This document shows, one piece after another, positions 1 through 64,000 of a stretch of 64,000 nucleotides of DNA. The stretch is from the NCBI GenBank assembly GCA_030390025.1, contig CM059425.1:43090001-43154000 (forward strand), written 5' to 3'. This DNA is from Squalus acanthias (Eukaryota). Each line of letters starts with the position of its first letter. Position 1 is the stretch's first letter. The translations under genes and the position numbers were made by a program. The notes beneath the pieces are model-generated. The model was not told the DNA's origin, searched no databases, and was given only the letters and a program-made list of their open reading frames with translations.

Positions 1-821
1 CCGCTGAATGATGTAAGCTGACACTGGTGGCCTTACCACTTACCTTTAATACTTGACTGGCTCTTTCAGCATTCTCTTCAAATCTTGTTCATGCCCTGTG
101 CTTTTTCCGCTTGCCTTCTCCCCTCACCTGGCATCCTGGTAATGTTCCAGCTCCTCTTCCTGCCATGTCTGGGCTGTTTTGGAAGTCTCATGTTTCTCGC
201 CGCCCACTCCACAGCACTCATGCTGTGTTGTAGAGAACTGTGCAAACTGTAAGTGTGCGCACCGGAAATTAAGATGTTAGCTGCTTTGACATCTCAGCAG
301 ATGCTTAGACTTCAGTTCATGCCATGTCTTTTAAACATGTGGGTTTAAAAAAAATAGCTTTTGTAGGCCTCATTTAAAATAAATGCAATAAAGTAAATAT
401 TTTAGATAAGCAGAAAATTAATATACATAATTTTATTTATGTCGCTTTTCACGTATACTTGAGCATGATTTGTGACTGAAAATAGTCTGTGAAAGGCCCT
501 GATATAGACCAGAATGAAAGGGTGAGCTACATAAGCTTAATTCTTAATGAAAACTTAATTCTCATGTAGTTCTTGATGTGAGCAGCATCATTAGGGTCTC
601 CCTTTCAAAAAATAATTCTGCAAAGAATAATGATCAAAATATTTTTGTTTGTTCTCTTCACTTTGGATTTTTGTTTTGTTGAAGCAAAAAATACCGTCGA
701 CGTTGGCTGAGGTTACCAGTGTAAAGAAGTTGCTGAGGCTGACTGGGCGAGAATTCGAGAGCCACTAATAAACCCAGGGGTGATTCAGAATGAAATGTGT
801 TGATTATATTCCTGTTTCCTA

Positions 822-1498
822 GGGGGAGAAATTCATTAGAGCCCCGTTTGGGGCACTAAATTTTAAAAGTTTGGCTAATGTTTCCAAACTTTAAAAAAAT
901 TTGGTTTTGCGCTCCAAGAAGGAAGTGGAGCGCTAAATCAAGCGCTAAATCAAGCACTCCACTCCCTTCTTGGAGCGCAATCAGCAGCAAGCGGGGCGGA
1001 GACTTCAGCAGCGCTGCACACTGGGCCGTGCAGTGCTGCCGCGTTCAAAGGCTCCTTCCCTTCCTTAAAAGGAAGGGCCATCGCTGCAGGCTCTGCAATA
1101 GAAAAAGTACCTACCTGGACCACCAAGGCAGCCGCGATCTCCACGCGATCAGCCCGACACTCAAGCAGAGTGCCGGGCTGATCGATCGCGGGCAGCAACC
1201 CGCGAAAAAAACTGCAACAAGAAAGTTAATTTTTTTTTTTACTTACCTCGGCCACCTCGCCTTTAATCATCGCCCCCGAAGTGGCCGGCCGACCGATGCA
1301 TGCCTCTTGCAGCTGTCTGTGTTTTCGACCGGCGCTGCTGCAAGGGGTGGAAGTCAATTTCGGGTCCGAGGCACTACCGGGGCGATGCGCACGGTGATGA
1401 TGTCATGATCTCGCCGAATATGGTGGGAGTCGATGACAGCGCCGCACCCAACTTCGCAAAGCCATGTGCGAGGCACAAAGGCACCCAACTTCGCCCCC
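822..1498. mobile_element. CpG-rich non-autonomous DNA transposon (PIF/Harbinger-like)
   Basis: TIRs GGGGGAGAAATT and GGGGGCGAAGTT (10/12); flanks CTA and TTA; sharp GC boundary. Confidence 0.7.
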
Positions 1499-1707
1499 TT
1501 AGTGTGAGTGCCCTTTCCTTTCTGCCCCAACACCACTGCAGCCTACACTTCCCCTCGGCTAGTTGGAGCAAAACCTGCACAAACATTGCTGTAATCCTAC
1601 TTTGGGAAGCATGAGCCAAAGGGTACTTGGGTCTGCAGCCAATGCCAGTAAAGACACATCATCGGATTCAGCTTGAGATACCAATCAGCAAGCAAGCAAG
1701 TGTAGCG

Positions 1708-2543
1708 AGGGCAAAAATCCAACCCTCCTGTGTTGCTGGACTCATTGCCCCGATCTTGGCTGGGGCGGGTTTTGTGAGCGGTGGGGAGGAATTTTGTTCC
1801 GTGTGCTATGGAGTTAACTCCACAGCGTGCGTCTTTTTTTCTCCAGCAGTTTCCCCGCCTGGAAGCCAGCCTGATTGACAGGTTTGGCTCCCTGTCGGGT
1901 GGGGAACGCTCTGGAGGAGGCCGCAGCCCAGGACCAGGTAGGGAGCCTGCAGCTGGATTAGTGGGAGTGTGGGGGGGGGGTGGTATTTGACTCCGGTGGG
2001 GAGGTGTGGTGGTCGCCGATCATGGTGGGGGGGGTTCTGATCTCCGATCCTTGGGGGGATCTGATTCCCGATCCCGGGGGGTGAGGAGGTCCAATTCCCG
2101 ATCCAGGGGATGGGGGTCCGATTTCTGATCCCAGGAGGTCCGATTGCAGGGGGGGCGGGGGTGGTCTTTGGATGGGAGTGGGGAGTCCAATGGTGAGCTG
2201 GGAGGAATCACCCCTGCTCCACTTGGCCCACAAGCAGTGCTGTAAAGGCACTTATCTTTTCTCTGAAGCAGTCCTCACCTCCCTTTAGCTGCTGGGTTTC
2301 CCGATCCCCGGGAAATGCGGCCAGCTAGGGTTAAACCTGGAAGACAGGTTAAATATGAGGCATGCAGCCACATCATAATATTTAAATGAGCAAGCTGCTT
2401 CCTGGGAGCGTGTTGGTTACCCGCCTCTATCCCGTCTCCAGTTAAACCAGAAGTGGGCGGGTTGGAGTCTGGTTTGAGATTTAAAATTTTTAAAAATCCC
2501 ACCCGACCCCAAGCCACCCGTTTTTTGTGATTAAAATTAAGTC
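1708..2543. mobile_element. GC-rich non-autonomous DNA transposon-like repeat
   Basis: GC island with internal CCGATC-G(n) degenerate repeats and motifs like those of 39721-40354; ends uncertain. Confidence 0.5.
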
Positions 2544-3017
2544 AGCACCCCAGTTGGGTTATCAGCACATTATGTTTCCCAAATTAATGGAATTGAACAG
2601 GAGAAAACAAAAAGATGTGGTGTTAATTATATTCCTTTTTAACCATTTAATTTTTTATTTTAAAAAGTAGTCAGAATGCGTGAGCACACCACTTTCAACT
2701 TTGTTTCACAGAAATGTAACATCGGTGGTGAAATTAGATCTGTGCCGAGTACTGTATATCTGCCTCAAGAAAATAGAGCTCCATATGTCAGCAAATTTTG
2801 CTCGTCTTACCCTGTAGTACAGGTTTAAAAATCCGCATTCCCCATTTAAAAAATATGTTTGTAATTATCAGGTGCAAGTAGTCAGCATACTTTGACGTGA
2901 TCAATCAAATGTGACATCTCTGGTTAGCGGAATATGGATCAGCATTAGTATAGATACCTTAAGAAGCCCCAGTGTTGCCCTCTGATGGTCCAGTGTGTTT
3001 ATAGAATGATAAATTAA

Positions 3018-3317
3018 GGGGTGCATCTTCAGGCCTCCCGCTCAGTGGAAATGGTGCCCCGAAAATGGTGGACAATGGACTACCTACCGCCCTGTTTGCG
3101 CCATTGCTGTGGCCACAGCAAAGTTCCCTGGGGCCTACCACTGTGCGGCCAAAGCTACCCCGAGTCAGGTGTTAAGCCTATTGAAAATGCAAATCGGGGT
3201 CTGATGATGTCAATCCCAGTGCTGATGAGACCGGGCCCTCAGTAATGGACCGGGCCTCCCGCCGGGACTGCTGGGCGGCCAGCTGCCCAAACTCCACTTG
3301 GGGAGAAAATCTACCCC
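3018..3317. mobile_element. PIF/Harbinger-like MITE
   Basis: Ends GGGGTGCATCTTC and (rc) GGGGTAGATTTTC; left flank TAA. Confidence 0.55.
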
Positions 3318-3516
3318 ATGGAATTTTACCGCGCAGATGGAAGCCTTTCGGCCCAGCGTGCCTGTGCTGGCTTTGAAAGAGCTGTCCACGTCGTAGCAGC
3401 GACCTCTGTTGAAAAAAATCTAAACTCTCCTTTTGTTTTTTCAATGATGATCTTAATCATGATAAAAATGAGAAGTCGCACAACACCAGGTTATAGTCCA
3501 ACAGATTTATTTAATT

Positions 3517-3555
3517 TTACAAGCTTTCGGAGCTATTCGCTCCTTCCTCAGGTAA
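3517..3555 (-). ncRNA. Minimal type I hammerhead ribozyme motif (inverted copy)
   Basis: Exact reverse complement of 3607-3645. Confidence 0.8.
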
Positions 3556-3606
3556 GTTAGCAGTGAGAGAATCTCCCAGATTCTGGGAGATTCTCTCACT
3601 GCTAAC

Positions 3607-3645
3607 TTACCTGAGGAAGGAGCGAATAGCTCCGAAAGCTTGTAA
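3607..3645 (+). ncRNA. Minimal type I hammerhead ribozyme motif
   Basis: TTAC-CTGAGGA-A-GGAGC-gaata-GCTCC-GAA-AGCT-T-GTAA: helix I TTAC/GTAA, core CUGANGA, 5-bp helix II, GAAA, palindromic AGCT helix III. Confidence 0.8.
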
Positions 3646-4409
3646 AATTAAATAAATCTGTTGGACTATAACCTGGTGTTGTGCGACTTCTCATTTTTGT
3701 CCACCCCAGTCCAACGCCGGCATCTCCACATCTTAATCATGATAGGTTGCTCAATGTGCCTCCACAGAATGCATGTGACACTAAAGCATTAGGGGCACAT
3801 GTGAGATTTTATAAAAGTTGGCACTGTTGATGAATGACATTGAGGTTATGTTCCTAATATGAAAGAGCTCAATTTCAATATGTAAAATATTAAAAATGTA
3901 TCAGCTGAATCTGGTCAGTGATTTATATTTATTAAATCAGTATGCATGAAGTCACTGTTTTTTTTCATTGATTCAACTATTAGGTTTGGTGTGGGAATAA
4001 ATCACTGCTGTCCAAATGTTTACTGTGTAACTGCAGCGATCATTATATCTTTCATTCTGGGCACTGCTTGAAGGAAAAATAATCTGAGGAGGAGACCTCC
4101 CCTTGACAGTGAAACCATGATTTATAAGTCAGCAGCCTGCAATGCATTTATTTATTTTGGAACTTGGATACTGAACTTTTCTTTATTTTCGTGTAAACAT
4201 AAAAGTTGTAGTTATTCATCTGGGTGTCCAAAGGACATGTGAGACTACATGTTATTGATTTGCTATCAGTCCATTTGATTTGTCTTAAGACAAATCAATT
4301 CTTTTTTTGATTAATCTCCAAAATTCACGAAGCGAGCACTAAAGAGCCATCTGTAATTGTTCTCATTTTCCTAAGGGAGTTTGGAATGGGGATTGGTGCT
4401 GATTGATTT

Positions 4410-4605
4410 CCTCCTTCCCAGCTTTCTGTCCTTTTCTCCCCTCTTGTCCCAAAGACACTGACTTATGCCGGGTTTCACCGGCATCAGCGGCCTTTCAGTA
4501 CCTCACCCAAATGGCCATTCTTCATGTGTGAACCTGGACCATGAGTGCCAGCTGGCTATTTGACTATGTAGGTCATCACAGCTAAACCCGATCCTGTCTT
4601 TACTT
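4410..4605 (-). mobile_element. Family X SINE-like fragment
   Basis: cccaaatggccattcttcatgtgtgaacctggac...catcacagctaaacccgatcctgtc motif shared with other copies. Confidence 0.6.
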
Positions 4606-4655
4606 TAAAATTCATACTCATCACTTTCCAAACGGAGAGACTGGATAGTGAGCTC

Positions 4656-4676
4656 GAGAGAGAGAGAGAGAGAGAG
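4656..4676. repeat. (GA)n microsatellite
   Basis: About 10 GA units. Confidence 0.9.
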
Positions 4677-4784
4677 CTTGGCAGACATTTTCTCTGTCTG
4701 GTCTAGACTGATGCTAGTTCTAGCACCCCAATTGCTGCTTTGGCTGGAATCGTTCTGGGGATCAAATATTTTAATTTCTTCTTG

Positions 4785-5430
4785 AGATATGGACGATGTT
4801 GGCAAGAATGCATTTATTGCCCATCCCTGAAGAAGTGGTGGTGGACCATCTCCTTGAACCATTGCAGTTCTTGTGATGATGGTGTTCCACAATGGTATTA
4901 GGTAGCAAATTCCCGAATTTTGACATTGTGATGATGAAAGAAAGGCATGTTTAAGGATAGTATGTGACTTGGAGGGGAAGTTGGAGGTGATGGTGTTTCC
5001 ACGACTTTGTTGCTCTTGTCCTTCTTGGTGGTATAGGTCGCAGGGGAAGGAGATGCTGTTGAAATAAGTTTGGCAGCTGCTATAGTGCATTCTATAGATA
5101 TTACATACTACAGCCACAGTACGCCAGGGGTGGAGGGATGGATATTGAGTTCAGTGGCAGAGGCATTGATCAAGTGACCTGCTTTGTCCTGGATGGCATC
5201 AAGCTTCTTGAGTGTTGTTACGGCTGCACGCATAGAGTATACCATAACACTCCTGCCTTGAGCCTTGTAGATGGTGGAGAGGCAAAGAGGAGTCAGGAAG
5301 TGAGCCACACATCACCAAATACCAAGTGTCTGCCCTGGTCTTGTAGCTACGGTGTTGATATAGCCAGTCCAATTAAGCTTCTGGCCAATGTTAACCTGCA
5401 GGATGTTGAAGGTGGGGAACTCGGCAATTG
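4785..5430 (-). mobile_element. Degenerate CR1-group LINE 3' part (A-tailed family)
   Basis: Minus-strand TTLKKLDAIQDKAGHLI motif; reverse complement matches 29660-29890. Confidence 0.75.
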
Positions 5431-5536
5431 TGGTGCAGTGGACTCCTCCAACTTTCGAACCTACCCTGAGAGAGAGGGACATCTAGATTGGTCAGTAAAT
5501 CCACAGTGGATGTTTTGATCACTGACCTTCAGGCCA

Positions 5537-5933
5537 CACCTCGATTTCAAAATTCTCATCCTTGTTTTCAAATCCCTCCATGGCATCGCCCCTCCCTATC
5601 GCTGTAATCTCCTTCAGCCCCACAACCCCCCCGAGATATCTACGCTCCTCTAATTCTGCCCTCTTGAGTATCCCTGATTACCATTGGTGGCCGTGCCTTC
5701 TGTTGCCTAGGCCCTAAGCTCTGGAATTCTCTGCCTAAACCTCTCCGCCTCGTTACCTCTCTTTCCTCCTTAAGATGCTCCTTAAAACCTACCTCTTTGA
5801 CCAAGCTTTTGGTCACCTGCCCTAATTTCTCCTTATGTGGCTCGGTGTCAAATCTTTATCTTTTAATACTCCTGTGAAGCGCCTTGGGCCGTTTTACTAT
5901 GTTAAAGGTGCTATATAAATACAAGTTGTTGTT
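5537..5933 (+). mobile_element. L2-type LINE 3' end
   Basis: FKILILVFKSLHG and LWNSLP motifs; tail aaaggtgctatataaatacaagttgttgtt. Confidence 0.88.
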
Positions 5934-6924
5934 AACAAGCAGTATTTTGAGGTGATATACATTTGTTTGATTGGAAAGAATTGACAATTTGCTGACTGTT
6001 TTTCAAATTTAAAACTTTTAATTAATCAAATAGAATAGAATATCATCTTGGATTGCTGAGAATGCAGCAATCACTAACTGAATACTATAAATCAGGAAAT
6101 AGTAATACAGTAGTACTTCACATAATCTGTGGCCACTGGCACTTTCACTTAAAATGATTTTTGCTGAAAAACATTTGCTGTAAATGAGTTAAAATTACAT
6201 TTGGGGTAAGTTTAAATGTGAATAATTGGAAAATTATTTCACAACTAAAATTTCCCGATGAACAGAATCTTTTCTCAAAGCGTATGGATCAAGCAGGGTT
6301 CACAATAGAATGGATTGCGAATGATCTGCAGAAGGAATGTGCTTGGTAGGATTTCTTTATCCATGCCTTTGTATGTTCGTAAAAGAACGTTTATCTTGTA
6401 ATGTTTTTGCTATTCCCCACAGATTAACCTCATACGGAAATGCTGTTTCCCTCTTTTGTGGCAAGGCTTCTTGTAACACCCAGTGCACTAATCTTCAATT
6501 AAACTCACCTGCTAATTTTCCTTCCCTCCTCTTCGGAAAACGTTTCCTTCAATGGAAGCCCAAATATGAATTTTCATTCAGAATAGGATCTCAAAGTTCA
6601 AACTTTGATGTTGTAACATTATAGCTACCAGACCACTTAGCCTTGTGCTTTAACGTAACATTGCAGCAGCACAGTATACCCTCAGCCCTGGCTAAATCAT
6701 CTTTCATTATTTTTCTGGGCAGCAAGACGAAAGTAGAGCTTGTATTCATTCCAGTAGTTCTATGTTGCAGTTCTATTAGTTTTACACCAGTACTATTTTG
6801 GGAGTGGTACAAGCGGCAGCACTGAGGAATACGGCCTCATTCTCACCACTTTCAAATTGGGAAAAGACAGAGCTCTGTGAATTGGTGGCTAAACACACGC
6901 GCGGCCAGTGTAGAATATTTAGTC

Positions 6925-7290
6925 AATTTGTTCCTCCTTTCCATCTCCTGAATCTTGCTGGAGTATAGTTCCACATCACACCCGCAGCACCTCTAGTACT
7001 TTGCCCAAACAGCCATATTAAACCTTTGAGTCTAGAAATTGAATGTTGGCAGGTTATTTGACCAGGTGGCATTATGGATTAGCCCGATTCTGACTTCATC
7101 CAATGTCCACGTGCGCACATTTTGCAGCAGGGGTCATTGAAAAGCAATCAAGGCTGGGAACTCTGGCTGATTTATTATTTTCCCTAGCTCAGGCATGCTG
7201 ACATCACTTATGACATCTCTACTGCCACCCTGGCTAAGGTCAGTCAACTCAGCTGGGATCTTCTGGTATGCAAGCAGTGTCTCTACCCAC
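6925..7290 (-). mobile_element. Family X SINE-like copy
   Basis: Shared motifs cagcaggggtca, ctggctgat, ccctagc and tcagtcaactcagc. Confidence 0.6.
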
Positions 7291-7337
7291 TAATGTTAGA
7301 AAAGAGACAATTGCTCCTCTCCTTTTCAAGCATCAGT

Positions 7338-7470
7338 CAACAACAACAACAATAACTTGCATTTATATAGCGCCTTTAACATCCCAAGGCGCTTCACAGG
7401 AGCGTTATCAAACAAAATTTGACACTGAGCCACATAAGAAGGTATTGGGGCAGCTGACCAAAAGCTTGGT
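7338..7470 (-). mobile_element. L2-type LINE 3' tail
   Basis: (caa)n-cttgcatttatatagcgcc; reverse complement of about 5795-5933. Confidence 0.8.
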
Positions 7471-7959
7471 TCGAGTCATAAAATACTTTTTGTCTGGTTT
7501 TAAATTTAAATGTTAAAGTTTCACATCTGATACAAAACGTTGAGGTGATGCTGGTTTATCTGCATTTTGTGGCATTGTGTCACTGAAACCCCTCCACAGT
7601 GACAGAAAATGTACAATGAAAATGTATGAACTTCAAATTCCTCTGATCTTATAAATAACTAATGTAGTAGTGCAGATTTTAAACAGAATGGTTTTTGTTG
7701 TGTATCTTTTTATAATAGACATATTGATCATTTTGAAATGAGACAGCCTCCTGGTATAATGGAATAAGCAAAATAAAGGGTCAGATGTAACTCCTGTGAT
7801 GTGGTTTTTTACATTTGATGTGAGCAGGAGGGAAATTCATACAGGCAGCGGAAGGATTGAATCAGATAAGGATGTGGATTTTAAATGACAAAGAAATTAG
7901 TTTCCAGGGTCTTTTGAGTGGTTTTCTATTGAACCCTGTGGAGTCTCACTGAAAGTTTC

Positions 7960-8640
7960 TAGTCAATGTGAAGCTGTTATCAACAAAGGTAATCAAATAC
8001 TAGGATGTATCTCAAAGGCATTTGTCTCTAAATCAAAACAAGTTTTTCTAACCTTGTATAAATCAGTGATGAGACTGCTTTTGGAATATTGTATGCAATT
8101 TATGGCAGTCCATTTTCCAAAGGACATTGAAGGGTTTGAGCTGGTTCAGAGAAGAGTGAAGTGGTTTCCAAAATTTCGATGCCTAAGTTACAAAGAAAGA
8201 GTCACAGAACTGAACTTGCTTTGATTAACACAAAGATGTGGGGAGAAGGCGGAGATATGGGGGCAGTTTTCCCAATAGGCACTGGTAGCGGGAAGCCTTG
8301 CGGCACTTAGCGGAAAATGGCAGCCATGTTGACCGTTGTTTTCCGGTCACTGAAATTAATAGATGGAAAACCACGTGCAGTGTCCTCATGTTTTTCTGAT
8401 ATGCACTGGTGGTGGGCAAGGTTTTCTGCTGCCAGCCCAAATTCAGAAAACTGTCACACTGATCCTGGTCTTTAAAATACTGATGAAAATGTAGCATGTG
8501 TCAAGCGAGACTAAAGATCGGAAGAATTTTTTTCTGCAGGTTGGTAGATATGTGAAATAAACTTTCAGCAAAGACAGTCAGCATGGTGATTAACTGCTTC
8601 AAAATTAACCAGGATAAATATTTGGTGAGGAATGAAGGTT
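7960..8640 (+). mobile_element. Very old CR1 LINE fragment interrupted by a MITE
   Basis: LYKSVMRLLLEYCMQ-like motif; GDM/ILVFKIL is split by the 8259-8459 insert. Confidence 0.65.
8259..8459. mobile_element. Palindromic MITE nested in an old CR1
   Basis: GGGCAGTTTTC...GAAAACTGTC ends with internal dyad symmetry; removing it restores CR1 GDMILVFKIL. Confidence 0.65.
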
Positions 8641-9774
8641 GGAGGGCTAAGTATAGACTGAGGTGATCAGATGCTCTACAGGGAATGATGGTTCTTGTGC
8701 TGCTGGGGCTGGGAGGTATGTTCTGTGGAGGGTATCATGTCATGCTTAAATGCTGGAAATGTGGCAATGGATAGATATTCAACTGTTTTGCTTGACTACC
8801 TCTGGCAATCAGGAAGAATTTGTACACAACTTTCTTTCAGGAGGTGAAATAGGTGAGATAAAGTCCATAGATTGTACATGATCAATGGAAGCAATGGGTT
8901 GAATAGACTTTTCTCATTCAATGCTTTTTTTATTTTACAGAAAGGTAACGTGAAGTTCCTTGAATCCTGACATTTATGATTTAACAAATAGCTACTGCAT
9001 CAAAATTCTTTACTATTTTCTGTTAATGTAGTTTATGCTTCTGTTCTGGAATAATAGACCAACGTTGCTGTTTGCAGCCTACATTGTTGGACTAGAATTT
9101 CCTGCCTATTGACTGTGAATGGATTTTTTTTAGTCAAGTTGGATGAAAATAATGCTTTCTCAGTCGATAGATGTCTGTTACTACAATAACATTTTGCTTA
9201 GTGGGGCTCCCCAGGAGTTAGATTTTACTGTACTTCCAGCCTTTCCTGTCACGCCACATTTTCTTGTTTCTTTAAGAGCCTTCAATCACGGAATGGCTTG
9301 TTCTCATCTTCACAAGTCTACAGGGGAGATGACACCCTGCAGTTAATAGCTTCAAATTATTACCCTTTCTAAATACGTTGGTGTAATTTTTATGGAAGAT
9401 ATATGCAGATTTTTTTGCATGACTGGTGATGCGGTGAGATAATGCCCTTTCACAGGCTTGTAAAACAGATTAAATAGGACCTTCAGCAAGAATTTTGTTG
9501 TGATTTTTAGTTAGCAGGAATCTACTAACAGCTGTGTGCATTTCCTCTATTTCACACCCAATCTTTAGGCCAGTTGCTAATGTCCATCGTAGTGGAAAAT
9601 GTAAAGTGAGTTTACTTCACAGCAGGTAGGCAGTGGGAAAAACCTTGTGAAATGTAGAATAGGACTGAGCAAAACACTTCTCAACTTCTCATCAAAATGT
9701 GCCAGACAGCATTTTGCATGGAATCGTTACTTTTAGCGGCAAAACTTTGTTCCAGAGGAAAACAATAAGGGACC

Positions 9775-10460
9775 AACAGCAGCAACTTGCATTTACATAG
9801 TGCCTCTAATGGAGAAAAATGTCCCAAAGTGCACAAAGAGGTGTAATCAAGAAAATGGATGCCAAACCAAAGAAGGAGGTGTTAGGAAGGGTGTCCAAAA
9901 GGGGGAAGGGGGATAGCAGTAGAGGCAGCGGAATGGATGATCTCCACCTTAATGTTAAAGCAATTCATGAGCTCCTCACACTTGTCAGGGGAAAAGGGTT
10001 TATGAAGGCAGTTTGTAGTGGAGAAAAGAAGCTGGGTGTTATCTTTGCTTTCCAGGATGATTCTGTAGTAGTGGGTAGCTATGGCAGAGCAGGCCAGGTA
10101 GAGCTAAATGTGCTATGGATGAATACTAAGCCGAGGGAATGGCCTGGGTGGGAGACGGTGACAGTTTCTCTTGGGACAAGGATAATAATGGTGGAGGTAA
10201 GGGAGTGGTTTGGTTAATTGATGGTTGCAGGTATTGTGGTGATTGGAGGGCCAAAGGCTAGTCAGTTGTGACATTGAAATTGCAGTTATATGTAAAGAGG
10301 TTTTTCCAGGGGCGGGAAGGGGGTAGGAGTGTATTGGTGGTGAGGGATACAAGAAATTGACCGGATGGCCAAGTCAGTGATCAAGACCACGGGAGTAGAG
10401 AGGCCACAGGAAATGGCGAAGTTGAGGGGATGGCCATGAATATGGGTTAGAGAATTTATA
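9775..10460 (-). mobile_element. Degenerate L2-type LINE (3' tail joined to an internal fragment)
   Basis: aacttgcatttacatagtgcc tail followed by purine-rich sequence typical of antisense L2. Confidence 0.6.
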
Positions 10461-11009
10461 AAGATATCTTGCCCAAACGGCCATACAAAATGAGTGAGCC
10501 TAGAAAGTGAATGTTGACAGATTTGTAAAGGTAAGTCATTTCATGCAAATATATGGAAAATTAAAGTATTTAAGTTAACCAAAGTACATATGAAAAAGTC
10601 TTATGTACAAGGGCAATATAGAAAAGACATGCTTTACAGCTATCAATTTGATATTTGTCTTGGGTAAATGTGGCAGACTTATTAATCTGGTGTATCAGAA
10701 TACCTGCTAAAAACTGATTCTGAATTGTATGTGCTAAACTTTCAGCATAATAGAGGCTTCTTTAGTTGATATCAGAATAACTACAATAAGCAAACTTCAT
10801 TATATGGATTGCTGGGTACTATAGAAACAAAATGATTTGTAATTTACTAAAGATACGTCATTAACCATAGAGTAAATTCTTTGATTTTGTACTTCAAGGG
10901 AGTATGGATTGGAGATTTGGGACTACAGATTTGTTGCCCTAATTCCTTCCCATTTTGGATTGGGGATTTTACTCTTATATTGCTACTTTTTCATTTTTTT
11001 TGATTGGGA

Positions 11010-11400
11010 AGTGGAGCTTTGTTTTGCAAATATTCTCCCATCTTCTCTTCTGGAATCAGTGACTCATGCTGGGCAGGGTTCTTCAGATACTGAACACCCA
11101 AGTGGCCATTCTTTATGTCAGAGCCGAGATAGTGAGTGTGAGCATGCTATTGATCTTGAAGGTCAGTCAGTGTCATTGTCGAGTTCAGCATCCACACATG
11201 GGTATTTTCTAGCTGGAGTCACTAGCTACCGATCAGGAACAAGAACCTTGCCCGATTTTCTCCTCCCTAGCCTGGGGTCAGTGAGGCTAATTGTAGAGCC
11301 TCAACTGCCTCTGTGGCTCAGATCAACTAACTCTGCCCAGACCAAGAATTGAACCTAGGTCTATTTCGTCTGCATTTCTTTAACAACTGAGGAGCTCCTC
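11010..11400 (-). mobile_element. Family X SINE-like copy
   Basis: Shared motifs cccaagtggccattc, gatcaggaac, ccctagcc and gctcagatcaactaactc. Confidence 0.6.
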
Positions 11401-12637
11401 ATATTGGTAATTACAACAAAATATGTAGTTGACGTAATGCTTCTTCAACTATTTACATAATATTAGTCATTTTATTGGGTTTTTAGAATATATTTGTAAC
11501 TTAAATTAATACCCTGTAGGCATTGTGACCTTTGCTAAGGGAAGATTTGGTCAAGGGTATGCTACTCATACATCTACTATTGTGGATTATCCTTGTTTAC
11601 TGTTGCCTCTGATGCCCTGTGCATGGTATAAAATATTCTCAGCTGTACTAGTGATCCCTCTGTGGGCCATAATTGTCATGGGGCACGATATGAGAGCCTT
11701 AAGTTGGTCAGCTTCCATGTGAGGCATTAGTTTCGGTAGCAGCTTTGTACTGTGCAGGATTTAATCTCCTTCGAAACCATACACCAGGATACACAAGGGG
11801 CTGACTCTTGTGTGTTTTTGCACTGATAGCTGCAATATCTCTGCACTATAGGAAAGTAATGACAGCGCAGGGCTTTGGGACCCTGAAAGCTGAACATCCA
11901 TGAAACAAGTTTAAAGGGGATTGTCTTGCTAAAAGACAAAATAAATTAACTAACAGTAAAGAAGATGCATTTGCCTTTGAGTCATCTCCTTAGTGGGAAC
12001 ATTTTCACACTTCAGAAGGTAGCTGCGAACTCAGGAACTGTGACTGATGGGTTGCAGATTCACAGGCATTGCCACAACAGTCTAGGTCAGAACCGTTTAA
12101 AATTTGGTCACTCTGCCCTGGCACACCAGGAAACCCAAGTGTATTCTCAAAACAAGTTCTTTGTTAATGGATCTGGTTAATTATTCATTGCTGGGGGCAA
12201 GGGTTATGCTATAGCAATTTATCAGTACACATTAAGTTCGCGATGCTGCAAGGCTTATTTTTCCTCTGATGAGATTTTGCAACAAAAGATCCCCTTTGCA
12301 ACATATTAATGTTTCAGTAATACAGCTCACTAAACCAGACTATCTCCTGAGCATTAAAAACATAGGCACATTCAACTCTTTGATGTACGGCTAATTATGA
12401 GTGTAAGAAGATGGGTAGTTATCAGGTGAGCCACCAGCCTCGCAGTTTGTTTTTGATAATTGTTTTCATGCTGTTCTTTTGCATATGGAAATGCACACGC
12501 TTTATGAATCAATTATGTTCTACGAGCCTAACCTACTGTTTTGAAGAGACTTAATACCGTCAGAAAAGTGACTGCTGAGCTAATAAGGATGAGTCGCAAT
12601 TAGTCCAAGTTGGCTAATGATTTTCTCCTCTTTTCAG

Positions 12638-13153
12638 GACCCAGGATTTTCAGCTTTTATTTTTGACAAGCTTCAAGTGCCTGACTCTTCAAAACGAGGT
12701 CGAAATGAAGGTGAGAGCCGATGTGAGATTTGTGCAACACACCTAAATCAGCTGCGAAAGGAAGCCATTCAGATGGTCCATACACTCGACCAAGCATCCA
12801 GTCAGGAAATACCTGAGCTACCGCACAGTTCCATTGCAGTGAGCGGCGTTTCATCAAGAATTGCTTCCCAAAATATGGTCACCCTTTCATCACAAAGAGA
12901 CTGGCCTCTGGTCACAGGACAAACGAGCAGACAGCCTGGAAAATCAGGAAATGTAATCTCTGGTACAGAGAGAAGGAAAGGACTTGGCTGGCCTCAGGGT
13001 ACAGGCAGCCTTTCAAAGTCCAGTGTTCAAGTAACTGTTGGTTCCAGCGGTCTTAGCAATGCTCTGAACTCAGTCACCATTCAGGCACAACAGTACCTTG
13101 AGGGTATGTGGAGTATCTCTAGAGTCAACAACTTTCTTCCTCATGCCTATTTG
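12638..13153 (+). CDS. KIF26A: KIF26A-like kinesin, internal coding exon (172 codons, phase 0-0)
   Basis: Acceptor ttttctcctcttttcAG (AG 12636-37) and donor TTG|GTGAGT at 13154. Translates DPGFSAFIFDKLQVP...CEICATHLNQLRKEAIQMV...VTIQAQQYLEGMWSISRVNNFLPHAYL, recognised as the KIF26 N-terminal region. The EGMWSISRVN motif resembles KIF26A more than KIF26B (from memory). Confidence 0.9.
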
Positions 13154-13329
13154 GTGAGTATTTTGTTGTTTTATTATGACGAAAATAATGCCTGAAGATC
13201 TAAAACTTGTTAATGTGAGCATTTAATATTTCCTCAACAATTCAGAAAAACAAAGAATACTTGTTTGATACTTTTCAATTTGCTACAGTAAACAGATTAC
13301 AAAACCAGAAATGTATTGTACTTACCTCT

Positions 13330-14170
13330 CTCGACCCTTCAACTACCTCAGTCTGCTTGTCCGACGTCTAGTTTTGGTGGAGCAGCAGTTCCTCCAATTA
13401 AACATTGGGATGACCAAAGCCATTGCCTTCGGCGCCCACCATAAATTCTATCCTTCTCTCCGGCCATTGTCTCGGGTTGAACCCGACTGTTCAAAACCTT
13501 GGCGTTCAACTTGACCTGAGCTGAGCTTCCATCCCCATGTCCTTTCCATCACAAAGACCACCTACTTCCACCTCCGTAACATTGCCTGTCTTCATGTCTT
13601 CGCACCTGCTTCAGCCCATCTGCTACTGAAACTCTCATTCATGCTTTTGTTACCTCCAGACCTGACTATTCCAATGCTGACCTCCCATTTTCCACTCTCC
13701 ATTAATTTGACCTCATGCAAGACTCTGCTGCCGATATTTTAACCTGTTCACCCATCACCTCCATGTTTGCTGACCTATATTGGCTTCTGGTCTATCAACA
13801 CTTCAAATTTAAAATTCTCATCCTCCTGTTCAAATCCGTCTATGGCCTTGCCCCTCCCTATCTCTGTAACCCCTAACAGCCCTACAACCCTCCGAGAACT
13901 CTGCGTTCCTCCAATTCTGGGCTTTTACGCATCTGCTACTTCCTTTGCCCCACAATTGGCGGCCGTGCCTTCAGCCATCTAGGCCATAAGCTCTAAAATA
14001 CCTCTCCACCTCTCTCTCCTCCTTTTAAGACCCTCCTTAAAACCCACCTCTTTGACCAAATTTTTAGTCATCTCTCCTAATATCTCCTTCTTTGGCTCGG
14101 TGTCAATTTTTATCTGATTACACTCCTGTGAAGCGCCTTGGGACATTTTCCTGTGTTAAAGGTGTTGTTG
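13330..14170 (+). mobile_element. L2-type LINE 3' part
   Basis: LQLNIGMTKAI and LIHAFVTSRPDYSN motifs; similar to 42112-42952. Confidence 0.9.
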
Positions 14171-14299
14171 TGGGTCACTCATATTTTTGACAGGTAAGTG
14201 GTAACTCATCCCTTATGTAATAGTTGAAAAAGTGTGTTAAAGAACCTACTACAAAACCGGCATTGGAATTTTTTTATCACAATTAGAGGCAGTTCAAGT

Positions 14300-14690
14300 T
14301 TTTTTCCCCCTCCAGTTCTCTCCCATTACACCTCCTGTCCTGAAGGTGGCAGCTAATACTGGGGTATGATTTCTCAGCTCTTTGGTATTTTGTCCAAATG
14401 GCTATTCATGTCCGAACCTGGACAATGAGGGTCAGCAGGTTATTCAACTGTAAGGACATCATTGTTGAACCTTACAACCATACACATGAACTTTCCAGCA
14501 GGGGTTACTTGATAGCAATTAGGAGCTTGAACCCTGGCTGATTATACCACCTTTATCCAGATGCACTGACAATTATAACATGTTACCGACAGCCTGACTG
14601 AGATCAGTTAACTCAGCACAGTGGCAATTGCACCTGGGACCTTCCTCATCTGTATGCTCACACCATTTCCCACAGACCCTATAGAGAAGC
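14300..14690 (-). mobile_element. Family X SINE-like copy
   Basis: Same motif order as the other copies. Confidence 0.6.
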
Positions 14691-15264
14691 TTGTTCAGAT
14701 AATTTAGGGGTTTGCTGGAAAGGAGAAATCATAGGTGCAGTGGGGTAACTTGATGTTTGGTCCACTACCAGATTGTGATGACTTGTGTCTGTACTGTTGC
14801 CAGCGTGAAACCACAAGTTAGGTCTAGCTTACAGTGGCATTAGTTTGGAACAATTAGGCCAAATATACTGAGATTTAGATGTTTGAGTTTGATTCATCCA
14901 GGGCCCAGCTCAGTTTCTGAAATACAGTATAACCATGGCATGAATCCACCGTGGAAAATATCCACACGAGAGATGATAGAACATATCAGTCTGTGAGCAA
15001 CAGGAGTATACCAGATCACCAGATGATGTTGGGAAATGGATAAGTCAGATAGCATGTGTAGGGCTCTTTTGCAATTGTAGTGTCATTAGTAGATTGTGTT
15101 ATATCATTAATGCAATAAAGACATTTTGGATTCCCACAGCTCCTACCATCTGCTATCATAAGGGAAGCTGCATGTATAATTTTTTAATCTCTTATTTTTT
15201 TTCCTGCATGTACATTTTGATGAAGGTCTTCTTGAATATTGCAGAGCAGTGTATCCCATATACT

Positions 15265-15836
15265 AAATGCCTCGATTTTAAAATTCTCATCCCTGTGTTC
15301 AAGTCCCTCCATGACCTTGCTCCTCTGTATTTCTGTAAACTCTGCCAGCCCTACAACCAATGGTCCCTCTAAGCTGCACGTGGCCATGTAACAATCTGAA
15401 AGGTCCCAGGCCGGCCGCTCACCAGCTTTTCCATTGTAAATACCGCGCATGCGCAGAAATTTAAATGGACTGCACATTAAAAGAAACAGGCCGCGCAGAA
15501 CAAAGCACGGCTGACAGGGAACATTGCCTACAACCCTCCGAGGACGCTGCGTTCCACCAACTCTGGCCTCTTGTCCATCCCCCACTTCCTTCGCCCCACC
15601 ATTAGCTGTCTAGGCCCAAAGCGCTGGAATTCCCTCCCTAAAACTCTCCGCCTCTCTCTCTCCTCCTTTAAGACCCTCCTTAAAACCTACCTCTTTGACC
15701 AAGCTTTTGGTCACCTGTCCTAATGCCTTCTTCTTTGGCTCGGTATCAATTTTTTGTCTGATTACGCTCTTGTGAAGCAGCTTGGGATGTTTTATTATAT
15801 TAAAGGTGTTATATAAATGCAAGTTGTTGTTGTTGT
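15265..15836 (+). mobile_element. L2-type LINE 3' end interrupted by a hAT MITE
   Basis: Similar to 5537-5933; (gtt)n tail. Confidence 0.88.
15358..15526. mobile_element. hAT-type MITE (169 bp)
   Basis: 8-bp TSD CCTACAAC (15350-15357, 15527-15534); TIRs CAATGGTCCCTCTAAGCTG and CAATGTTCCCTGTCAGCCG (15/19). Confidence 0.85.
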
Positions 15837-15978
15837 AATACATTTCTATTTATTAGAGCTCTTTTGGATAATATGAATAATAGCACAGATCTTTTCACTG
15901 TATGTCAGTCAGGGTGATCTGTGAGGTAATCGAAGAGCTCTATAAATCAAGTCTTTAAATTGATTTCTTGAGTCTTAT

Positions 15979-16430
15979 AACAACAACAACAACAACAACT
16001 TATATTTATATAGCACCTTTAACATAATAAAACATCCCAAGGCGCTGCACAGGAGTATTTTAAGACAAAAAATTTGACACCGAGCCGCAAGGATAAATTA
16101 GGGCAGGTGACCAAAAGCTTGGTCAAAGAGGTAGGTTTTAAGGAGTGTCTTAAAGGAGGAAAGCGAGGTAGAGTGGCGGAGAGGTTTAGGCAGGGAATTC
16201 CAGAGCTTAGGGCCTAGGCAGCAGAAGGCACGGCCACCAATGGTTGAGCGATTATAATCAGGGATGCTCAAGGGGGCAGAATTAGAGAGCGCAGATATCC
16301 CGGGGGGTTGTGGGGCTGAAGGAGATTACAGCGATAGGGAGGGAGAGGCCATGGAGGGATTTGAAAACAAGGATGAGAATTTTGAAATCGAGGCGCTGCT
16401 TAACCGGGAGCCAATGTAGGTCAGCGAGCA
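15979..16430 (-). mobile_element. L2-type LINE 3' end (relatively young)
   Basis: (aac)n tail; close reverse complement of 5537-5933; possible TSD CTTAT (15974-78, 16431-35). Confidence 0.9.
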
Positions 16431-18799
16431 CTTATTTAAGTAGCATTTATTTCATTTGAAAAATAGTAAGTGAATAGTATGGCTGGCATTTTAGAATTTT
16501 CAAAGCAGCTCCCACTTTGCAATGATCAGGACCGAATGTTTGAACATTAAAAAAATCCATGATGAGAATAAGCCATTAACCCATCCAGCCCACTCCCTGC
16601 AGAGTTGATGTATGATCATTTTAACAGGGTCTTCTTCTTCTCCATTCCCCTCCCAACCATTGAGGCTGTATTGGCCAAGGAATAGTGAAAATATATTTTA
16701 AAATTTCAAACAAAAGTCATTGGGTTTATCAGTTTAAAACACTATTGTGCTTCAAGTTCAGCTCAGTGTATAAGCTGAACTCAAGAAGAAATTTGCCCAG
16801 TCACCCAGTGAGTTCATTGAACACTCCCATCCCACTACCACTGAAGCTACGTTTGAATTTCTTATTAATTTGTGCTGTCTGTTGCTTAAAATGATCCCTA
16901 CAAAGAAAATACCTTGTATACCTTAACCTTTCTTCCTGCTTTCAGCTAGTTTTGAATTTACTAATCAATAATTGCAATGTTTCCTAAGCTTTAATACTTA
17001 TGGAGGCTACCACATGTGTCCTTGTGTGATGCCACAATTTAAAGAGTATAACACATGACTGATAAAACCAGACTTGTGAGTTGTTTAACTATGGCATTGC
17101 ACCATATCCTGATGGTGTTCTATTTATACAGTGAGTAACTGGTTATAGTCTTATTTAGTTTTCAGGCATTCGTTTAAATAAAGAACATTTAAAGAGATTG
17201 AAAGACCTATCGAATTCATGAATAAAGAAAATGTAAAGAAATGAACAACCTGCCTTGTATTCATATACATCACTGAGATAGAATATGGGAGCTACATGTC
17301 ATTATGCAGTTCATTCAAATTTGTGGCATTGGGGATTATAGGTGATGAATTTGAGTATGTCTTGTCAAGGGATTGATGATTCATATTTGATAGATTGTAG
17401 TATGTTTTTTATGACATTGTCAAATGTTATTTCAGCCTTTCATTGTTGGTGCCCTTGTTTAAATTTGATTTTTTTTGCTTGTGACAGCAGCAATGAGAAA
17501 TGTGGTCATGTAGTGATTGTCGAAAATAGTCTCAGGAGAAAGTGGTATCCCGCACATGTAATTACACTGTTCCCGAGGCCAAACCGGTTGTATAACCTTT
17601 GATTATAAACACACACAAGAATAATTCAAGACATCTGAGATTTAAAAAGTGGAAAATTCAAATATTTTGTGCAGCAAATGGGGCCTACTTTCCGTTCAAA
17701 TACTATACTGCAGGCTGCCACCAATTGAAAATTACTGAGACACTTTGGCTTGTTCCTTCTGTGAATTTTTCATAAATTCAATTTAATGTAAATTAAACCC
17801 GCATTTGTGTAATGAGGTTTGTGTTTTAAAGTATTTACCAATTGAAGGAATCATTACTTAAAATTATTTTTGGAACTTTAAAGTCATCTGGGTTGCTTCA
17901 GTATTGCATTTGTCGAATATAATTTTTAAAAATTTGTTCTGTTGTATTGATTTGAATCCACTGCTGTACCAGTAATTGATATTTAATTCGGATTTAGTTC
18001 TATGAGTCAATGTGAGAGCATTGGTTATATAAAGAGAATTTAATTCAGGGCTGAGGTAATATAAGATGAGCAGACATCTCTAGATGATGTAAGTGTTAGC
18101 CAATGAGAATGCGTAAAAATAGTCAGCACAGGGTGGCATAGAGTCATGACTCATGACAAAATCTGCCAGATCTACAGAATATTTCGAATCATTTTTCCAG
18201 TAGAATATTCACATATCATCATCCAACAATAACACTATTTACAGAACAATTTTAAGAAGCGTAAATATAAACTGGTTATATGTACAATTAAACATCAAGT
18301 AGCCTGTTGGCATACATAGTTGTAGACTATAGCCCAGAATTTCCTGGAAAGTTTCAGCATAACTACAGAGTGAGAGTGGCATTGCACCAATTTTTAACCG
18401 AAGAAATTTGTGCCGAACTGATTTACGCGGAAACACCGATACACGTGAATTACCTCAATCATTTGAGGCACTTCCAAGATACATGTGCCGAAACCCTCTG
18501 GTGCTCATTTACATAGCCCTGCCCCTATGTAAAAGACCAGCTCATGTGAGTTTCCTGGATTTACGCTGGTGTAGATCTACACCCAAAAATGTAGGCGCAG
18601 CATGGCCCGAAGTCACCTGAAATGGGCGTAGCTGAGATTTCTGTTTTTTTTTTAACTGGGACCAGCACTAAACTTAAACAAAGTGCTATCAATCTCAGTA
18701 CACTCAATGTTTCGGTTCCCCACCCCCTCCCCCACATGTTGAGAAGGACTAAGCAGCTGGAATGGCCTTTGCAATTGGCATACCCTTGTTCTGCATATT

Positions 18800-18894
18800 T
18801 CTTCACTTCACCTGACGAAGGAGCAGCCGCTCCGAAAGCTTGTGATTTCAAATAAAACTGTTGGACTATAACCTGGTGTCGTGCGACTTCTCAC
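18800..18894 (+). mobile_element. Penelope-like pLTR mini-insertion with TSD
   Basis: Closely similar to 3607-3693; flanked by the 11-bp direct repeat TTCTGCATATT (18789-18799, 18895-18905). Confidence 0.85.
18808..18845 (+). ncRNA. Minimal type I hammerhead ribozyme motif
   Basis: TCAC-CTGACGA-A-GGAGC-agcc-GCTCC-GAA-AGCT-T-GTGA; helix I TCAC/GTGA covaries with TTAC/GTAA of the 3.6-kb copy. Confidence 0.8.
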
Positions 18895-19019
18895 TTCTGC
18901 ATATTAATGGCAGAGGAAGAGGAGCAGCGGAGGCAAGGGGCTCTGAGAGTGACGCACCACAGCAGTACATAGTGATAGACTGAAATCACTAGCATTGCAA
19001 CACAATAGCCGTTACTGAA

Positions 19020-19225
19020 AATCTGGAAATCTCTCTTCCAAAAAGGCTGTGAATGCTGGGTCAATTGGAATTTTCAAGACTGAGATTGATAGACTTTTGC
19101 TAGGTAAGGGTATCAAGGGATATGGATCAAATGCGGGTAAATGGAGTTGAGGTACAGATCAGCCATGATCTGAATGAATGGCGGAACAGGCTCGAGGGGC
19201 TGAATGGCCTACTCCTGTACCTATG
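19020..19225 (+). mobile_element. CR1 LINE 3' end
   Basis: Similar to 52735-52945, including gatcagccatgatct...gaatggcctactcctg. Confidence 0.85.
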
Positions 19226-22150
19226 TAGTTCTGTATTTGTACTGAGTTCTTACTGAATTAGAAATTTAATGTGAAAACAGACATTGCGCATTTTCCGTCA
19301 GCCAGTTATGAGTAATTTGGAAAGGATTTGCCTGTTCAAACATTATTAAACTTACGGTTTCACTGTACACAAATGATGGATTAGCAACAAAGCAGGCTTA
19401 GCTTTTGTCCTAGGTTTATGGCTGAGGAGAAGGCTGTAAAATGCAGGACCAAGCTCATTCGGGACTTTAAAGTTATGTACCTATTCTGGGTAAACATCTG
19501 AACAAATCCCAAAGAAGGTTGTCACAGACTTGCTAAATTCCTCACTTCTCCAATGTGTACCTTCTGTCAGTGCATTGCGATGAGTAAAAATTACGACATA
19601 GCACGTCTGTGTTACTTAGTAAACAGTGAAACACTTCCCTTAGTTGTGTGACCTTCGGGTTAAATGTGACAATAAGAAATTCATGGTTCTGTAAGTAAAC
19701 AGCATTCAGTGGTCCACAGCATTAATTCTTGTGACAATACTGCGTGTGTTTTGTTTAAAACCCCATCTTTAGAGAGAGGGTAATAATAGCATGAAATGCA
19801 AGCACACTAAAAGTCGCTTTATACAATTTAATATTTAAATGAAGGGTGTTGGGAGGCATTGATTGTGAAACCACAAAGCATTTTGCAGGAATCAGTTGGC
19901 TCTATTCTTGCACAGTGATGATATTGATAAACACACTTGCTGACAAAAAGCAGGTTTGCATAATTAGAGAAGAAAATATGAGACACTCAGACAAAAGAAA
20001 CAGACGGACTTTGTGAGTTAACAAAACACTGTCCGCGTACTTTAAAGGGCAAGCCAGTTGATTTTTCTTCTTTTTCATAGTTGAATCAAAAGAGTATGTT
20101 TTTGTTATAAGCAGTTCTATTCAGGAGAAGTCTTATCTGGAGGGCCTGAGGCATCGCACTCAACAGTAAATGGAAATTCATTGCTGGAATTGATATATCT
20201 TTAGGCAATTTCAATGACATTAGGCAAAGAAGATCTAAGAAACAGTGGATGTCTCTTTAGTTTTACCTGCACTACATGGATTTTTGCTGCTCCTCTGCAC
20301 TACACACATGATTAGCAGCAGCCACACATTTGTTCCTGTTCATTGGCATGGCTTTGGACTGACAGTGAGCTAAAGGTTATTACACATATGGTAGAAGCCA
20401 TGGGAATTCAAATTACAGAATTTAAAAACTGTTGACAGCTTTTATTTAGTTACTTATTTTTTTCCAGGAGATTGCTTTTCATGATTAGCAGCTCACATAA
20501 GACACAGTTCCTGTTCAACTGCTGCATGTTTCCGTTCGTTGACTTTGATAGAGTGACTGAGACTGTTTGATGTATAGTTTTACTTTACAAATTACTGCCT
20601 TAGTATAGGCGCTGCTATCCATTGACATCCTTATGGAAGACACTTGGAAATGAGGATTAACTGCTGTAGCATTGCTGGAAACTTGAATGGGCCAGAGGGA
20701 TATGATCTGTAAGAGGCCGAGCTAAGAATAGTCACTGTGGTCCAGTAAAGATGACAGTGTGGCCTTAATTGGTAGATTGGGAAACATTGTTCAGAATGAG
20801 CTACAGCCTCAGTAGTGGTGTGTGTACCTTTTCACTCCTTAACTTCATATGGTCAGCATTATATAGCTAGTCTCCTTAAATACGTTTCATCTATTTTTAC
20901 ATGTGTTCCTGGATTAATCTTCAATGCCTTCAAAATAGATCTAAAGCATCAAGCTTATCTAAAACTTAATAAGTATGTGTTTATTGATTCAACTGATGAA
21001 AGGAAGAATTAAATTAGTATAGAAGAAGCTTATGTATCTGAAACTCTTTCATCCATATTGTCACATCGACCATTAACCTACTACATTGTCTTAGTATAGT
21101 TCTGACTATTCAGATTACAAGGAAATAAATGCCCAGTTGCTACCAGTTGTGTCCTGAGATTATAGCTTGCCATTGTTATCATGCATACTTCTTCCAAATC
21201 AACAGAACTGGGAATGCTTTCCTTATTAATACCAAGGGTCTTGTTTTAAAGATGTCACCTTTCGTTCTTTCCTCATCTTTGTTCCAAAATACCTCTTTCC
21301 ATATTCAGTTAGTGGATGCATGCATTTACTTTGGATGTGATCTTACTTCCTTAATCAAGTGCTGTTCTTAAAAAAGTATGTAATGAGTCTGCTTTTGTAA
21401 TTGAATAAAATTATTTAAATGCCCACCATCTTGTTTAGTGTAGGCTATTTCATCTAGCATTTGGAAAGGATTTCATTTCACTGTACTTCTATAGTTATAC
21501 CAAATTGTTGTTTTAGATCAACCTATCCAGTGTGTATATACTGTACCTCAATGATAAAAACCAGGAGCAGCTGTACTTGGAAGACATTCAGTGGTATCTG
21601 TTCAATGGGAGTACAATATTTAGCATTTTTAAATTTATATTAAAAAAATATATAACATTGACAGTGTTTAAAAAAAAAACAAAGACATTTTCAAAAAGGA
21701 AAGTTGAATGATATTGCAAACGGTTTGATTCATTACACTTGTATGAGCTATCACTTAAACAGATAGTAACCCTAGATGATGGACTACTGAGAAACCATGT
21801 ATGGCAGATATTCATAACAAAAGGCAAGCAGCTCTGCAATTGAATGATAAAATGTGTGACAATAATGGAAATTGGTTTATATTCCTCCATTACTTCATGG
21901 TTGTCAAACTGTTTAACTGTGCATTACTCTGACCAAAGCCTCTTAGTTGTATGCTGCTTGTCTTGTGAATTCATGGTTGTAACCTCTAATACTGGGCATT
22001 GTAAGACATGCTTGTCCACCTTATTTAATTTTAGTTGTCACTATTGTAACCGCTGCAACGAATGGGGGAGCTAACCAATGATGATATAAAGCAAAATGCT
22101 TTACAAGTCAGTTTGTCATCCATCCTTTGCTATTTATTTTTTGTTTTTAG

Positions 22151-22320
22151 GCACAGACAACAATGACAGAGAGTGGAAAAGAAGGTTTGTCTCAAGAAAC
22201 CATCATCCCACAGAACAGCAGCAGTCAAGCCTGGGTAGCAGGCCCACCAGCCTCCCAGAATTCATTACTACCTGGCAGGATTTCTTCCGGCACTTCAGCT
22301 GCAGCTTCTTTCTTCATCAG
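22151..22320 (+). CDS. KIF26A: KIF26A-like internal coding exon (170 nt, phase 0-2)
   Basis: Acceptor ttttttgtttttAG ending 22150 and donor CAG|GTATTG at 22321. Translates AQTTMTESGKEGLSQE...SSGTSAAASFFI(R); in frame with both neighbouring exons. Confidence 0.9.
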
Positions 22321-22577
22321 GTATTGGATTGTTTCATTCAAATCGCTGGAAAGCAGTAATTTAGGTTAAACATTGTCAAATCTTGGTTGGTCAACATGAT
22401 TTTTCACAAAAAATACTTCAGAAACAAAATAATTTTAATCAGCCAATAAATTGGCAGGAATGACAGATATTGGCTAACCGTTAGAAATGAATTTTAAGGG
22501 CAATATTATTGGATAATTTGATACATTTTATTTCTCTGTCCCCTCATTTTGTAAATTATTTTTCTCTTGTCTCCTTG

Positions 22578-22681
22578 GGGTAGATCTTGACTTTGAGCTC
22601 AATGGCAATAGAAATCAGGAGAGATGTAATGCAGGCTCCCGACTCACTATCACCTGTTTTACACTAGATCAAGATCTACCC
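22578..22681. mobile_element. Short MITE
   Basis: Perfect 13-bp TIR GGGTAGATCTTGA. Confidence 0.65.
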
Positions 22682-22964
22682 TCTTCTTCTCTCCCATCAT
22701 ACACTATTCTCCAACTGACTGACAAAGCCACATGTTACCAGACCTCTGCCCAAGCTTCTTTTGAAACTCCTGGGTGTAACAGCGTCATGTTTTATTTTCG
22801 CTCTCCCAGGAGAAGGTCCTCTTCTCTCCTGAGTAGCATTTCAGATGGGCTGGTTGAGATCTGCAGTTGACGTAGGAACATGGGAATTTCTAGACAAAAA
22901 AAACCAAGGTCCATCTAGTTTGCCTTCTACCAACCTGGTAGTCACACGATACAACATAAATACC

Positions 22965-23090
22965 TGAAGGGAAAACATTTATGGGGAAAGAGCAGGGGAG
23001 TGGGATTAATTAGATAGCTCTACCAAAGAGCCGGCACAGGCTGATGGGCCGAATGGCCGCCTTCCGTGCTGTATCATTCTATGATTGTAT
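22965..23090 (+). mobile_element. CR1 LINE 3' end fragment (second subfamily)
   Basis: tatggggaaagagcaggggagtggga...gggccgaatggcc...ttctatgatt; similar to 38815-38918. Confidence 0.75.
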
Positions 23091-26000
23091 GAACAATAAT
23101 GGAGCTCTTGACTATTCTAGGCAATAAATCTGTCAATTAGTCCACAATAGACCCAGACATGTGGCGAGGAAACCCCGCCAGTGGTGGAGAGCTTTGGGAA
23201 CCATAGGTCCAAAGACTCCCAAGCATGCTGCGATTACCACACGTCATGTCTCAAATTACTCATATCTTGTATCCCAAAATATTATTTTCTGAAATAAATC
23301 TATCTAACTTGCATTTGAATAAATCAACATTATTTGCTTTCACCGTTTCCCTAGGGAACCTGTTCCATAGAGTGACCACAATGTATGCGAAATCACTGGG
23401 AAAACCAAAATCCTCTCACTGTGTTACAAAGTGGGTCTGGGCCTTAATACATTGAAAATCTAAATCACTCTATTCCAGCAAGATATGTAAAATATTACCA
23501 TTTCTGACATGCCAAAAACATGACATTTTTTAATCGATATTTCAAATATAAATCTTGGTGGACAGATGGGTAGAATAATGTTGATCTGATCGAAGGTCCT
23601 CTGCAGCCTTTAAACCCTATTAGTCTTTTCCCCTCACTCTAGAATGAAATTGAAACCTTATTCAGTTTAGGTCCATGAACAAGAATCCACTATTGTGTGA
23701 GGAAAAATACTACACAAGTAATATTTACTGTTCTGAACTGAAATGAAAAGAAATGATACATTGACTCTAGGCAGTTGTTACTGTCATGATAAAAATTGAC
23801 TATCTTTGCCATGTGGGTCAGTCAAAACAATGTACATATCTCAGTTAATGTCTAATGTCAGAGATAATGGATTCAAACATGTTTTGTATAAAAGCTTTTG
23901 CTACAGTGACTACACTACGCAATTTGTATACTTTTAAGTTCACAAAAGAATGTATTTCTCAGGGTTCTGGGCATTTCATGAATTACAGTAGTGCTGTGCT
24001 GTGCTGTGGCCTCTTGTATTTTTGTGGTAACCCTTTATTTAGAGGAAGAGTTCTCTTGCCCAGAATGTGAACAATTATAAGTGTGTCTCATTCCTTCAGG
24101 TTGTGAATTGTTTTCGGAGATTTTAAAAATGTCAAATTTTAAATGTATTTTTTAAATTACTTTTCCTTTCTGTCTCCTTTTCTCTCTCTCTCTTAATCTA
24201 ATCTTTCTTCCCCTCTCTTTATTTCTCTTTCTGTAACTGATTTGACATTGAATCCACCCACTCTAATTCACCCTCCTTCTTAGTCCTTCCTCTGGTTATT
24301 TCTCAATCTTTTAATCTCATTGGTTAAGGAGATACACTGTTGGTCCTGTTGTTCACCTAGATCTCAGCTGTCCTGTAGCTCTCACCACGCTGTTAACAGC
24401 TCACACTTCCAGCAACTTTGTGGGCTAAATATTTTAAAACCGAAATGTGCACAAACAAGTCTAACTTACGGGGCACGCTCCAGCCCCGCTCCAGCAAAAT
24501 CTGGTTCGGAGGAGAGCCGTCACTGGACCATTCTTGAAAGAGATGCTACAGGATGCGCTGTTGAACCCTCTTGCAGGCACCAATTTGTTTCTGTAGCCTC
24601 CCTGCCTCCCAAAACATGCACTGCACTCAGTGCCTCCCTCCAGCTACCACATTGTTGCCATTGTAATAACCAGTAGCAAAGATGTTGCTTTATTTCCACT
24701 GCTTGTAGCTGGCAAATCGTGTTAGCACCAACACGCCCATTATAGGTACTGTATTTTTTTAAATCAAATTTTAGTTTCTTACGGAAATGGTAACTTATTT
24801 CTATGAAAGAATCTGATGAAAATAAAAGCACAAAGTACTGCTATTTTAATATGTGTTGCGATGAGCAATTTGTAAGTTTGGTAGAGGTAGGATCAAAAGA
24901 TCAAAGCGACCACATCAAAGGGACCGATTTATCAAGAATCTTCTAAATGTTACATTGTGCATGCAATTCTCATTTAAGATGCAACAAAGCTACAGGTATG
25001 CAAATTTTAGCACACTCGTGACATTTAACCATTTGTTGGGTGATGTATATTAATGCTGATGCAAATTGTAGGGTAATGTTGTGAAATGCACGAGAAAGGT
25101 GACCTTCATGTCACTTGCACTTGTGAATTTAATGCACAGAGGAAAATGTTGTCAGGTATTTTTAAACTGGTAAAACAAATGTTGTACAGTGTACAGTTCA
25201 TTGAACTGAAGTCATTAAAGTACCAATTAGCTGTGCTGTTTTTTGATATTGAATGAAAAACTCATCAAAGAAGTTAAAAACCTAGTTAGGATAGTAAGCT
25301 GAACAAATGTTCCTGCATTATACTGATGAGGTATTGCTGGGGTGAATGAGGGATACTCCAGGACAGTGCTGCTCAAATAATGGCAGGTGCAAACAACTGT
25401 AAATATTTGCAAATTTCAAAGGACATTTAACAACCCAACCTGGTTAATTTTGATAATCTGAAAAATGTACAGTGCTAGCTTATGATTGTTAACCTGAAAA
25501 ATTGTTAGATAGTTGTTTATTAAAGGATGTTGACAAAATACCTTATTTTTTTCTTAGCATAGTTGGTGTTTAGAGATAAATTGTTGCTGAGTATGTTCCA
25601 TCTCGAGTCAATAGCAGTGACAGCAGAATGCAGCCTACGTAATCTTAAACCATATGGCAGTCACTGACACTTGATGGGTCAGTGATAAGCATTTGGTCAT
25701 TAGGATCAACCATGAAATGCCTTCTATATAATTGAGGTTACTCAAAAGAACAGATACCTTATCAGCTTTAGCTGTGGGGCCACAGCTTGCTGATGCTCAA
25801 TGTACTGATTGTTCTGTGACTGAGCATATGATTAGTGTATTGAGGCAGTATGTTCCTAATGAAATGGCAGCAAAATGCATATCAGTAACACCAGTGCTGA
25901 AAAATGACTAATGTGGTGTTCTTCAGTGCATTTCACTGTTCAATTAGTACCTATAAACTGTGTTAGAGGCATCAATTTGTTTTAACTCTAATGATCAGAT

Positions 26001-26176
26001 GGGTTCTAGCTAAACATTGCTAGGAAGACAATCTTACTCCTTTTGCTCATTAATTTTTCTCATGTCTCATTTTTATATTGAGACTGGGGTCCAGTGATTT
26101 AGAACTCTGCTGGTGTGTCTTGAATCTGCCTTAATTAGTTTGTTACTGCAGTGATGCCATGTTATCTGTTTACTGT

Positions 26177-26456
26177 GGGGGCAATTTTAACCCTGCTCGC
26201 TCAGCAGAAACCTGGCAGGTGGGCAGTTAAAATCGCCCTGGCTCTTACCTGTCCGAAAGCCGCCATGATCGTAACATCTGCAATTTTAACCCGCTCTCCT
26301 GAGTGGGCAGCAAGGACATGCGCCCGAAGCCAACAGGGGCCTTCTTTACGTATGCATGTTGTGGCCCAATGACATCATTGAGACCCAATGACATCATTGA
26401 GACCCGACTGTAATTTTAACTGAGCGGGGCATCCACCTGGATTTAAAATTGGGGCC
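26177..26456. mobile_element. PIF/Harbinger-like MITE
   Basis: GGGGCAATTTTAAC start and TTAAAATT-GGGGCC end; internal 19-bp tandem duplication 26365-26402. Confidence 0.55.
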
Positions 26457-27884
26457 AATTGTCACTGCATCAACAGTGCAATTGAATAGAAGCTCCAGAA
26501 TTCAGAAGCAGGTTATCTATGAAGGTAGTCCTATCAGACTTTATATCAGTTCACTGCTGACAGCCTGGTAGCATTTCTACTGGTAGCTGGGGAAATTTGG
26601 GGTGGGTGGGGGGGGGGAGGTGCTCATGTCAGTATTACTGGAGAATAAGTGCTGTTGCGACTGATTTAACAACAATAAGCAGACTGGTTTTCTTGTTGGC
26701 CGCTTGCGTTAAACTCTATAACCAATCTGCCAACTGGATAAAAGAGCTAAAGTATTTCCTAAAGAGGACAGACCATGCATTTATCCTGAACTCCATTTTT
26801 AAAGAAAATGCTTTTTACACAGTATGTAGAGTTCATAAAAAATGTAATGCCTCCCTTTTGGCTCAAAGTGTCCTCAAAGCCATTTATGATCAGCACTGCT
26901 GAATTTTTGTGGAGCAAATTTGTGTCTATGTGTGTTACGATTCAACCTACTGACACATGACCTTGAAAAGTAACCATAGTAACAGATGTATCATAAAAAG
27001 GATTATCCATTTCCCTCTATTCCAAATGTAGTGTATAGAACTTAAACTTTGCCCTTGACAATGAATTGTATTAAGAATTGCTGTGGCTTGTTTGCAAATA
27101 AAATGCGTGTTGGGGGATGGGCATTGAATGTAAGGGAAGTGAGAAACAGGATACGTAGATTCTGAGGAAAGTCGGTGTTAAATATTTGTGTATTTTCCAC
27201 CTAGGTTTGCATTTTATACCAAATTATTCACATGAGAACAAGTGACAGCAGCATAATATACCAAACAAGTTGTTATGTACATACTGGTTGACTTTGAAAG
27301 CTAAAGGTCACTGATTCGTATTTAAATAAGACAAATGTGAGGTGATAATGGGCGAGCTGGTCATATTGAATTCACACTAATGGGAGTGTCAGTGGGCTGC
27401 ATGGTCAGAAAGGGTCAGCAACTAATAGCTCAATTCTATACGGCTAGAATACTTCCCAAAAGACATCAAAGGAAGGAAGTTTATTCATCTTATGAATGCA
27501 TTAAAAGACAAAAAGCCACTTCTGCATGAGGTTAATCCCAGGCTCTAAGTAGGTGCGATGGATAGTGCTAAAAGCAAGAAACAAAACATCAAAAATAGAA
27601 GTGACCAGCGTGATCTTGTGCCCTGCACTTGAACACGATGATCTCTGCAGTGACTGTTTTGTGACAAGTTTCAAAGTATTATGTAGTAATATAACCTACA
27701 AAAATTTCAGGAGTATTTAGTTGCAAATCTCTAATTGTTGGGCTTTTGTTTTGTAATCCTTAAGGAAGGGGAAAACGTTTAGCAGTTTAGTTTCTATTAG
27801 GATGTGGTGTAGATTTATTATCCATTAATATTCGGAGTTTTTAACTGCTGTCACTGCTTCTGTCGGTGACAAAATCCTAAGCAT

Positions 27885-28365
27885 TGATATTAAACTCCCT
27901 CCGCCTGCCGTAAACTGGGCAGTAGCAGCCTGAATATGGCGTTAGGTCACTTACCGCCCCATTTATGTTGCCACTCTGCCCACTGCCATCTTGGTAGTGT
28001 TCTGAATGGGCAGCCAGAGTGTCCGCCTGTATCAGGCGGGGTGGGGTGGGGGGGGGGGGCGGGTGCTACTTGTATTATGTGAATCAACGTCCATTCCACC
28101 CATTTTTACTGGGTAGAGAGCGGCCTAACTAAACTTTAAAGGGACCACCTTTGCCCTCCCACCCAACCCCTCCCCGGCTCCAACTGTGGACCAGCTCAGA
28201 ATGGGAGCCAGCTGATTTCATGCCCTCCCAGAACCAGTGAGTTGCAGTGGGATGCTTGTTTGGCGCCTGCAGCTTGCCGTTGCAATGTAAATGAGGCCCA
28301 GGCCTCAAAATGACAAGAACAGACTGTCGCCCGCCCGTTCTCCACCATTAGATAAAATCGCCTCT
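27885..28365. mobile_element. GC-rich DNA transposon-like repeat
   Basis: Shares motifs with 59903-60962 (tttaaagggacca, aatgaggc, aaaatcgcc end). Confidence 0.5.
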
Positions 28366-28399
28366 AATGCGAATATCGTAATTCAGCTACTACCTGAGG

Positions 28400-28750
28400 T
28401 GGCGTACAGTGGTAAGCTGCATCTTCGATAGCAGAACCACCCCAGCCTTCAATGTAAATTCCAGTGTGTTGGGCTATCAAAAGCGAAGGTGGCCAAAAAA
28501 CAGGGCTGTGCACCCACCTTCCAGAAATGCCGGCAGGCTATTTGGCTGCAGAGGGCATCATAGAAAAACTCAATCCTGTCTTCACCCAACGTCCATGCAC
28601 ATGCAACTCCAAAAGAGGAGCGGTGGGGGTCACTGGCTGACGGCTAGGAGCAGGAACAATGGCTGACTTTCCCCTTGTTAGCCCAAGGGTGCTTAGGCCA
28701 ATTGTGTTGCTCCACTGCTGCCCCAGCTGAGGTCAACAAACTGAGTACTT
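28400..28750 (-). mobile_element. Family X SINE-like copy
   Basis: ggctatttg...gggcatca...atcctgtcttcaccc...ggggtcactgg...ggctgacttt. Confidence 0.55.
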
Positions 28751-29659
28751 TCAACATTTTTGATAACTCTTGCGATGCCTCTTTTCCCCTGGTTGCTGTT
28801 CAGATATGTCGATTGGCTTAGCTACTTTTAGATGAGCCCTGAGATGTCAGTGTGATTTAGAGTAAACCAATTTTATCAGGTTCTTATTTTAATTAATTCT
28901 GCATCTTTATTTTTTTTTTGGCTCATTTGAAGGGAAAGTGCCTTGTCTGTTTAATACAATTAGCTGTAATCTAAATGGGGCTTAAATCCTGTTCTCAATC
29001 ATGCAAGTGCATTGTGTAGTAATAGATGTATTAAGATGAGAAACCAGGCTTCTGTTAGCAAAGGGAAGAGGTCAGATTAATTTAGTTCTGGTTGGTTTAG
29101 CATGTTTTCTGAACCATTGAAACTTCCATCACATTACTATTTGCTAAAAATGATATTGCCTACACGATAATTATACTGCAAAACAAGAATGTAAGAAGGG
29201 AATAGCCCAAAATTCTCTAAGGTAACTGATATAATTGAGAGAGAGATACAAATATTACCAACAAGAAGACTGGAGAGGCTTTGTTTTTAAAATTGCGGAA
29301 TACCTTGGTGTTTGTGCTCTGTTATTTTTGCACAAGATTTTTTTTGGGCTTTTTCATTACTTTTATAGCCCCAGCATCACCTGACCAATCTTGCATATTA
29401 TAACAATTAAATTATATGGATGTACTTGTTGCAAATGGAGGTCAGGCGCATAATTTTTTTTAGCGCGCTATGTTATGCTCAGGGGAGAAAGACATGGGCC
29501 CTATTAGCAGGGCTCTAAAATGAGCAACAGAATCACTGAAGGGGCTGTTCTGATTTTTTTATTAATAACAAATTCTCCCAGAAGCAAAAACCTTCCATGC
29601 AAATATATTTTTACAGCAGTAAAAATGTCACATGTGTTTTAATATATATATATATATAC

Positions 29660-29909
29660 CACCTCCAAGTTCCCCTCCAAGTCACACACCATCCTGACTT
29701 GGAAGTATATCGCCGATCCTTCATCATCGCTGGGTCAAAATCCTGGAACTCCCTCCCTAACAGCACTGTGGGAGTACCTTCACCACACGGACTACAGCGG
29801 TTCATGAAGGCGGCTCACCACCACCTTCTCAAGGGCAATTAGGGATGGACAATAAATGCTGGTCTTGCCAGCGATGCCCACATCCCATAAGTGAATAAAA
29901 AAAAAAAAT
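29660..29909 (+). mobile_element. CR1-group LINE 3' end with poly(A)
   Basis: Encodes SKSWNSLPNSTVG...AAHHHLLKGN*, then AATAAA and an A-run; same family as 4785-5430. Confidence 0.8.
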
Positions 29910-29920
29910 ATTGATATGAT

Positions 29921-30170
29921 CTCCGAGTGGCTCAGTGGGTAAATGCATCATCTGGCATACTACCGAGCCAGACAAGGTAAGGAGGTCCTGGGTGCAATCC
30001 TTGATTATGCTGAGTTAGGTGAGCTCAGCTTGGGTGGTGGTTGGGGGATGTTATGATTGGCCTCAATGATCCAGGGCTAGGGAGGGGAGCAATCAGCCAG
30101 GATTCCTGCGCTTGATTGCTGTCCGATGATCTCTGCTAGAAAGCGTGAACATGTTGATGTTGGAATGAAG
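29921..30170 (+). mobile_element. Old tRNA-derived SINE-like repeat (family X, unidentified), 5' part
   Basis: A-box-like TGGCTCAGTGG and B-box-like GGTGCAATCC; body matches the reverse complement of several other copies in the window. Confidence 0.6.
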
Positions 30171-31571
30171 GAGAGAGTTCAAGGAGTTGGAAATGGCACA
30201 GTCCAATGAATCCAAGAAGCACTAGTTGAACTAGTTTAATCACTATTCCACTGATGCAAAACGGATTCAATCATACATGCACCACTACTAGTTGTGGCAC
30301 GTTGAACCACTTCTTGAAAAGCTTGGACACCCCCAGCCATACAGCGTACCCCAGCATGCATCACTTGGGGGGGAGGAAACAATTGGAACTAAAAAAGCGT
30401 AAGCCTTTTTACTGACAAGCTTTTTCTGCAACCATTTTAAGCCTGTCAAAATGAGCACAGCTCTACTGTGTTATCATTCACAAATGATGAGAAATATCAC
30501 ATTAGCAAAGAAAAATGGACAACATTTGTTTGTAGAGGTGCAACATTTTTAAAAATAGTACAAATAGGTACCTTAAAAATATATAAGTGTCAGCCATCAT
30601 TGCTTTCAACACTTGCATAAGTTTCTGATAATGCTTAAATTGTGTAGAGGATAATTTCATTGTAATGAAGACAACCATTAAAAGCATTAATAATAGAAAG
30701 CTGGGGAAATTATTTATGGCTCTGTATATTTTGCATTAATTCTAAAAATTCAGTTTCGCAAAGTGTGTTCATTCAGTACAATATTACATATTGTTGTCTA
30801 GATATTCACTTCAAATGTTGTGTTTTGATAACTGACCAGTTGCCAGTTTGTTTACAATTGTAACTATCTTCACTGCAGTTGTGACATTTTTGGGTCGATT
30901 TTAAAAAGGTATGGTCCCAGTGGGGAGTCTTGACTGCCATTCATTCATTTTAATGGAGAGAAAACTGTGGGCAGTGCATCCAGATTTTTCTGATATGTGT
31001 GACTGGTGGGTGAGGCTTCATGCCAGTACTGCAAATATGTAAAATCGGCCTTTTCATCTTCTCATCTCTGTCCTTCTGCTGTCAGTAGTACTGTATAATC
31101 TTTTGTTTTGTCATCTGCAGAACAAATCTTCTGCCAATTTAATGTGTTCCTGCATAACAAATCCACTTCAAAGAGTGTAAAATTGAGTTCTGACGTGCTG
31201 TATCTATTTATGTTTTATCAAATTTAGCTTGAAATTCCATGTGGGTTGTATTTCAGGTTATATTAGTTACATTAAAGAGAAAATGCTCTGACAACCAGAA
31301 CCTACCACATCTGTTTTGCTTTGGTACTACAGTGATCTTCACTGGTATGTTTTATATTGGTCTTTATCTATCGATATTTCTACCCCTCTGTCGAAATGTT
31401 TTGTGGCTGTGATAAATATTGTTATTTTAATTCCTGGCATCAAAGTCCCTTAATTTGTTTTTCTCCTTTCTGATTGGTTATTTTCTACTTTTGTTATTCA
31501 CTGATCGAAAACCTGCAATTCCCTACCTAATAAATGCCATTGTGGGACAATAATAGAGTAGAAGCCCTTTC

Positions 31572-32300
31572 AGTTGATCTTAACCCTGGGGTTGGTGTGA
31601 GAGGACCTAATGGTCAACTATGTGCCATCTATGATGATGTGCACTCTTGAGGACCTTGCATATGCTAATCAGGGGCCTAACGCCTGTTTTAGGACCTCTC
31701 GGAAATTGGGCTGCCTGAGTGGAGCAGGTGTTGGGCTGGTCTGCTCAGGTTTTCCAGGCATGTTGCTTTGCAAGTGGCCATCACCAAAAAGGTAAGTTTA
31801 ATTTTTTTAAATTCATGTGGAGCTGGGATGAGTAGGAGTGCTCCTCCCAGGTCCGCAGCATTCCTGACAACTGCTGGAGGCCACACTTGGCCCCCTCCTG
31901 TTGTTCCCCCCCCCTCCCCAGCACTTAGCTGAGCACTGCTGCTAGCTGGGCAAGTGGCTCAAAATCGGTTGTCTGAAATGGGTGAGCTGCTCGCGGAGGT
32001 GTGACAGGCAGTGGCAGCTCGTTCACATTAATCAGGTGAGGGCTGAGGCCCAATTTCAGCCAGGCCTCGGGCCTGCCTCCCAATGTTCCCCCAATTTATT
32101 GTTTGGGTGCGCGGCCCCTTTAAGAGGTTGCGTGGCCTATTCACAGTTTCGCACGAAACTTAACATTGGAAAAGCTGGTCCTGGGCTGCGCGGGACCTGT
32201 AGAAAGCTGCACAGCCGCGCAGATTAGAAGAAACATTGCTACCTGCGCTGCGCTGCGTCGAGTCTGGGCCCAAAAATGGCCCCAGAGAATTTCTTCCCCG
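31572..32300. mobile_element. GC-rich DNA transposon-like repeat(s)
   Basis: Motifs ttgcatatgctaat and aggagtgctcctccc like other copies; probably two adjacent pieces. Confidence 0.45.
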
Positions 32301-32822
32301 TAGTGTATTGATTGATTGTTTATGAAACAGACGTTTGTGAACGGTGTAAGAAAGTGCTTTATAAATGCAGCCCTTTTTCATTCAGGTGTACACTTTGTTT
32401 CTGTAGTTGAATATTAGTTTAACAAACTTAACTTTTAATCGCGGTTATGACCAAGGCTGTTTACACCCTGGAACCAACAGTCACATAGTCTGTATCTGTA
32501 CTTTCTTTTGTACATTTTACTACTTGAATTGGTAAATCAAAGAAATCAAACTTGCTGTTGAAATTTCACTGGAAATTTATGCATTGCGAAAAATCCAATC
32601 TGGAAAAATAATATAATTAACAAGGATACTGTATAGGTCAAATCCTTTACATTCAACTCCATTCCTTGATGTTGACTAGTACATAGGTAGGCGGAACACC
32701 CGGAACAGCTGTGACAATAGCAGAAGAAAACGGAAAAGTAATACAGCAGTAAGGTTGAATTCATTTTTTGGTTTTAAAAAGTACAATTTGATTTCCCATG
32801 TGGTTGCTCACAGAGCGAAATA

Positions 32823-33250
32823 AAGAAAAGAAAGACTTGCATTTATAAAGCGCCTTTCACGACCACTGGATGTCCCAAAGCACTTTACATGTAGGAAGCG
32901 CAGCAGCTAATTTGCACATAGCAAGCTCCCACAAACAGTAATGTGATAATGACCAGAAAATCTGTTTTAGTGATGTTGATTGAGGGATAAATGTTTGCCA
33001 GGACACTAGGGATAACTCTCCTGCTCTTCTTTGAAATAGTGCCATGGGATCTTTTACGTCCACTTGAGAGAGCAGACGGGGCCTCGGTTTAACATCTCAT
33101 TTGAAAGATGGCACCTCTGACAGTGCAGCACTCCCTCAGTACTGCACTGGAGTGTCAGCCTAGATTTTTGTGCTCAAGTTTCTGGAGTGGGACTTGAACC
33201 CACAGCCTTCGGACTCAGAAGCGAGAGTGCTACCAACTGAGCCAGGGCTC
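32823..33250 (-). mobile_element. tRNA-derived Deu-SINE (SacSINE1-like)
   Basis: On minus: A box TGGCTCAGTTGG, B box GGTTCAAGTCC, Deu-like core GGTGCCATCTTTCAAATGAGATGTTAAACCGAGG, L2-like tail. Confidence 0.85.
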
Positions 33251-36231
33251 ACACTGAAATAAACGGAAAATTATTTTGTTTCCTGCAATTGTCTCTTTTG
33301 TTCTTAAGTCTTTCTGTGTCACTCTCTCTGCTTTTCAAGTTCTTTTCAACTTTTTTTTTCTCTCTGTATAAGTTTCACACATATTTTCTGGCTCTCTATT
33401 TACCTTTTCCTCCTCCAAGTCTCATCTTCAGTGTGTCTCCTCTCTCATCTATATCACTTTCAGTCTCACTGGGTGGCTCACACATCCCTTTAGTGATGGT
33501 CATAGTTTCTATCTCTTGCCTTTTTTAAAAGCCTAGGTATGCAGCAAGGTAGTAGTCAGTATGTAAAAGGTTGGAGGTGAGTACTGGGAACAAGCAAAAG
33601 GTACTGTCCGGGAACCGGGGGAACATGTGTGGATGAGGGAGAAAATGGCAGTCTGGGGATTCAGGCTGGGTGAAAATGGGAGGAGGATCTGCAGCCTGGA
33701 GGGGTGGGGCCAGGGGTTGGTTTGTGGGACACAGTGGATGGAGGGGGCCAGAGCTTTTGAAGGAGTTGGGTCCTGGGAGTACTTCTAGGGAATGGGATCT
33801 GTCAGTCTTGCTGGAAATTGAGATTTGGCATGCTCATGGCTGTAGTGTAGCCTTATTTTCGCCCTTCAAAATCATGCATTGCAAAATGTTACGACCAGTG
33901 CATGTGCAATGTGAGGCTCTGCCAGTGGTATGGAGCCTCACAAAATTGGCCTTATATATGTACTGTTTTACATACATACAAGAGCGACATTTGCCATGTG
34001 GGGTCTCAGGCAAAAGTTCGGTTGGAAAGGCATGTTTGCAATAGATAATATAAAAATAGTTGACGAAATGATCAGGGATTACCATTGCGTAGGTGCCCTT
34101 TCATTGGATCCGCGCGGGTCCCTGATTGGCTCTAGTCGCCGTTCAATTGCACAGGCTGCAGGGTCCTAGTGCCGCTCCTGCATACATAATATCTACAATA
34201 TATTAAATTTGCACTCTTATTTGAGCATCACCACTGTGACGCACAGCCACTTGTGCACATTTCTACCACCAGGCGGCACTTCATAAGCTCCAGATACTGC
34301 AGATTCCCATAACTATGCCTACAATATCCCAAATGCGCTCCGAGGGAAATTTGCTTTCCTGGTCAAAGCCACAGGAAATCCATAGAGTTACTATGAAAAT
34401 CCAAAGGAAACAAACCAGAAGATCCATATAGTTACTATGAAAATGTACAGAAACACAACTGCTACAGTGAAGACCATGTTGGCTCAAAGAAATGTAGTTA
34501 TAACCATGGTAATTAAAGCTAGGATTTTGCTACATTGATAAAATCATCATGTGAAAGATGTGACAGGTCTGTTTCTCACAGAAGGGTCAGGTCAGACATT
34601 GCTACCGGGTGTATTGTTAGGACATCTGTTTATTTGTTGTCAGTATTGATGGGTAATTAAGGAAACAATAAGTGGAACTGGAGACCAGTAACAATCATGG
34701 TGGCATTTCCTAGCATTTCCTTTATAGTGCTAACTTGATACAATTAGTTTTGAGTTTGGGATTGGTTGCAAAGTTTTATTGTTAATATAATAGCAGGTGT
34801 TGTTAGAATACTGTGGTTGCTAGGATTTATAAAAGTAACTAACCATAGGTTACTGCGATAAGAATGATTTGAACAGAGGCAAATGCTAAATTAAGTGCTA
34901 AATCCGTTTCAATGAATTAATAGGGCTGTACCAGCAAAGCTATGTAAGGCATCGTTTATAAGAAACCATATTGAAAGGCTGCAAACTGTGCTTCTTCAGA
35001 TGGCATTTTCAAATTTGAATCTGAAAATATATCAACACGTACCTTTTGATGATTCAGTTTTTAGATGGAACTAATAGGGGCATAGTGGTCAAAAATCAGC
35101 TTCTTCAATTGAACATTATACTATGTAGGAAAATTTGTAATCTACTTTAAAATGATCAGACTTCAGCACATTGCCATGTGTTCATGAAATCTATGAGATT
35201 CCTATCTTTTGACAAATGCAATGCTAATGAGAAAACAGCAATCAATGTGTTATAGTACCCCTGTGGTCTATTCTTCATGGCAGTTGGAATCACATATTGC
35301 TAAAAATCATCTCATCTATCTCCTTCTCTTTAATCCTACGACCTCAGTGTTGTGCAGCAGTGCTAAATTGTGAAGTTGTTCAGTGCCTGGAGGAACAGGT
35401 TAGGGACCCTCCCTTGACACTTGATCTTTGAGTGTTTCTAGATGTGCCGTATATTACTATCCTCTGCCGTGTGGCTTGCTGTGAAGAAAGAACTCTCCAG
35501 AGCACCTTAAAAGACAGCTCCTATTAAGCATAAAACAGGTTAAGTGAAATGCAGCTACAGATAGAAATCAGAAAAAAGAACAAAGTTGCACAGTGCAGAT
35601 GTAATTATAAGAAGGGGAAAAGCATAAGACTTAAAAATAATGCAGAAATGCTAGGTTCCTTGTTAGTGGACTTAAAAGGATAAGACTGTTATCCTTTGGG
35701 GATTGCTATTCAATCTGGTCTATAGCCATATCCTGCAGTTTGACAGTTTTTTGGTGTAAAGTAAGAAAAGACAAACAAAAAGCCAATGAAAGGCAAATCT
35801 CAGTGTGAATCAAGATTTTGACAACTGTTTCATTTCAAGGATTATGTCAAGGATGCTATTCAAAATTTAAACCATTAGGTTTTACTATTTCACATTTTCA
35901 ATGTCTTCAATACATGAATTCTGCAGTAACTTGAAAAGAACAATAAAGACTTATGAAATGTATTTTTCTGTTTTTAGAATTCTTTTAATCAAAATTTGAA
36001 ATCTGTACTTCTGAATTGTGTTCTTTTAATAATATGTGCTAATCAAGTTAACAGAAGGAAACTGACAGTTGATTCAGGCTAGTGCAGGACTCCATTGAAA
36101 TTATTTTTTTAATTAACTGGGGAAAATGGTCTTCAATTCTTAGATAAAATAACAGGAACTTTATATGCAATTAAATTGTAAGAATAATTTCTTGTAGCAC
36201 AGCAATTGTGATCAGTGGCTTCAGAATAGTG

Positions 36232-36310
36232 CCCATGAAGGAGCAGCCGCTCCGAAAGCTTGTGATTTCAAATAAAGCTGTTGGACTATAACCTGGTGTT
36301 GTGCGACTTC
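36232..36310 (+). mobile_element. Penelope-like pLTR mini-insertion, 5'-truncated inside the hammerhead core
   Basis: ATGAAGGAGCAGCCGCTCCGAAAGCTTGTGATTTCAAATAAA...GTGCGACTTC, nearly identical to 18817-18890. Direct repeat TCAGAATAGTG at 36221-36231 and 36311-36321. Confidence 0.85.
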
Positions 36311-38734
36311 TCAGAATAGTGTAATCATCTTGTCTTAATTGAAGAACTGGCCACGGTGATAAATACTGATATAATAGCAATTGGTCCATGGCTAATAGTA
36401 ATTGCTGGACTAAAGACATGCTTTCTCAAACAACTAAGTTAAAGCACCGATAAATGCTGTTGTAGATTTTGTTATGGGTAATTCAGCAAGAAGCAAATGT
36501 CTGAACTATTGACACATTTTGAAAGCACTTAAGAGTAACTGCATCTTCTAAATGATTTTGTAAATCTCCGTTAAAAGTAGCCATTTTTAAAGCTTGCATA
36601 GAAATGTCTAAATTTTAGGTTTCCATTAATTAGATGAGTTTAATTTGGTGGTGTAATAATCTACTTACTATGTTACCAATGAAGTTGGTAATTAATTAAC
36701 AATTATGTCTTTCACTCCACTTTTATATTCCTAAATTATAATTGTCAATTGAATGCTGTTTTATCTTGCTTAATTTGTAAAATAAATTATATAAAAATAT
36801 GAAAAGTATGTAATGACATCACACCACAAGTGTTAAAAGGTTTGGAAGGGTATGACTGTAATTTACAAGTTTGGTTGAATTCTTGTTGTAAAACAAAGTT
36901 CATGTCATAAAATAATGGAAAATATAATCAATACACTGCCTTTGGGATGCGAGGGTATCTGCATATCTAGAAAGTAAAAGGCATATAGTTTACCTAAAAG
37001 ATATTCTTCATGACTTGCATTGCAGATGTCCTGTGCAAAGTTTGCACAGTACCAGATGGGTCAGATAAGGAATAAGATGATTACAAGCCTCTAGTTTAAG
37101 GCATTGTATCCACTGAGGAAATGGCAGAAACAGCCAGGATGCAGTGCCAAAGAGTCTGTGAAGCATTAGATCCTGGTATGAAATCTACAAACAAAGAACT
37201 CAGAAAAACTTCTAGTTCAAGTTTTCCCATTAGGATTTCAGAACTGTCTTTTGATGGCTATTAATATTATTGGGAATCGGGTTGAACAAACACTTATCAA
37301 ATATGAATAGGCCCAACAAAACACGATTGCTGCCCCTGCACAGAAAGGCAAGGCTAGAGACCTGAGGCCTAAGTGCTAGGATTATGTATTGGTTCGGTAA
37401 GGTGAAAACATCATCCTTTGCTTGCTTATGAGCTTTATCATTACAGTGTTGACTCCTGATGGAAGTACTGACCTTAATCTTGAAGTAGGAAATGTTGTAA
37501 GGCTTGCTCTCAATTCCTAATGACGTCCCATTCTGATTCTTGATGCTGGAAAGCATTCTGCTGGCAGGGAAATTTGGCCTTCTGGAATGCCCTAGGAGGG
37601 TACCAATTGGGACTTCAGCACGGTCACAATCAGGCCCAGATAACTGAAGGTACAAGCAAAGTGAAAGAACAGTTTCCTGGGTCTTTCTCAAGAGTGTAGT
37701 CGCATAAGTCAGTCATGTGACTTGTATACAGCTCTTCGAGACTCAGGGTGCAGCTCTTACTGAATGTAAGACACTGAAAGCTGAGGCTATATCAAAAGGC
37801 ACCAGTATATACTGGTAGCACATGCAAATTAAATAGAACCACAGATACATTCTGTCATTCTTCCTATCTGCTATGTAGTTTATATGGAGAGAATCCTAAG
37901 AGTGTTACAGCGCAGAAATAGCTCATGCTGCCCATCATGTCTGTGCTGGTGTTTTTCTCCACGAGATATTTAGGCCTAAAGTTTTTGCTTGCATGCCAGT
38001 AGTGAGGAACCTCACCCAGTGCACATTGGAACGTGGCAGGTGTGCTGCAAGCATGATTCTCAGCTGCCGCACATACTTGGAAAATTTAGGTCCTAGTCTA
38101 ACCCCACTCTCCTGCTTGCTCCCCCATATCCTTTAATATTCCTCTTGATCAAGGAATATCTAATTTTGTTTGAAAACAATTTGCAGACTCTGCCTCAACA
38201 AAGGTTAGTGGCAGAGAATTCCATCTTGCTGACCAATGGAAACAAACCATCACTTCATATACAGTGAAAGTGAATTCATTTAATAGACGGAGTATATCAC
38301 AAATTTGATCGGAGGCTCATATTTAGCATACCCATAGGTAGGACATTAGTAGCACAGCAAAATGCTATATTCAGTATATTGGAAGCTGAGGAGGCCGTTT
38401 AGCGTCCAAAAAAAAAAGGGTGCTGTGCAGTCCAAGTTCTAGGCTATTATTTCTAGCTGTGTGCTCCTATCTCAGTGAAGAAGACGAATGGTGGATGAAA
38501 ACTATCTGAAGAAATTATTTGGCTAGATGTTTGATAACTTATGTTTAATGAATGATAAATGAAAAACTGATCTATTTGATTGCTCAGCTATTCTTGTTTA
38601 CCTGTTCCTCACTGGTAGTTGCTAACTGAATTAAACTGCTTTTGATTTGTTCACATTTAGTCAGTCAGATTTTTGATTGGTAGCTTAACAGGTAAGCCCT
38701 CATTTCAGTCACTTAACCAGTTTCTGTCCTACGA

Positions 38735-38918
38735 ACGGGTGGTGGGAGCAGATTCAATAGTAATTTACAAAAGGTAATTGGATATATACTTAAAAAGGAA
38801 AAAATTGCTGCGCTATGGGGAAAGAGCAGGGGAGTGGGACTAATTGGTAGCTCTTTCAGAGAGCCAGCACAGGCACGATGGGCCGAATGGCCTCTTTCTG
38901 TGCTGTATGATTCTATGA
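38735..38918 (+). mobile_element. CR1 LINE 3' end fragment (second subfamily)
   Basis: Similar to 22965-23090; ends tgtatgattctatga. Confidence 0.75.
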
Positions 38919-39720
38919 CAGTGTGCCACCCTGAAGTGTGAGACTTTTAAGGTGTGATGCAACATTCATGTGCTAGATACAAAACTTTTAATGTTTCTAT
39001 GAAAGCTGATGGCGGAAGTTCAATATCTGCTATTTAATATTTTACAGAGCAGGGAGAAATTTTTGAGAATCATTATGGATCTTCAGAATTTGAATGAGCT
39101 GTTCAAAAATATAAAGTTAAAGATAGTCTTCTATGCCCAAGGCTAGTGATTGGTAATGCAGTGAGATACTGTAACAAATCCTGTGATTTTTATAACCTAC
39201 CATAATAATCATGGGCAAATACGAAAGGAGAGCAGTGGGAATGAAGCTGGGAGTTGGGATGGAGGGAGTAGCAGGAGCCAGAACTGGAAATAGGAGTCAA
39301 GTTGGAAAGAGCAATTGAAACCAATATTAAAATTGGGAGGTAAGAAGAAGATAAGCAATGGTTTCTGTATGGGAGGATTTTCTGCCCCATCTGGTGGAGT
39401 CAAGCTGGCTGCTTGCATTGATATATTGACCAAGTTGGTTTGCAGAATGTGAGCCGCTGTAATCTGGCAGAATTGGAGGGTTGAGGGGAGATACAGAGAG
39501 TGGGTGAGCTGTCGCACAGCCAAATTTGGGCCTGGCTCTCAAGAGCTCGGCTTTCCTGATGCTTATCCTCAATTGCTCCATTATTTTCAGCATATTTTGC
39601 TGTGACAAATCACCAGCCCCAACCATTATCCATTTGCTCATTCAGGTGTTTGACTTAGAGCCATAATCTTATTGGCTACCGACTTGACAGGAAGCTGGAG
39701 TGCCCAATGCCCACACGTTA

Positions 39721-40354
39721 GGGTGGATTTTAACTCCTGGGTGGGATACTGTTGGGGTTGAGGAGCCGATGGTCTTCTTGCTTGGGAGTCTTTGTGGACG
39801 GCCGCAGCTGATTTTGATGGCCGGGCTCCATTTATATTCCGCCAGCCACCCGCCCATGTAAGAGGCAGCTGGCTGGCTTTGAGCAGGTCAAAATGGCAGG
39901 GCCCAGAGGCCACCCGCTGGCAGCACGTAAAGCGTGAAGGCGGGAGGAGGGGCGGCGGTGGGGTGATCAGGGCGGTTTCGCTGGTGGGGAGGGGGCCTGG
40001 GGCAGCACTGCTGCACCTCCTGGCCTCACTAAGGAAAGTTTTTGACTTGCCTTAAAGGGCCCTCCTCTTCTTACCCACCAGGTTTTACTGAGCGAGGCAC
40101 CCGCGGTGGGCACCCTGCTCCCATGGCCATTAAAATACCATTGTGGTCCTATGGACGTCACAGGATCCTGATTACCAAATATTAATGAGGCTCCGGCCTG
40201 ATTCATGCAGGCTCCATAGCCTCCTAAATAAGGGTTCCAGTAAAGATGGCAGTGAGTGTGAATTGAGTGGAAATGGGGCGGTATTCTTTGCACAGCTATT
40301 TTAAATATGGGCCTGCACCGCTCCAGTTGGGTGGGATGGATTAAAATTCCTCCC
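39721..40354. mobile_element. PIF/Harbinger-like non-autonomous element
   Basis: TTA-GGGTGGATTTTAA...TTAAAATTCCTCCC-TA; GC-rich interior. Confidence 0.65.
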
Positions 40355-41659
40355 TATTGTATCAACACAGCAGAGCTTTTTTATTGACCCTAGAGGTCAG
40401 ACTTGTACCATTAGGTAGGTTTTGGGTTGCTCCAGTGTGTGAATTAGGTTACGGGGCACAGGGTCAGGTGAAGATGTTATACTGGAGCCAACACACTGCC
40501 CTACCCACGCCTTGAATTGGATCACCACCTTGACTGGGTTTAGTGGAGTTAACACGTTCAGCGTTGCTTTGGATACAGTGGCTTTGTGTTGAGATTTTCA
40601 TGCTGCATTTATGGTGCTTCAAGTGTAACTGTAGCAGGAAAAGCCTAATCTAACTGGAACATTGGATGTTCAATAAGAGGTAGATATCTGAGGCATAATT
40701 TGCCAGTGGTGGCATATTAGTAGCATGAAAAATCCCATTCTGATGGCTCCAGTCCAGCTCGATGGTTAACTGAACTTCATGCCTTAGTTCTTAAAAATAT
40801 CCTTATTGAGAATGAGGCAGAGGCTAAAACACATTTAAAATTCCTGCCTAAGGTGGAATCTGACTTCTACATGGCTCATGAAATCATCATACTATCTTTC
40901 TTTCCTCTCCCATAAATCTGAACTGGAACACCAATTACATCATGTGGATCTGATGAGAGCTTGCTATCATTATGCATATACGAAATAGTCTCAGAAAATC
41001 CACTAAGCTGAGCTATAGAGGGAAACCTACTGTTGAGAAGATGATGGCTTATTATGACAGGTCTTACACTGCTGCTGGATGGCAGGCAGGAATTGCACTG
41101 GCAAAATTAAGTTAATCATACTTAAGAAGTAGCCACTATGAGTATTTTGCACTGGAGGACATTTGTGCCACTTGAAGAAAATGTAATTTGGCAGAGATGT
41201 GCTAACTGCTGACTTCAATCCTTGGTGATATATAAATAGTAATTAGATGTGGCTAGTTTGATTTGTGCCATTGTGAAAACTTCAAAATAAATTTCCAGAT
41301 GGGTGTTTCAGCTTTTAGTAAACCAGCCATTTCTCCGTTTTTAATTTTATTTATTTATGATGTCCTTGCCACCTGCAATTTATGATTGCAGTCGGCCAGA
41401 TTGGGGAGGGAAAGGAGTGAGTATGTTACCCGCTCCATTTTAACTACTTCTCCGCCAGGTTTCTGCCAGGCAGGGGAGAATTAAAATTGATCCCTTATAG
41501 TCAAATCATTCATCAACACTCACTTACCGTGCTTGATCATGAAGAATGACTACTTCGGTGAGGTGATGGAACTCTACACAAACACGAGTCCATTGTTTTG
41601 AGGAGAGAAGAGGACAGGGAAAATTATAAAGGGAAGATTGAGGGTTAAGGATGATTCTA

Positions 41660-41913
41660 GGGGCAGATTTTTTCTCATTGCGCTTGGGTGTAAAGGATTG
41701 CCTGAGTGAGGCGCATCAAGAAAGTTCAGATGGGGAGGATAACATACCCATAATAGAGCCTGCCTTATCTTTTTTGTCCATTAATTTAAACAGACAAAAA
41801 AATCAGGCAGGCTCCAGTACACTTGTGCGATCCTCCCCACCCTTCTCACCCTGTATGTACTGTGTCCAGGAGTTCTTTTATGCTCAAGTGCAATAAGAGG
41901 GAATTCTGCCCAC
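41660..41913. mobile_element. Long imperfect palindromic MITE
   Basis: GGGGCAGATTTTTTCTCATTGCGCTTGGG pairs with CTCAAGTGCAATAAGAGGGAATTCTGCCC; inner gagcctgcc/ggcaggctc and ttttttgtc/gacaaaaaa also pair. Confidence 0.7.
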
Positions 41914-42111
41914 TAAAGTCTGGGAAATGGACGTTAAAGGAACTGACATTCCTTGAATTTCAAAGACAAGGTGAGTAAGTATTCCTTTGTTCATTGAAAA
42001 TGCATAGCTTTTGTTTCCTGAAGAAAGTTGTATTTTCTAATCATCCTCCCTCTTTTTTCTGTCTTGGGATAAAAGGTGTGGAAAGTCAAGAATATAGCTC
42101 ACACAAATGTA

Positions 42112-42952
42112 AGGCTCCAATTAAACATTGGGAAGACCAAAGCCATTGTCTTTGGCCTCCACCATAAGCTCCGTTCCCTCGCTACTGATTCTATCCCCCT
42201 CCCTGGCCATTGTCTTAGGCTGAATCAGATTATTTGCAACCTTGGTGTCCTATTTGATCCTGAGCTGAACTTTCAAGTTCATATCCTCGACATCACAAAG
42301 ACCACCTACTTCTACCTCCATAAAATCGCCTGTCTCCGCTGCTGCCTCAGCTTATCTGCTGCTAAAATCTCCATCCATGCTTTCGTTACCTCCAGACTTG
42401 ATTATTCCAATGCTCTGTTGGCCAGCCTCCCATCTTCCACCTACCATAAACTTGAGCTCATCCATAACTCTGCTGCCTGTATCCTAACTCACACCAAGTC
42501 CCATTCACCCATCACCCCTGTGCTCACTGACCTACATTGGCTCCCGGTCCACCAATGCCTTGATTTTAAAATTTCATCCTCATGTTCAAATCCTTCCATG
42601 GCCTCGCTTCTCCCAATCTCTGTAATGTCTTCCAGCCCTACAACCATCAAAGAACTCTACGTTTCTCCAACTCTGGCCTCTTGTGCATCCCCCACTCCCT
42701 TCATTGGTGGTCCTACCTTCAGTCTTCAAGACACTAAGCTCTAGAATTTCCTCCCTAAAACTCTCCACCTCTATATCTCTCTGTCCGCCTTTAAGACCCT
42801 TCTTAAAACCTACCTCTTTAACCAAGCTTTTGGTCATCCATCCTAATTTCTCCTTCTTTGGATTGGTGTCAGTTTTGTCTCATTACGCTCCTGTGAAGCA
42901 TCCTGTGATGTTTTCCTATGTTAAAAGCGTTATATAAATGCAAATTGTTGTT
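42112..42952 (+). mobile_element. L2-type LINE 3' part
   Basis: ORF 42076-42744 has LQLNIGKTKAIVFG, IHAFVTSRLDYSNALL and HSPITPVLTDLHWLPV; (gtt)n tail. Confidence 0.92.
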
Positions 42953-42974
42953 GGTTGTGCAAGGCATATTTTAT

Positions 42975-43415
42975 TTTGCTTCTTTTTTCCCTTCTCTACT
43001 GAAGATGTTGACTCCTTCCTAGAGTAGGCTTCATGGCTGCCAGTTACTCTCTGATATTTTCTCCAAGTGGCTGTTATTGAAGTATGAGCCTCAATGGTGA
43101 ACAGTGGCAGGCTATTCAACCGCCATGGGGGTGGTGGGGTGTGGGGTGGCAGTGTTATTGTAGTGCAGTCCGATCCTGTCCTCACTTAACTGCAGGGATC
43201 ACTGGGTATTGATCAGGAGTGGGAGCCCTGACCAATTTTTTGCTCCCTAATCTATATGGGTGGGTGGGAGGGGTATGGGTGCACTAAGGCCAACTGTACT
43301 TTCTCTATCCTTGCCCTGGCTGAGATCAGACAATTCAGTGCAAAACCAGAGGTCAATTCTAGGTCTTTTGCGGTCTGTATGGATCTGCTACTCACTGAGC
43401 TATGAAGGGAGTAGA
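42975..43415 (-). mobile_element. Family X SINE-like copy
   Basis: Same motif order, including ccgatcctgtcctcac and ccctggctgagatcag. Confidence 0.6.
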
Positions 43416-46400
43416 CATATGAGGCAGATCTATGCTCTTTATCATTGGGCATAATGTAAGGACAAATCTTGTTATTTTGGAAATAATCAGTACGCATTTT
43501 TATATTATTTTATTTATTATATGACTCGATTGTAAGATTTTCCTAGTTTAACCCTCCCACCTACTGTGCCTAGACTGTAATTGGATTTAATACATGAAGG
43601 TTAGATTTTGTAATTGGAAATGTTGAAACTGGCTTATTACCATCTATGATTGTATATTTCACCCCTTATTAATCCAAATTTTAACATAACCCACTATTAA
43701 TAAGCAATGTACAGTTGCTGAAATATTAAACACATCAAGAATTCCGTTTATGATCATTCTACCTAACTGCTGTCCTAAATTAAAGGAAAGTGACCAAAGC
43801 TGGAATTTACATTTACTGCAGGATATTACCCATCTAGTTACAGCTCTAGAGGTTTAATTTAAAAAATAATACAAGTAAAATCTCTGTTTATGTTTCTACT
43901 TTTCTGTTGATCATTAAAAGTTCTTCATCTTCAGCTCCTTCTGCAGGAGTCAGAAGGTTATGCTGATCTACTTAACTATTGTTGTGGTACCGCTAGTTTG
44001 AGTTTAGCCACTTACTAAGGAAATGTGTCAAAATTCTCTTCTCCTTGTTCCCTGAGAGAAAAAATATATAAAAATGGATCCTTTTAGATAGAATTGCCTG
44101 GAATAGAATACATTTAATACATGGAATCTTTTTATTTCAAAAAGTGTTGCTGGTGAACGGGAAAGTTCTATTAAAAACTGCTATCATCTCATCATTTCAT
44201 AGGATAGGTGAGATTTAGTTATGCATTTTTAAGAGAACACAATATAATCATCCAAATTCAAAATAACGTTTATGTTTAACTAATTGATCCGCCATGGTGT
44301 TGCACACAGGGAGTCCAGATCGAAAGTAGTCGTCAGGTGAAGCGGGGTTACAGGGCAGGGATAATTAGACCAGGGCACACAGACATAAGTCAATCCTCAT
44401 TTTAAAGTCATACATTCTGTCCTTATTTTTATATTTCCATTATAAATGTGGACACAGCAATTTATAATGGAACTGTCAATGTCAGCTTGTCATACTGTAA
44501 TTATGCCCTCCTGCCAATGGTGGCACTGCAACGCTTCCACAAGGGGCAGGTTTAATTACAGCATGACAAGTGTACTAGGACATTTCCATCATCAACTTGG
44601 ACATTAGAATTTATAACAGAAAAAGTTGACAGGGTGTGCAGACAGACATTAAGATCTGTAATATAATATAGATGTAATTATCTGAAAACTTTGATGATGT
44701 TTATACTTAGGGTTGATTATTAACACTCGTTATTGTGCTTCTTCCACCAATGCATACAGTAATTATTAGTTGCATGCAGTTTGGAGAACATATCGGTCCT
44801 AGAATTGGCTGAAGTCTGACTACTTAAATAAAATTTACTTGGGATGATGGTGCGCTCCAAACTGATGTAAAACAGATTTACTTTCAGTTAGTATCATGCA
44901 CGTGTCAGTACAATGTGGCAGTGCATTTGATGACAAATCATCCCCATTATACCTGTCACATCCAGCCATCATGGCACGGACACTCTGTTCCTCCTACCAT
45001 CAGGTGTTATCCTTGTTATTTAAACTTTTTTAAAAAATGTGGGTGCGGAGCTGCTTTACTGAGAACATTCACCATAACCAAGACAGATTTGCCCATATGA
45101 ATTCAATAGACTCTGCCTGGATTTACAGCAAAGTGCCCTATTATAACCATGGCACAGTGCCTGTGCCAGTAGTCGTTGCCAATTAAAATGCAGAAGTCAT
45201 TAAAACTATAAAATTCATTGATCTCTGAGCCCATTTGAAAAACAAAAAGAAATTTACATTGGTGTTGGTTTAGAAATGTGTCAGTCTAGGCTAGTATACA
45301 ATAGCCATTTTCTCAACACGTATTGCTGAGTGGCAATTGTGTTTAGCTGACCATACATATTCTTTTAAATTCTCACAACAGCCCACCACCTTACTTGAAA
45401 ACAAAGTTGATCTTTACAACTAGAAACAAATGTGTACTTTTAGTAATGCAGATTTTCTCTGAGATTTTCTCAAAGGCTCGTTATTCAGATCATTTTCTAC
45501 TTTGCACAAAATTGCTGAATGGCTTTGTGGTAGAGTATTTAGTAATGCTTATTTAAGATGATAAATAAGTAATGAATGCTTTTAGAATGGTTGACTAACC
45601 ATCTCTAATGATTTGCATAAAGCGGTACCAAAGAGGTAGAATCATGTTGCAGCACAGTTTGAGGGCAGAAGGAACAAGAATTTTCTTTTCTGGCTAATGT
45701 AGAATTCATGATAATCTTTGTGACGCGAGTGGAGGGTAGAAGGAATCAGAGAAGTGGCGATCACATAGTGTGAATGTATTGATACCTCAGCTGGCACAGG
45801 AGAATGGGAGGGGAGTTAGAAAAATCAAGGACAGCTGCCAGTTCGCTGTCAAAGCAATGGAGAAATTTTAATTTGCATCATGATTAACTGAAAGCTGCTC
45901 ATTGAAGATATTGACAAGGAGGAGCCTTGGACAAGAGAGGCACGGGACAAATCACGCCTGAGCTTTTGTTTCTTGAGTAAGCAGAGATTAGGTTGGATTA
46001 GTATTTAGCTCTCCGGTGAGCATTTATAAAGGTGCCGGAGAGAGGCTGAATTGTTCATCCTCTAAGAGTTAATACAACTTTTGGATACATGGGGATCAGG
46101 CAGAGAGGGAGATTTGAAACCACGTCAGAAATCAACAGCTAAAGTTAAGGAGGAAGAAAAACTGAACATGTAACAAAAAAACCTTCAAGACAGAGAGAAC
46201 GTACAATATGATATTCAAGCTTCTCCTGATGAGCTATTTATGTATCTTGATGACTTGTGCTCGGCACCACTGCAGTGTCTTTGTTGAGCTCAGCGGTTTA
46301 TCAGAAGTCACCGTGTAATCATGTGGAAACCTCAATGATTGCTGCTGGACCAGACTGTCCCTACACATCCTGGATAATGGAGTGTCAAAGCAAAATGGAT

Positions 46401-48209
46401 GGGAAAGTTGTGGTTTATTGGCTTCATGTGCTGGTTATAAACCCTAACTAGATGATGGATTGGAGGGAACTGTAAGTAAATTCAAGCATCTTTTCCTGTA
46501 TTGATTTACAACAGTTGACTCCAGACACCTTCATTATATTAGTTATCAATCATATTTAGTAGATGATTCTTTCAGGATTTTCAAAGGAATTAAAGAATTT
46601 TAGGATTATTTGAGTTTGTATAAAATATGACATTTACTACCCCCCTTAATGAACCCATAGAACATTCCATGCTTTTTTTTAATGTTGTTTAAACCCTTTC
46701 ACTGATTTGCAATTGTAATTTTGATCTTTACTGTAATGTTGCAATTTAAATTTGTTGCTGCCTTTCTGATGTCAGAGGTGGAACTCGTTCAAATGCAGTC
46801 ATACTGACTTGATGCTGGCTCAGAAAGCCAGTGTCCATGTAATATTCAAACATTACGTTTAAATTTCCAATTAATTTTGTAGAATCTTTTATCAAAATAA
46901 AAATTCTGCTACCACTGATAATTGAGAAAAGTAGTCTAATATTTTAAATACTGTTTCAGTACCCAAAATAATGAAATACATCAAAAACATTCTTTAGAAA
47001 GGGACTGGGAGTATCAATTTCTAAACCTGTTATGTGTCTTTTTATATCGGAATTCCCTCTACTTGACTGCTATTTGTAATCATACCAAGCAATATGTTAG
47101 TTTTTTTTTCTACAATATGCTTTCTGCTGTAAGAGATTGCTTCATATAAACTTGCAGTAGCAGCAGGTTAAAGCTTTGTCTGCCTGAATGAACAGTAGAT
47201 GTGCAAATGCAGCCTTTACATCCTGCTTCCTTTCACAGCCTCTCCCAAGGGAAATCCTACACTAGACTTTATTGAAGTAATAATTATTTCATCAGGTCTT
47301 GTGTATTTCTTGCCTGTATTTGGACTGGAACCTCCAGAGGCTACAGTTGTCATTTCTACCCAGGACTGACCACTTGCATGCTGATGTACTGCTTGCAAAA
47401 CATATTTGCACAATTCAAAGGAGGAATGCTAGTGACTTATATAATGCTTTTTGAAAGTTAAAAACAGTTGTAGTCATAATATCCTGCTGTTATTCAAATA
47501 AATGCCCTGTAGGAAAGGTGAACTTTTAAATCCAATTTACTGTCAATGCTGTAAAGCTTGAATGTGTGATTAGTGATGAATTGACAAAATTAATTTTTTA
47601 TCCGCGATCTGAAAATGCATTAGTGCTTTCATGTTTTGTTTCATTGAGCTATGCTGCTTTAACGAGCCACTATGGTGGCGAATTATTTATGGACTGCTGT
47701 GTTTGCCTGCTGTTTGCACCTCTTGAGTAAACCAGAAACACAACTGATATAGTAATTAATGGGGAGCTATAAAAGTGACCATTACTATACATTTTACCAT
47801 GTACCAGAGGAATGCGAATCCTCTGAAATGCTAATAACTTGTTAGATCACTATGTACTGTATGTTCCAGAGTAGCCCATCTGGCCTTATAGTGACAGGAG
47901 GCTGATTTCAGCTTTTATGGTGTTGCTGAGATTTCGGCAGCCTTGGACTCAGCTGCTGAAGCTGTTCAGCAAGTTATAGTCTAATTGAAACTCTGCTAGG
48001 GAGAAATTAAGTGAATATTGTCTTGGCCATATTTCTGCCTGAATCTGCCTATATTAGTCTCCTGACAGAACATTCCTATGGAATTTGATTAGAATCAAGT
48101 GAGTTGATTTGTTAAACAGGGAATGATGACATTGAACATCTGTTTTGCTGGGCCAAATTACATTTGGCTCTTAGTAACACTGCTGTTTTTCCCCCCTTAC
48201 ATTCTACAG

Positions 48210-48393
48210 AGCAGCGCAGAAGCTGAATCTCTCTACGAAGCAAAAGAAAAACCACCCACTTCTCCAGCATTCGCATGAGCTCTCAAACTGCAGAACAAAT
48301 TTCAGTGGTATTTTGCAAGTGTCCCCTCCCCCAGCACCACCATGCCTTTTGAGGGCGGTGTGTAAAGTCAAGGACAACCCAGGCATTGGCAAG
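48210..48393 (+). CDS. KIF26A: KIF26A-like internal coding exon (184 nt, phase 2-0), just before the motor domain
   Basis: Acceptor tttttccccccttacattctacAG ending 48209 and donor AAG|GTACGA at 48394. Translates (R)[16 protein letters not shown]...[32 protein letters not shown], a conserved KIF26 segment. Missed by the ORF track. Confidence 0.93.
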
Positions 48394-48819
48394 GTACGAG
48401 ATAAGTCTGCTGTCAGTCGTCTTCGCTATGTATCACTGCTGAAATCTGTGTAAATATAGATACATCAAATAATATGAAGCTTAAGAAATAATATCGATGT
48501 GATTTTTGAATCCTGTGTTGCTGCTAAAAATAATTTTTAAGAGCCACATCTCTTGATGAAGTTTTATTACTTACAGATCACTTGATGCTGTTTTCTCAAT
48601 GTACAAATGAATTTGCAGAAACATCCAGAGTGTTCATGGCCCCAAGCTGAAATCTGCAGCAGAGATATTATCCCTTTTATAGTGCATTTATGGGGCTGGT
48701 GCAGTCCCTCAAGTTTTCTTCATACTGGGCCAGAAAGTATAATATAACACTACAAATGATGGTATTGCCTGAGCTTTAGCTAATGCCTCATGTTGGTTTT
48801 TGTTTGTGCTCGCTACGGT

Positions 48820-49276
48820 AAAGAAAGAAAAGAAAGAACTTGCATTTCTATCGCGCCTTTCATGACCTTAGGACATCCCAAAGCACTTTACAGCCAATTA
48901 AGTACTTTTGAAGTGTAGTCACTGTTGTAATGTAGGAAATGCAGCAGCCAATTTGCGCACAGCAAGGTCCCACAAACAGCAATATGATAATGACCAGATC
49001 ATCTGTTTTAGGTGTTGGTTGAGAGATAAATATTGGCTAGGATACCGGGAGAACTCAACTGCTCTTCTTCGAATAGTTCCGTGGGATCTTTTTCGTACAC
49101 CTGAGAGGGCAGACGGGGCCTCGGTTTAACGTCTCATCTGAAAGACGGCACCTCTGACAGTGCAGCACTCCCTCAGTACTGCACTGGAGTGTCAGCCTAG
49201 ATTTTTGTGCTCAAGTCTCAGGAGTGGGACTTGAACCCACAACCTTCGGACTCAGAGGCGAGAGTGCTACCAACTG
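48820..49276 (-). mobile_element. tRNA-derived Deu-SINE (SacSINE1-like)
   Basis: High similarity to 32823-33250, with an extra ~38 nt that the other copy lacks. Confidence 0.85.
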
Positions 49277-49289
49277 GATATAACCAAAA

Positions 49290-50075
49290 CAAGTATGTGG
49301 GCAGATTAATGCAGGTAAAATTAAATGCAAACAAATGCACAGTACTGCACATAGAAAGGAAAAATAAGAAACACACATACTCCATGAATGGTGTTGAAGT
49401 AGTTAAAGATGAAGCAGAAAGAGTCCTAGGAGTCTTAGCAGACTCAATGCTAAACATGCCCAACTAATGCACAGCAGCATATCTACAAAGCCAATAGCAC
49501 GCTGAACTGCACAGCGAAACCGTTGAATATAAATCAGAGGAAGTTGTGATTAAACTGTACAGTGCACTGTTCAGACCACACATTGAATATTTTATCCAGT
49601 TCTGATCAATGAGATAAAAGATTTAAGTGCTGGAAGCAGTGCGGAGAAGAGCCACAAGGCTGATTCCTACTTTTAGGGGGCTGAGTTATGAGGACAGACT
49701 AGAGTAACTTGGGCTTTTCAGCCTGGAAAGGAGATATCTGAGAGGCGATCTTCCAGAGGTACATAGGACTGCTAAGGATATGGAAAAGGTAAATCTAGAA
49801 TATTACTTTAAAGTAAATTGCAAGAGCTGGACAAAAGGAAATAGGATCAAACTAGTGAAAGGTAAATTTTGGACTGATATCAGGAAATTCTTCTTCACAC
49901 AAGGAGCAATCAACACATAAAATGGACGTCCCAATAGAGTAGTGGAGGCAAACACCCTGGAATCAATAAGAAAGAATTTGATGCTACCATGGAGGGACTG
50001 GAGGGTGTTTCTGAATGGATGAATTATGATGGGCCCAATGTTTTCCTCATTCGTAATTATCTTGTGATTTTGTGA
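49290..50075 (+). mobile_element. Degenerate CR1 LINE 3' part
   Basis: Disrupted LYSALFRPHIEY, RRATRLIP, GLSYEDRL, LGLFSLERR and RKFFFTQ-like motifs. Confidence 0.85.
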
Positions 50076-51069
50076 ATTGCACCCAGCACACTGGTCTAAT
50101 TGTATTTACTGGAAAAAAATACTGCCATTTAATTTTCTTCCAGGTAAAGTTAGCCAACAGACCTGTTAGGTTTTAATCAGAGAAAAGTGCCCTGCTAGTA
50201 CAGGAGACCAGAAAATGTGTGTGTTTCTGCAAGTACTGTCACCCCTCCTCTGCACATAGTGGTGCAAGCAGCTAGTATAAATAGTTCCCTGTTTGCACTG
50301 CTATATGGATGGTACCAGTGTTGGAACAGCATCAATATACTGGGGTGTTGCAGGGCTGCATGATGCTGGACCTCAGAACAAAGATGTGCAGTGCAGGCTC
50401 TCATAGTCAAGTTGCATACTGTTCCATTATGACACCCAACTTTTGCTCTCTGTTACTGGGTGTTAGATGGTGTAGATTACATGTGCTCTCTGCAGCGACG
50501 CTAATTGTCACGTTTCACCCCAACCGCAACAGTGTCATCATTATGGAATACATGGCCAAAATGTGAGGTTTTGTATGAGAAGTTTATTCAATAAACCTTA
50601 TTCTAAAATTGCATTTGCATAACATTCTGCAACTAACCTTTTAGTGCAAAAAGAGACATCCTTGGGGAATGTGCATAATATTATTAGCATGACTCATAGC
50701 ATTTCTGATAAACAACTTTCACAGTTTTGTGGTATCTATCTGCCATGTTGTTGAGTTCAGGTTTATATAGAAAAAGAATTCGAGTGGAACCTCAATTACC
50801 CACCCTCTCAATATCTGAATTCTCAATCAGTGCAATTCTTTGCAGATGATAGGAGACAAGTGGGATTCAGGTCTGCAGATATTTCCCCTCTAATCTGTTC
50901 TTAACAGCAAGTTTAGCCAGTGCAAGAACAGTTGATCTATCAGCTGATCTACTGGCTCATAACCCCCACATAGTGACCCAACTGTCAGACCCACCAGAGA
51001 CCTGAGAAAGCTGCCTAACAGGGCTCCCCAACCATTGACCGCCAGCCACAGAGGTGAGTGCTAAAAGCA

Positions 51070-51456
51070 GCATGCTCATTTGTTAGCACCCTTGCCTCTG
51101 AGTCAGAAAGTTGTCGGCTCAAACCCCATTCCAGGATGTGAGCACATAATCTATGCTGAGACTTCAGTGTCTGAGGGAATGCTGTGCTGTTGGACATGTC
51201 ATCATTCAACGAGATGTTTAAATAAGGCCATATCTACCTCTTCTAGTGGTTGAAGTGAATGTTAAAAATTCTGTTGTACCATTTGAAGAAGAAAAGGAAG
51301 TTTTCTGGATGCCCTGGCCGCCACTCCTCCCTTAATCAACATCACTTAAAAAAAACTTTCATCTTATTATTTGTGGGATTTTGCTGTGTACAAAATACTT
51401 TGAGCTCTTTCTGAGAGATGTGAAATAGTGCTATCAAAATGCAAGTCTTTTCTTTT
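51070..51456 (+). mobile_element. Degenerate Deu-SINE (SacSINE1-like)
   Basis: Diverged reverse complement of 48820-49276. Confidence 0.75.
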
Positions 51457-51573
51457 CCAGCAATGCTGTTAGCAGCTTCTATCGTGGTAATTTTGGTAAA
51501 GGTTAACAACTGGTACAGAAACTCATTATATGTGATACCAGCACAATATTGTGTTTTAAACAGACAATATGTT

Positions 51574-52956
51574 CCTGACATCAGTCGTAGGGAAAATGCT
51601 AGAATCTATTATTAAGGACATGGTAACAGGGCACTTAGAAAATAATAATAGGATTGGGCAGAGTCAACACGGATTTATGAAAGGGAAATTGTGTTTGACG
51701 AATCTGTTAGTTTTTTGAGGTTGTAACTAGCAGAATAGATAAGGGGGAACCAGTGGATGTGGTGTATTTGGATTTTCAGAAGGCATTCGATAAGGTGCCA
51801 CACAAGAGGTTATTAAACAAAATTAGGGCTCATGGGATTGGGGTAATATACTAGCATGGATTGAGGACTGGTTAATGGACAGAAAACAGAGAGTAGGAAT
51901 AAGCGGGTCATTTTCGGGTTGTAAGGCTGTAACTAGTGGGGTACCGCAAGGATCAGTGCTTGGGCCTCAGCTACTCACAATCTATATCAATGATTTGGAT
52001 GAGGGGACAAAATGTAATATATCCAAGTTTGCTGATGATACAAAGCTGGGTGGGAATGTAAGTTGTGAGGAGGATGCAAAGAGGCTTCAAGGGGATATAG
52101 ACAGGCTAAGTGAGTGGGCAAGAACATGGCAAATGGAATATAATGTGGAGAAATATGAAGTTATCCACTTTGGTAGGAAAAATAGAAAAGCAGTGTATTG
52201 TTTAGATGGTGAGAGATTGGGAAATGTTGGTGTTCAGAGGGACCTGGGTGTCCTTGTACACGAATCACTGAAAGTTAACATGCAGGTACAGCAAGCAATT
52301 AGGAAAGCAAATGGTATGTTGGCCTTTATTACAAAGGGATTTGAGTATAAGAGTAAAGATGTCGTACTGCAATTATATAAGGCCTTGGTGAGACAACACC
52401 TGGAGTATTGTGTACAGTTTTGGTCTCCTTTACTAAGAAAGGATACACTTGCCATAGAGGGAGTGCAACAAAGGTTCACCAGACTGATTCCTGGGATGGG
52501 GGGATTATCCTATGAGGAGAGATTGAGCAGACTAGGCCTATATTCTCTAGAGTTCAGAAGAATGAGAGGTGATCTCATCGAAACATACAAAATTCTTACA
52601 GGGCTTGACAGGGTAGATGCAGGGAGGATGTTTCCCCTGGCTGGGGAGTCTAGAACCAGGGGTCACAGTCTCAGAATAAGGGGTCTGACATTTAGGACTG
52701 AGATGAGGAGAAATTTCTTCACTCAGAGGGTTGTGAATCTTTGGAATTCTCTACCCCAGAGGGCTGTGGAGGCTCAGTCGTTGGGTATATTCAAGGCAGA
52801 GATCGATAGATTTTTGGATATTAAGGGAATCAAGGGATATGGGGATAGTGCAAGAAGGTGGAGATGAGGTAGAAGATCAGCCATGATCTTATTGAATGGC
52901 GGGACAGGCTCGAGGGGCCAAATGGCCTACTCCTACTCCTAATTCTTACGTTCTTA
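51574..52956 (+). mobile_element. 5'-truncated CR1 LINE (HER1-like): RT C-terminal half plus 3' UTR
   Basis: ORF 51875-52867 has SGVPQGSVLGP, FADDTKL, HLEYCVQFWSP and FFTQRVVNLWNSLP. Upstream QHGFMKG and YLDFQKAFDKVPH are frameshifted; tail ttcttacgttctta. Confidence 0.95.
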
Positions 52957-53629
52957 GGTTGATTTTTATAGTCAGAAGCTCTGCAATACTGATCGAAGTG
53001 ATGGCATTGCTGGAGTTGAGTGCATGCTGCCTTTGGTGTTAATCTTTGCAGCTGTAGAGGCCTTTTGGTTGGTGTTGGGAGTTGAGAGTTTTTGACTGGC
53101 TGTCTGGCTGCTAAAGTCATGAACATATTCGTGGCGTGCTTTGGGCCAGTAAACCAACTGATGGATTAGGTGTTCCAGCATCAGCTGATCTTGGCGGAAG
53201 CAGAAGACCAGAGTGCTGCTGCAGATGACTGAGGTAAGTGGGTGGGGAAAGGCAGCACCTTCAAAAGACAACAGTCAGCCATATAATTTGTGGCTCTCTC
53301 AATTATCTGGCAATTTCCAATATCCGACAGGGAAATTCCCTGCATTTTGTCAGATAATCTAGGATTTATTGTATATGTATTTATATAAAATATAGAAAAC
53401 TGTAAAACTTTATGGTTCACAATGTACATCTATATTTTAGTTAGAAGTATTTTAACACAATAAGTTTTTAATATGGATGAACACAGCCAGAACACATGGC
53501 AGTTTATTCATCATACAGTATATAGTTTATGCAAATAATTTGTACAATTATTTCTTAAAACACAACTTAAATTAATTGTATAGACCCCTGTATTGTTTAA
53601 AATCCATCACATTCAGTTGGTTCAGTTTA

Positions 53630-54069
53630 TAGAAACATAGAAACTAGGAGCAGGAGTAGGCCATTCGGCCCGTCGAGCCTGCTCCACCATTCAATACGAT
53701 CATGGCTGATCATCCAAATCCAGTACCCTGTCCCTGCTTTCTCACACAGAATCCCCACATCGAGCCTGCACCTATCCCACCCTATCCCCGTAACCCCACG
53801 TATTTAATTCCCCCTAACATATCCCATCCTATCCCCATAACCCCACATATTTAATCCCCCCCTAACACGAAGGGTCAATTTATCATAGCCAAATCAACCT
53901 AACCCGCACATTTTTGGACTGTGGGAGGAAACCGGAGCACCCGGAGGAAACCCACGCAGACACGGGGAGAATGTGCAAACTCCACACAGACAGTCACCCG
54001 AGGTCAGATTCGAACCCGGGTCCCTGGCGCTGTGAGGCACCAGTGCTAACCACTATGCCACCGTGTTGC
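53630..54069 (-). mobile_element. HE1-like V-SINE with CR1-derived tail
   Basis: On minus: A box TGGCATAGTGG, B box GGTTCGAATC, V-domain TGTGTGGAGTTTGCACATTCTCCCCGTGTCTGCGTGGGTTTCCTCCGG; tail shared with the CR1 at 52874-52955. Confidence 0.9.
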
Positions 54070-54597
54070 ATATTAAAAAGAACAAAGCCCATTAATTCAG
54101 ATTTGAGACTATTTTACTCTGGGTTTTTCTTACATAAATAAGTAATTCACGATGAAGGCAATTTGCCTACCTATAATCACTTGCCTTGATATTTGCAACA
54201 TTTTTTACATACTTGAACATGTCTGCATATGATGCAGGATCTAAGTTCACTGTGAATATATTGGTGTTAAATCAAAAATCAACTTTTGATGTCAAACAGA
54301 AACACAGCTGATTAGAATATTGGCAAAAATTAAGATTAATTCAGATTGTGGCGAATTAAAATCCAATTGAATTTTCCATGGTAACAAGTTTAAACTGATT
54401 TCTGATGAAAATGATGGAAATGTTGTGTTTACATGTTGACTACAAACCATAGCTCCAAGTATTACATCGGAAAAAAGAATAAAAACAGAACGTAGGAACG
54501 GAAAAAGACTATTAAGCTGATCAAGCTGTCCTATCTTCAGCTCCATGATCAGGACCCAAACTTTCATTTGGCCTGCTATCTTGGCACCTTGCCCACG

Positions 54598-54771
54598 GGG
54601 GTAATTATCAACTTGGGTGGGATGGAAAACTGGTGGTAGCAATTGCCCACCCGTTCTACATCCCACCCAATTTTCCTATCCAAATGAAAAGGAAAATCAG
54701 GCGGGGTGTTTAACAAGCAGCCGATCTGCTACTGCTAGTCTGAAGCCCCTGGTAAAGTAAAAAATTACCCC
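54598..54771. mobile_element. Palindromic MITE
   Basis: GGGGTAATT...AATTACCCC ends; inner attttcct/aggaaaat dyad. Confidence 0.6.
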
Positions 54772-57700
54772 TATTTCTTTACGCTTAACTTGTGTAGAAA
54801 TCTGTCCATCCCTTTTCAAATGACTCAAGTGAGCCCACATTGACTGCACTAACATTTTTCCTATTTTATATACAATAGATTTTGTCAGATAAAAAGTTAG
54901 ATATTACCAGGCTTCATGTACAGCACTGTGACTATACATTACTGACTACTTAAAGAACAAAATCAGATGAGAAAATAACTGCTGGTCAAACTTGCCAACC
55001 AATATATGGGACGGATTTTGTTCATTTTGATTTGGGACTTCTGATCACGAGGAAGAACTGATAGTCTCTTTCTCCCTTTGAAATGTGCCTGTTTTTGGTT
55101 GACCTGTAGCAGGGTCTAGTTTTCCCTGAATAATTTCACTTTTATTCCACTTGATCTTGGTTTCCCCTTAAATTGCCTACCTGTTGCCCAGTACAAAATG
55201 ATAGCGTGGGTTGGGTTCTAGACAGGGCCAGGCGAGGCACAATACAGGAAATGGATGCGGATGGTATTATTTGAAAGGCAACAATTGAAAAAGCCACTTT
55301 TGTTGTCTGGATTTCTATTATCAAGATGATTTGGAGGCTACCATTGAAATTCCACTGTCTGGTTCAAAACTGGTGGTTATCCTTCTCCTCCTTGTGATTA
55401 ATACTGCACCAAAGGATGGATGAGAATGGCCTGGGTTGACTTGCTCTCTTATTTTTGCTTTCTTGTTATGGGGTAAGTATATCACCAATACTCGGGCAGC
55501 CTGGCTGAAATCAGAAACTTACCAAGTGTGGATTACAGGCATGAATTTACATCCTACTACTTTGAGCAGTTTGTTGGGCCTCTCTAACTTGAAGTTCTTG
55601 AAGTCTAAAACAGACTCTAGCCTAGGTGATTTAGTTGCTGAACTTGAAGAGTGATCTGCTTCAGGGATATGAGGAGAGAGAGAGAGAAAAATTGAAACTC
55701 AGCAATATACCATTGAGGAATTCTGATGTTGTTCTACATCCATGTCATATTTTCCAAAGTTTAAAATTACATAATATAATGGATGACTAGCAATGAGTTT
55801 AAAGATCATTACACTAATTGCAGGGTACAGAATATATTGTAAACTGTAACATCAATCTTACGAGTTATAAAGATAAGCCAGGCTGTTTTTTTCAGGGAAT
55901 ATACAGGATGATTCACAATTTATGGCAATTAAAATAAGATCTTACTTGAGATTAATGAATGTAGAGGCTAGTATAAGGAATTGACTAAATTGATTAATAT
56001 ATTTGTTGAAAACAAGGGTTTAAACAATATTACTCTTAAACAGTATTTCATGTCTCGAGCTAAGACTTTCAGAGCAACTACAGTTACAGTACTGAAAATA
56101 TAAATGTTCTCCACTTGACGTGATTTATTTACCCTGTGGAATAGATAGACCGCTGTACAAAGTTTTATGTACACGTCAGCATTAAAAACTTGTTTTTGAT
56201 GGAAAAAGTTAACCACCTGCAACTAAATGGCAGTAAATCACAGTCCTGACACAACCACACATGTTTATACTGTCACCCGAGTGACCTTCAGGGAAACCCA
56301 GGCTGGAAGCTTGTAGCTTCAAATTTCCAGTAGCAACACTTTTGCACAAATCCACAGCAAGGAGAGCTGACATGATTTCGTGTGCATAGTTATTGGAATA
56401 TAAGTTGTCTTACCCATTCAAAATATGATTGACCAAGCAATCATCCTTGCATGTACAGCAGGGGGTCAATACACCTCCGCTAATGTGGGTGAATTGTCAT
56501 CATGTGAAACCAGTCTAGTTCTTTTTTTTTTGCATTCTTTCTTTATGCTTAATATGTTAATAAATTCAAGGACAGGTTATTGGAAGACATGTAAGAAGAA
56601 TTCTAACTTATCATTTGGTCGAGCTGTTTTATTCATTTCTGAGATTAATGTGCATATTTTCAGATCAGGCATTTGTGAAACTGTAGCATTGCTGAGGTAT
56701 ATCTCATTATGCCTCTGTTGGACTACTTTAATGCAGTAGATAGTACCTTTTTTTCAAAACACTTTTCTGAACTCTCTGCTCAACAAATGTCTTGAAGTGG
56801 TGTTCCACTTCTATGAACAGCGAGTAAGTGCTTTACAATTACAAAGCTTCTGTCAGTTTTTCTGACAGAGACCTCTTACGTGAGACATGTGGCAAAAAAG
56901 AAAGGCAATTAAACTCTCCAGTCTGACACAAAATGTGCTTAAAAGGGTCGATGCCAGTAAGGGTTGATGCCTTTACTTTTTTGAGTGCAGTGAGAAGCCT
57001 TCCACTGCCTCTTTATAAGGGAACTACAAAGGGACAAGGATGTTGCAGCTATTAAACTTGCAAATGTGACATATATAAACTCTCTCATTAGAAGAACACA
57101 AGCTATTGAGTAGCTTTTTTATAACCTAGTTGGTGTCAGAAATAGTGCATCTGCGAACAGTAAAGAGGCTTATGCAATTTAATGATTTAAACTCACATGA
57201 AAGAAATTATTACTCACTTAAACACTGTAGCTTGACCAACAACATGCTGCCACATAGAACTAGTGTATAACAGAACTGGAAAGTGGGGGTTTCTAGTTAG
57301 AGTGCAATTATTCATGTACTCAACTATAACTCAATTTGTACTTGCACCTAAACTCACTATGATATGTCTTAATTGAGGATACTACTGAGATAAGGAACAG
57401 GACTGCTCTGTTTGCATCATAGTTACACTGGGGACAACTTTGATCATTGATAACAGTATAGAGATCATGGAAGGCTGTCCTTTCAACCTGTAATTTCACA
57501 ATGATAGACAAATGACAGTAGGGTGATGTCAGAAGTGGTTGACTTCATCCCTTTGATATCTATGTTGCCAGTCAACTGCTGATGATATAGCTCTTTTCGG
57601 CATAGCTTTTCAGCTGAACAGTTTTTGGAGTGAAATCCATACTAACGCTGTGGTTTTGTGCGTGAGTTCTTGTAGTGCTGCATTTTACAGTAGAATAGTT

Positions 57701-59039
57701 ACATCATCAGTACTCAAGCTGCAAATATTCTTGGGATGTTATTGTGGCTTTGATGTTTGTCATTGATTTTATTTATAATCCAAGCAATCAATCAGTGTCA
57801 ATTAGTCAAAGGCACCCACCTTTTTAATTGGAGTAATGGTACAATCGTAATGTTTCCTGGAATTTTGCAGCTTATTTGCCTTTTTTACTTCTGATGCAAT
57901 ATTTTGGGTTATTCAAGTATCGATTCTTTGAGGACAAATAAGATGGCCTGTGGGATATTTGTGTCATGCAACACCGTAATATTTATCAGGCTGCATGCTT
58001 ATATAGAAACCATCAGACGATCATTAAAATAGATTACTATAAACTGAAAGGAGAAGTGAGGAACAACGTGAGGGGCCTTTAAATATATACGTACTAGGGT
58101 GTGTGAGACCGTGAAATAAAGTGTCCTCTCAGGAGATACACAGAGTGGCACCAGAATTAAGATGCTTTGTGTGCTGATGCTAGGACGTGTTTTATCATGG
58201 TTTAGCGTAACTATAGTTCCACAGGCTAAAGATGACCGTACAAGATTTCACCATAGCTGAAGGAATAATTTAAATAAAAGAGGAGAAAACAGCACCAGCA
58301 TCAACAAGTTAACATCTTAAAAGTCTATTATGTTGTGTATCAATACCATGCATTCTATTTTGTCCTTGGGCCTTGTTATTATGCCATCACAGTTTTAGTT
58401 CTTTGTGATTGGTCTGCAGTGATTAAGTTCTTCTCATTCAGATACTAAAGCTCTGCTGAAGTTTATAGTTTATAGTTTACCTGCCTTTTTTAACTCAAAG
58501 GAAACACAATGAGGGCCTTCCATTTATTTCTCTTACTGTGACTCTCTGGCTCTCACGCCCCGTTTTTCCTGTCTGTCCTGATTACATCTAAAGTGAAAGT
58601 CTTAATCCTGTCACCAGAGGGGTGGTATCTTTCTGATCCAGTTTCTGCCTCTCTACTGCTACATGAGCCAAGTAGTTCTGGCAGTTGAAGCGTTTTGCAT
58701 ATCAGCAGACTAGAAAGTAATTTGATGCTTCTGATACAAATTTTGAATCAGTAATGAAACCAGCTATTCTGAACATGTGGCTTATAGTAGAGCTGGGCAA
58801 CAGGATCTACTTTGCACAGAATTTCGAGGGAAGTTTGACAGACCTGCAGAGTTAGGGCAATGGGAAGACCTGTTCCCATGCATTCCCCCAAATAATGATC
58901 ATGAGATGAGGAACAGAGAGATAGAGAAATATAGAGAAGCTGAAGAAGGTCAATAAATAAATAATGACAAAATGGAAGAACTCAAGAGATGAAACAACAG
59001 GAGAGAGGCTGAGAAAGCTCTGATAATAGAGTTTTTAAT

Positions 59040-59720
59040 ATTTTCCAATTTTTCTCCCCTCTCTTGAAGCCGGAGGTATATCTCCATAGAGTCAGGCCAC
59101 TAACCAGTACCTCATCCAAAATGCTATTCTTTGTGTGTGAACCTGTCTAATGAATGTCAGAAGGTTCTTTGATCTTCAAAGGCATCACAGCTGTACCTGA
59201 CTCTGTTTTCACCAAACGTCCACATTGAGCAATTTCCAGATTGGAAACTTTTCTCCTCTCCCTAGCACAGGAGTGCAGAAGCCGATTGTAACATACTACA
59301 GGAAACTCTTTATTAACCGGCACCGACGGGACCGGCGTGGTGCCGGTTAATCAAAAAGTCCGGATAATGGAGAGTTATATCTCCCAACGTACGAGAGCCC
59401 CGTACACACTGACATGCACCTGCATTCGGAGCTCCGTCTCCCCGGGGACCGCCAGCTGACCATCTGTCGTGTCCGCTGCCTACCCGGGCTGCACATTCCC
59501 CTCCCAATCTACACGCTCCGATACAAGGCAAACGCCTCGGGGTTTTTTTTAAAGTTAATTTTAAACGAGAGATGAAGGAAAACCCCGGTTACCTACTCAA
59601 GAATTTTGCCGGTTAAGAGAGATTTCCGGATATTTGGGTGCCAGTTAATAAAGAGTTTCCTGTAACTGCTGCCCTGGCAAAGATCAGCTAACTCAGGTTT
59701 GAATCTGGCATTTTCTGGTC
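59040..59720 (-). mobile_element. Family X SINE-like copy interrupted by a Tc1/mariner MITE
   Basis: Family motifs continue across the 59299-59662 insert. Confidence 0.6.
59299..59662. mobile_element. Tc1/mariner (pogo/Tigger-like) MITE, 364 bp
   Basis: TA TSD on both sides; 26-bp TIR CAGGAAACTCTTTATTAACYGGCACC (25/26); CpG-rich interior. Confidence 0.9.
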
Positions 59721-59902
59721 TGGGAGAATTGTTTTACTTAATTGGGAATTAAACTTTAGCTAAAGTATTATAATTATAATTGTTAAACATTTTGTTCACA
59801 AAACCTAAGGGAGGAATCTAGTCGCTAATATAATACACAGCAAACACAGGAGCTACACTTGTTCCATTTTCAGCAGTGCTTTCTGGCTGTGATAAAATCA
59901 CT

Positions 59903-60962
59903 GGGAGTGATTTTCAACTCCCGCTGTCCATTTCTCACCTGTAAAATGGGCGGCTGCCACTGGAGGCTGGGGGCATCTTGGCCACCCCATTGATGCCCAA
60001 AGCCTGCCTGATGCTATTATCAGGCGGGCGTGCAAGCGAACACGCAGCACGCCCGCCTGTTTCCAGCAGGAGGTTGCTTAAATATGCAAATTGGAGTCCT
60101 TTGCCGCTTGTAAGACTTTGTTTGCAATTTTCAGGTCCAAATGGGCAGAGCTAGGGTTGCCAACTCTGACGTATTGCTGGCGGTTTCATCACATGACTTC
60201 GCGCCTCCAACCTGCCCGCCCCCACACTCCCCCTCATTGGTCACCCGACATGTCTATCCTCGTGGCACACTGCCTTCTCACGACAATTGGAAAGCGAACA
60301 GACTCTTCATTACCCGTTTGAATGATCTGGACTGTCAGTCAAACAGCCTTTATTCCCCATCTCCAATATTTTTATAATTAATAGATGAAAATGTTCAAAG
60401 AAAATGAAAAAAATCATACAATTTTTTAATGCCCCTATGATGTTTCTCCAGGGTTGCTCACTGCAGTGTTCAGGAGATTAATCTTTAATTCCTGCAGACT
60501 CCAGGGCCATCCTGGAGGGTTGGCAACCGTATATGCTGCACACACGCTGACCATTTATACCAGGCATTGAGCGGTCTAACCAGTGTTCCTTAAAGGGACC
60601 ATTGGTGGCCTTTCAAGAAATGGCCCAAAAATCTTTGGGGGAGAACTTTTGTGGGGCCAGAAGGAGCAGGAGCCCTCCTCCTGGTTCCGCAAAAAATAAT
60701 TCTGGCTGCCGGCTCATGTTCGATCCCTCCTCCAAGACCGGCTCCCCCTCCCCTCTCAGACCTGACCTACCGGCTGGCTCAGTGTGGGAACCGGTTGACT
60801 TTCTGCCCTCCCACAACCGGTGGTCTGCAGTGGGGTACCCGGCTGGTATCCGCAGCTTGCTGGTGAGACTCAAATGAGGTCTGACCCAAAATGATTGGGG
60901 CCTCCTGACGCTGCTCGGCCAACTTCACACACCTGTTTCGGGCAGAAGTTGAAGATTGCCCC
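59903..60962. mobile_element. GC-rich non-autonomous DNA transposon (PIF/Harbinger-like) hosting the hAT element
   Basis: Ends GGGAGTGATTTTCAACT and (rc) GGGGCAATCTTCAACT. Confidence 0.6.
60152..60531. mobile_element. hAT (Blackjack-like) non-autonomous element
   Basis: TIRs TAGGGTTGCCAACTCT and TACGGTTGCCAACCCT (14/16); no recognisable TSD. Confidence 0.7.
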
Positions 60963-61029
60963 TACAGTGTCAGAGAATGCTTGTGCTCAGCTTCCACTGA
61001 AGTTTTCCATCATAAGGAAGCCATTTTAT

Positions 61030-61430
61030 TTATTTTTTCTCTTCCAATTTTCCCTCTGATTTTTCTCCCTTTGTACCTTCTCTCCTGAAGTAAGTGAAGC
61101 ACACTAGATTGTGGTTCCACAGGTGACAGCAGCCCTCTGATGCCTCACTACGTGACTACTCTTTAGGAGTGAACAAGCACTCTTGAGTGCTGGTATGCTG
61201 TTCAAATGTGAAGACATCACAACAATCCTGATGCAATCCTTGCCTGATGTCCACATGTGCACATTCAGCAGGGTTCTTTGGAAAGTGATCAGGATCAGCC
61301 ATGGCTGATTTGTTTTCTCCCTTAGGATGCCACAGTCCAGAGATATAAAACTAGGACTTTCCTGGACCTGCTTGACTCAGTGATCACCATATGGAGCACT
61401 TATACACTATCGGGATTGGAGAAAGCTCTT
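61030..61430 (-). mobile_element. Family X SINE-like copy
   Basis: Same motif order as the other copies. Confidence 0.55.
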
Positions 61431-61919
61431 TACCTTTAAAATATGTATATATTTTAAATGATATAATAGTTATATTCAACAAATTAATAAGAGTGCACAT
61501 TTTTTGTGTCAAAAAACAAAATGCTTTTTCTTCCTTTTTCTTTGTCTCTCTAAATGTTGCATTCTATTTTCTATCCGAAGCCATGATTTACCTTCTGAAT
61601 TTATTCAACGCACCCTTTTCCCCCTTGATTTCCTTATTTTTTGTACTAGACTAATGTTACAGATAAAGCTTTCTTGACTATTATAATGACATAGTCATCA
61701 GTAAAAAGAATAGGTGGGAGTTATTAACCAAGACTCCTGAGCTGGCAGCAAATTTCTGTCCTTTTCTCTGGAGTGTTCCCACTTGGATGATTCATATTGG
61801 TACACAAGTAAAATAAAATGTTAAAAATCATAAATATTACAAAGAAAGTGAAAAGAGCAGGATTCAAATTTTAAAAAATGAAATGGCAAATAGCTATTTT
61901 TTCTTCAATATCGTCTCCT

Positions 61920-62285
61920 GATTTTTTTCCCCTGTCATTGACTCCTTATTTGGTCTTTAATCGCCTTGGACGGATCCATGGGTGCCAATTGCACTGTCAT
62001 ACCTCACCCCAGTGGCCATTATTCATATGTTAGACTTGGCAGTGAGTAGTGACTGAGGAGGACTTCACAGCTGAGCCTGATCCTCCCCTTACCTTGTGTC
62101 CACACAAGTGCACTTTCAGTAGGGGTCACTGTGGTGGCGATCAAGAGCAGAAGACCTGGCTGACTTTCTCTCTCTCAATCTAGGTCACAATTGTGGTGCC
62201 CTTCCACTGCCCTGTCTTGAGATTTCGCACAACTGTTTTTTTTTTATGGTCTTGGGGTTTATCTCTGAGCCATTGAGGAAGCTCA
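61920..62285 (-). mobile_element. Family X SINE-like copy
   Basis: cccagtggccattattc...cacagctgagcctgatcct...ggggtcactg...ctggctgacttt...ctgagccatt. Confidence 0.6.
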
Positions 62286-63846
62286 CAAACAACTACTTAA
62301 GAGCAAAAAAGTAGAGTTGGACATTTAGAGACTGCCCAATAGGAAAGAAATCTAGCAAAAGATCGGTACAGATTTATACTATTAGCAAATAGGAGAACAG
62401 TGGTAGTACAGACACAGACCACAAATGGTTCACTGTGGTGTCATTCAATACTGAATACACTGCAAAAGTAAAATGGTTATGACAGCGATTATTGCCCCAC
62501 AATTTATTTCACTGTAAATTCATAATCTATATTCTCTCCACAGTGGCCGATCGCTAAGCCCAATACTACTGCAAAATATTGCAAATGAAGTAGAGATTAA
62601 TCTTCTATGCCGTTGCTAAACTCTTTTAGTAGTGTGTATCATGGTAAAATTATTTATCTTGCCCTGAAAATTGCTGCGTACACAAACAATGAATGTGTAA
62701 ATGCGCGAATGAGCTGGAAGACCAAATTAATTTGTAAAGTCATACACATCTCTCAGTTCCAATTAAGTGCAGTCTGAACTGAGACCTATATAATGTGATT
62801 TACACTGTGGTGCAATAATGCTGGATTTCATCAGTGGGATTCACAGCAGTATTAATTTAAGGTTAATTAAATACAATACTTTTCTTGTTAAAAAGTCCCA
62901 GTCTGAAGGTCTGAGAGTAGCTGTGTAACAAGCTTATTGTCTGACTGCAGAATATACAAGAATTTAATCCTTAAGGGTACTGGACAGTATGAACCTATTA
63001 TCAGAGTGGTCAGTGGTTGTTATCAAGCTGCATGTGGGAGGCATAATAATTATGGTTTCAATATGTTGATCTTTAGTGTGCAAGATTGAATTCCTTATCA
63101 GTTTCTCACAGTCAATGTTGAGTTGTTTGTAGTGGCTACATCAGAAATGTACCAGAAGCTAGAGGAAAGAAAATCCTTAGTGTAGGGCATCACTAGCTTG
63201 CTCATTTAGCTAAGACTATACCATAATACATCAGCAAAATAAATTGAAAATTGTAATTAAAATAGATTTAATTGGATAAATTGGAATTGTATAGGAACAT
63301 TGCATTTCTGTTTCTAGACTAATATTTCCATTGAGATTGGAACAACTGCGAGCTTCTGCAGAATACCGTGAAATACAAGACTGGCCTCATTCAGTTTTTA
63401 TGAGTAGAGATAGCCTTGAATCTGCTACTTGCAAGGCTCTTACTCATTCACAGCAGCTGTTTCATTTATTTTAAGGTTTGCTTAGTTTCTAGGACTGCCT
63501 TTTTACATTGGTGTCAATACTAAAAGTGGAAAGCTTTCCCTGGGATAAGCCACAGATGCTGAGTGCAGGTAGTGTTGAAAGCGTGGAATGCACTAGACAC
63601 TCGGTGCTATTGACATCCTTCATCTGCTCTTTGTTTACGTATTAATTGTAGCTTTTCAGGAATTTATTGCAGGTCTGTTTTCTCCAAGGGAAGGGGGAAT
63701 ATACAGAGGCGATCGTTTCCATCTGTGTGAAAATGGTGAAAGTAAAATCACTCAAGACTAGCTTCAGAGATCCGCCAAGTTTCTTTTCCTCTGTAAATGA
63801 TTGTTAAAAATAAAGTTGGTATTAAAATACCACCTGTACTTGTGCT

Positions 63847-63920
63847 TACATAGAATATACAGCACAGAAACAGGCCATTCGGTCCTACAAGTCCATGCCT
63901 GCGTTTATGCTCCGCTCGAG
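63847..63920 (-). mobile_element. CR1-type 3' tail fragment
   Basis: catagaatatacagcacagaaacaggccattcgg is the reverse complement of a CR1 tail. Confidence 0.65.
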
Positions 63921-64000
63921 CCGATTTAAAGACATTCTGGCAATTCACTGTTGCTATGAGTTTATAAATAAGTAGTAACCAAGGATGCGGATGAATATAT

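Follow-up and report, generated by a model that had tools for sequence, protein, structure and literature searches.

PLE insertions that combine an inverted pLTR, a 31-bp tail, a target duplication and a palindromic joint have been described previously (PMC3846280) and are summarised elsewhere (PMC8557442, PMC8969392). The palindrome layout is thus already described for PLEs and is a known signature. The closest described examples are the Adineta vaga units Pen2a, Pen2 and Pen3a (PMC3846280; scheme in Fig. 2 of PMC8557442), which carry an inverted, 5'-truncated pLTR at the head, a 31-nt tail at one end, a target duplication spanning the whole unit and a palindrome at the inverted joint. The minimal hammerheads of metazoan pLTRs are characterised by a type-I core, a 4-bp helix I, an extra base after A9, G10.1-C11.1 and a palindromic 15.2-16.2 (PMC4209133); single motifs of this kind showed no cleavage and dimers low cleavage, and in Schistosoma, hammerhead pairs lie on opposite strands 100-700 bp apart (PMC4209133). 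For PAc, a Poseidon-type PLE of Anolis carolinensis, the element protein nicks and extends both target strands, starts at two sites bracketing the tail and reportedly primes without homology, and the inverted-head and second-strand steps of PLEs are left unvalidated (PMC11167929). Dual priming has been proposed for L1 (PMC2837659), and Chlamydomonas acquires very short, 5'-truncated PLE insertions de novo in its introns (PMC9977147).

The locus analysed here lies in a 64,000-nt stretch of shark DNA (the window) and repeats this architecture in a much reduced form (Table 1). By sequence comparison, the unit is best read as a head-to-head pair of 5'-truncated PLE pLTRs, an architecture known from PMC3846280 and PMC8557442, and our main reading, to which we assign a probability of roughly 0.88, is that a single retrotransposition of an abundant shark PLE family left two short head-to-head cDNA copies of the pLTR end in a KIF26 intron. 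The unit shares with the Adineta vaga examples the inverted, truncated head pLTR, the one-end tail of 31 nt, the unit-wide duplication and the palindrome at the inverted joint. In contrast to those units, it has neither an ORF nor a second direct pLTR and consists of two stubs only (265 nt), its duplication measures 15 nt as opposed to 8-10 in the rotifer examples, and its arms are exactly equal. Four of the five features of an endonuclease-positive PLE insertion were found: an inverted, 5'-truncated pLTR at the unit head, with the parent continuing upstream of 3580 with other sequence; the optional one-end tail of 30-40 nt (31 nt here) together with two 3' end classes (3691-3703 and 3730-3732); a target duplication at an AT-rich target (15 nt, 80% A+T) with an apparent empty site in a relative; and a hammerhead motif in the pLTR, recognised by a descriptor and by a compensatory stem I pair, with no match from the Rfam models. 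The fifth feature is a parent ORF that unites a telomerase-like reverse transcriptase with GIY-YIG. A word-indexed protein search with the peptide of the frame 3652-3732 gave no candidate linking the arm to a PLE ORF. The single match in a representative protein search, an unnamed tandem-repeat peptide agreeing repeatedly at 6 of 12 residues, was rejected. The frame is open across the pLTR end and the tail, and many family copies continue it with an in-frame ATG (loose-end consensus, low agreement), which is possibly the ORF start of the parent.

The sequence-only reading of this DNA had described a perfect palindrome of 235 bases (3464-3698) with a 1-nt centre, a 31-nt tail on one side and a 15-bp target-site duplication flanking the unit, and each of these elements was borne out. 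All 117 of 117 pairs around T3581 are complementary, with a mismatch at the next pair outward; the runner-up perfect inverted repeat in the 64 kb (spacer of at most 10 nt) has arms of only 12 nt. The tail occurs only on the right side, and the left arm is without it. Base 3464 is counted twice, as the final base of the left duplication and the opening base of the left arm; the insert proper runs from 3465 to 3729 (265 nt), contains no ORF and is most likely inert. The duplicated 15-mer has no other copy in the window on either strand, the repeat does not extend, and the chance of an exact 15-nt match within 60 positions is about 2e-7. As the family sequence reaches the equivalent of 3732, the right duplication opens with three bases that also fit the element. 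In the window, element ends overlap their targets by 1 base (3464), 3 bases (3730-3732) and 3 bases (36311-36313), whereas PAc is reported to prime without homology (PMC11167929). The PLE insertion signature proposed for the locus (inverted pLTRs, a one-sided tail of about 31 nt and a target duplication) likewise agrees with the published units.

Table 1. Coordinates of the palindromic unit, its family copies and the host gene exons in the window (strand "." where none applies).
Feature	Position	Strand	Remarks
Left target-site duplication, 15 nt, 80% A+T	3450..3464	.	Last base common to left arm
Left arm: inverted, 5'-truncated pLTR without tail	3464..3580	-	Ends of tail-less family copies cluster at the equivalent of 3691-3703
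Minimal hammerhead motif (C3 at 3551, N17 at 3521)	3517..3555	-	Descriptor match
Symmetry centre, T3581	3579..3583	.	On parent-element GAATTC, one A short of the even-centred form
Right arm: 5'-truncated pLTR, sense with host gene	3582..3698	+	Sequence comparison within the window
Minimal type-I hammerhead motif	3607..3645	+	Descriptor match; traits compared with PMC4209133
AATAAA motif, candidate poly(A) signal	3651..3656	+	Mirror at 3506-3511 on the - strand
PLE tail, 31 nt	3699..3729	+	Family sequence continues to the equivalent of 3732
Right target-site duplication	3730..3744	.	Alignment of the organism C contig starts at 3730 (apparent empty site)
KIF26 exon downstream of the insertion	12638..13153	+	Pfam, protein relatives, tblastn
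Solo tail-less copy, sister subfamily, full minimal hammerhead	18805..18894	+	11-nt duplication, 18789-18799 and 18895-18905
Further KIF26 exons	about 22160-22321; about 48200-48393	+	tblastn
Solo tail-less copy, truncated inside the hammerhead core	36237..36313	+	11-nt duplication, 36221-36231 and 36311-36321

To place the unit within its family, contigs from 4 of 24 public runs were aligned to positions 3551-4500, the left flank lying outside the aligned region. The arm repeat is very abundant, with 1,637 to 9,641 contigs per run in the four runs, and its summed depth is about five orders above that of the flank, a value that should not be taken as a copy number. Loose ends of the family cluster behind 3691-3703 (without tail) and behind 3730-3732 (with tail), the latter in all four runs, and two end clusters with and without the tail are the expectation from two reverse-transcription starts. 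PAc likewise has two 3' end classes bracketing its tail and an AT-rich target (PMC11167929). Its ORF starts inside the hammerhead, whereas the shark hammerhead contains no ATG and family copies continue with an ATG after the tail. The two solo copies in the window belong to a sister subfamily and are identical to each other at 75 of 77 positions; both are single, tail-less and 5'-truncated, each with its own duplication, so that a tail-less end requires no hairpin. In all three insertions in the window the hammerhead strand is in sense with the host gene.

The hammerhead motifs were located with a descriptor that we wrote from the minimal-hammerhead definition. It matches three times in the window, with C3 at 3611 (+), 3551 (-) and 18812 (+), and once in 30 block-shuffled windows. 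The motif on the + strand comprises stem I (3607-3610/3642-3645), stem II (3619-3623/3629-3633), the core CUGAGGA (3611-3617) with an extra A at 3618, GAAA (3634-3637), a palindromic GC (3638-3639) and a cut region with U16.1 at 3640 and U17 at 3641, with cleavage predicted after 3641. All the minimal-hammerhead traits given in PMC4209133 are present, namely the type-I core, the 4-bp helix I, the extra base after A9, G10.1-C11.1 and the palindromic GC for helix III. Between the two copies that could be compared, the present one (TTAC/GTAA) and that at 18.8 kb (TCAC/GTGA), helix I differs by a compensatory pair; the third copy is truncated. At the gathering score, Rfam returned no matches in the 64-kb window, and none of its 16 sub-threshold matches at 3400-3800 is a hammerhead. 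As in the Schistosoma pairs the two motifs lie on opposite strands, although helix II measures 5 bp in the shark motif as compared to 7-8 in Schistosoma (PMC4209133). The predicted lowest-energy folds of an arm alone are unremarkable (z -0.36 to -1.13) and lack a full hammerhead, with a stem I probability of 0.21, and in two-copy cofolding the double-hammerhead fold is not the predicted lowest-energy state. The proposal of two back-to-back hammerheads therefore stands in so far as each arm carries a motif, but because the motifs are on opposite strands, no transcript has two in sense; a transcript contains one sense motif and its antisense. A hammerhead motif and an AATAAA lie on each strand (3611 and 3651 on the + strand, 3551 and 3506 on the - strand).

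Evidence for occupancy of the site comes from organisms A and C, the organism B run X6 having a coverage gap at 3743-3855. The right joint is present in two of two organism A runs, each with one contig that starts at 3710 within the tail, crosses the duplication and enters the flank; the tail side of these joint contigs measures 20 letters, which is below the 31-letter bridging mark. It should be noted that the organism A runs represent two samples from two studies, and that X2 may be related to the source of the assembly. For organism C, a 1,651-nt contig aligns to 3730-4500 only, with 17 substitutions and 1 gap in 771 positions (2.3% flank difference), and contains at least 401 further letters unlike the tail. 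Organism C thus appears to have an empty site that starts exactly at the duplication. Because contigs drop alleles, we do not take X2 and X5 to lack an empty allele.

The arms differ at 0 of 117 positions, which bounds their divergence below 2.5%, close to the A-C flank distance of 2.3%. Among the family copies, the diagnostic AA at 3646-3647 accounts for about 56-58% of summed depth in both runs of organism A, for 6-35% in organism C and for less than 0.2% in organism B, the flank of which shows 2 differences in 497 bases. This pattern indicates that the AA subfamily, nearly absent from organism B, expanded in lineage A. The insertion itself appears to postdate the divergence from organism C. 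The distribution of the subfamily across A and B is better evidence of youth than the symmetry of the arms. The insertion is young on the scale of species, yet common to several haplotypes. Hence, the description of the insertion as very recent can be retained only in part: the apparent empty site in organism C and the subfamily argue for youth, but symmetry only bounds divergence below 2.5% and two samples share the insertion. In the flank, all four runs have A at 4334 and both organism A runs have G at 4335, which points to a private variant or a minor sequence error in the window.

Perfect palindromes are a known class of artefact. The unit could reflect an assembly or library fold-back, or a solo copy of the ordinary kind duplicated in inverted orientation at the DNA level, and the left joint and the unit's own centre are not among the contigs listed for the aligned region (3551-4500). 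We nevertheless consider this very unlikely, given that the 15-nt duplication encloses both arms, that the mirror ends at the family's tail-less end instead of continuing into the tail and flank, and that the centre falls on the parent's hexamer. The artefact raised as a concern in the sequence-only reading is not seen at the right joint, which is recovered in two independent organism A runs. A long inverted repeat with a duplication could also be produced by a MITE or fold-back DNA transposon, and the sub-threshold matches to miRNA models could point to a microRNA hairpin. These identities are extremely improbable, since the inverted repeat does not reach the right end of the unit, where the tail separates the arm from the duplication, and since the family consists of variably 5'-truncated single arms, with solo truncated copies and ends that are not uniform; no miRNA score exceeds about half of its gathering score, and the hammerhead and tail are marks of PLEs. 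The sub-threshold Rfam matches at 3400-3800, mostly to hairpin miRNA models, were set aside as generic stem matches. Non-LTR retrozymes (bioRxiv 10.64898/2026.07.22.740005) are likewise short, ORF-less, hammerhead-bearing and pLTR-related, but they are direct tandem repeats of monomers in the same orientation; the shark locus has no direct tandem, its arms are inverted and a double hammerhead cannot arise in cis, and the retrozyme identity was therefore rejected. Pattern scans of prokaryote, viral and metagenome contig collections gave 0 matches, as expected for a vertebrate repeat. With regard to a possible link with the human Eulor or UCON hairpin repeats, the available text of PMC5753468 names only UCON13 as Penelope and does not mention palindromes, and bioRxiv 10.1101/2024.12.14.628481 likewise yielded nothing specific.

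The manner in which the two arms were joined can be addressed through the symmetry centre. Loose ends that precede 3580 in X5 (8 contigs at an agreement of 0.99) and 3588 in X6 (1 contig) place a GAATTC of the parent exactly at the centre, and one X2 contig has an extra A behind 3579, corresponding to the even-centred form, at a depth of 121 compared to 7.6 for the single-copy flank; the hexamer argument draws on one locus, short loose-end consensuses and this one X2 contig. Elsewhere in the window, no near match that could have templated the inner arm or the tail was found (best 9/27 and 11/31 mismatches). The mechanism that we prefer, at about even odds, is dual priming, in which both target nicks would prime cDNA and the two cDNAs would anneal at GAATTC. 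The GIY-YIG nuclease would nick both strands of the target at a stagger of 15 nt. Reverse transcription would be primed at the with-tail start by the 3' end of the bottom strand, with three bases of overlap, and at the tail-less start by that of the top strand, with one base of overlap. Both cDNAs would halt about 120-150 nt in and, being of the same (minus) strand, could pair only at a self-complementary word. Pairing at the parent GAATTC would then allow each to template the second strand of the other, with the loss of one A either during joining or subsequently from the tip. This last step is called for by the odd centre, which is one A short, whereas annealing at the hexamer predicts a clean even product. 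In L1 twin or dual priming (PMC2837659), both nicks likewise prime cDNA and an inverted piece comes to lie within one duplication, as is proposed for the shark unit, but L1 twin priming uses two non-overlapping parts of one RNA and the shark unit would use the same part twice from two fixed starts. Application of dual priming to PLEs was not found in the literature searched, which lay mostly outside subscription papers, nor in the available text of PMC11167929.

Fold-back self-priming, in which a cDNA or antisense RNA snaps back and copies itself and a nuclease resolves the hairpin at the tail boundary, is a plausible competitor that we place somewhat short of even odds. It guarantees identical arms, its odd centre would fold as a hairpin with a 3-nt loop, and it corresponds to the published readings of palindromic inverted joints as self-priming on an antisense template (PMC3846280) and of the tail as a product of nuclease resolution (PMC8557442). 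However, there would be almost no stem at GAATTC before extension, the truncated cDNA end is predicted to fold elsewhere and weakly (-1.2 kcal/mol, within the window), and copy-back would have to halt exactly at the tail-less start, which the solo copies use without a hairpin. Alternatively, the palindrome may be mobile in its own right, as a non-autonomous element whose full length is transcribed and inserted again. One X2 contig over the centre has about 16 times the single-copy depth, and for mobilisation in trans pLTRs are all that is needed in cis (PMC3846280), but the locus differs from that contig in its own centre, a hexamer hot spot would account for the recurrence, and a hairpin of -225.6 kcal/mol would be a poor template for reverse transcriptase, making mobility of the whole unit unlikely.

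How PLEs make inverted heads and complete second-strand synthesis is an open question, and what is worth keeping from this locus is the coincidence of a centre on a natural hexamer with two outer ends on two start sites, which makes the question of second-strand synthesis countable. As a tentative generalisation, rated a little under even, dual priming may apply to PLE head-to-head units at large, with sense RNA primed at two starts and identical cDNAs joined at a self-complementary word. If true, one rule would cover the one-sided tail, the head-to-head orientation and the joint palindrome without antisense templates, and the GAATTC of the AA subfamily would be a hot spot that repeatedly seeds perfect hairpins into introns. 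Counts of joints within one genome, in a high-copy shark subfamily rich in small head-to-head units and with a fixed self-complementary word, could separate the two models.

The host gene was identified with Pfam on 148 peptides, of which 11 were splice-site candidates and 137 were drawn from the 758 stop-free frames of at least 40 residues (all 59 of at least 90 among them); the search revealed a KIF26 domain at 12.6 kb. The closest of 90 protein relatives are two shark proteins named KIF26B (97% and 95%); tetrapod KIF26A stands at 73% and other KIF26B entries at 38-39%, and the gene is probably a KIF26A orthologue. With 4 of the 90 relatives, tblastn recovered three + strand exons, and the preceding exon is unmatched anywhere in the window. 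This places the palindrome inside a KIF26 intron, 8.9 kb above the acceptor of the exon at 12638, and the exon mapping thereby upholds the assumption that the unit lies in pre-mRNA. The predicted pre-mRNA fold contains the full stem (-225.6 kcal/mol, z -35), and stem II, which has a modelled probability of 0.88 when the right arm is folded by itself, drops to about 0 in the full context. The arms are therefore predicted to pair completely in pre-mRNA and to mask the single sense hammerhead, in line with the RNA stem of about 117 bp proposed from the letters alone, the dominant stem in the model being 117 bp. Whether the unit affects its host gene KIF26 is a matter of speculation. Elsewhere in the window, a 346-residue frame at 51827-52867 (+) carries a reverse transcriptase domain (Pfam RVT_1, E 6e-11) and represents a truncated LINE piece, which we take to be CR1-like. 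Two older LINE-end repeats at 15270-16430 lie tail to tail, 149 nt apart and 85% complementary over 89 nt, and form a second, weaker intronic stem.

Follow-up and report, generated by a model that had tools for sequence, protein, structure and literature searches.

The window, a stretch of 64,000 nt from Squalus acanthias, contains two minimal type I hammerhead motifs, which we read, with a probability of about 0.9, as the 5'-truncated, duplication-flanked tails of a young, abundant, hammerhead-bearing Penelope-like element (PLE), likely selected on the element and likely inert at the locus where they now lie. The insertions that carry the motifs, the intact parents of the family and the covariation of its ribozyme bear on this reading, and the 5' ends of its many copies offer a partial view of the RNAs from which they were made.

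Hammerhead motifs, insertions and host gene

Copy 1 (3607-3645, plus strand) reads TTAC-CTGAGGA-A-GGAGC-GAATA-GCTCC-GAA-AGCT-T-GTAA, and copy 2 (18808-18845, plus strand), a solo copy of a second subfamily, reads TCAC-CTGACGA-A-GGAGC-AGCC-GCTCC-GAA-AGCT-T-GTGA. Re-reading of the sequence agrees with an earlier sequence-only reading on both motifs and on the predicted cuts after 3641 and 18841, which are the coordinates of position 17. The core, CUGANGA ... GAAA ... UH in type I order, is that of PLE minimal hammerheads, and the core pattern has 3 matches in the 64-kb window vs 0 in 100 shuffles. Overlooked in that reading were a third copy, complete and on the minus strand (core 3551-3525), a fourth copy without the core at 36237-36313, and the target-site duplications that flank all three insertions. 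The Rfam check that it had proposed returned zero hammerhead families at E<=10, so the hammerhead assignment rests on motif, context and covariation; the miRNA-model matches of the same scan were rejected, as they represent the stem of a 120-bp hairpin and lie under the gathering scores. On these grounds, the two motifs are genuine copies of a PLE self-cutting-RNA motif that has already been described.

Both motifs are evidently the terminal-repeat (pLTR) end of 5'-truncated PLE insertions with target-site duplications. Insertion 1 lies between identical 15-bp duplications at 3450-3464 and 3730-3744 (plus strand), the first 3 nt of the left one being common with the end of the element tail. 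Its fold-back arm (3461-3580, minus strand) holds the complete antisense hammerhead, and its sense arm (3580-3732, plus strand), 97-98% identical to both pLTRs of the intact element L189, corresponds to the last ~150 nt of a PLE pLTR, including a ~40-nt tail that stops immediately short of the start codon of the parental ORF. Copy 1 and the third copy thus sit in an inverted repeat of 120 nt (3461-3580/3582-3701; 99%). Insertion 2 (18789-18905, plus strand) is a ~95-bp pLTR end without the tail (18800-18894) between 11-bp duplications (18789-18799 and 18895-18905). Insertion 3 (36221-36321, plus strand) belongs to the copy-2 subfamily, has 11-bp duplications at 36221-36231 and 36311-36321, and is without both the CUGA core and the helix I 5' strand. 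Since copies 1 and 2 each come from a source subfamily with many dispersed copies 98-100% identical to them, the window copies are recent insertions.

The host gene is a KIF26 gene on the plus strand, with coding exons at 12638-13153, separating copy 1 from copy 2 (91% to P0001 aa 119-303 by tblastn; AG/GT boundaries), at 22151-22320 (tblastn and exon boundaries) and at 48210-48393, directly upstream of the motor domain (tblastn, protein matches and exon boundaries); an upstream exon (C1:43022112-43022360, plus strand) lies 67.6 kb ahead of the window. The sequence-only reading had placed both copies sense in the KIF26A pre-mRNA: their intronic position, their orientation and the KIF26 identity stand, but the paralogue label is mixed, as the best two protein matches (sharks, 98% and 95%) are named KIF26B and, among the other 118 proteins listed, all with a KIF26 name are KIF26A. 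An expression look-up for the KIF26 stretch listed no RNA source. The sense orientation carries no weight: copy 1 is present in both orientations, and any 64 kb of the genome should hold 1.3 pattern matches.

It is extremely unlikely that the two copies are co-opted intronic ribozymes which cut or shape the KIF26 pre-mRNA, in the manner proposed for conserved amniote intronic hammerheads, even though both are intact, intronic and sense, and a local fold is predicted for copy 2. Recent insertions with many near-identical dispersed relatives are not expected under this alternative, and the hammerhead density in the window equals the genome average. In context, the predicted fold buries copy 1 in its hairpin, which is favoured by 65.7 kcal/mol and leaves the hammerhead pairs a probability of 0.0, so that it would be locked within a 120-bp duplex in the KIF26 pre-mRNA. 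Copy 2, folded with its own flanks, is predicted to take up the outline of a monomer hammerhead (helix I 0.6-0.7, helix II 0.98-1.0), but it has no near partner, its nearest same-strand partners being 15.2 kb (buried) and 17.4 kb (core-less) away. Neither copy has a helix III, and cleavage of a minimal hammerhead on its own was below detection in PMC4209133. We therefore favour the tails of a PLE as the reading of the locus, and both copies are likely inert at their present site; copy 2 may undergo occasional trans-dimer cleavage, as its monomer outline is predicted in its own context.

The parent element and the probable constraint on its ribozyme

Genome-wide, a relaxed pattern found 74,530 copies (reversed control 55) and a strict pattern 42,982 (reversed control 0), a collection that had been called for in the sequence-only reading. 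Intact parents were found as well (L189, L190 and L191-L193), and one of them, L190, has three tandem hammerheads spaced 3,031 nt. The parent unit of ~3.03 kb has a single 892-aa ORF with RT and GIY-YIG; the hammerhead lies ~240 nt downstream of the stop codon and is repeated ~90 nt upstream of the start codon in partial tandems, and in L188-L190 it is present in both pLTRs, sense to the ORF, as in PLE minimal hammerheads. The RT domain PF00078 was matched in the ORF; Pfam GIY-YIG gave no match on the query itself, and many homologues carry PF01541 GIY-YIG. The translation contains DKG, YIDD, a C-x4-C-x2-C linker ahead of EN, and YIG, and its closest proteins are from sharks (up to 90%) and turtles (42-45%). 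A single ORF with RT and C-terminal GIY-YIG is the organization of EN+ PLEs, to which the partial pLTR tandems, the inverted 5'-truncated copies and the 30-40-bp tail also conform, and the linker fits the Neptune-type CX2-5CxxC between RT and EN. Motif, intact parents and covariation (see below) thus agree with the earlier proposal of a shark PLE family of minimal type I hammerheads. The element is also covered by contigs from four runs that are presumed to be RNA; such contigs do not show its ends, strand or level, and were not used as evidence.

Insertions of the family end at either of two fixed points ~40 nt apart. Of 170 tail-bearing ends, 112 have a detected duplication, which measures 11-13 bp in 88 cases (~12 bp typical), the targets are AT-rich in the sampled insertions, and fold-back is frequent. 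From PLE biology, the element protein would nick AT-rich DNA and prime reverse transcription inside its own RNA at two points, and early fall-off or template switching would leave stubs and hairpins. It is very unlikely that the short copies are instead self-spreading, non-autonomous units of the retrozyme or MITE kind: the copies are, like such units, short, high-copy, hammerhead-bearing and often palindromic, with duplications, but their 5' ends spread continuously from ~30 nt to >1.4 kb with no fixed unit, no tandem monomers occur at the window loci, and all copies have the 3' ends of the autonomous element.

The structure of the motif is that of the PLE class. An unpaired A between 9 and 10.1 is present in 163/163 parsed copies of the main family and in 11/11 of a second family, next to G10.1-C11.1, and a palindrome at 15.1-16.1, AGCU in main-family copies and ACGU in those of the second family, occurs with no helix III. 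The sequence-only reading had taken the extra A as a trait of the shark family and had cited the palindrome as established for PLEs; both are present, and both are published hallmarks of PLE minimal hammerheads, so that the extra A is not peculiar to the shark family. The same reading had called the CUU triplet atypical, which does not hold: position 17 is U in 64,022 of the 74,530 relaxed-pattern copies and in 11/11 parsed second-family copies, and CUU is inside the NUH rule for hammerhead cleavage (PMC11014351, in the part that states the rule). A literature search on cleavage rates at CUU sites found none.

At pair 3 of helix I (n = 163), C-G occurs in 81 copies, U-A in 66, U-G in 6 and other combinations in 10; the rows of alignment A1 were parsed by a pattern that requires the core. 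The covariation between the two window copies, which had been put forward as the mark of a selected fold, is true covariation, but it represents one inherited subfamily difference, with selection on the element and not on the locus. Family-wide, the covariation holds across subfamilies and, against the second family, in all three helices: when the two families are aligned, 97.5% of cells are paired, vs at most 49% in slid controls. Seven of the 11 pairs are altered on both sides, a count no better than shuffles (360/500), and the between-family covariation is a single evolutionary contrast, whatever the number of rows; helices I and II covary, as in the PLE class, through few independent events. 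Among 87 copies chosen independently of the core, variants occur in at most 2 copies at any catalytic-core column and 4/5 recurrent helix changes are G-U-compatible, while 20/87 carry a C-A mismatch at the outermost pair of helix I. In these copies the sequence downstream of the ribozyme is invariant to the same degree as the core, so that conservation among main-family copies does not point to catalysis in particular. The second family has no flanking sequence in common with the main one, and its stems are swapped, with the catalytic nucleotides, G10.1-C11.1 and the palindrome kept; a search of the 1.5 kb around 10 of its copies revealed no PLE ORF, and its PLE status is therefore one that we infer.

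A ribozyme without its own helix III would cut only as a dimer via the AGCU palindrome, and such cleavage would take place in tandem transcripts, perhaps aided by protein. The motif might alternatively be a non-catalytic RNA signal (for protein binding, folding or RT start) or a decayed ribozyme that is passively carried, which we regard as improbable. U17 is held to be the slowest H17 of hammerheads, helix I has just 3-4 bp, and the predicted dimer is no stabler than two monomers (-18.5 vs 2 x -9.7 and -21.7 vs 2 x -11.3 kcal/mol), all of which would suit this alternative. So would two published results, as far as the relevant parts of the sources go: 8/9 Xenopus retrozyme dimers were without cleavage (bioRxiv 10.64898/2026.07.22.740005), and core mutants of an anole PLE were not impaired in in vitro insertion (PMC11167929). 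Against it, two families with unrelated flanks keep the exact catalytic nucleotides, G10.1-C11.1 and the palindrome with swapped stems, and the anole hammerhead is described as cleaving in a C3/G8-dependent manner in the presence of protein (PMC11167929). A ribozyme selected on its element thus remains our preferred reading.

5' ends as a record of the copied RNAs

Because the family is young, has intact tandem parents and comprises about 75,000 copies, its 5'-end profile can be read as a record of the RNAs that were copied. The set of copies containing the ORF start, drawn from the first 100 of the 356 matches together with loci collected earlier, amounts to 87 distinct contexts. Among the matches listed, 49 near-full-length copies extend as far as the upstream cut site; 47 of these run on beyond it, and 2/87 start at it, which rules out upstream hammerhead cleavage as what sets the 5' end of full-length insertions, the role that the R2 ribozyme has in its own element. 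For the most part, uncut RNA is the main template copied back.

Among the 1,418 arms that start inside a 14-position window round the cut site, 146 (10.3%) begin exactly at G1.1, whereas the simulations give 4.6-5.1% when microhomology preference is absent or weak and still less when it is strong. The next base has 136 starts (9.6%; null 5-8%), and a purine-matched control 8 nt downstream 68 (4.8%; null about 3-5%). Clean starts number 294 at G1.1 vs 67 and 90 four bases either side; the 4-5-fold pile-up that these counts suggest was discarded, as it becomes ~twofold under a common filter and the simulated null. Other positions deviate to the same degree, position 15.2 having 1/94 arms vs about 6 expected (4/98 arms dropped as indel variants; both fold-back arms counted), so the null is overdispersed and a binomial p-value for the G1.1 excess overstates the case. 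The ~twofold excess of starts at the predicted cut is a weak hint of some in vivo cleavage.

It is possible, though we hold it only tentatively, that the ribozyme cuts a small share of germ-line RNAs and that some of these are reverse-transcribed into insertions starting at the cut, an account that would add to the main reading. The young copies would then be a fossil record of RNA templates, and the G1.1 excess the trace of germ-line cleavage by a vertebrate CUU-site PLE hammerhead, in ~1% of templates and without defining the 5' end. The excess at G1.1 and the next base, the clean starts and the two ORF-start copies that begin at the site favour this account, but the excess concerns <1% of copies, and of 30 cut-site starts inspected, fold-back junctions account for 19, direct ones for 9 and small insertions for 2, with one locus reassigned by eye. 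A check for Harbinger insertions at the cleavage triplet as the cause of the excess found a detached 5' half within 1.5 kb at just one of the 30 loci and no recurring upstream sequence; larger insertions might still contribute. Moreover, TGAA lies ahead of the site in 16 of 100 starts listed, a pattern consistent with a template switch at the helix I complement, the junctions are purine-rich (91/112 at position -1), and zero RNA-seq reads ending at the cut site are reported for the anole element in the relevant part of PMC11167929. So far as this partial 5'-end reading goes, uncut RNA is the rule, as was also found in vitro for the anole element, and the cut fraction is at most small.

Comparison with known systems

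Taken alone, the two window motifs matter little, being the usual debris left by a known retroelement. The shark family, on the other hand, is a good test bed for the in vivo role of PLE hammerheads, which is called unclear in a passage of PMC8557442. Lunse et al. 2017 is reportedly the main survey of PLE hammerhead variants; a description of the shark family was not found in the literature on Penelope/hammerhead ribozymes and sharks, and figures, Lunse 2017 or Repbase/Dfam could hold one.

The domesticated intronic hammerheads are old, orthologous single copies, conserved and with a canonical helix III, in contrast to the dispersed, near-identical copies without helix III seen here. The closest match is to the PLE minimal hammerheads of Cervera and De la Pena 2014 (PMC4209133), which, in the sections on their structure and distribution, are of type I with a nucleotide between 9 and 10.1, G10.1-C11.1, palindromic 15.2-16.2, a short helix I and no helix III, occur mostly solo or as opposite-strand pairs 100-700 bp apart, and form several covarying families per genome. 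They are found in fish Xena, Poseidon and Neptune PLEs, and no shark is named in the portions of text and supplement covered. The shark family differs in its 5-bp helix II, in the great homogeneity of its copies and in their number, 74,530 vs about 4,000 in coelacanth and 9,000 in Xenopus, counts obtained with different descriptors.

The non-LTR retrozymes (bioRxiv 10.64898/2026.07.22.740005, in the parts that describe them) also have type I hammerheads, are PLE-derived and occur in the sole chondrichthyan sampled; they are head-to-tail tandem monomers, each with a hammerhead, whereas the window copies are solo or inverted and the family consists of dispersed truncation products. Poseidon PAc of Anolis carolinensis (Frangieh et al. 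2024, PMC11167929, again from the relevant parts) likewise has two internal RT start points that define the tail, AT-rich targets and uncut RNA as chief template. Its ORF, however, begins within the hammerhead and its RT start lies 111-118 nt into the ORF, whereas in the shark element, which is probably of a different clade, the tail reaches as far as the ATG, itself 91 nt downstream of the cut site. Finally, the linker motif, the one ground for the placement, suggests that the parent belongs to Neptune. The EN+ Neptune elements of Craig et al. 2021, as characterized in portions of PMC8557442, share with it a single ORF with RT then C-terminal GIY-YIG, a CX2-5CxxC linker (also present in Nematis), partial tandems, an inverted 5'-truncated copy, a 30-40-bp tail at one end and a pLTR hammerhead; what sets the shark element apart, in the copies sampled, is its clear ~12-bp duplications and its AT-rich, non-microsatellite targets.

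Motifs, insertions and parent element

Two minimal hammerheads had been proposed in the window, copy 1 at 3607-3645 (predicted cut after 3641) and copy 2 at 18808-18845 (predicted cut after 18841), and re-reading the sequence reproduced both positions and the differences between them. The core pattern has 3 matches in the window versus 0 in 100 shuffles, the third lying on the minus strand at 3551-3525, and a fourth copy (copy 3, 36237-36313) is without the CUGA core; the Rfam check suggested by the sequence-only reading returned no hammerhead match in the window at E up to 10. The truncated insertions holding copies 1, 2 and 3 are flanked by direct duplications of 15, 11 and 11 bp, respectively. 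Copy 1 corresponds to the last ~150 nt of the terminal repeat (pLTR) of a Penelope-like element (PLE), with 97-98% identity to the intact locus L189, and its tail stops just before the ATG of the parent element; copies 2 and 3 come from the second subfamily of the same AGCU-palindrome main family and end at a shorter 3' point. The window also contains several 3' fragments of LINE-like elements, together with RT-like open frames of 223 aa (at 42073) and 346 aa (at 51827), the intervals being 5539-5933, 13392-14164, 15270-16431, 42073-42954 and 51827-52941.

Searches for near-identical relatives returned 1,148 candidates for copy 1 and 873 for copy 2, the 40 that were scored in each search being 98-100% identical. 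Across the 3.71-Gb genome the strict pattern has 42,982 matches (0 for the reversed pattern) and the relaxed pattern 74,530 (55 for the reversed pattern); with an average of 1.3 matches per 64 kb, the window is ordinary. Longer copies reach upstream into a same-strand ORF. The proposal of a shark PLE hammerhead family is supported, as intact parents carry an RT ORF and hammerheads in both pLTRs: at L189 the repeats flanking an 892-aa ORF each bear a hammerhead, the two lying 3,026 nt apart, and a second intact parent, L190, contains three tandem hammerheads and two 892-aa-type ORFs. The 892-aa protein has an RT domain, DKG, YIDD, a C-x4-C-x2-C linker and a C-terminal YIG; its closest relatives among the matches listed are from shark (up to 90%) and turtle (42-45%), and the GIY-YIG family is present in many of the 120 listed protein relatives. 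By the criteria of PMC8557442, the predicted protein places the parent among the EN+ PLEs, with a linker of Neptune/Nematis type. The intact ORFs (L189:3580-6730 and L190:1388-8101), their pLTRs >99.5% identical and the 356 matches to the ORF start across the genome together suggest recent or ongoing activity. Judged by sequence, the window motifs are minimal hammerheads of PLEs, a kind already known, and sit in truncated insertions derived from a young Neptune-like shark element; a literature search, which did not extend to key sources, found no publication naming this family.

The insertions end at either of two 3' points separated by about 40 nt, corresponding to the pair of internal RT start sites shown for the anole element (PMC11167929). 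Of 170 tail-bearing ends, 112 have a duplication, with a length of 11-13 bp in 88 cases and a sharp peak at 12 bp (52/112), which suggests a fixed stagger between two nicks. At another locus, the fold-back junction of L200 (about 1470-1500) includes ~20 nt of ORF start from downstream of the tail, which suggests that template jumping took place on a longer RNA.

Pairing and core conservation

The compensatory helix I pair noticed between the window copies was borne out in 163 parsed main-family copies, a set partly selected through the catalytic core, with C-G in 81, U-A in 66, U-G in 6 and other combinations in 10, U-G being the intermediate to be expected. In 87 copies reached via ORF searches rather than via the core, each core column varies in at most two copies, whereas variation is free at N7, in loop II and in the upstream spacer; the sequence downstream of the ribozyme is equally invariant, so that core invariance alone is not specific. 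Four recurrent helix changes in this set are G-U-compatible, and a fifth disrupts the outermost pair of helix I in 20/87 copies.

A second, older-looking family, in which the stems are swapped and the palindrome is ACGU, occurs elsewhere in the genome (L159-L168, L175, L182 and L184, about 1497-1600), with no copy in the window and no ORF within 1.5 kb at the 10 loci examined. It retains the core, the extra A, G10.1-C11.1 and U17 (the base before the cut), its helices I and II being GUU/AAC and GGGUC/GACCC. When both families were taken together (36 haplotypes), 97.5% of cells were paired versus at most 49% in slid controls, and 7/11 pairs had changed on both sides, few independent events lying behind this covariation; the count of changed pairs was no better than shuffles (360/500). 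PMC4209133 describes both the extra nucleotide and the palindrome as typical of minimal hammerheads in metazoan PLEs generally, and U17, present in 64,022 of the 74,530 relaxed-pattern matches, is consistent with the NUH rule (PMC11014351).

Position and predicted folding in the KIF26 transcript

KIF26 exons lie on the plus strand at 12638-13153, 22151-22320 and 48210-48393, the preceding exon being 67.6 kb upstream of the window. Copy 1 falls in an intron of about 80 kb and copy 2 in the following one, both sense to the gene as had been claimed. A 62-aa exon is 98% and 95% identical to shark proteins labelled KIF26B and 70-79% identical to vertebrate proteins labelled KIF26A.

As isolated 38-39-mers, both copies are predicted to adopt the hammerhead outline, and copy 2 is predicted to retain it in context. 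Copy 1 belongs to a 120-nt inverted repeat (3461-3580/3582-3701, 99% identical) as one of its arms, and the hairpin of this repeat is predicted to beat any hammerhead-keeping fold by 65.7 kcal/mol, leaving hammerhead pair probabilities of 0.0. In PMC4209133, no cleavage was seen with a single minimal hammerhead and only slight cleavage with dimers; modelling gives the dimer no stability advantage over two monomers, and the same-strand neighbours of copy 2 are 15.2 kb (buried) or 17.4 kb (core-less) away. With copy 1 predicted to be buried, published dimers cleaving little and copy 2 without a usable near partner, cutting of the KIF26 pre-mRNA is unlikely. In the pre-mRNA, the near-perfect 120-bp intronic fold-back at 3461-3701 would itself form a long stretch of double-stranded RNA. 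The main family is rich in such fold-backs, many genome pattern matches forming opposite-strand pairs, so that potential substrates for editing or small-RNA production may number in the thousands across the genome.

Insertion 5' ends and the copied template

If cut RNAs had been copied, insertions beginning at G1.1, the first base after the predicted cut, would be left behind. Among 87 distinct ORF-start copies, the 5' end lies downstream of the upstream cut site in 38 and at the site in only 2, and 47 run through it, so that near-full-length copies have no tendency to begin at G1.1. Among short copies (1,418 arms beginning within 14 positions around the cut site), 146 (10.3%) start at G1.1, 136 (9.6%) one base later and 68 (4.8%) at a purine-matched control, versus 4.6-5.1%, 6.8-8.3% and 3.5-5.1%, respectively, in nulls simulated with no or weak microhomology preference. 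The G1.1 excess is about twofold and concerns <1% of all copies, and in a 94-arm sample other positions deviate equally far from the null. Fold-back junctions make up 19/30 of the inspected G1.1 starts, and homology to the helix I complement would account for some of them. Four near-full-length copies (L369, L376, L387 and L395) have an apparent 5' start at the helix II 3' strand, 13 nt upstream of the cut, which reflects either pausing of the RT at the hairpin or loop differences that misled the alignment. We read these ends as the record of uncut RNA as the usual template, with a weak, unproven hint that a small fraction of templates was cut; uncut RNA is likewise the usual template of the anole element in vitro (PMC11167929).
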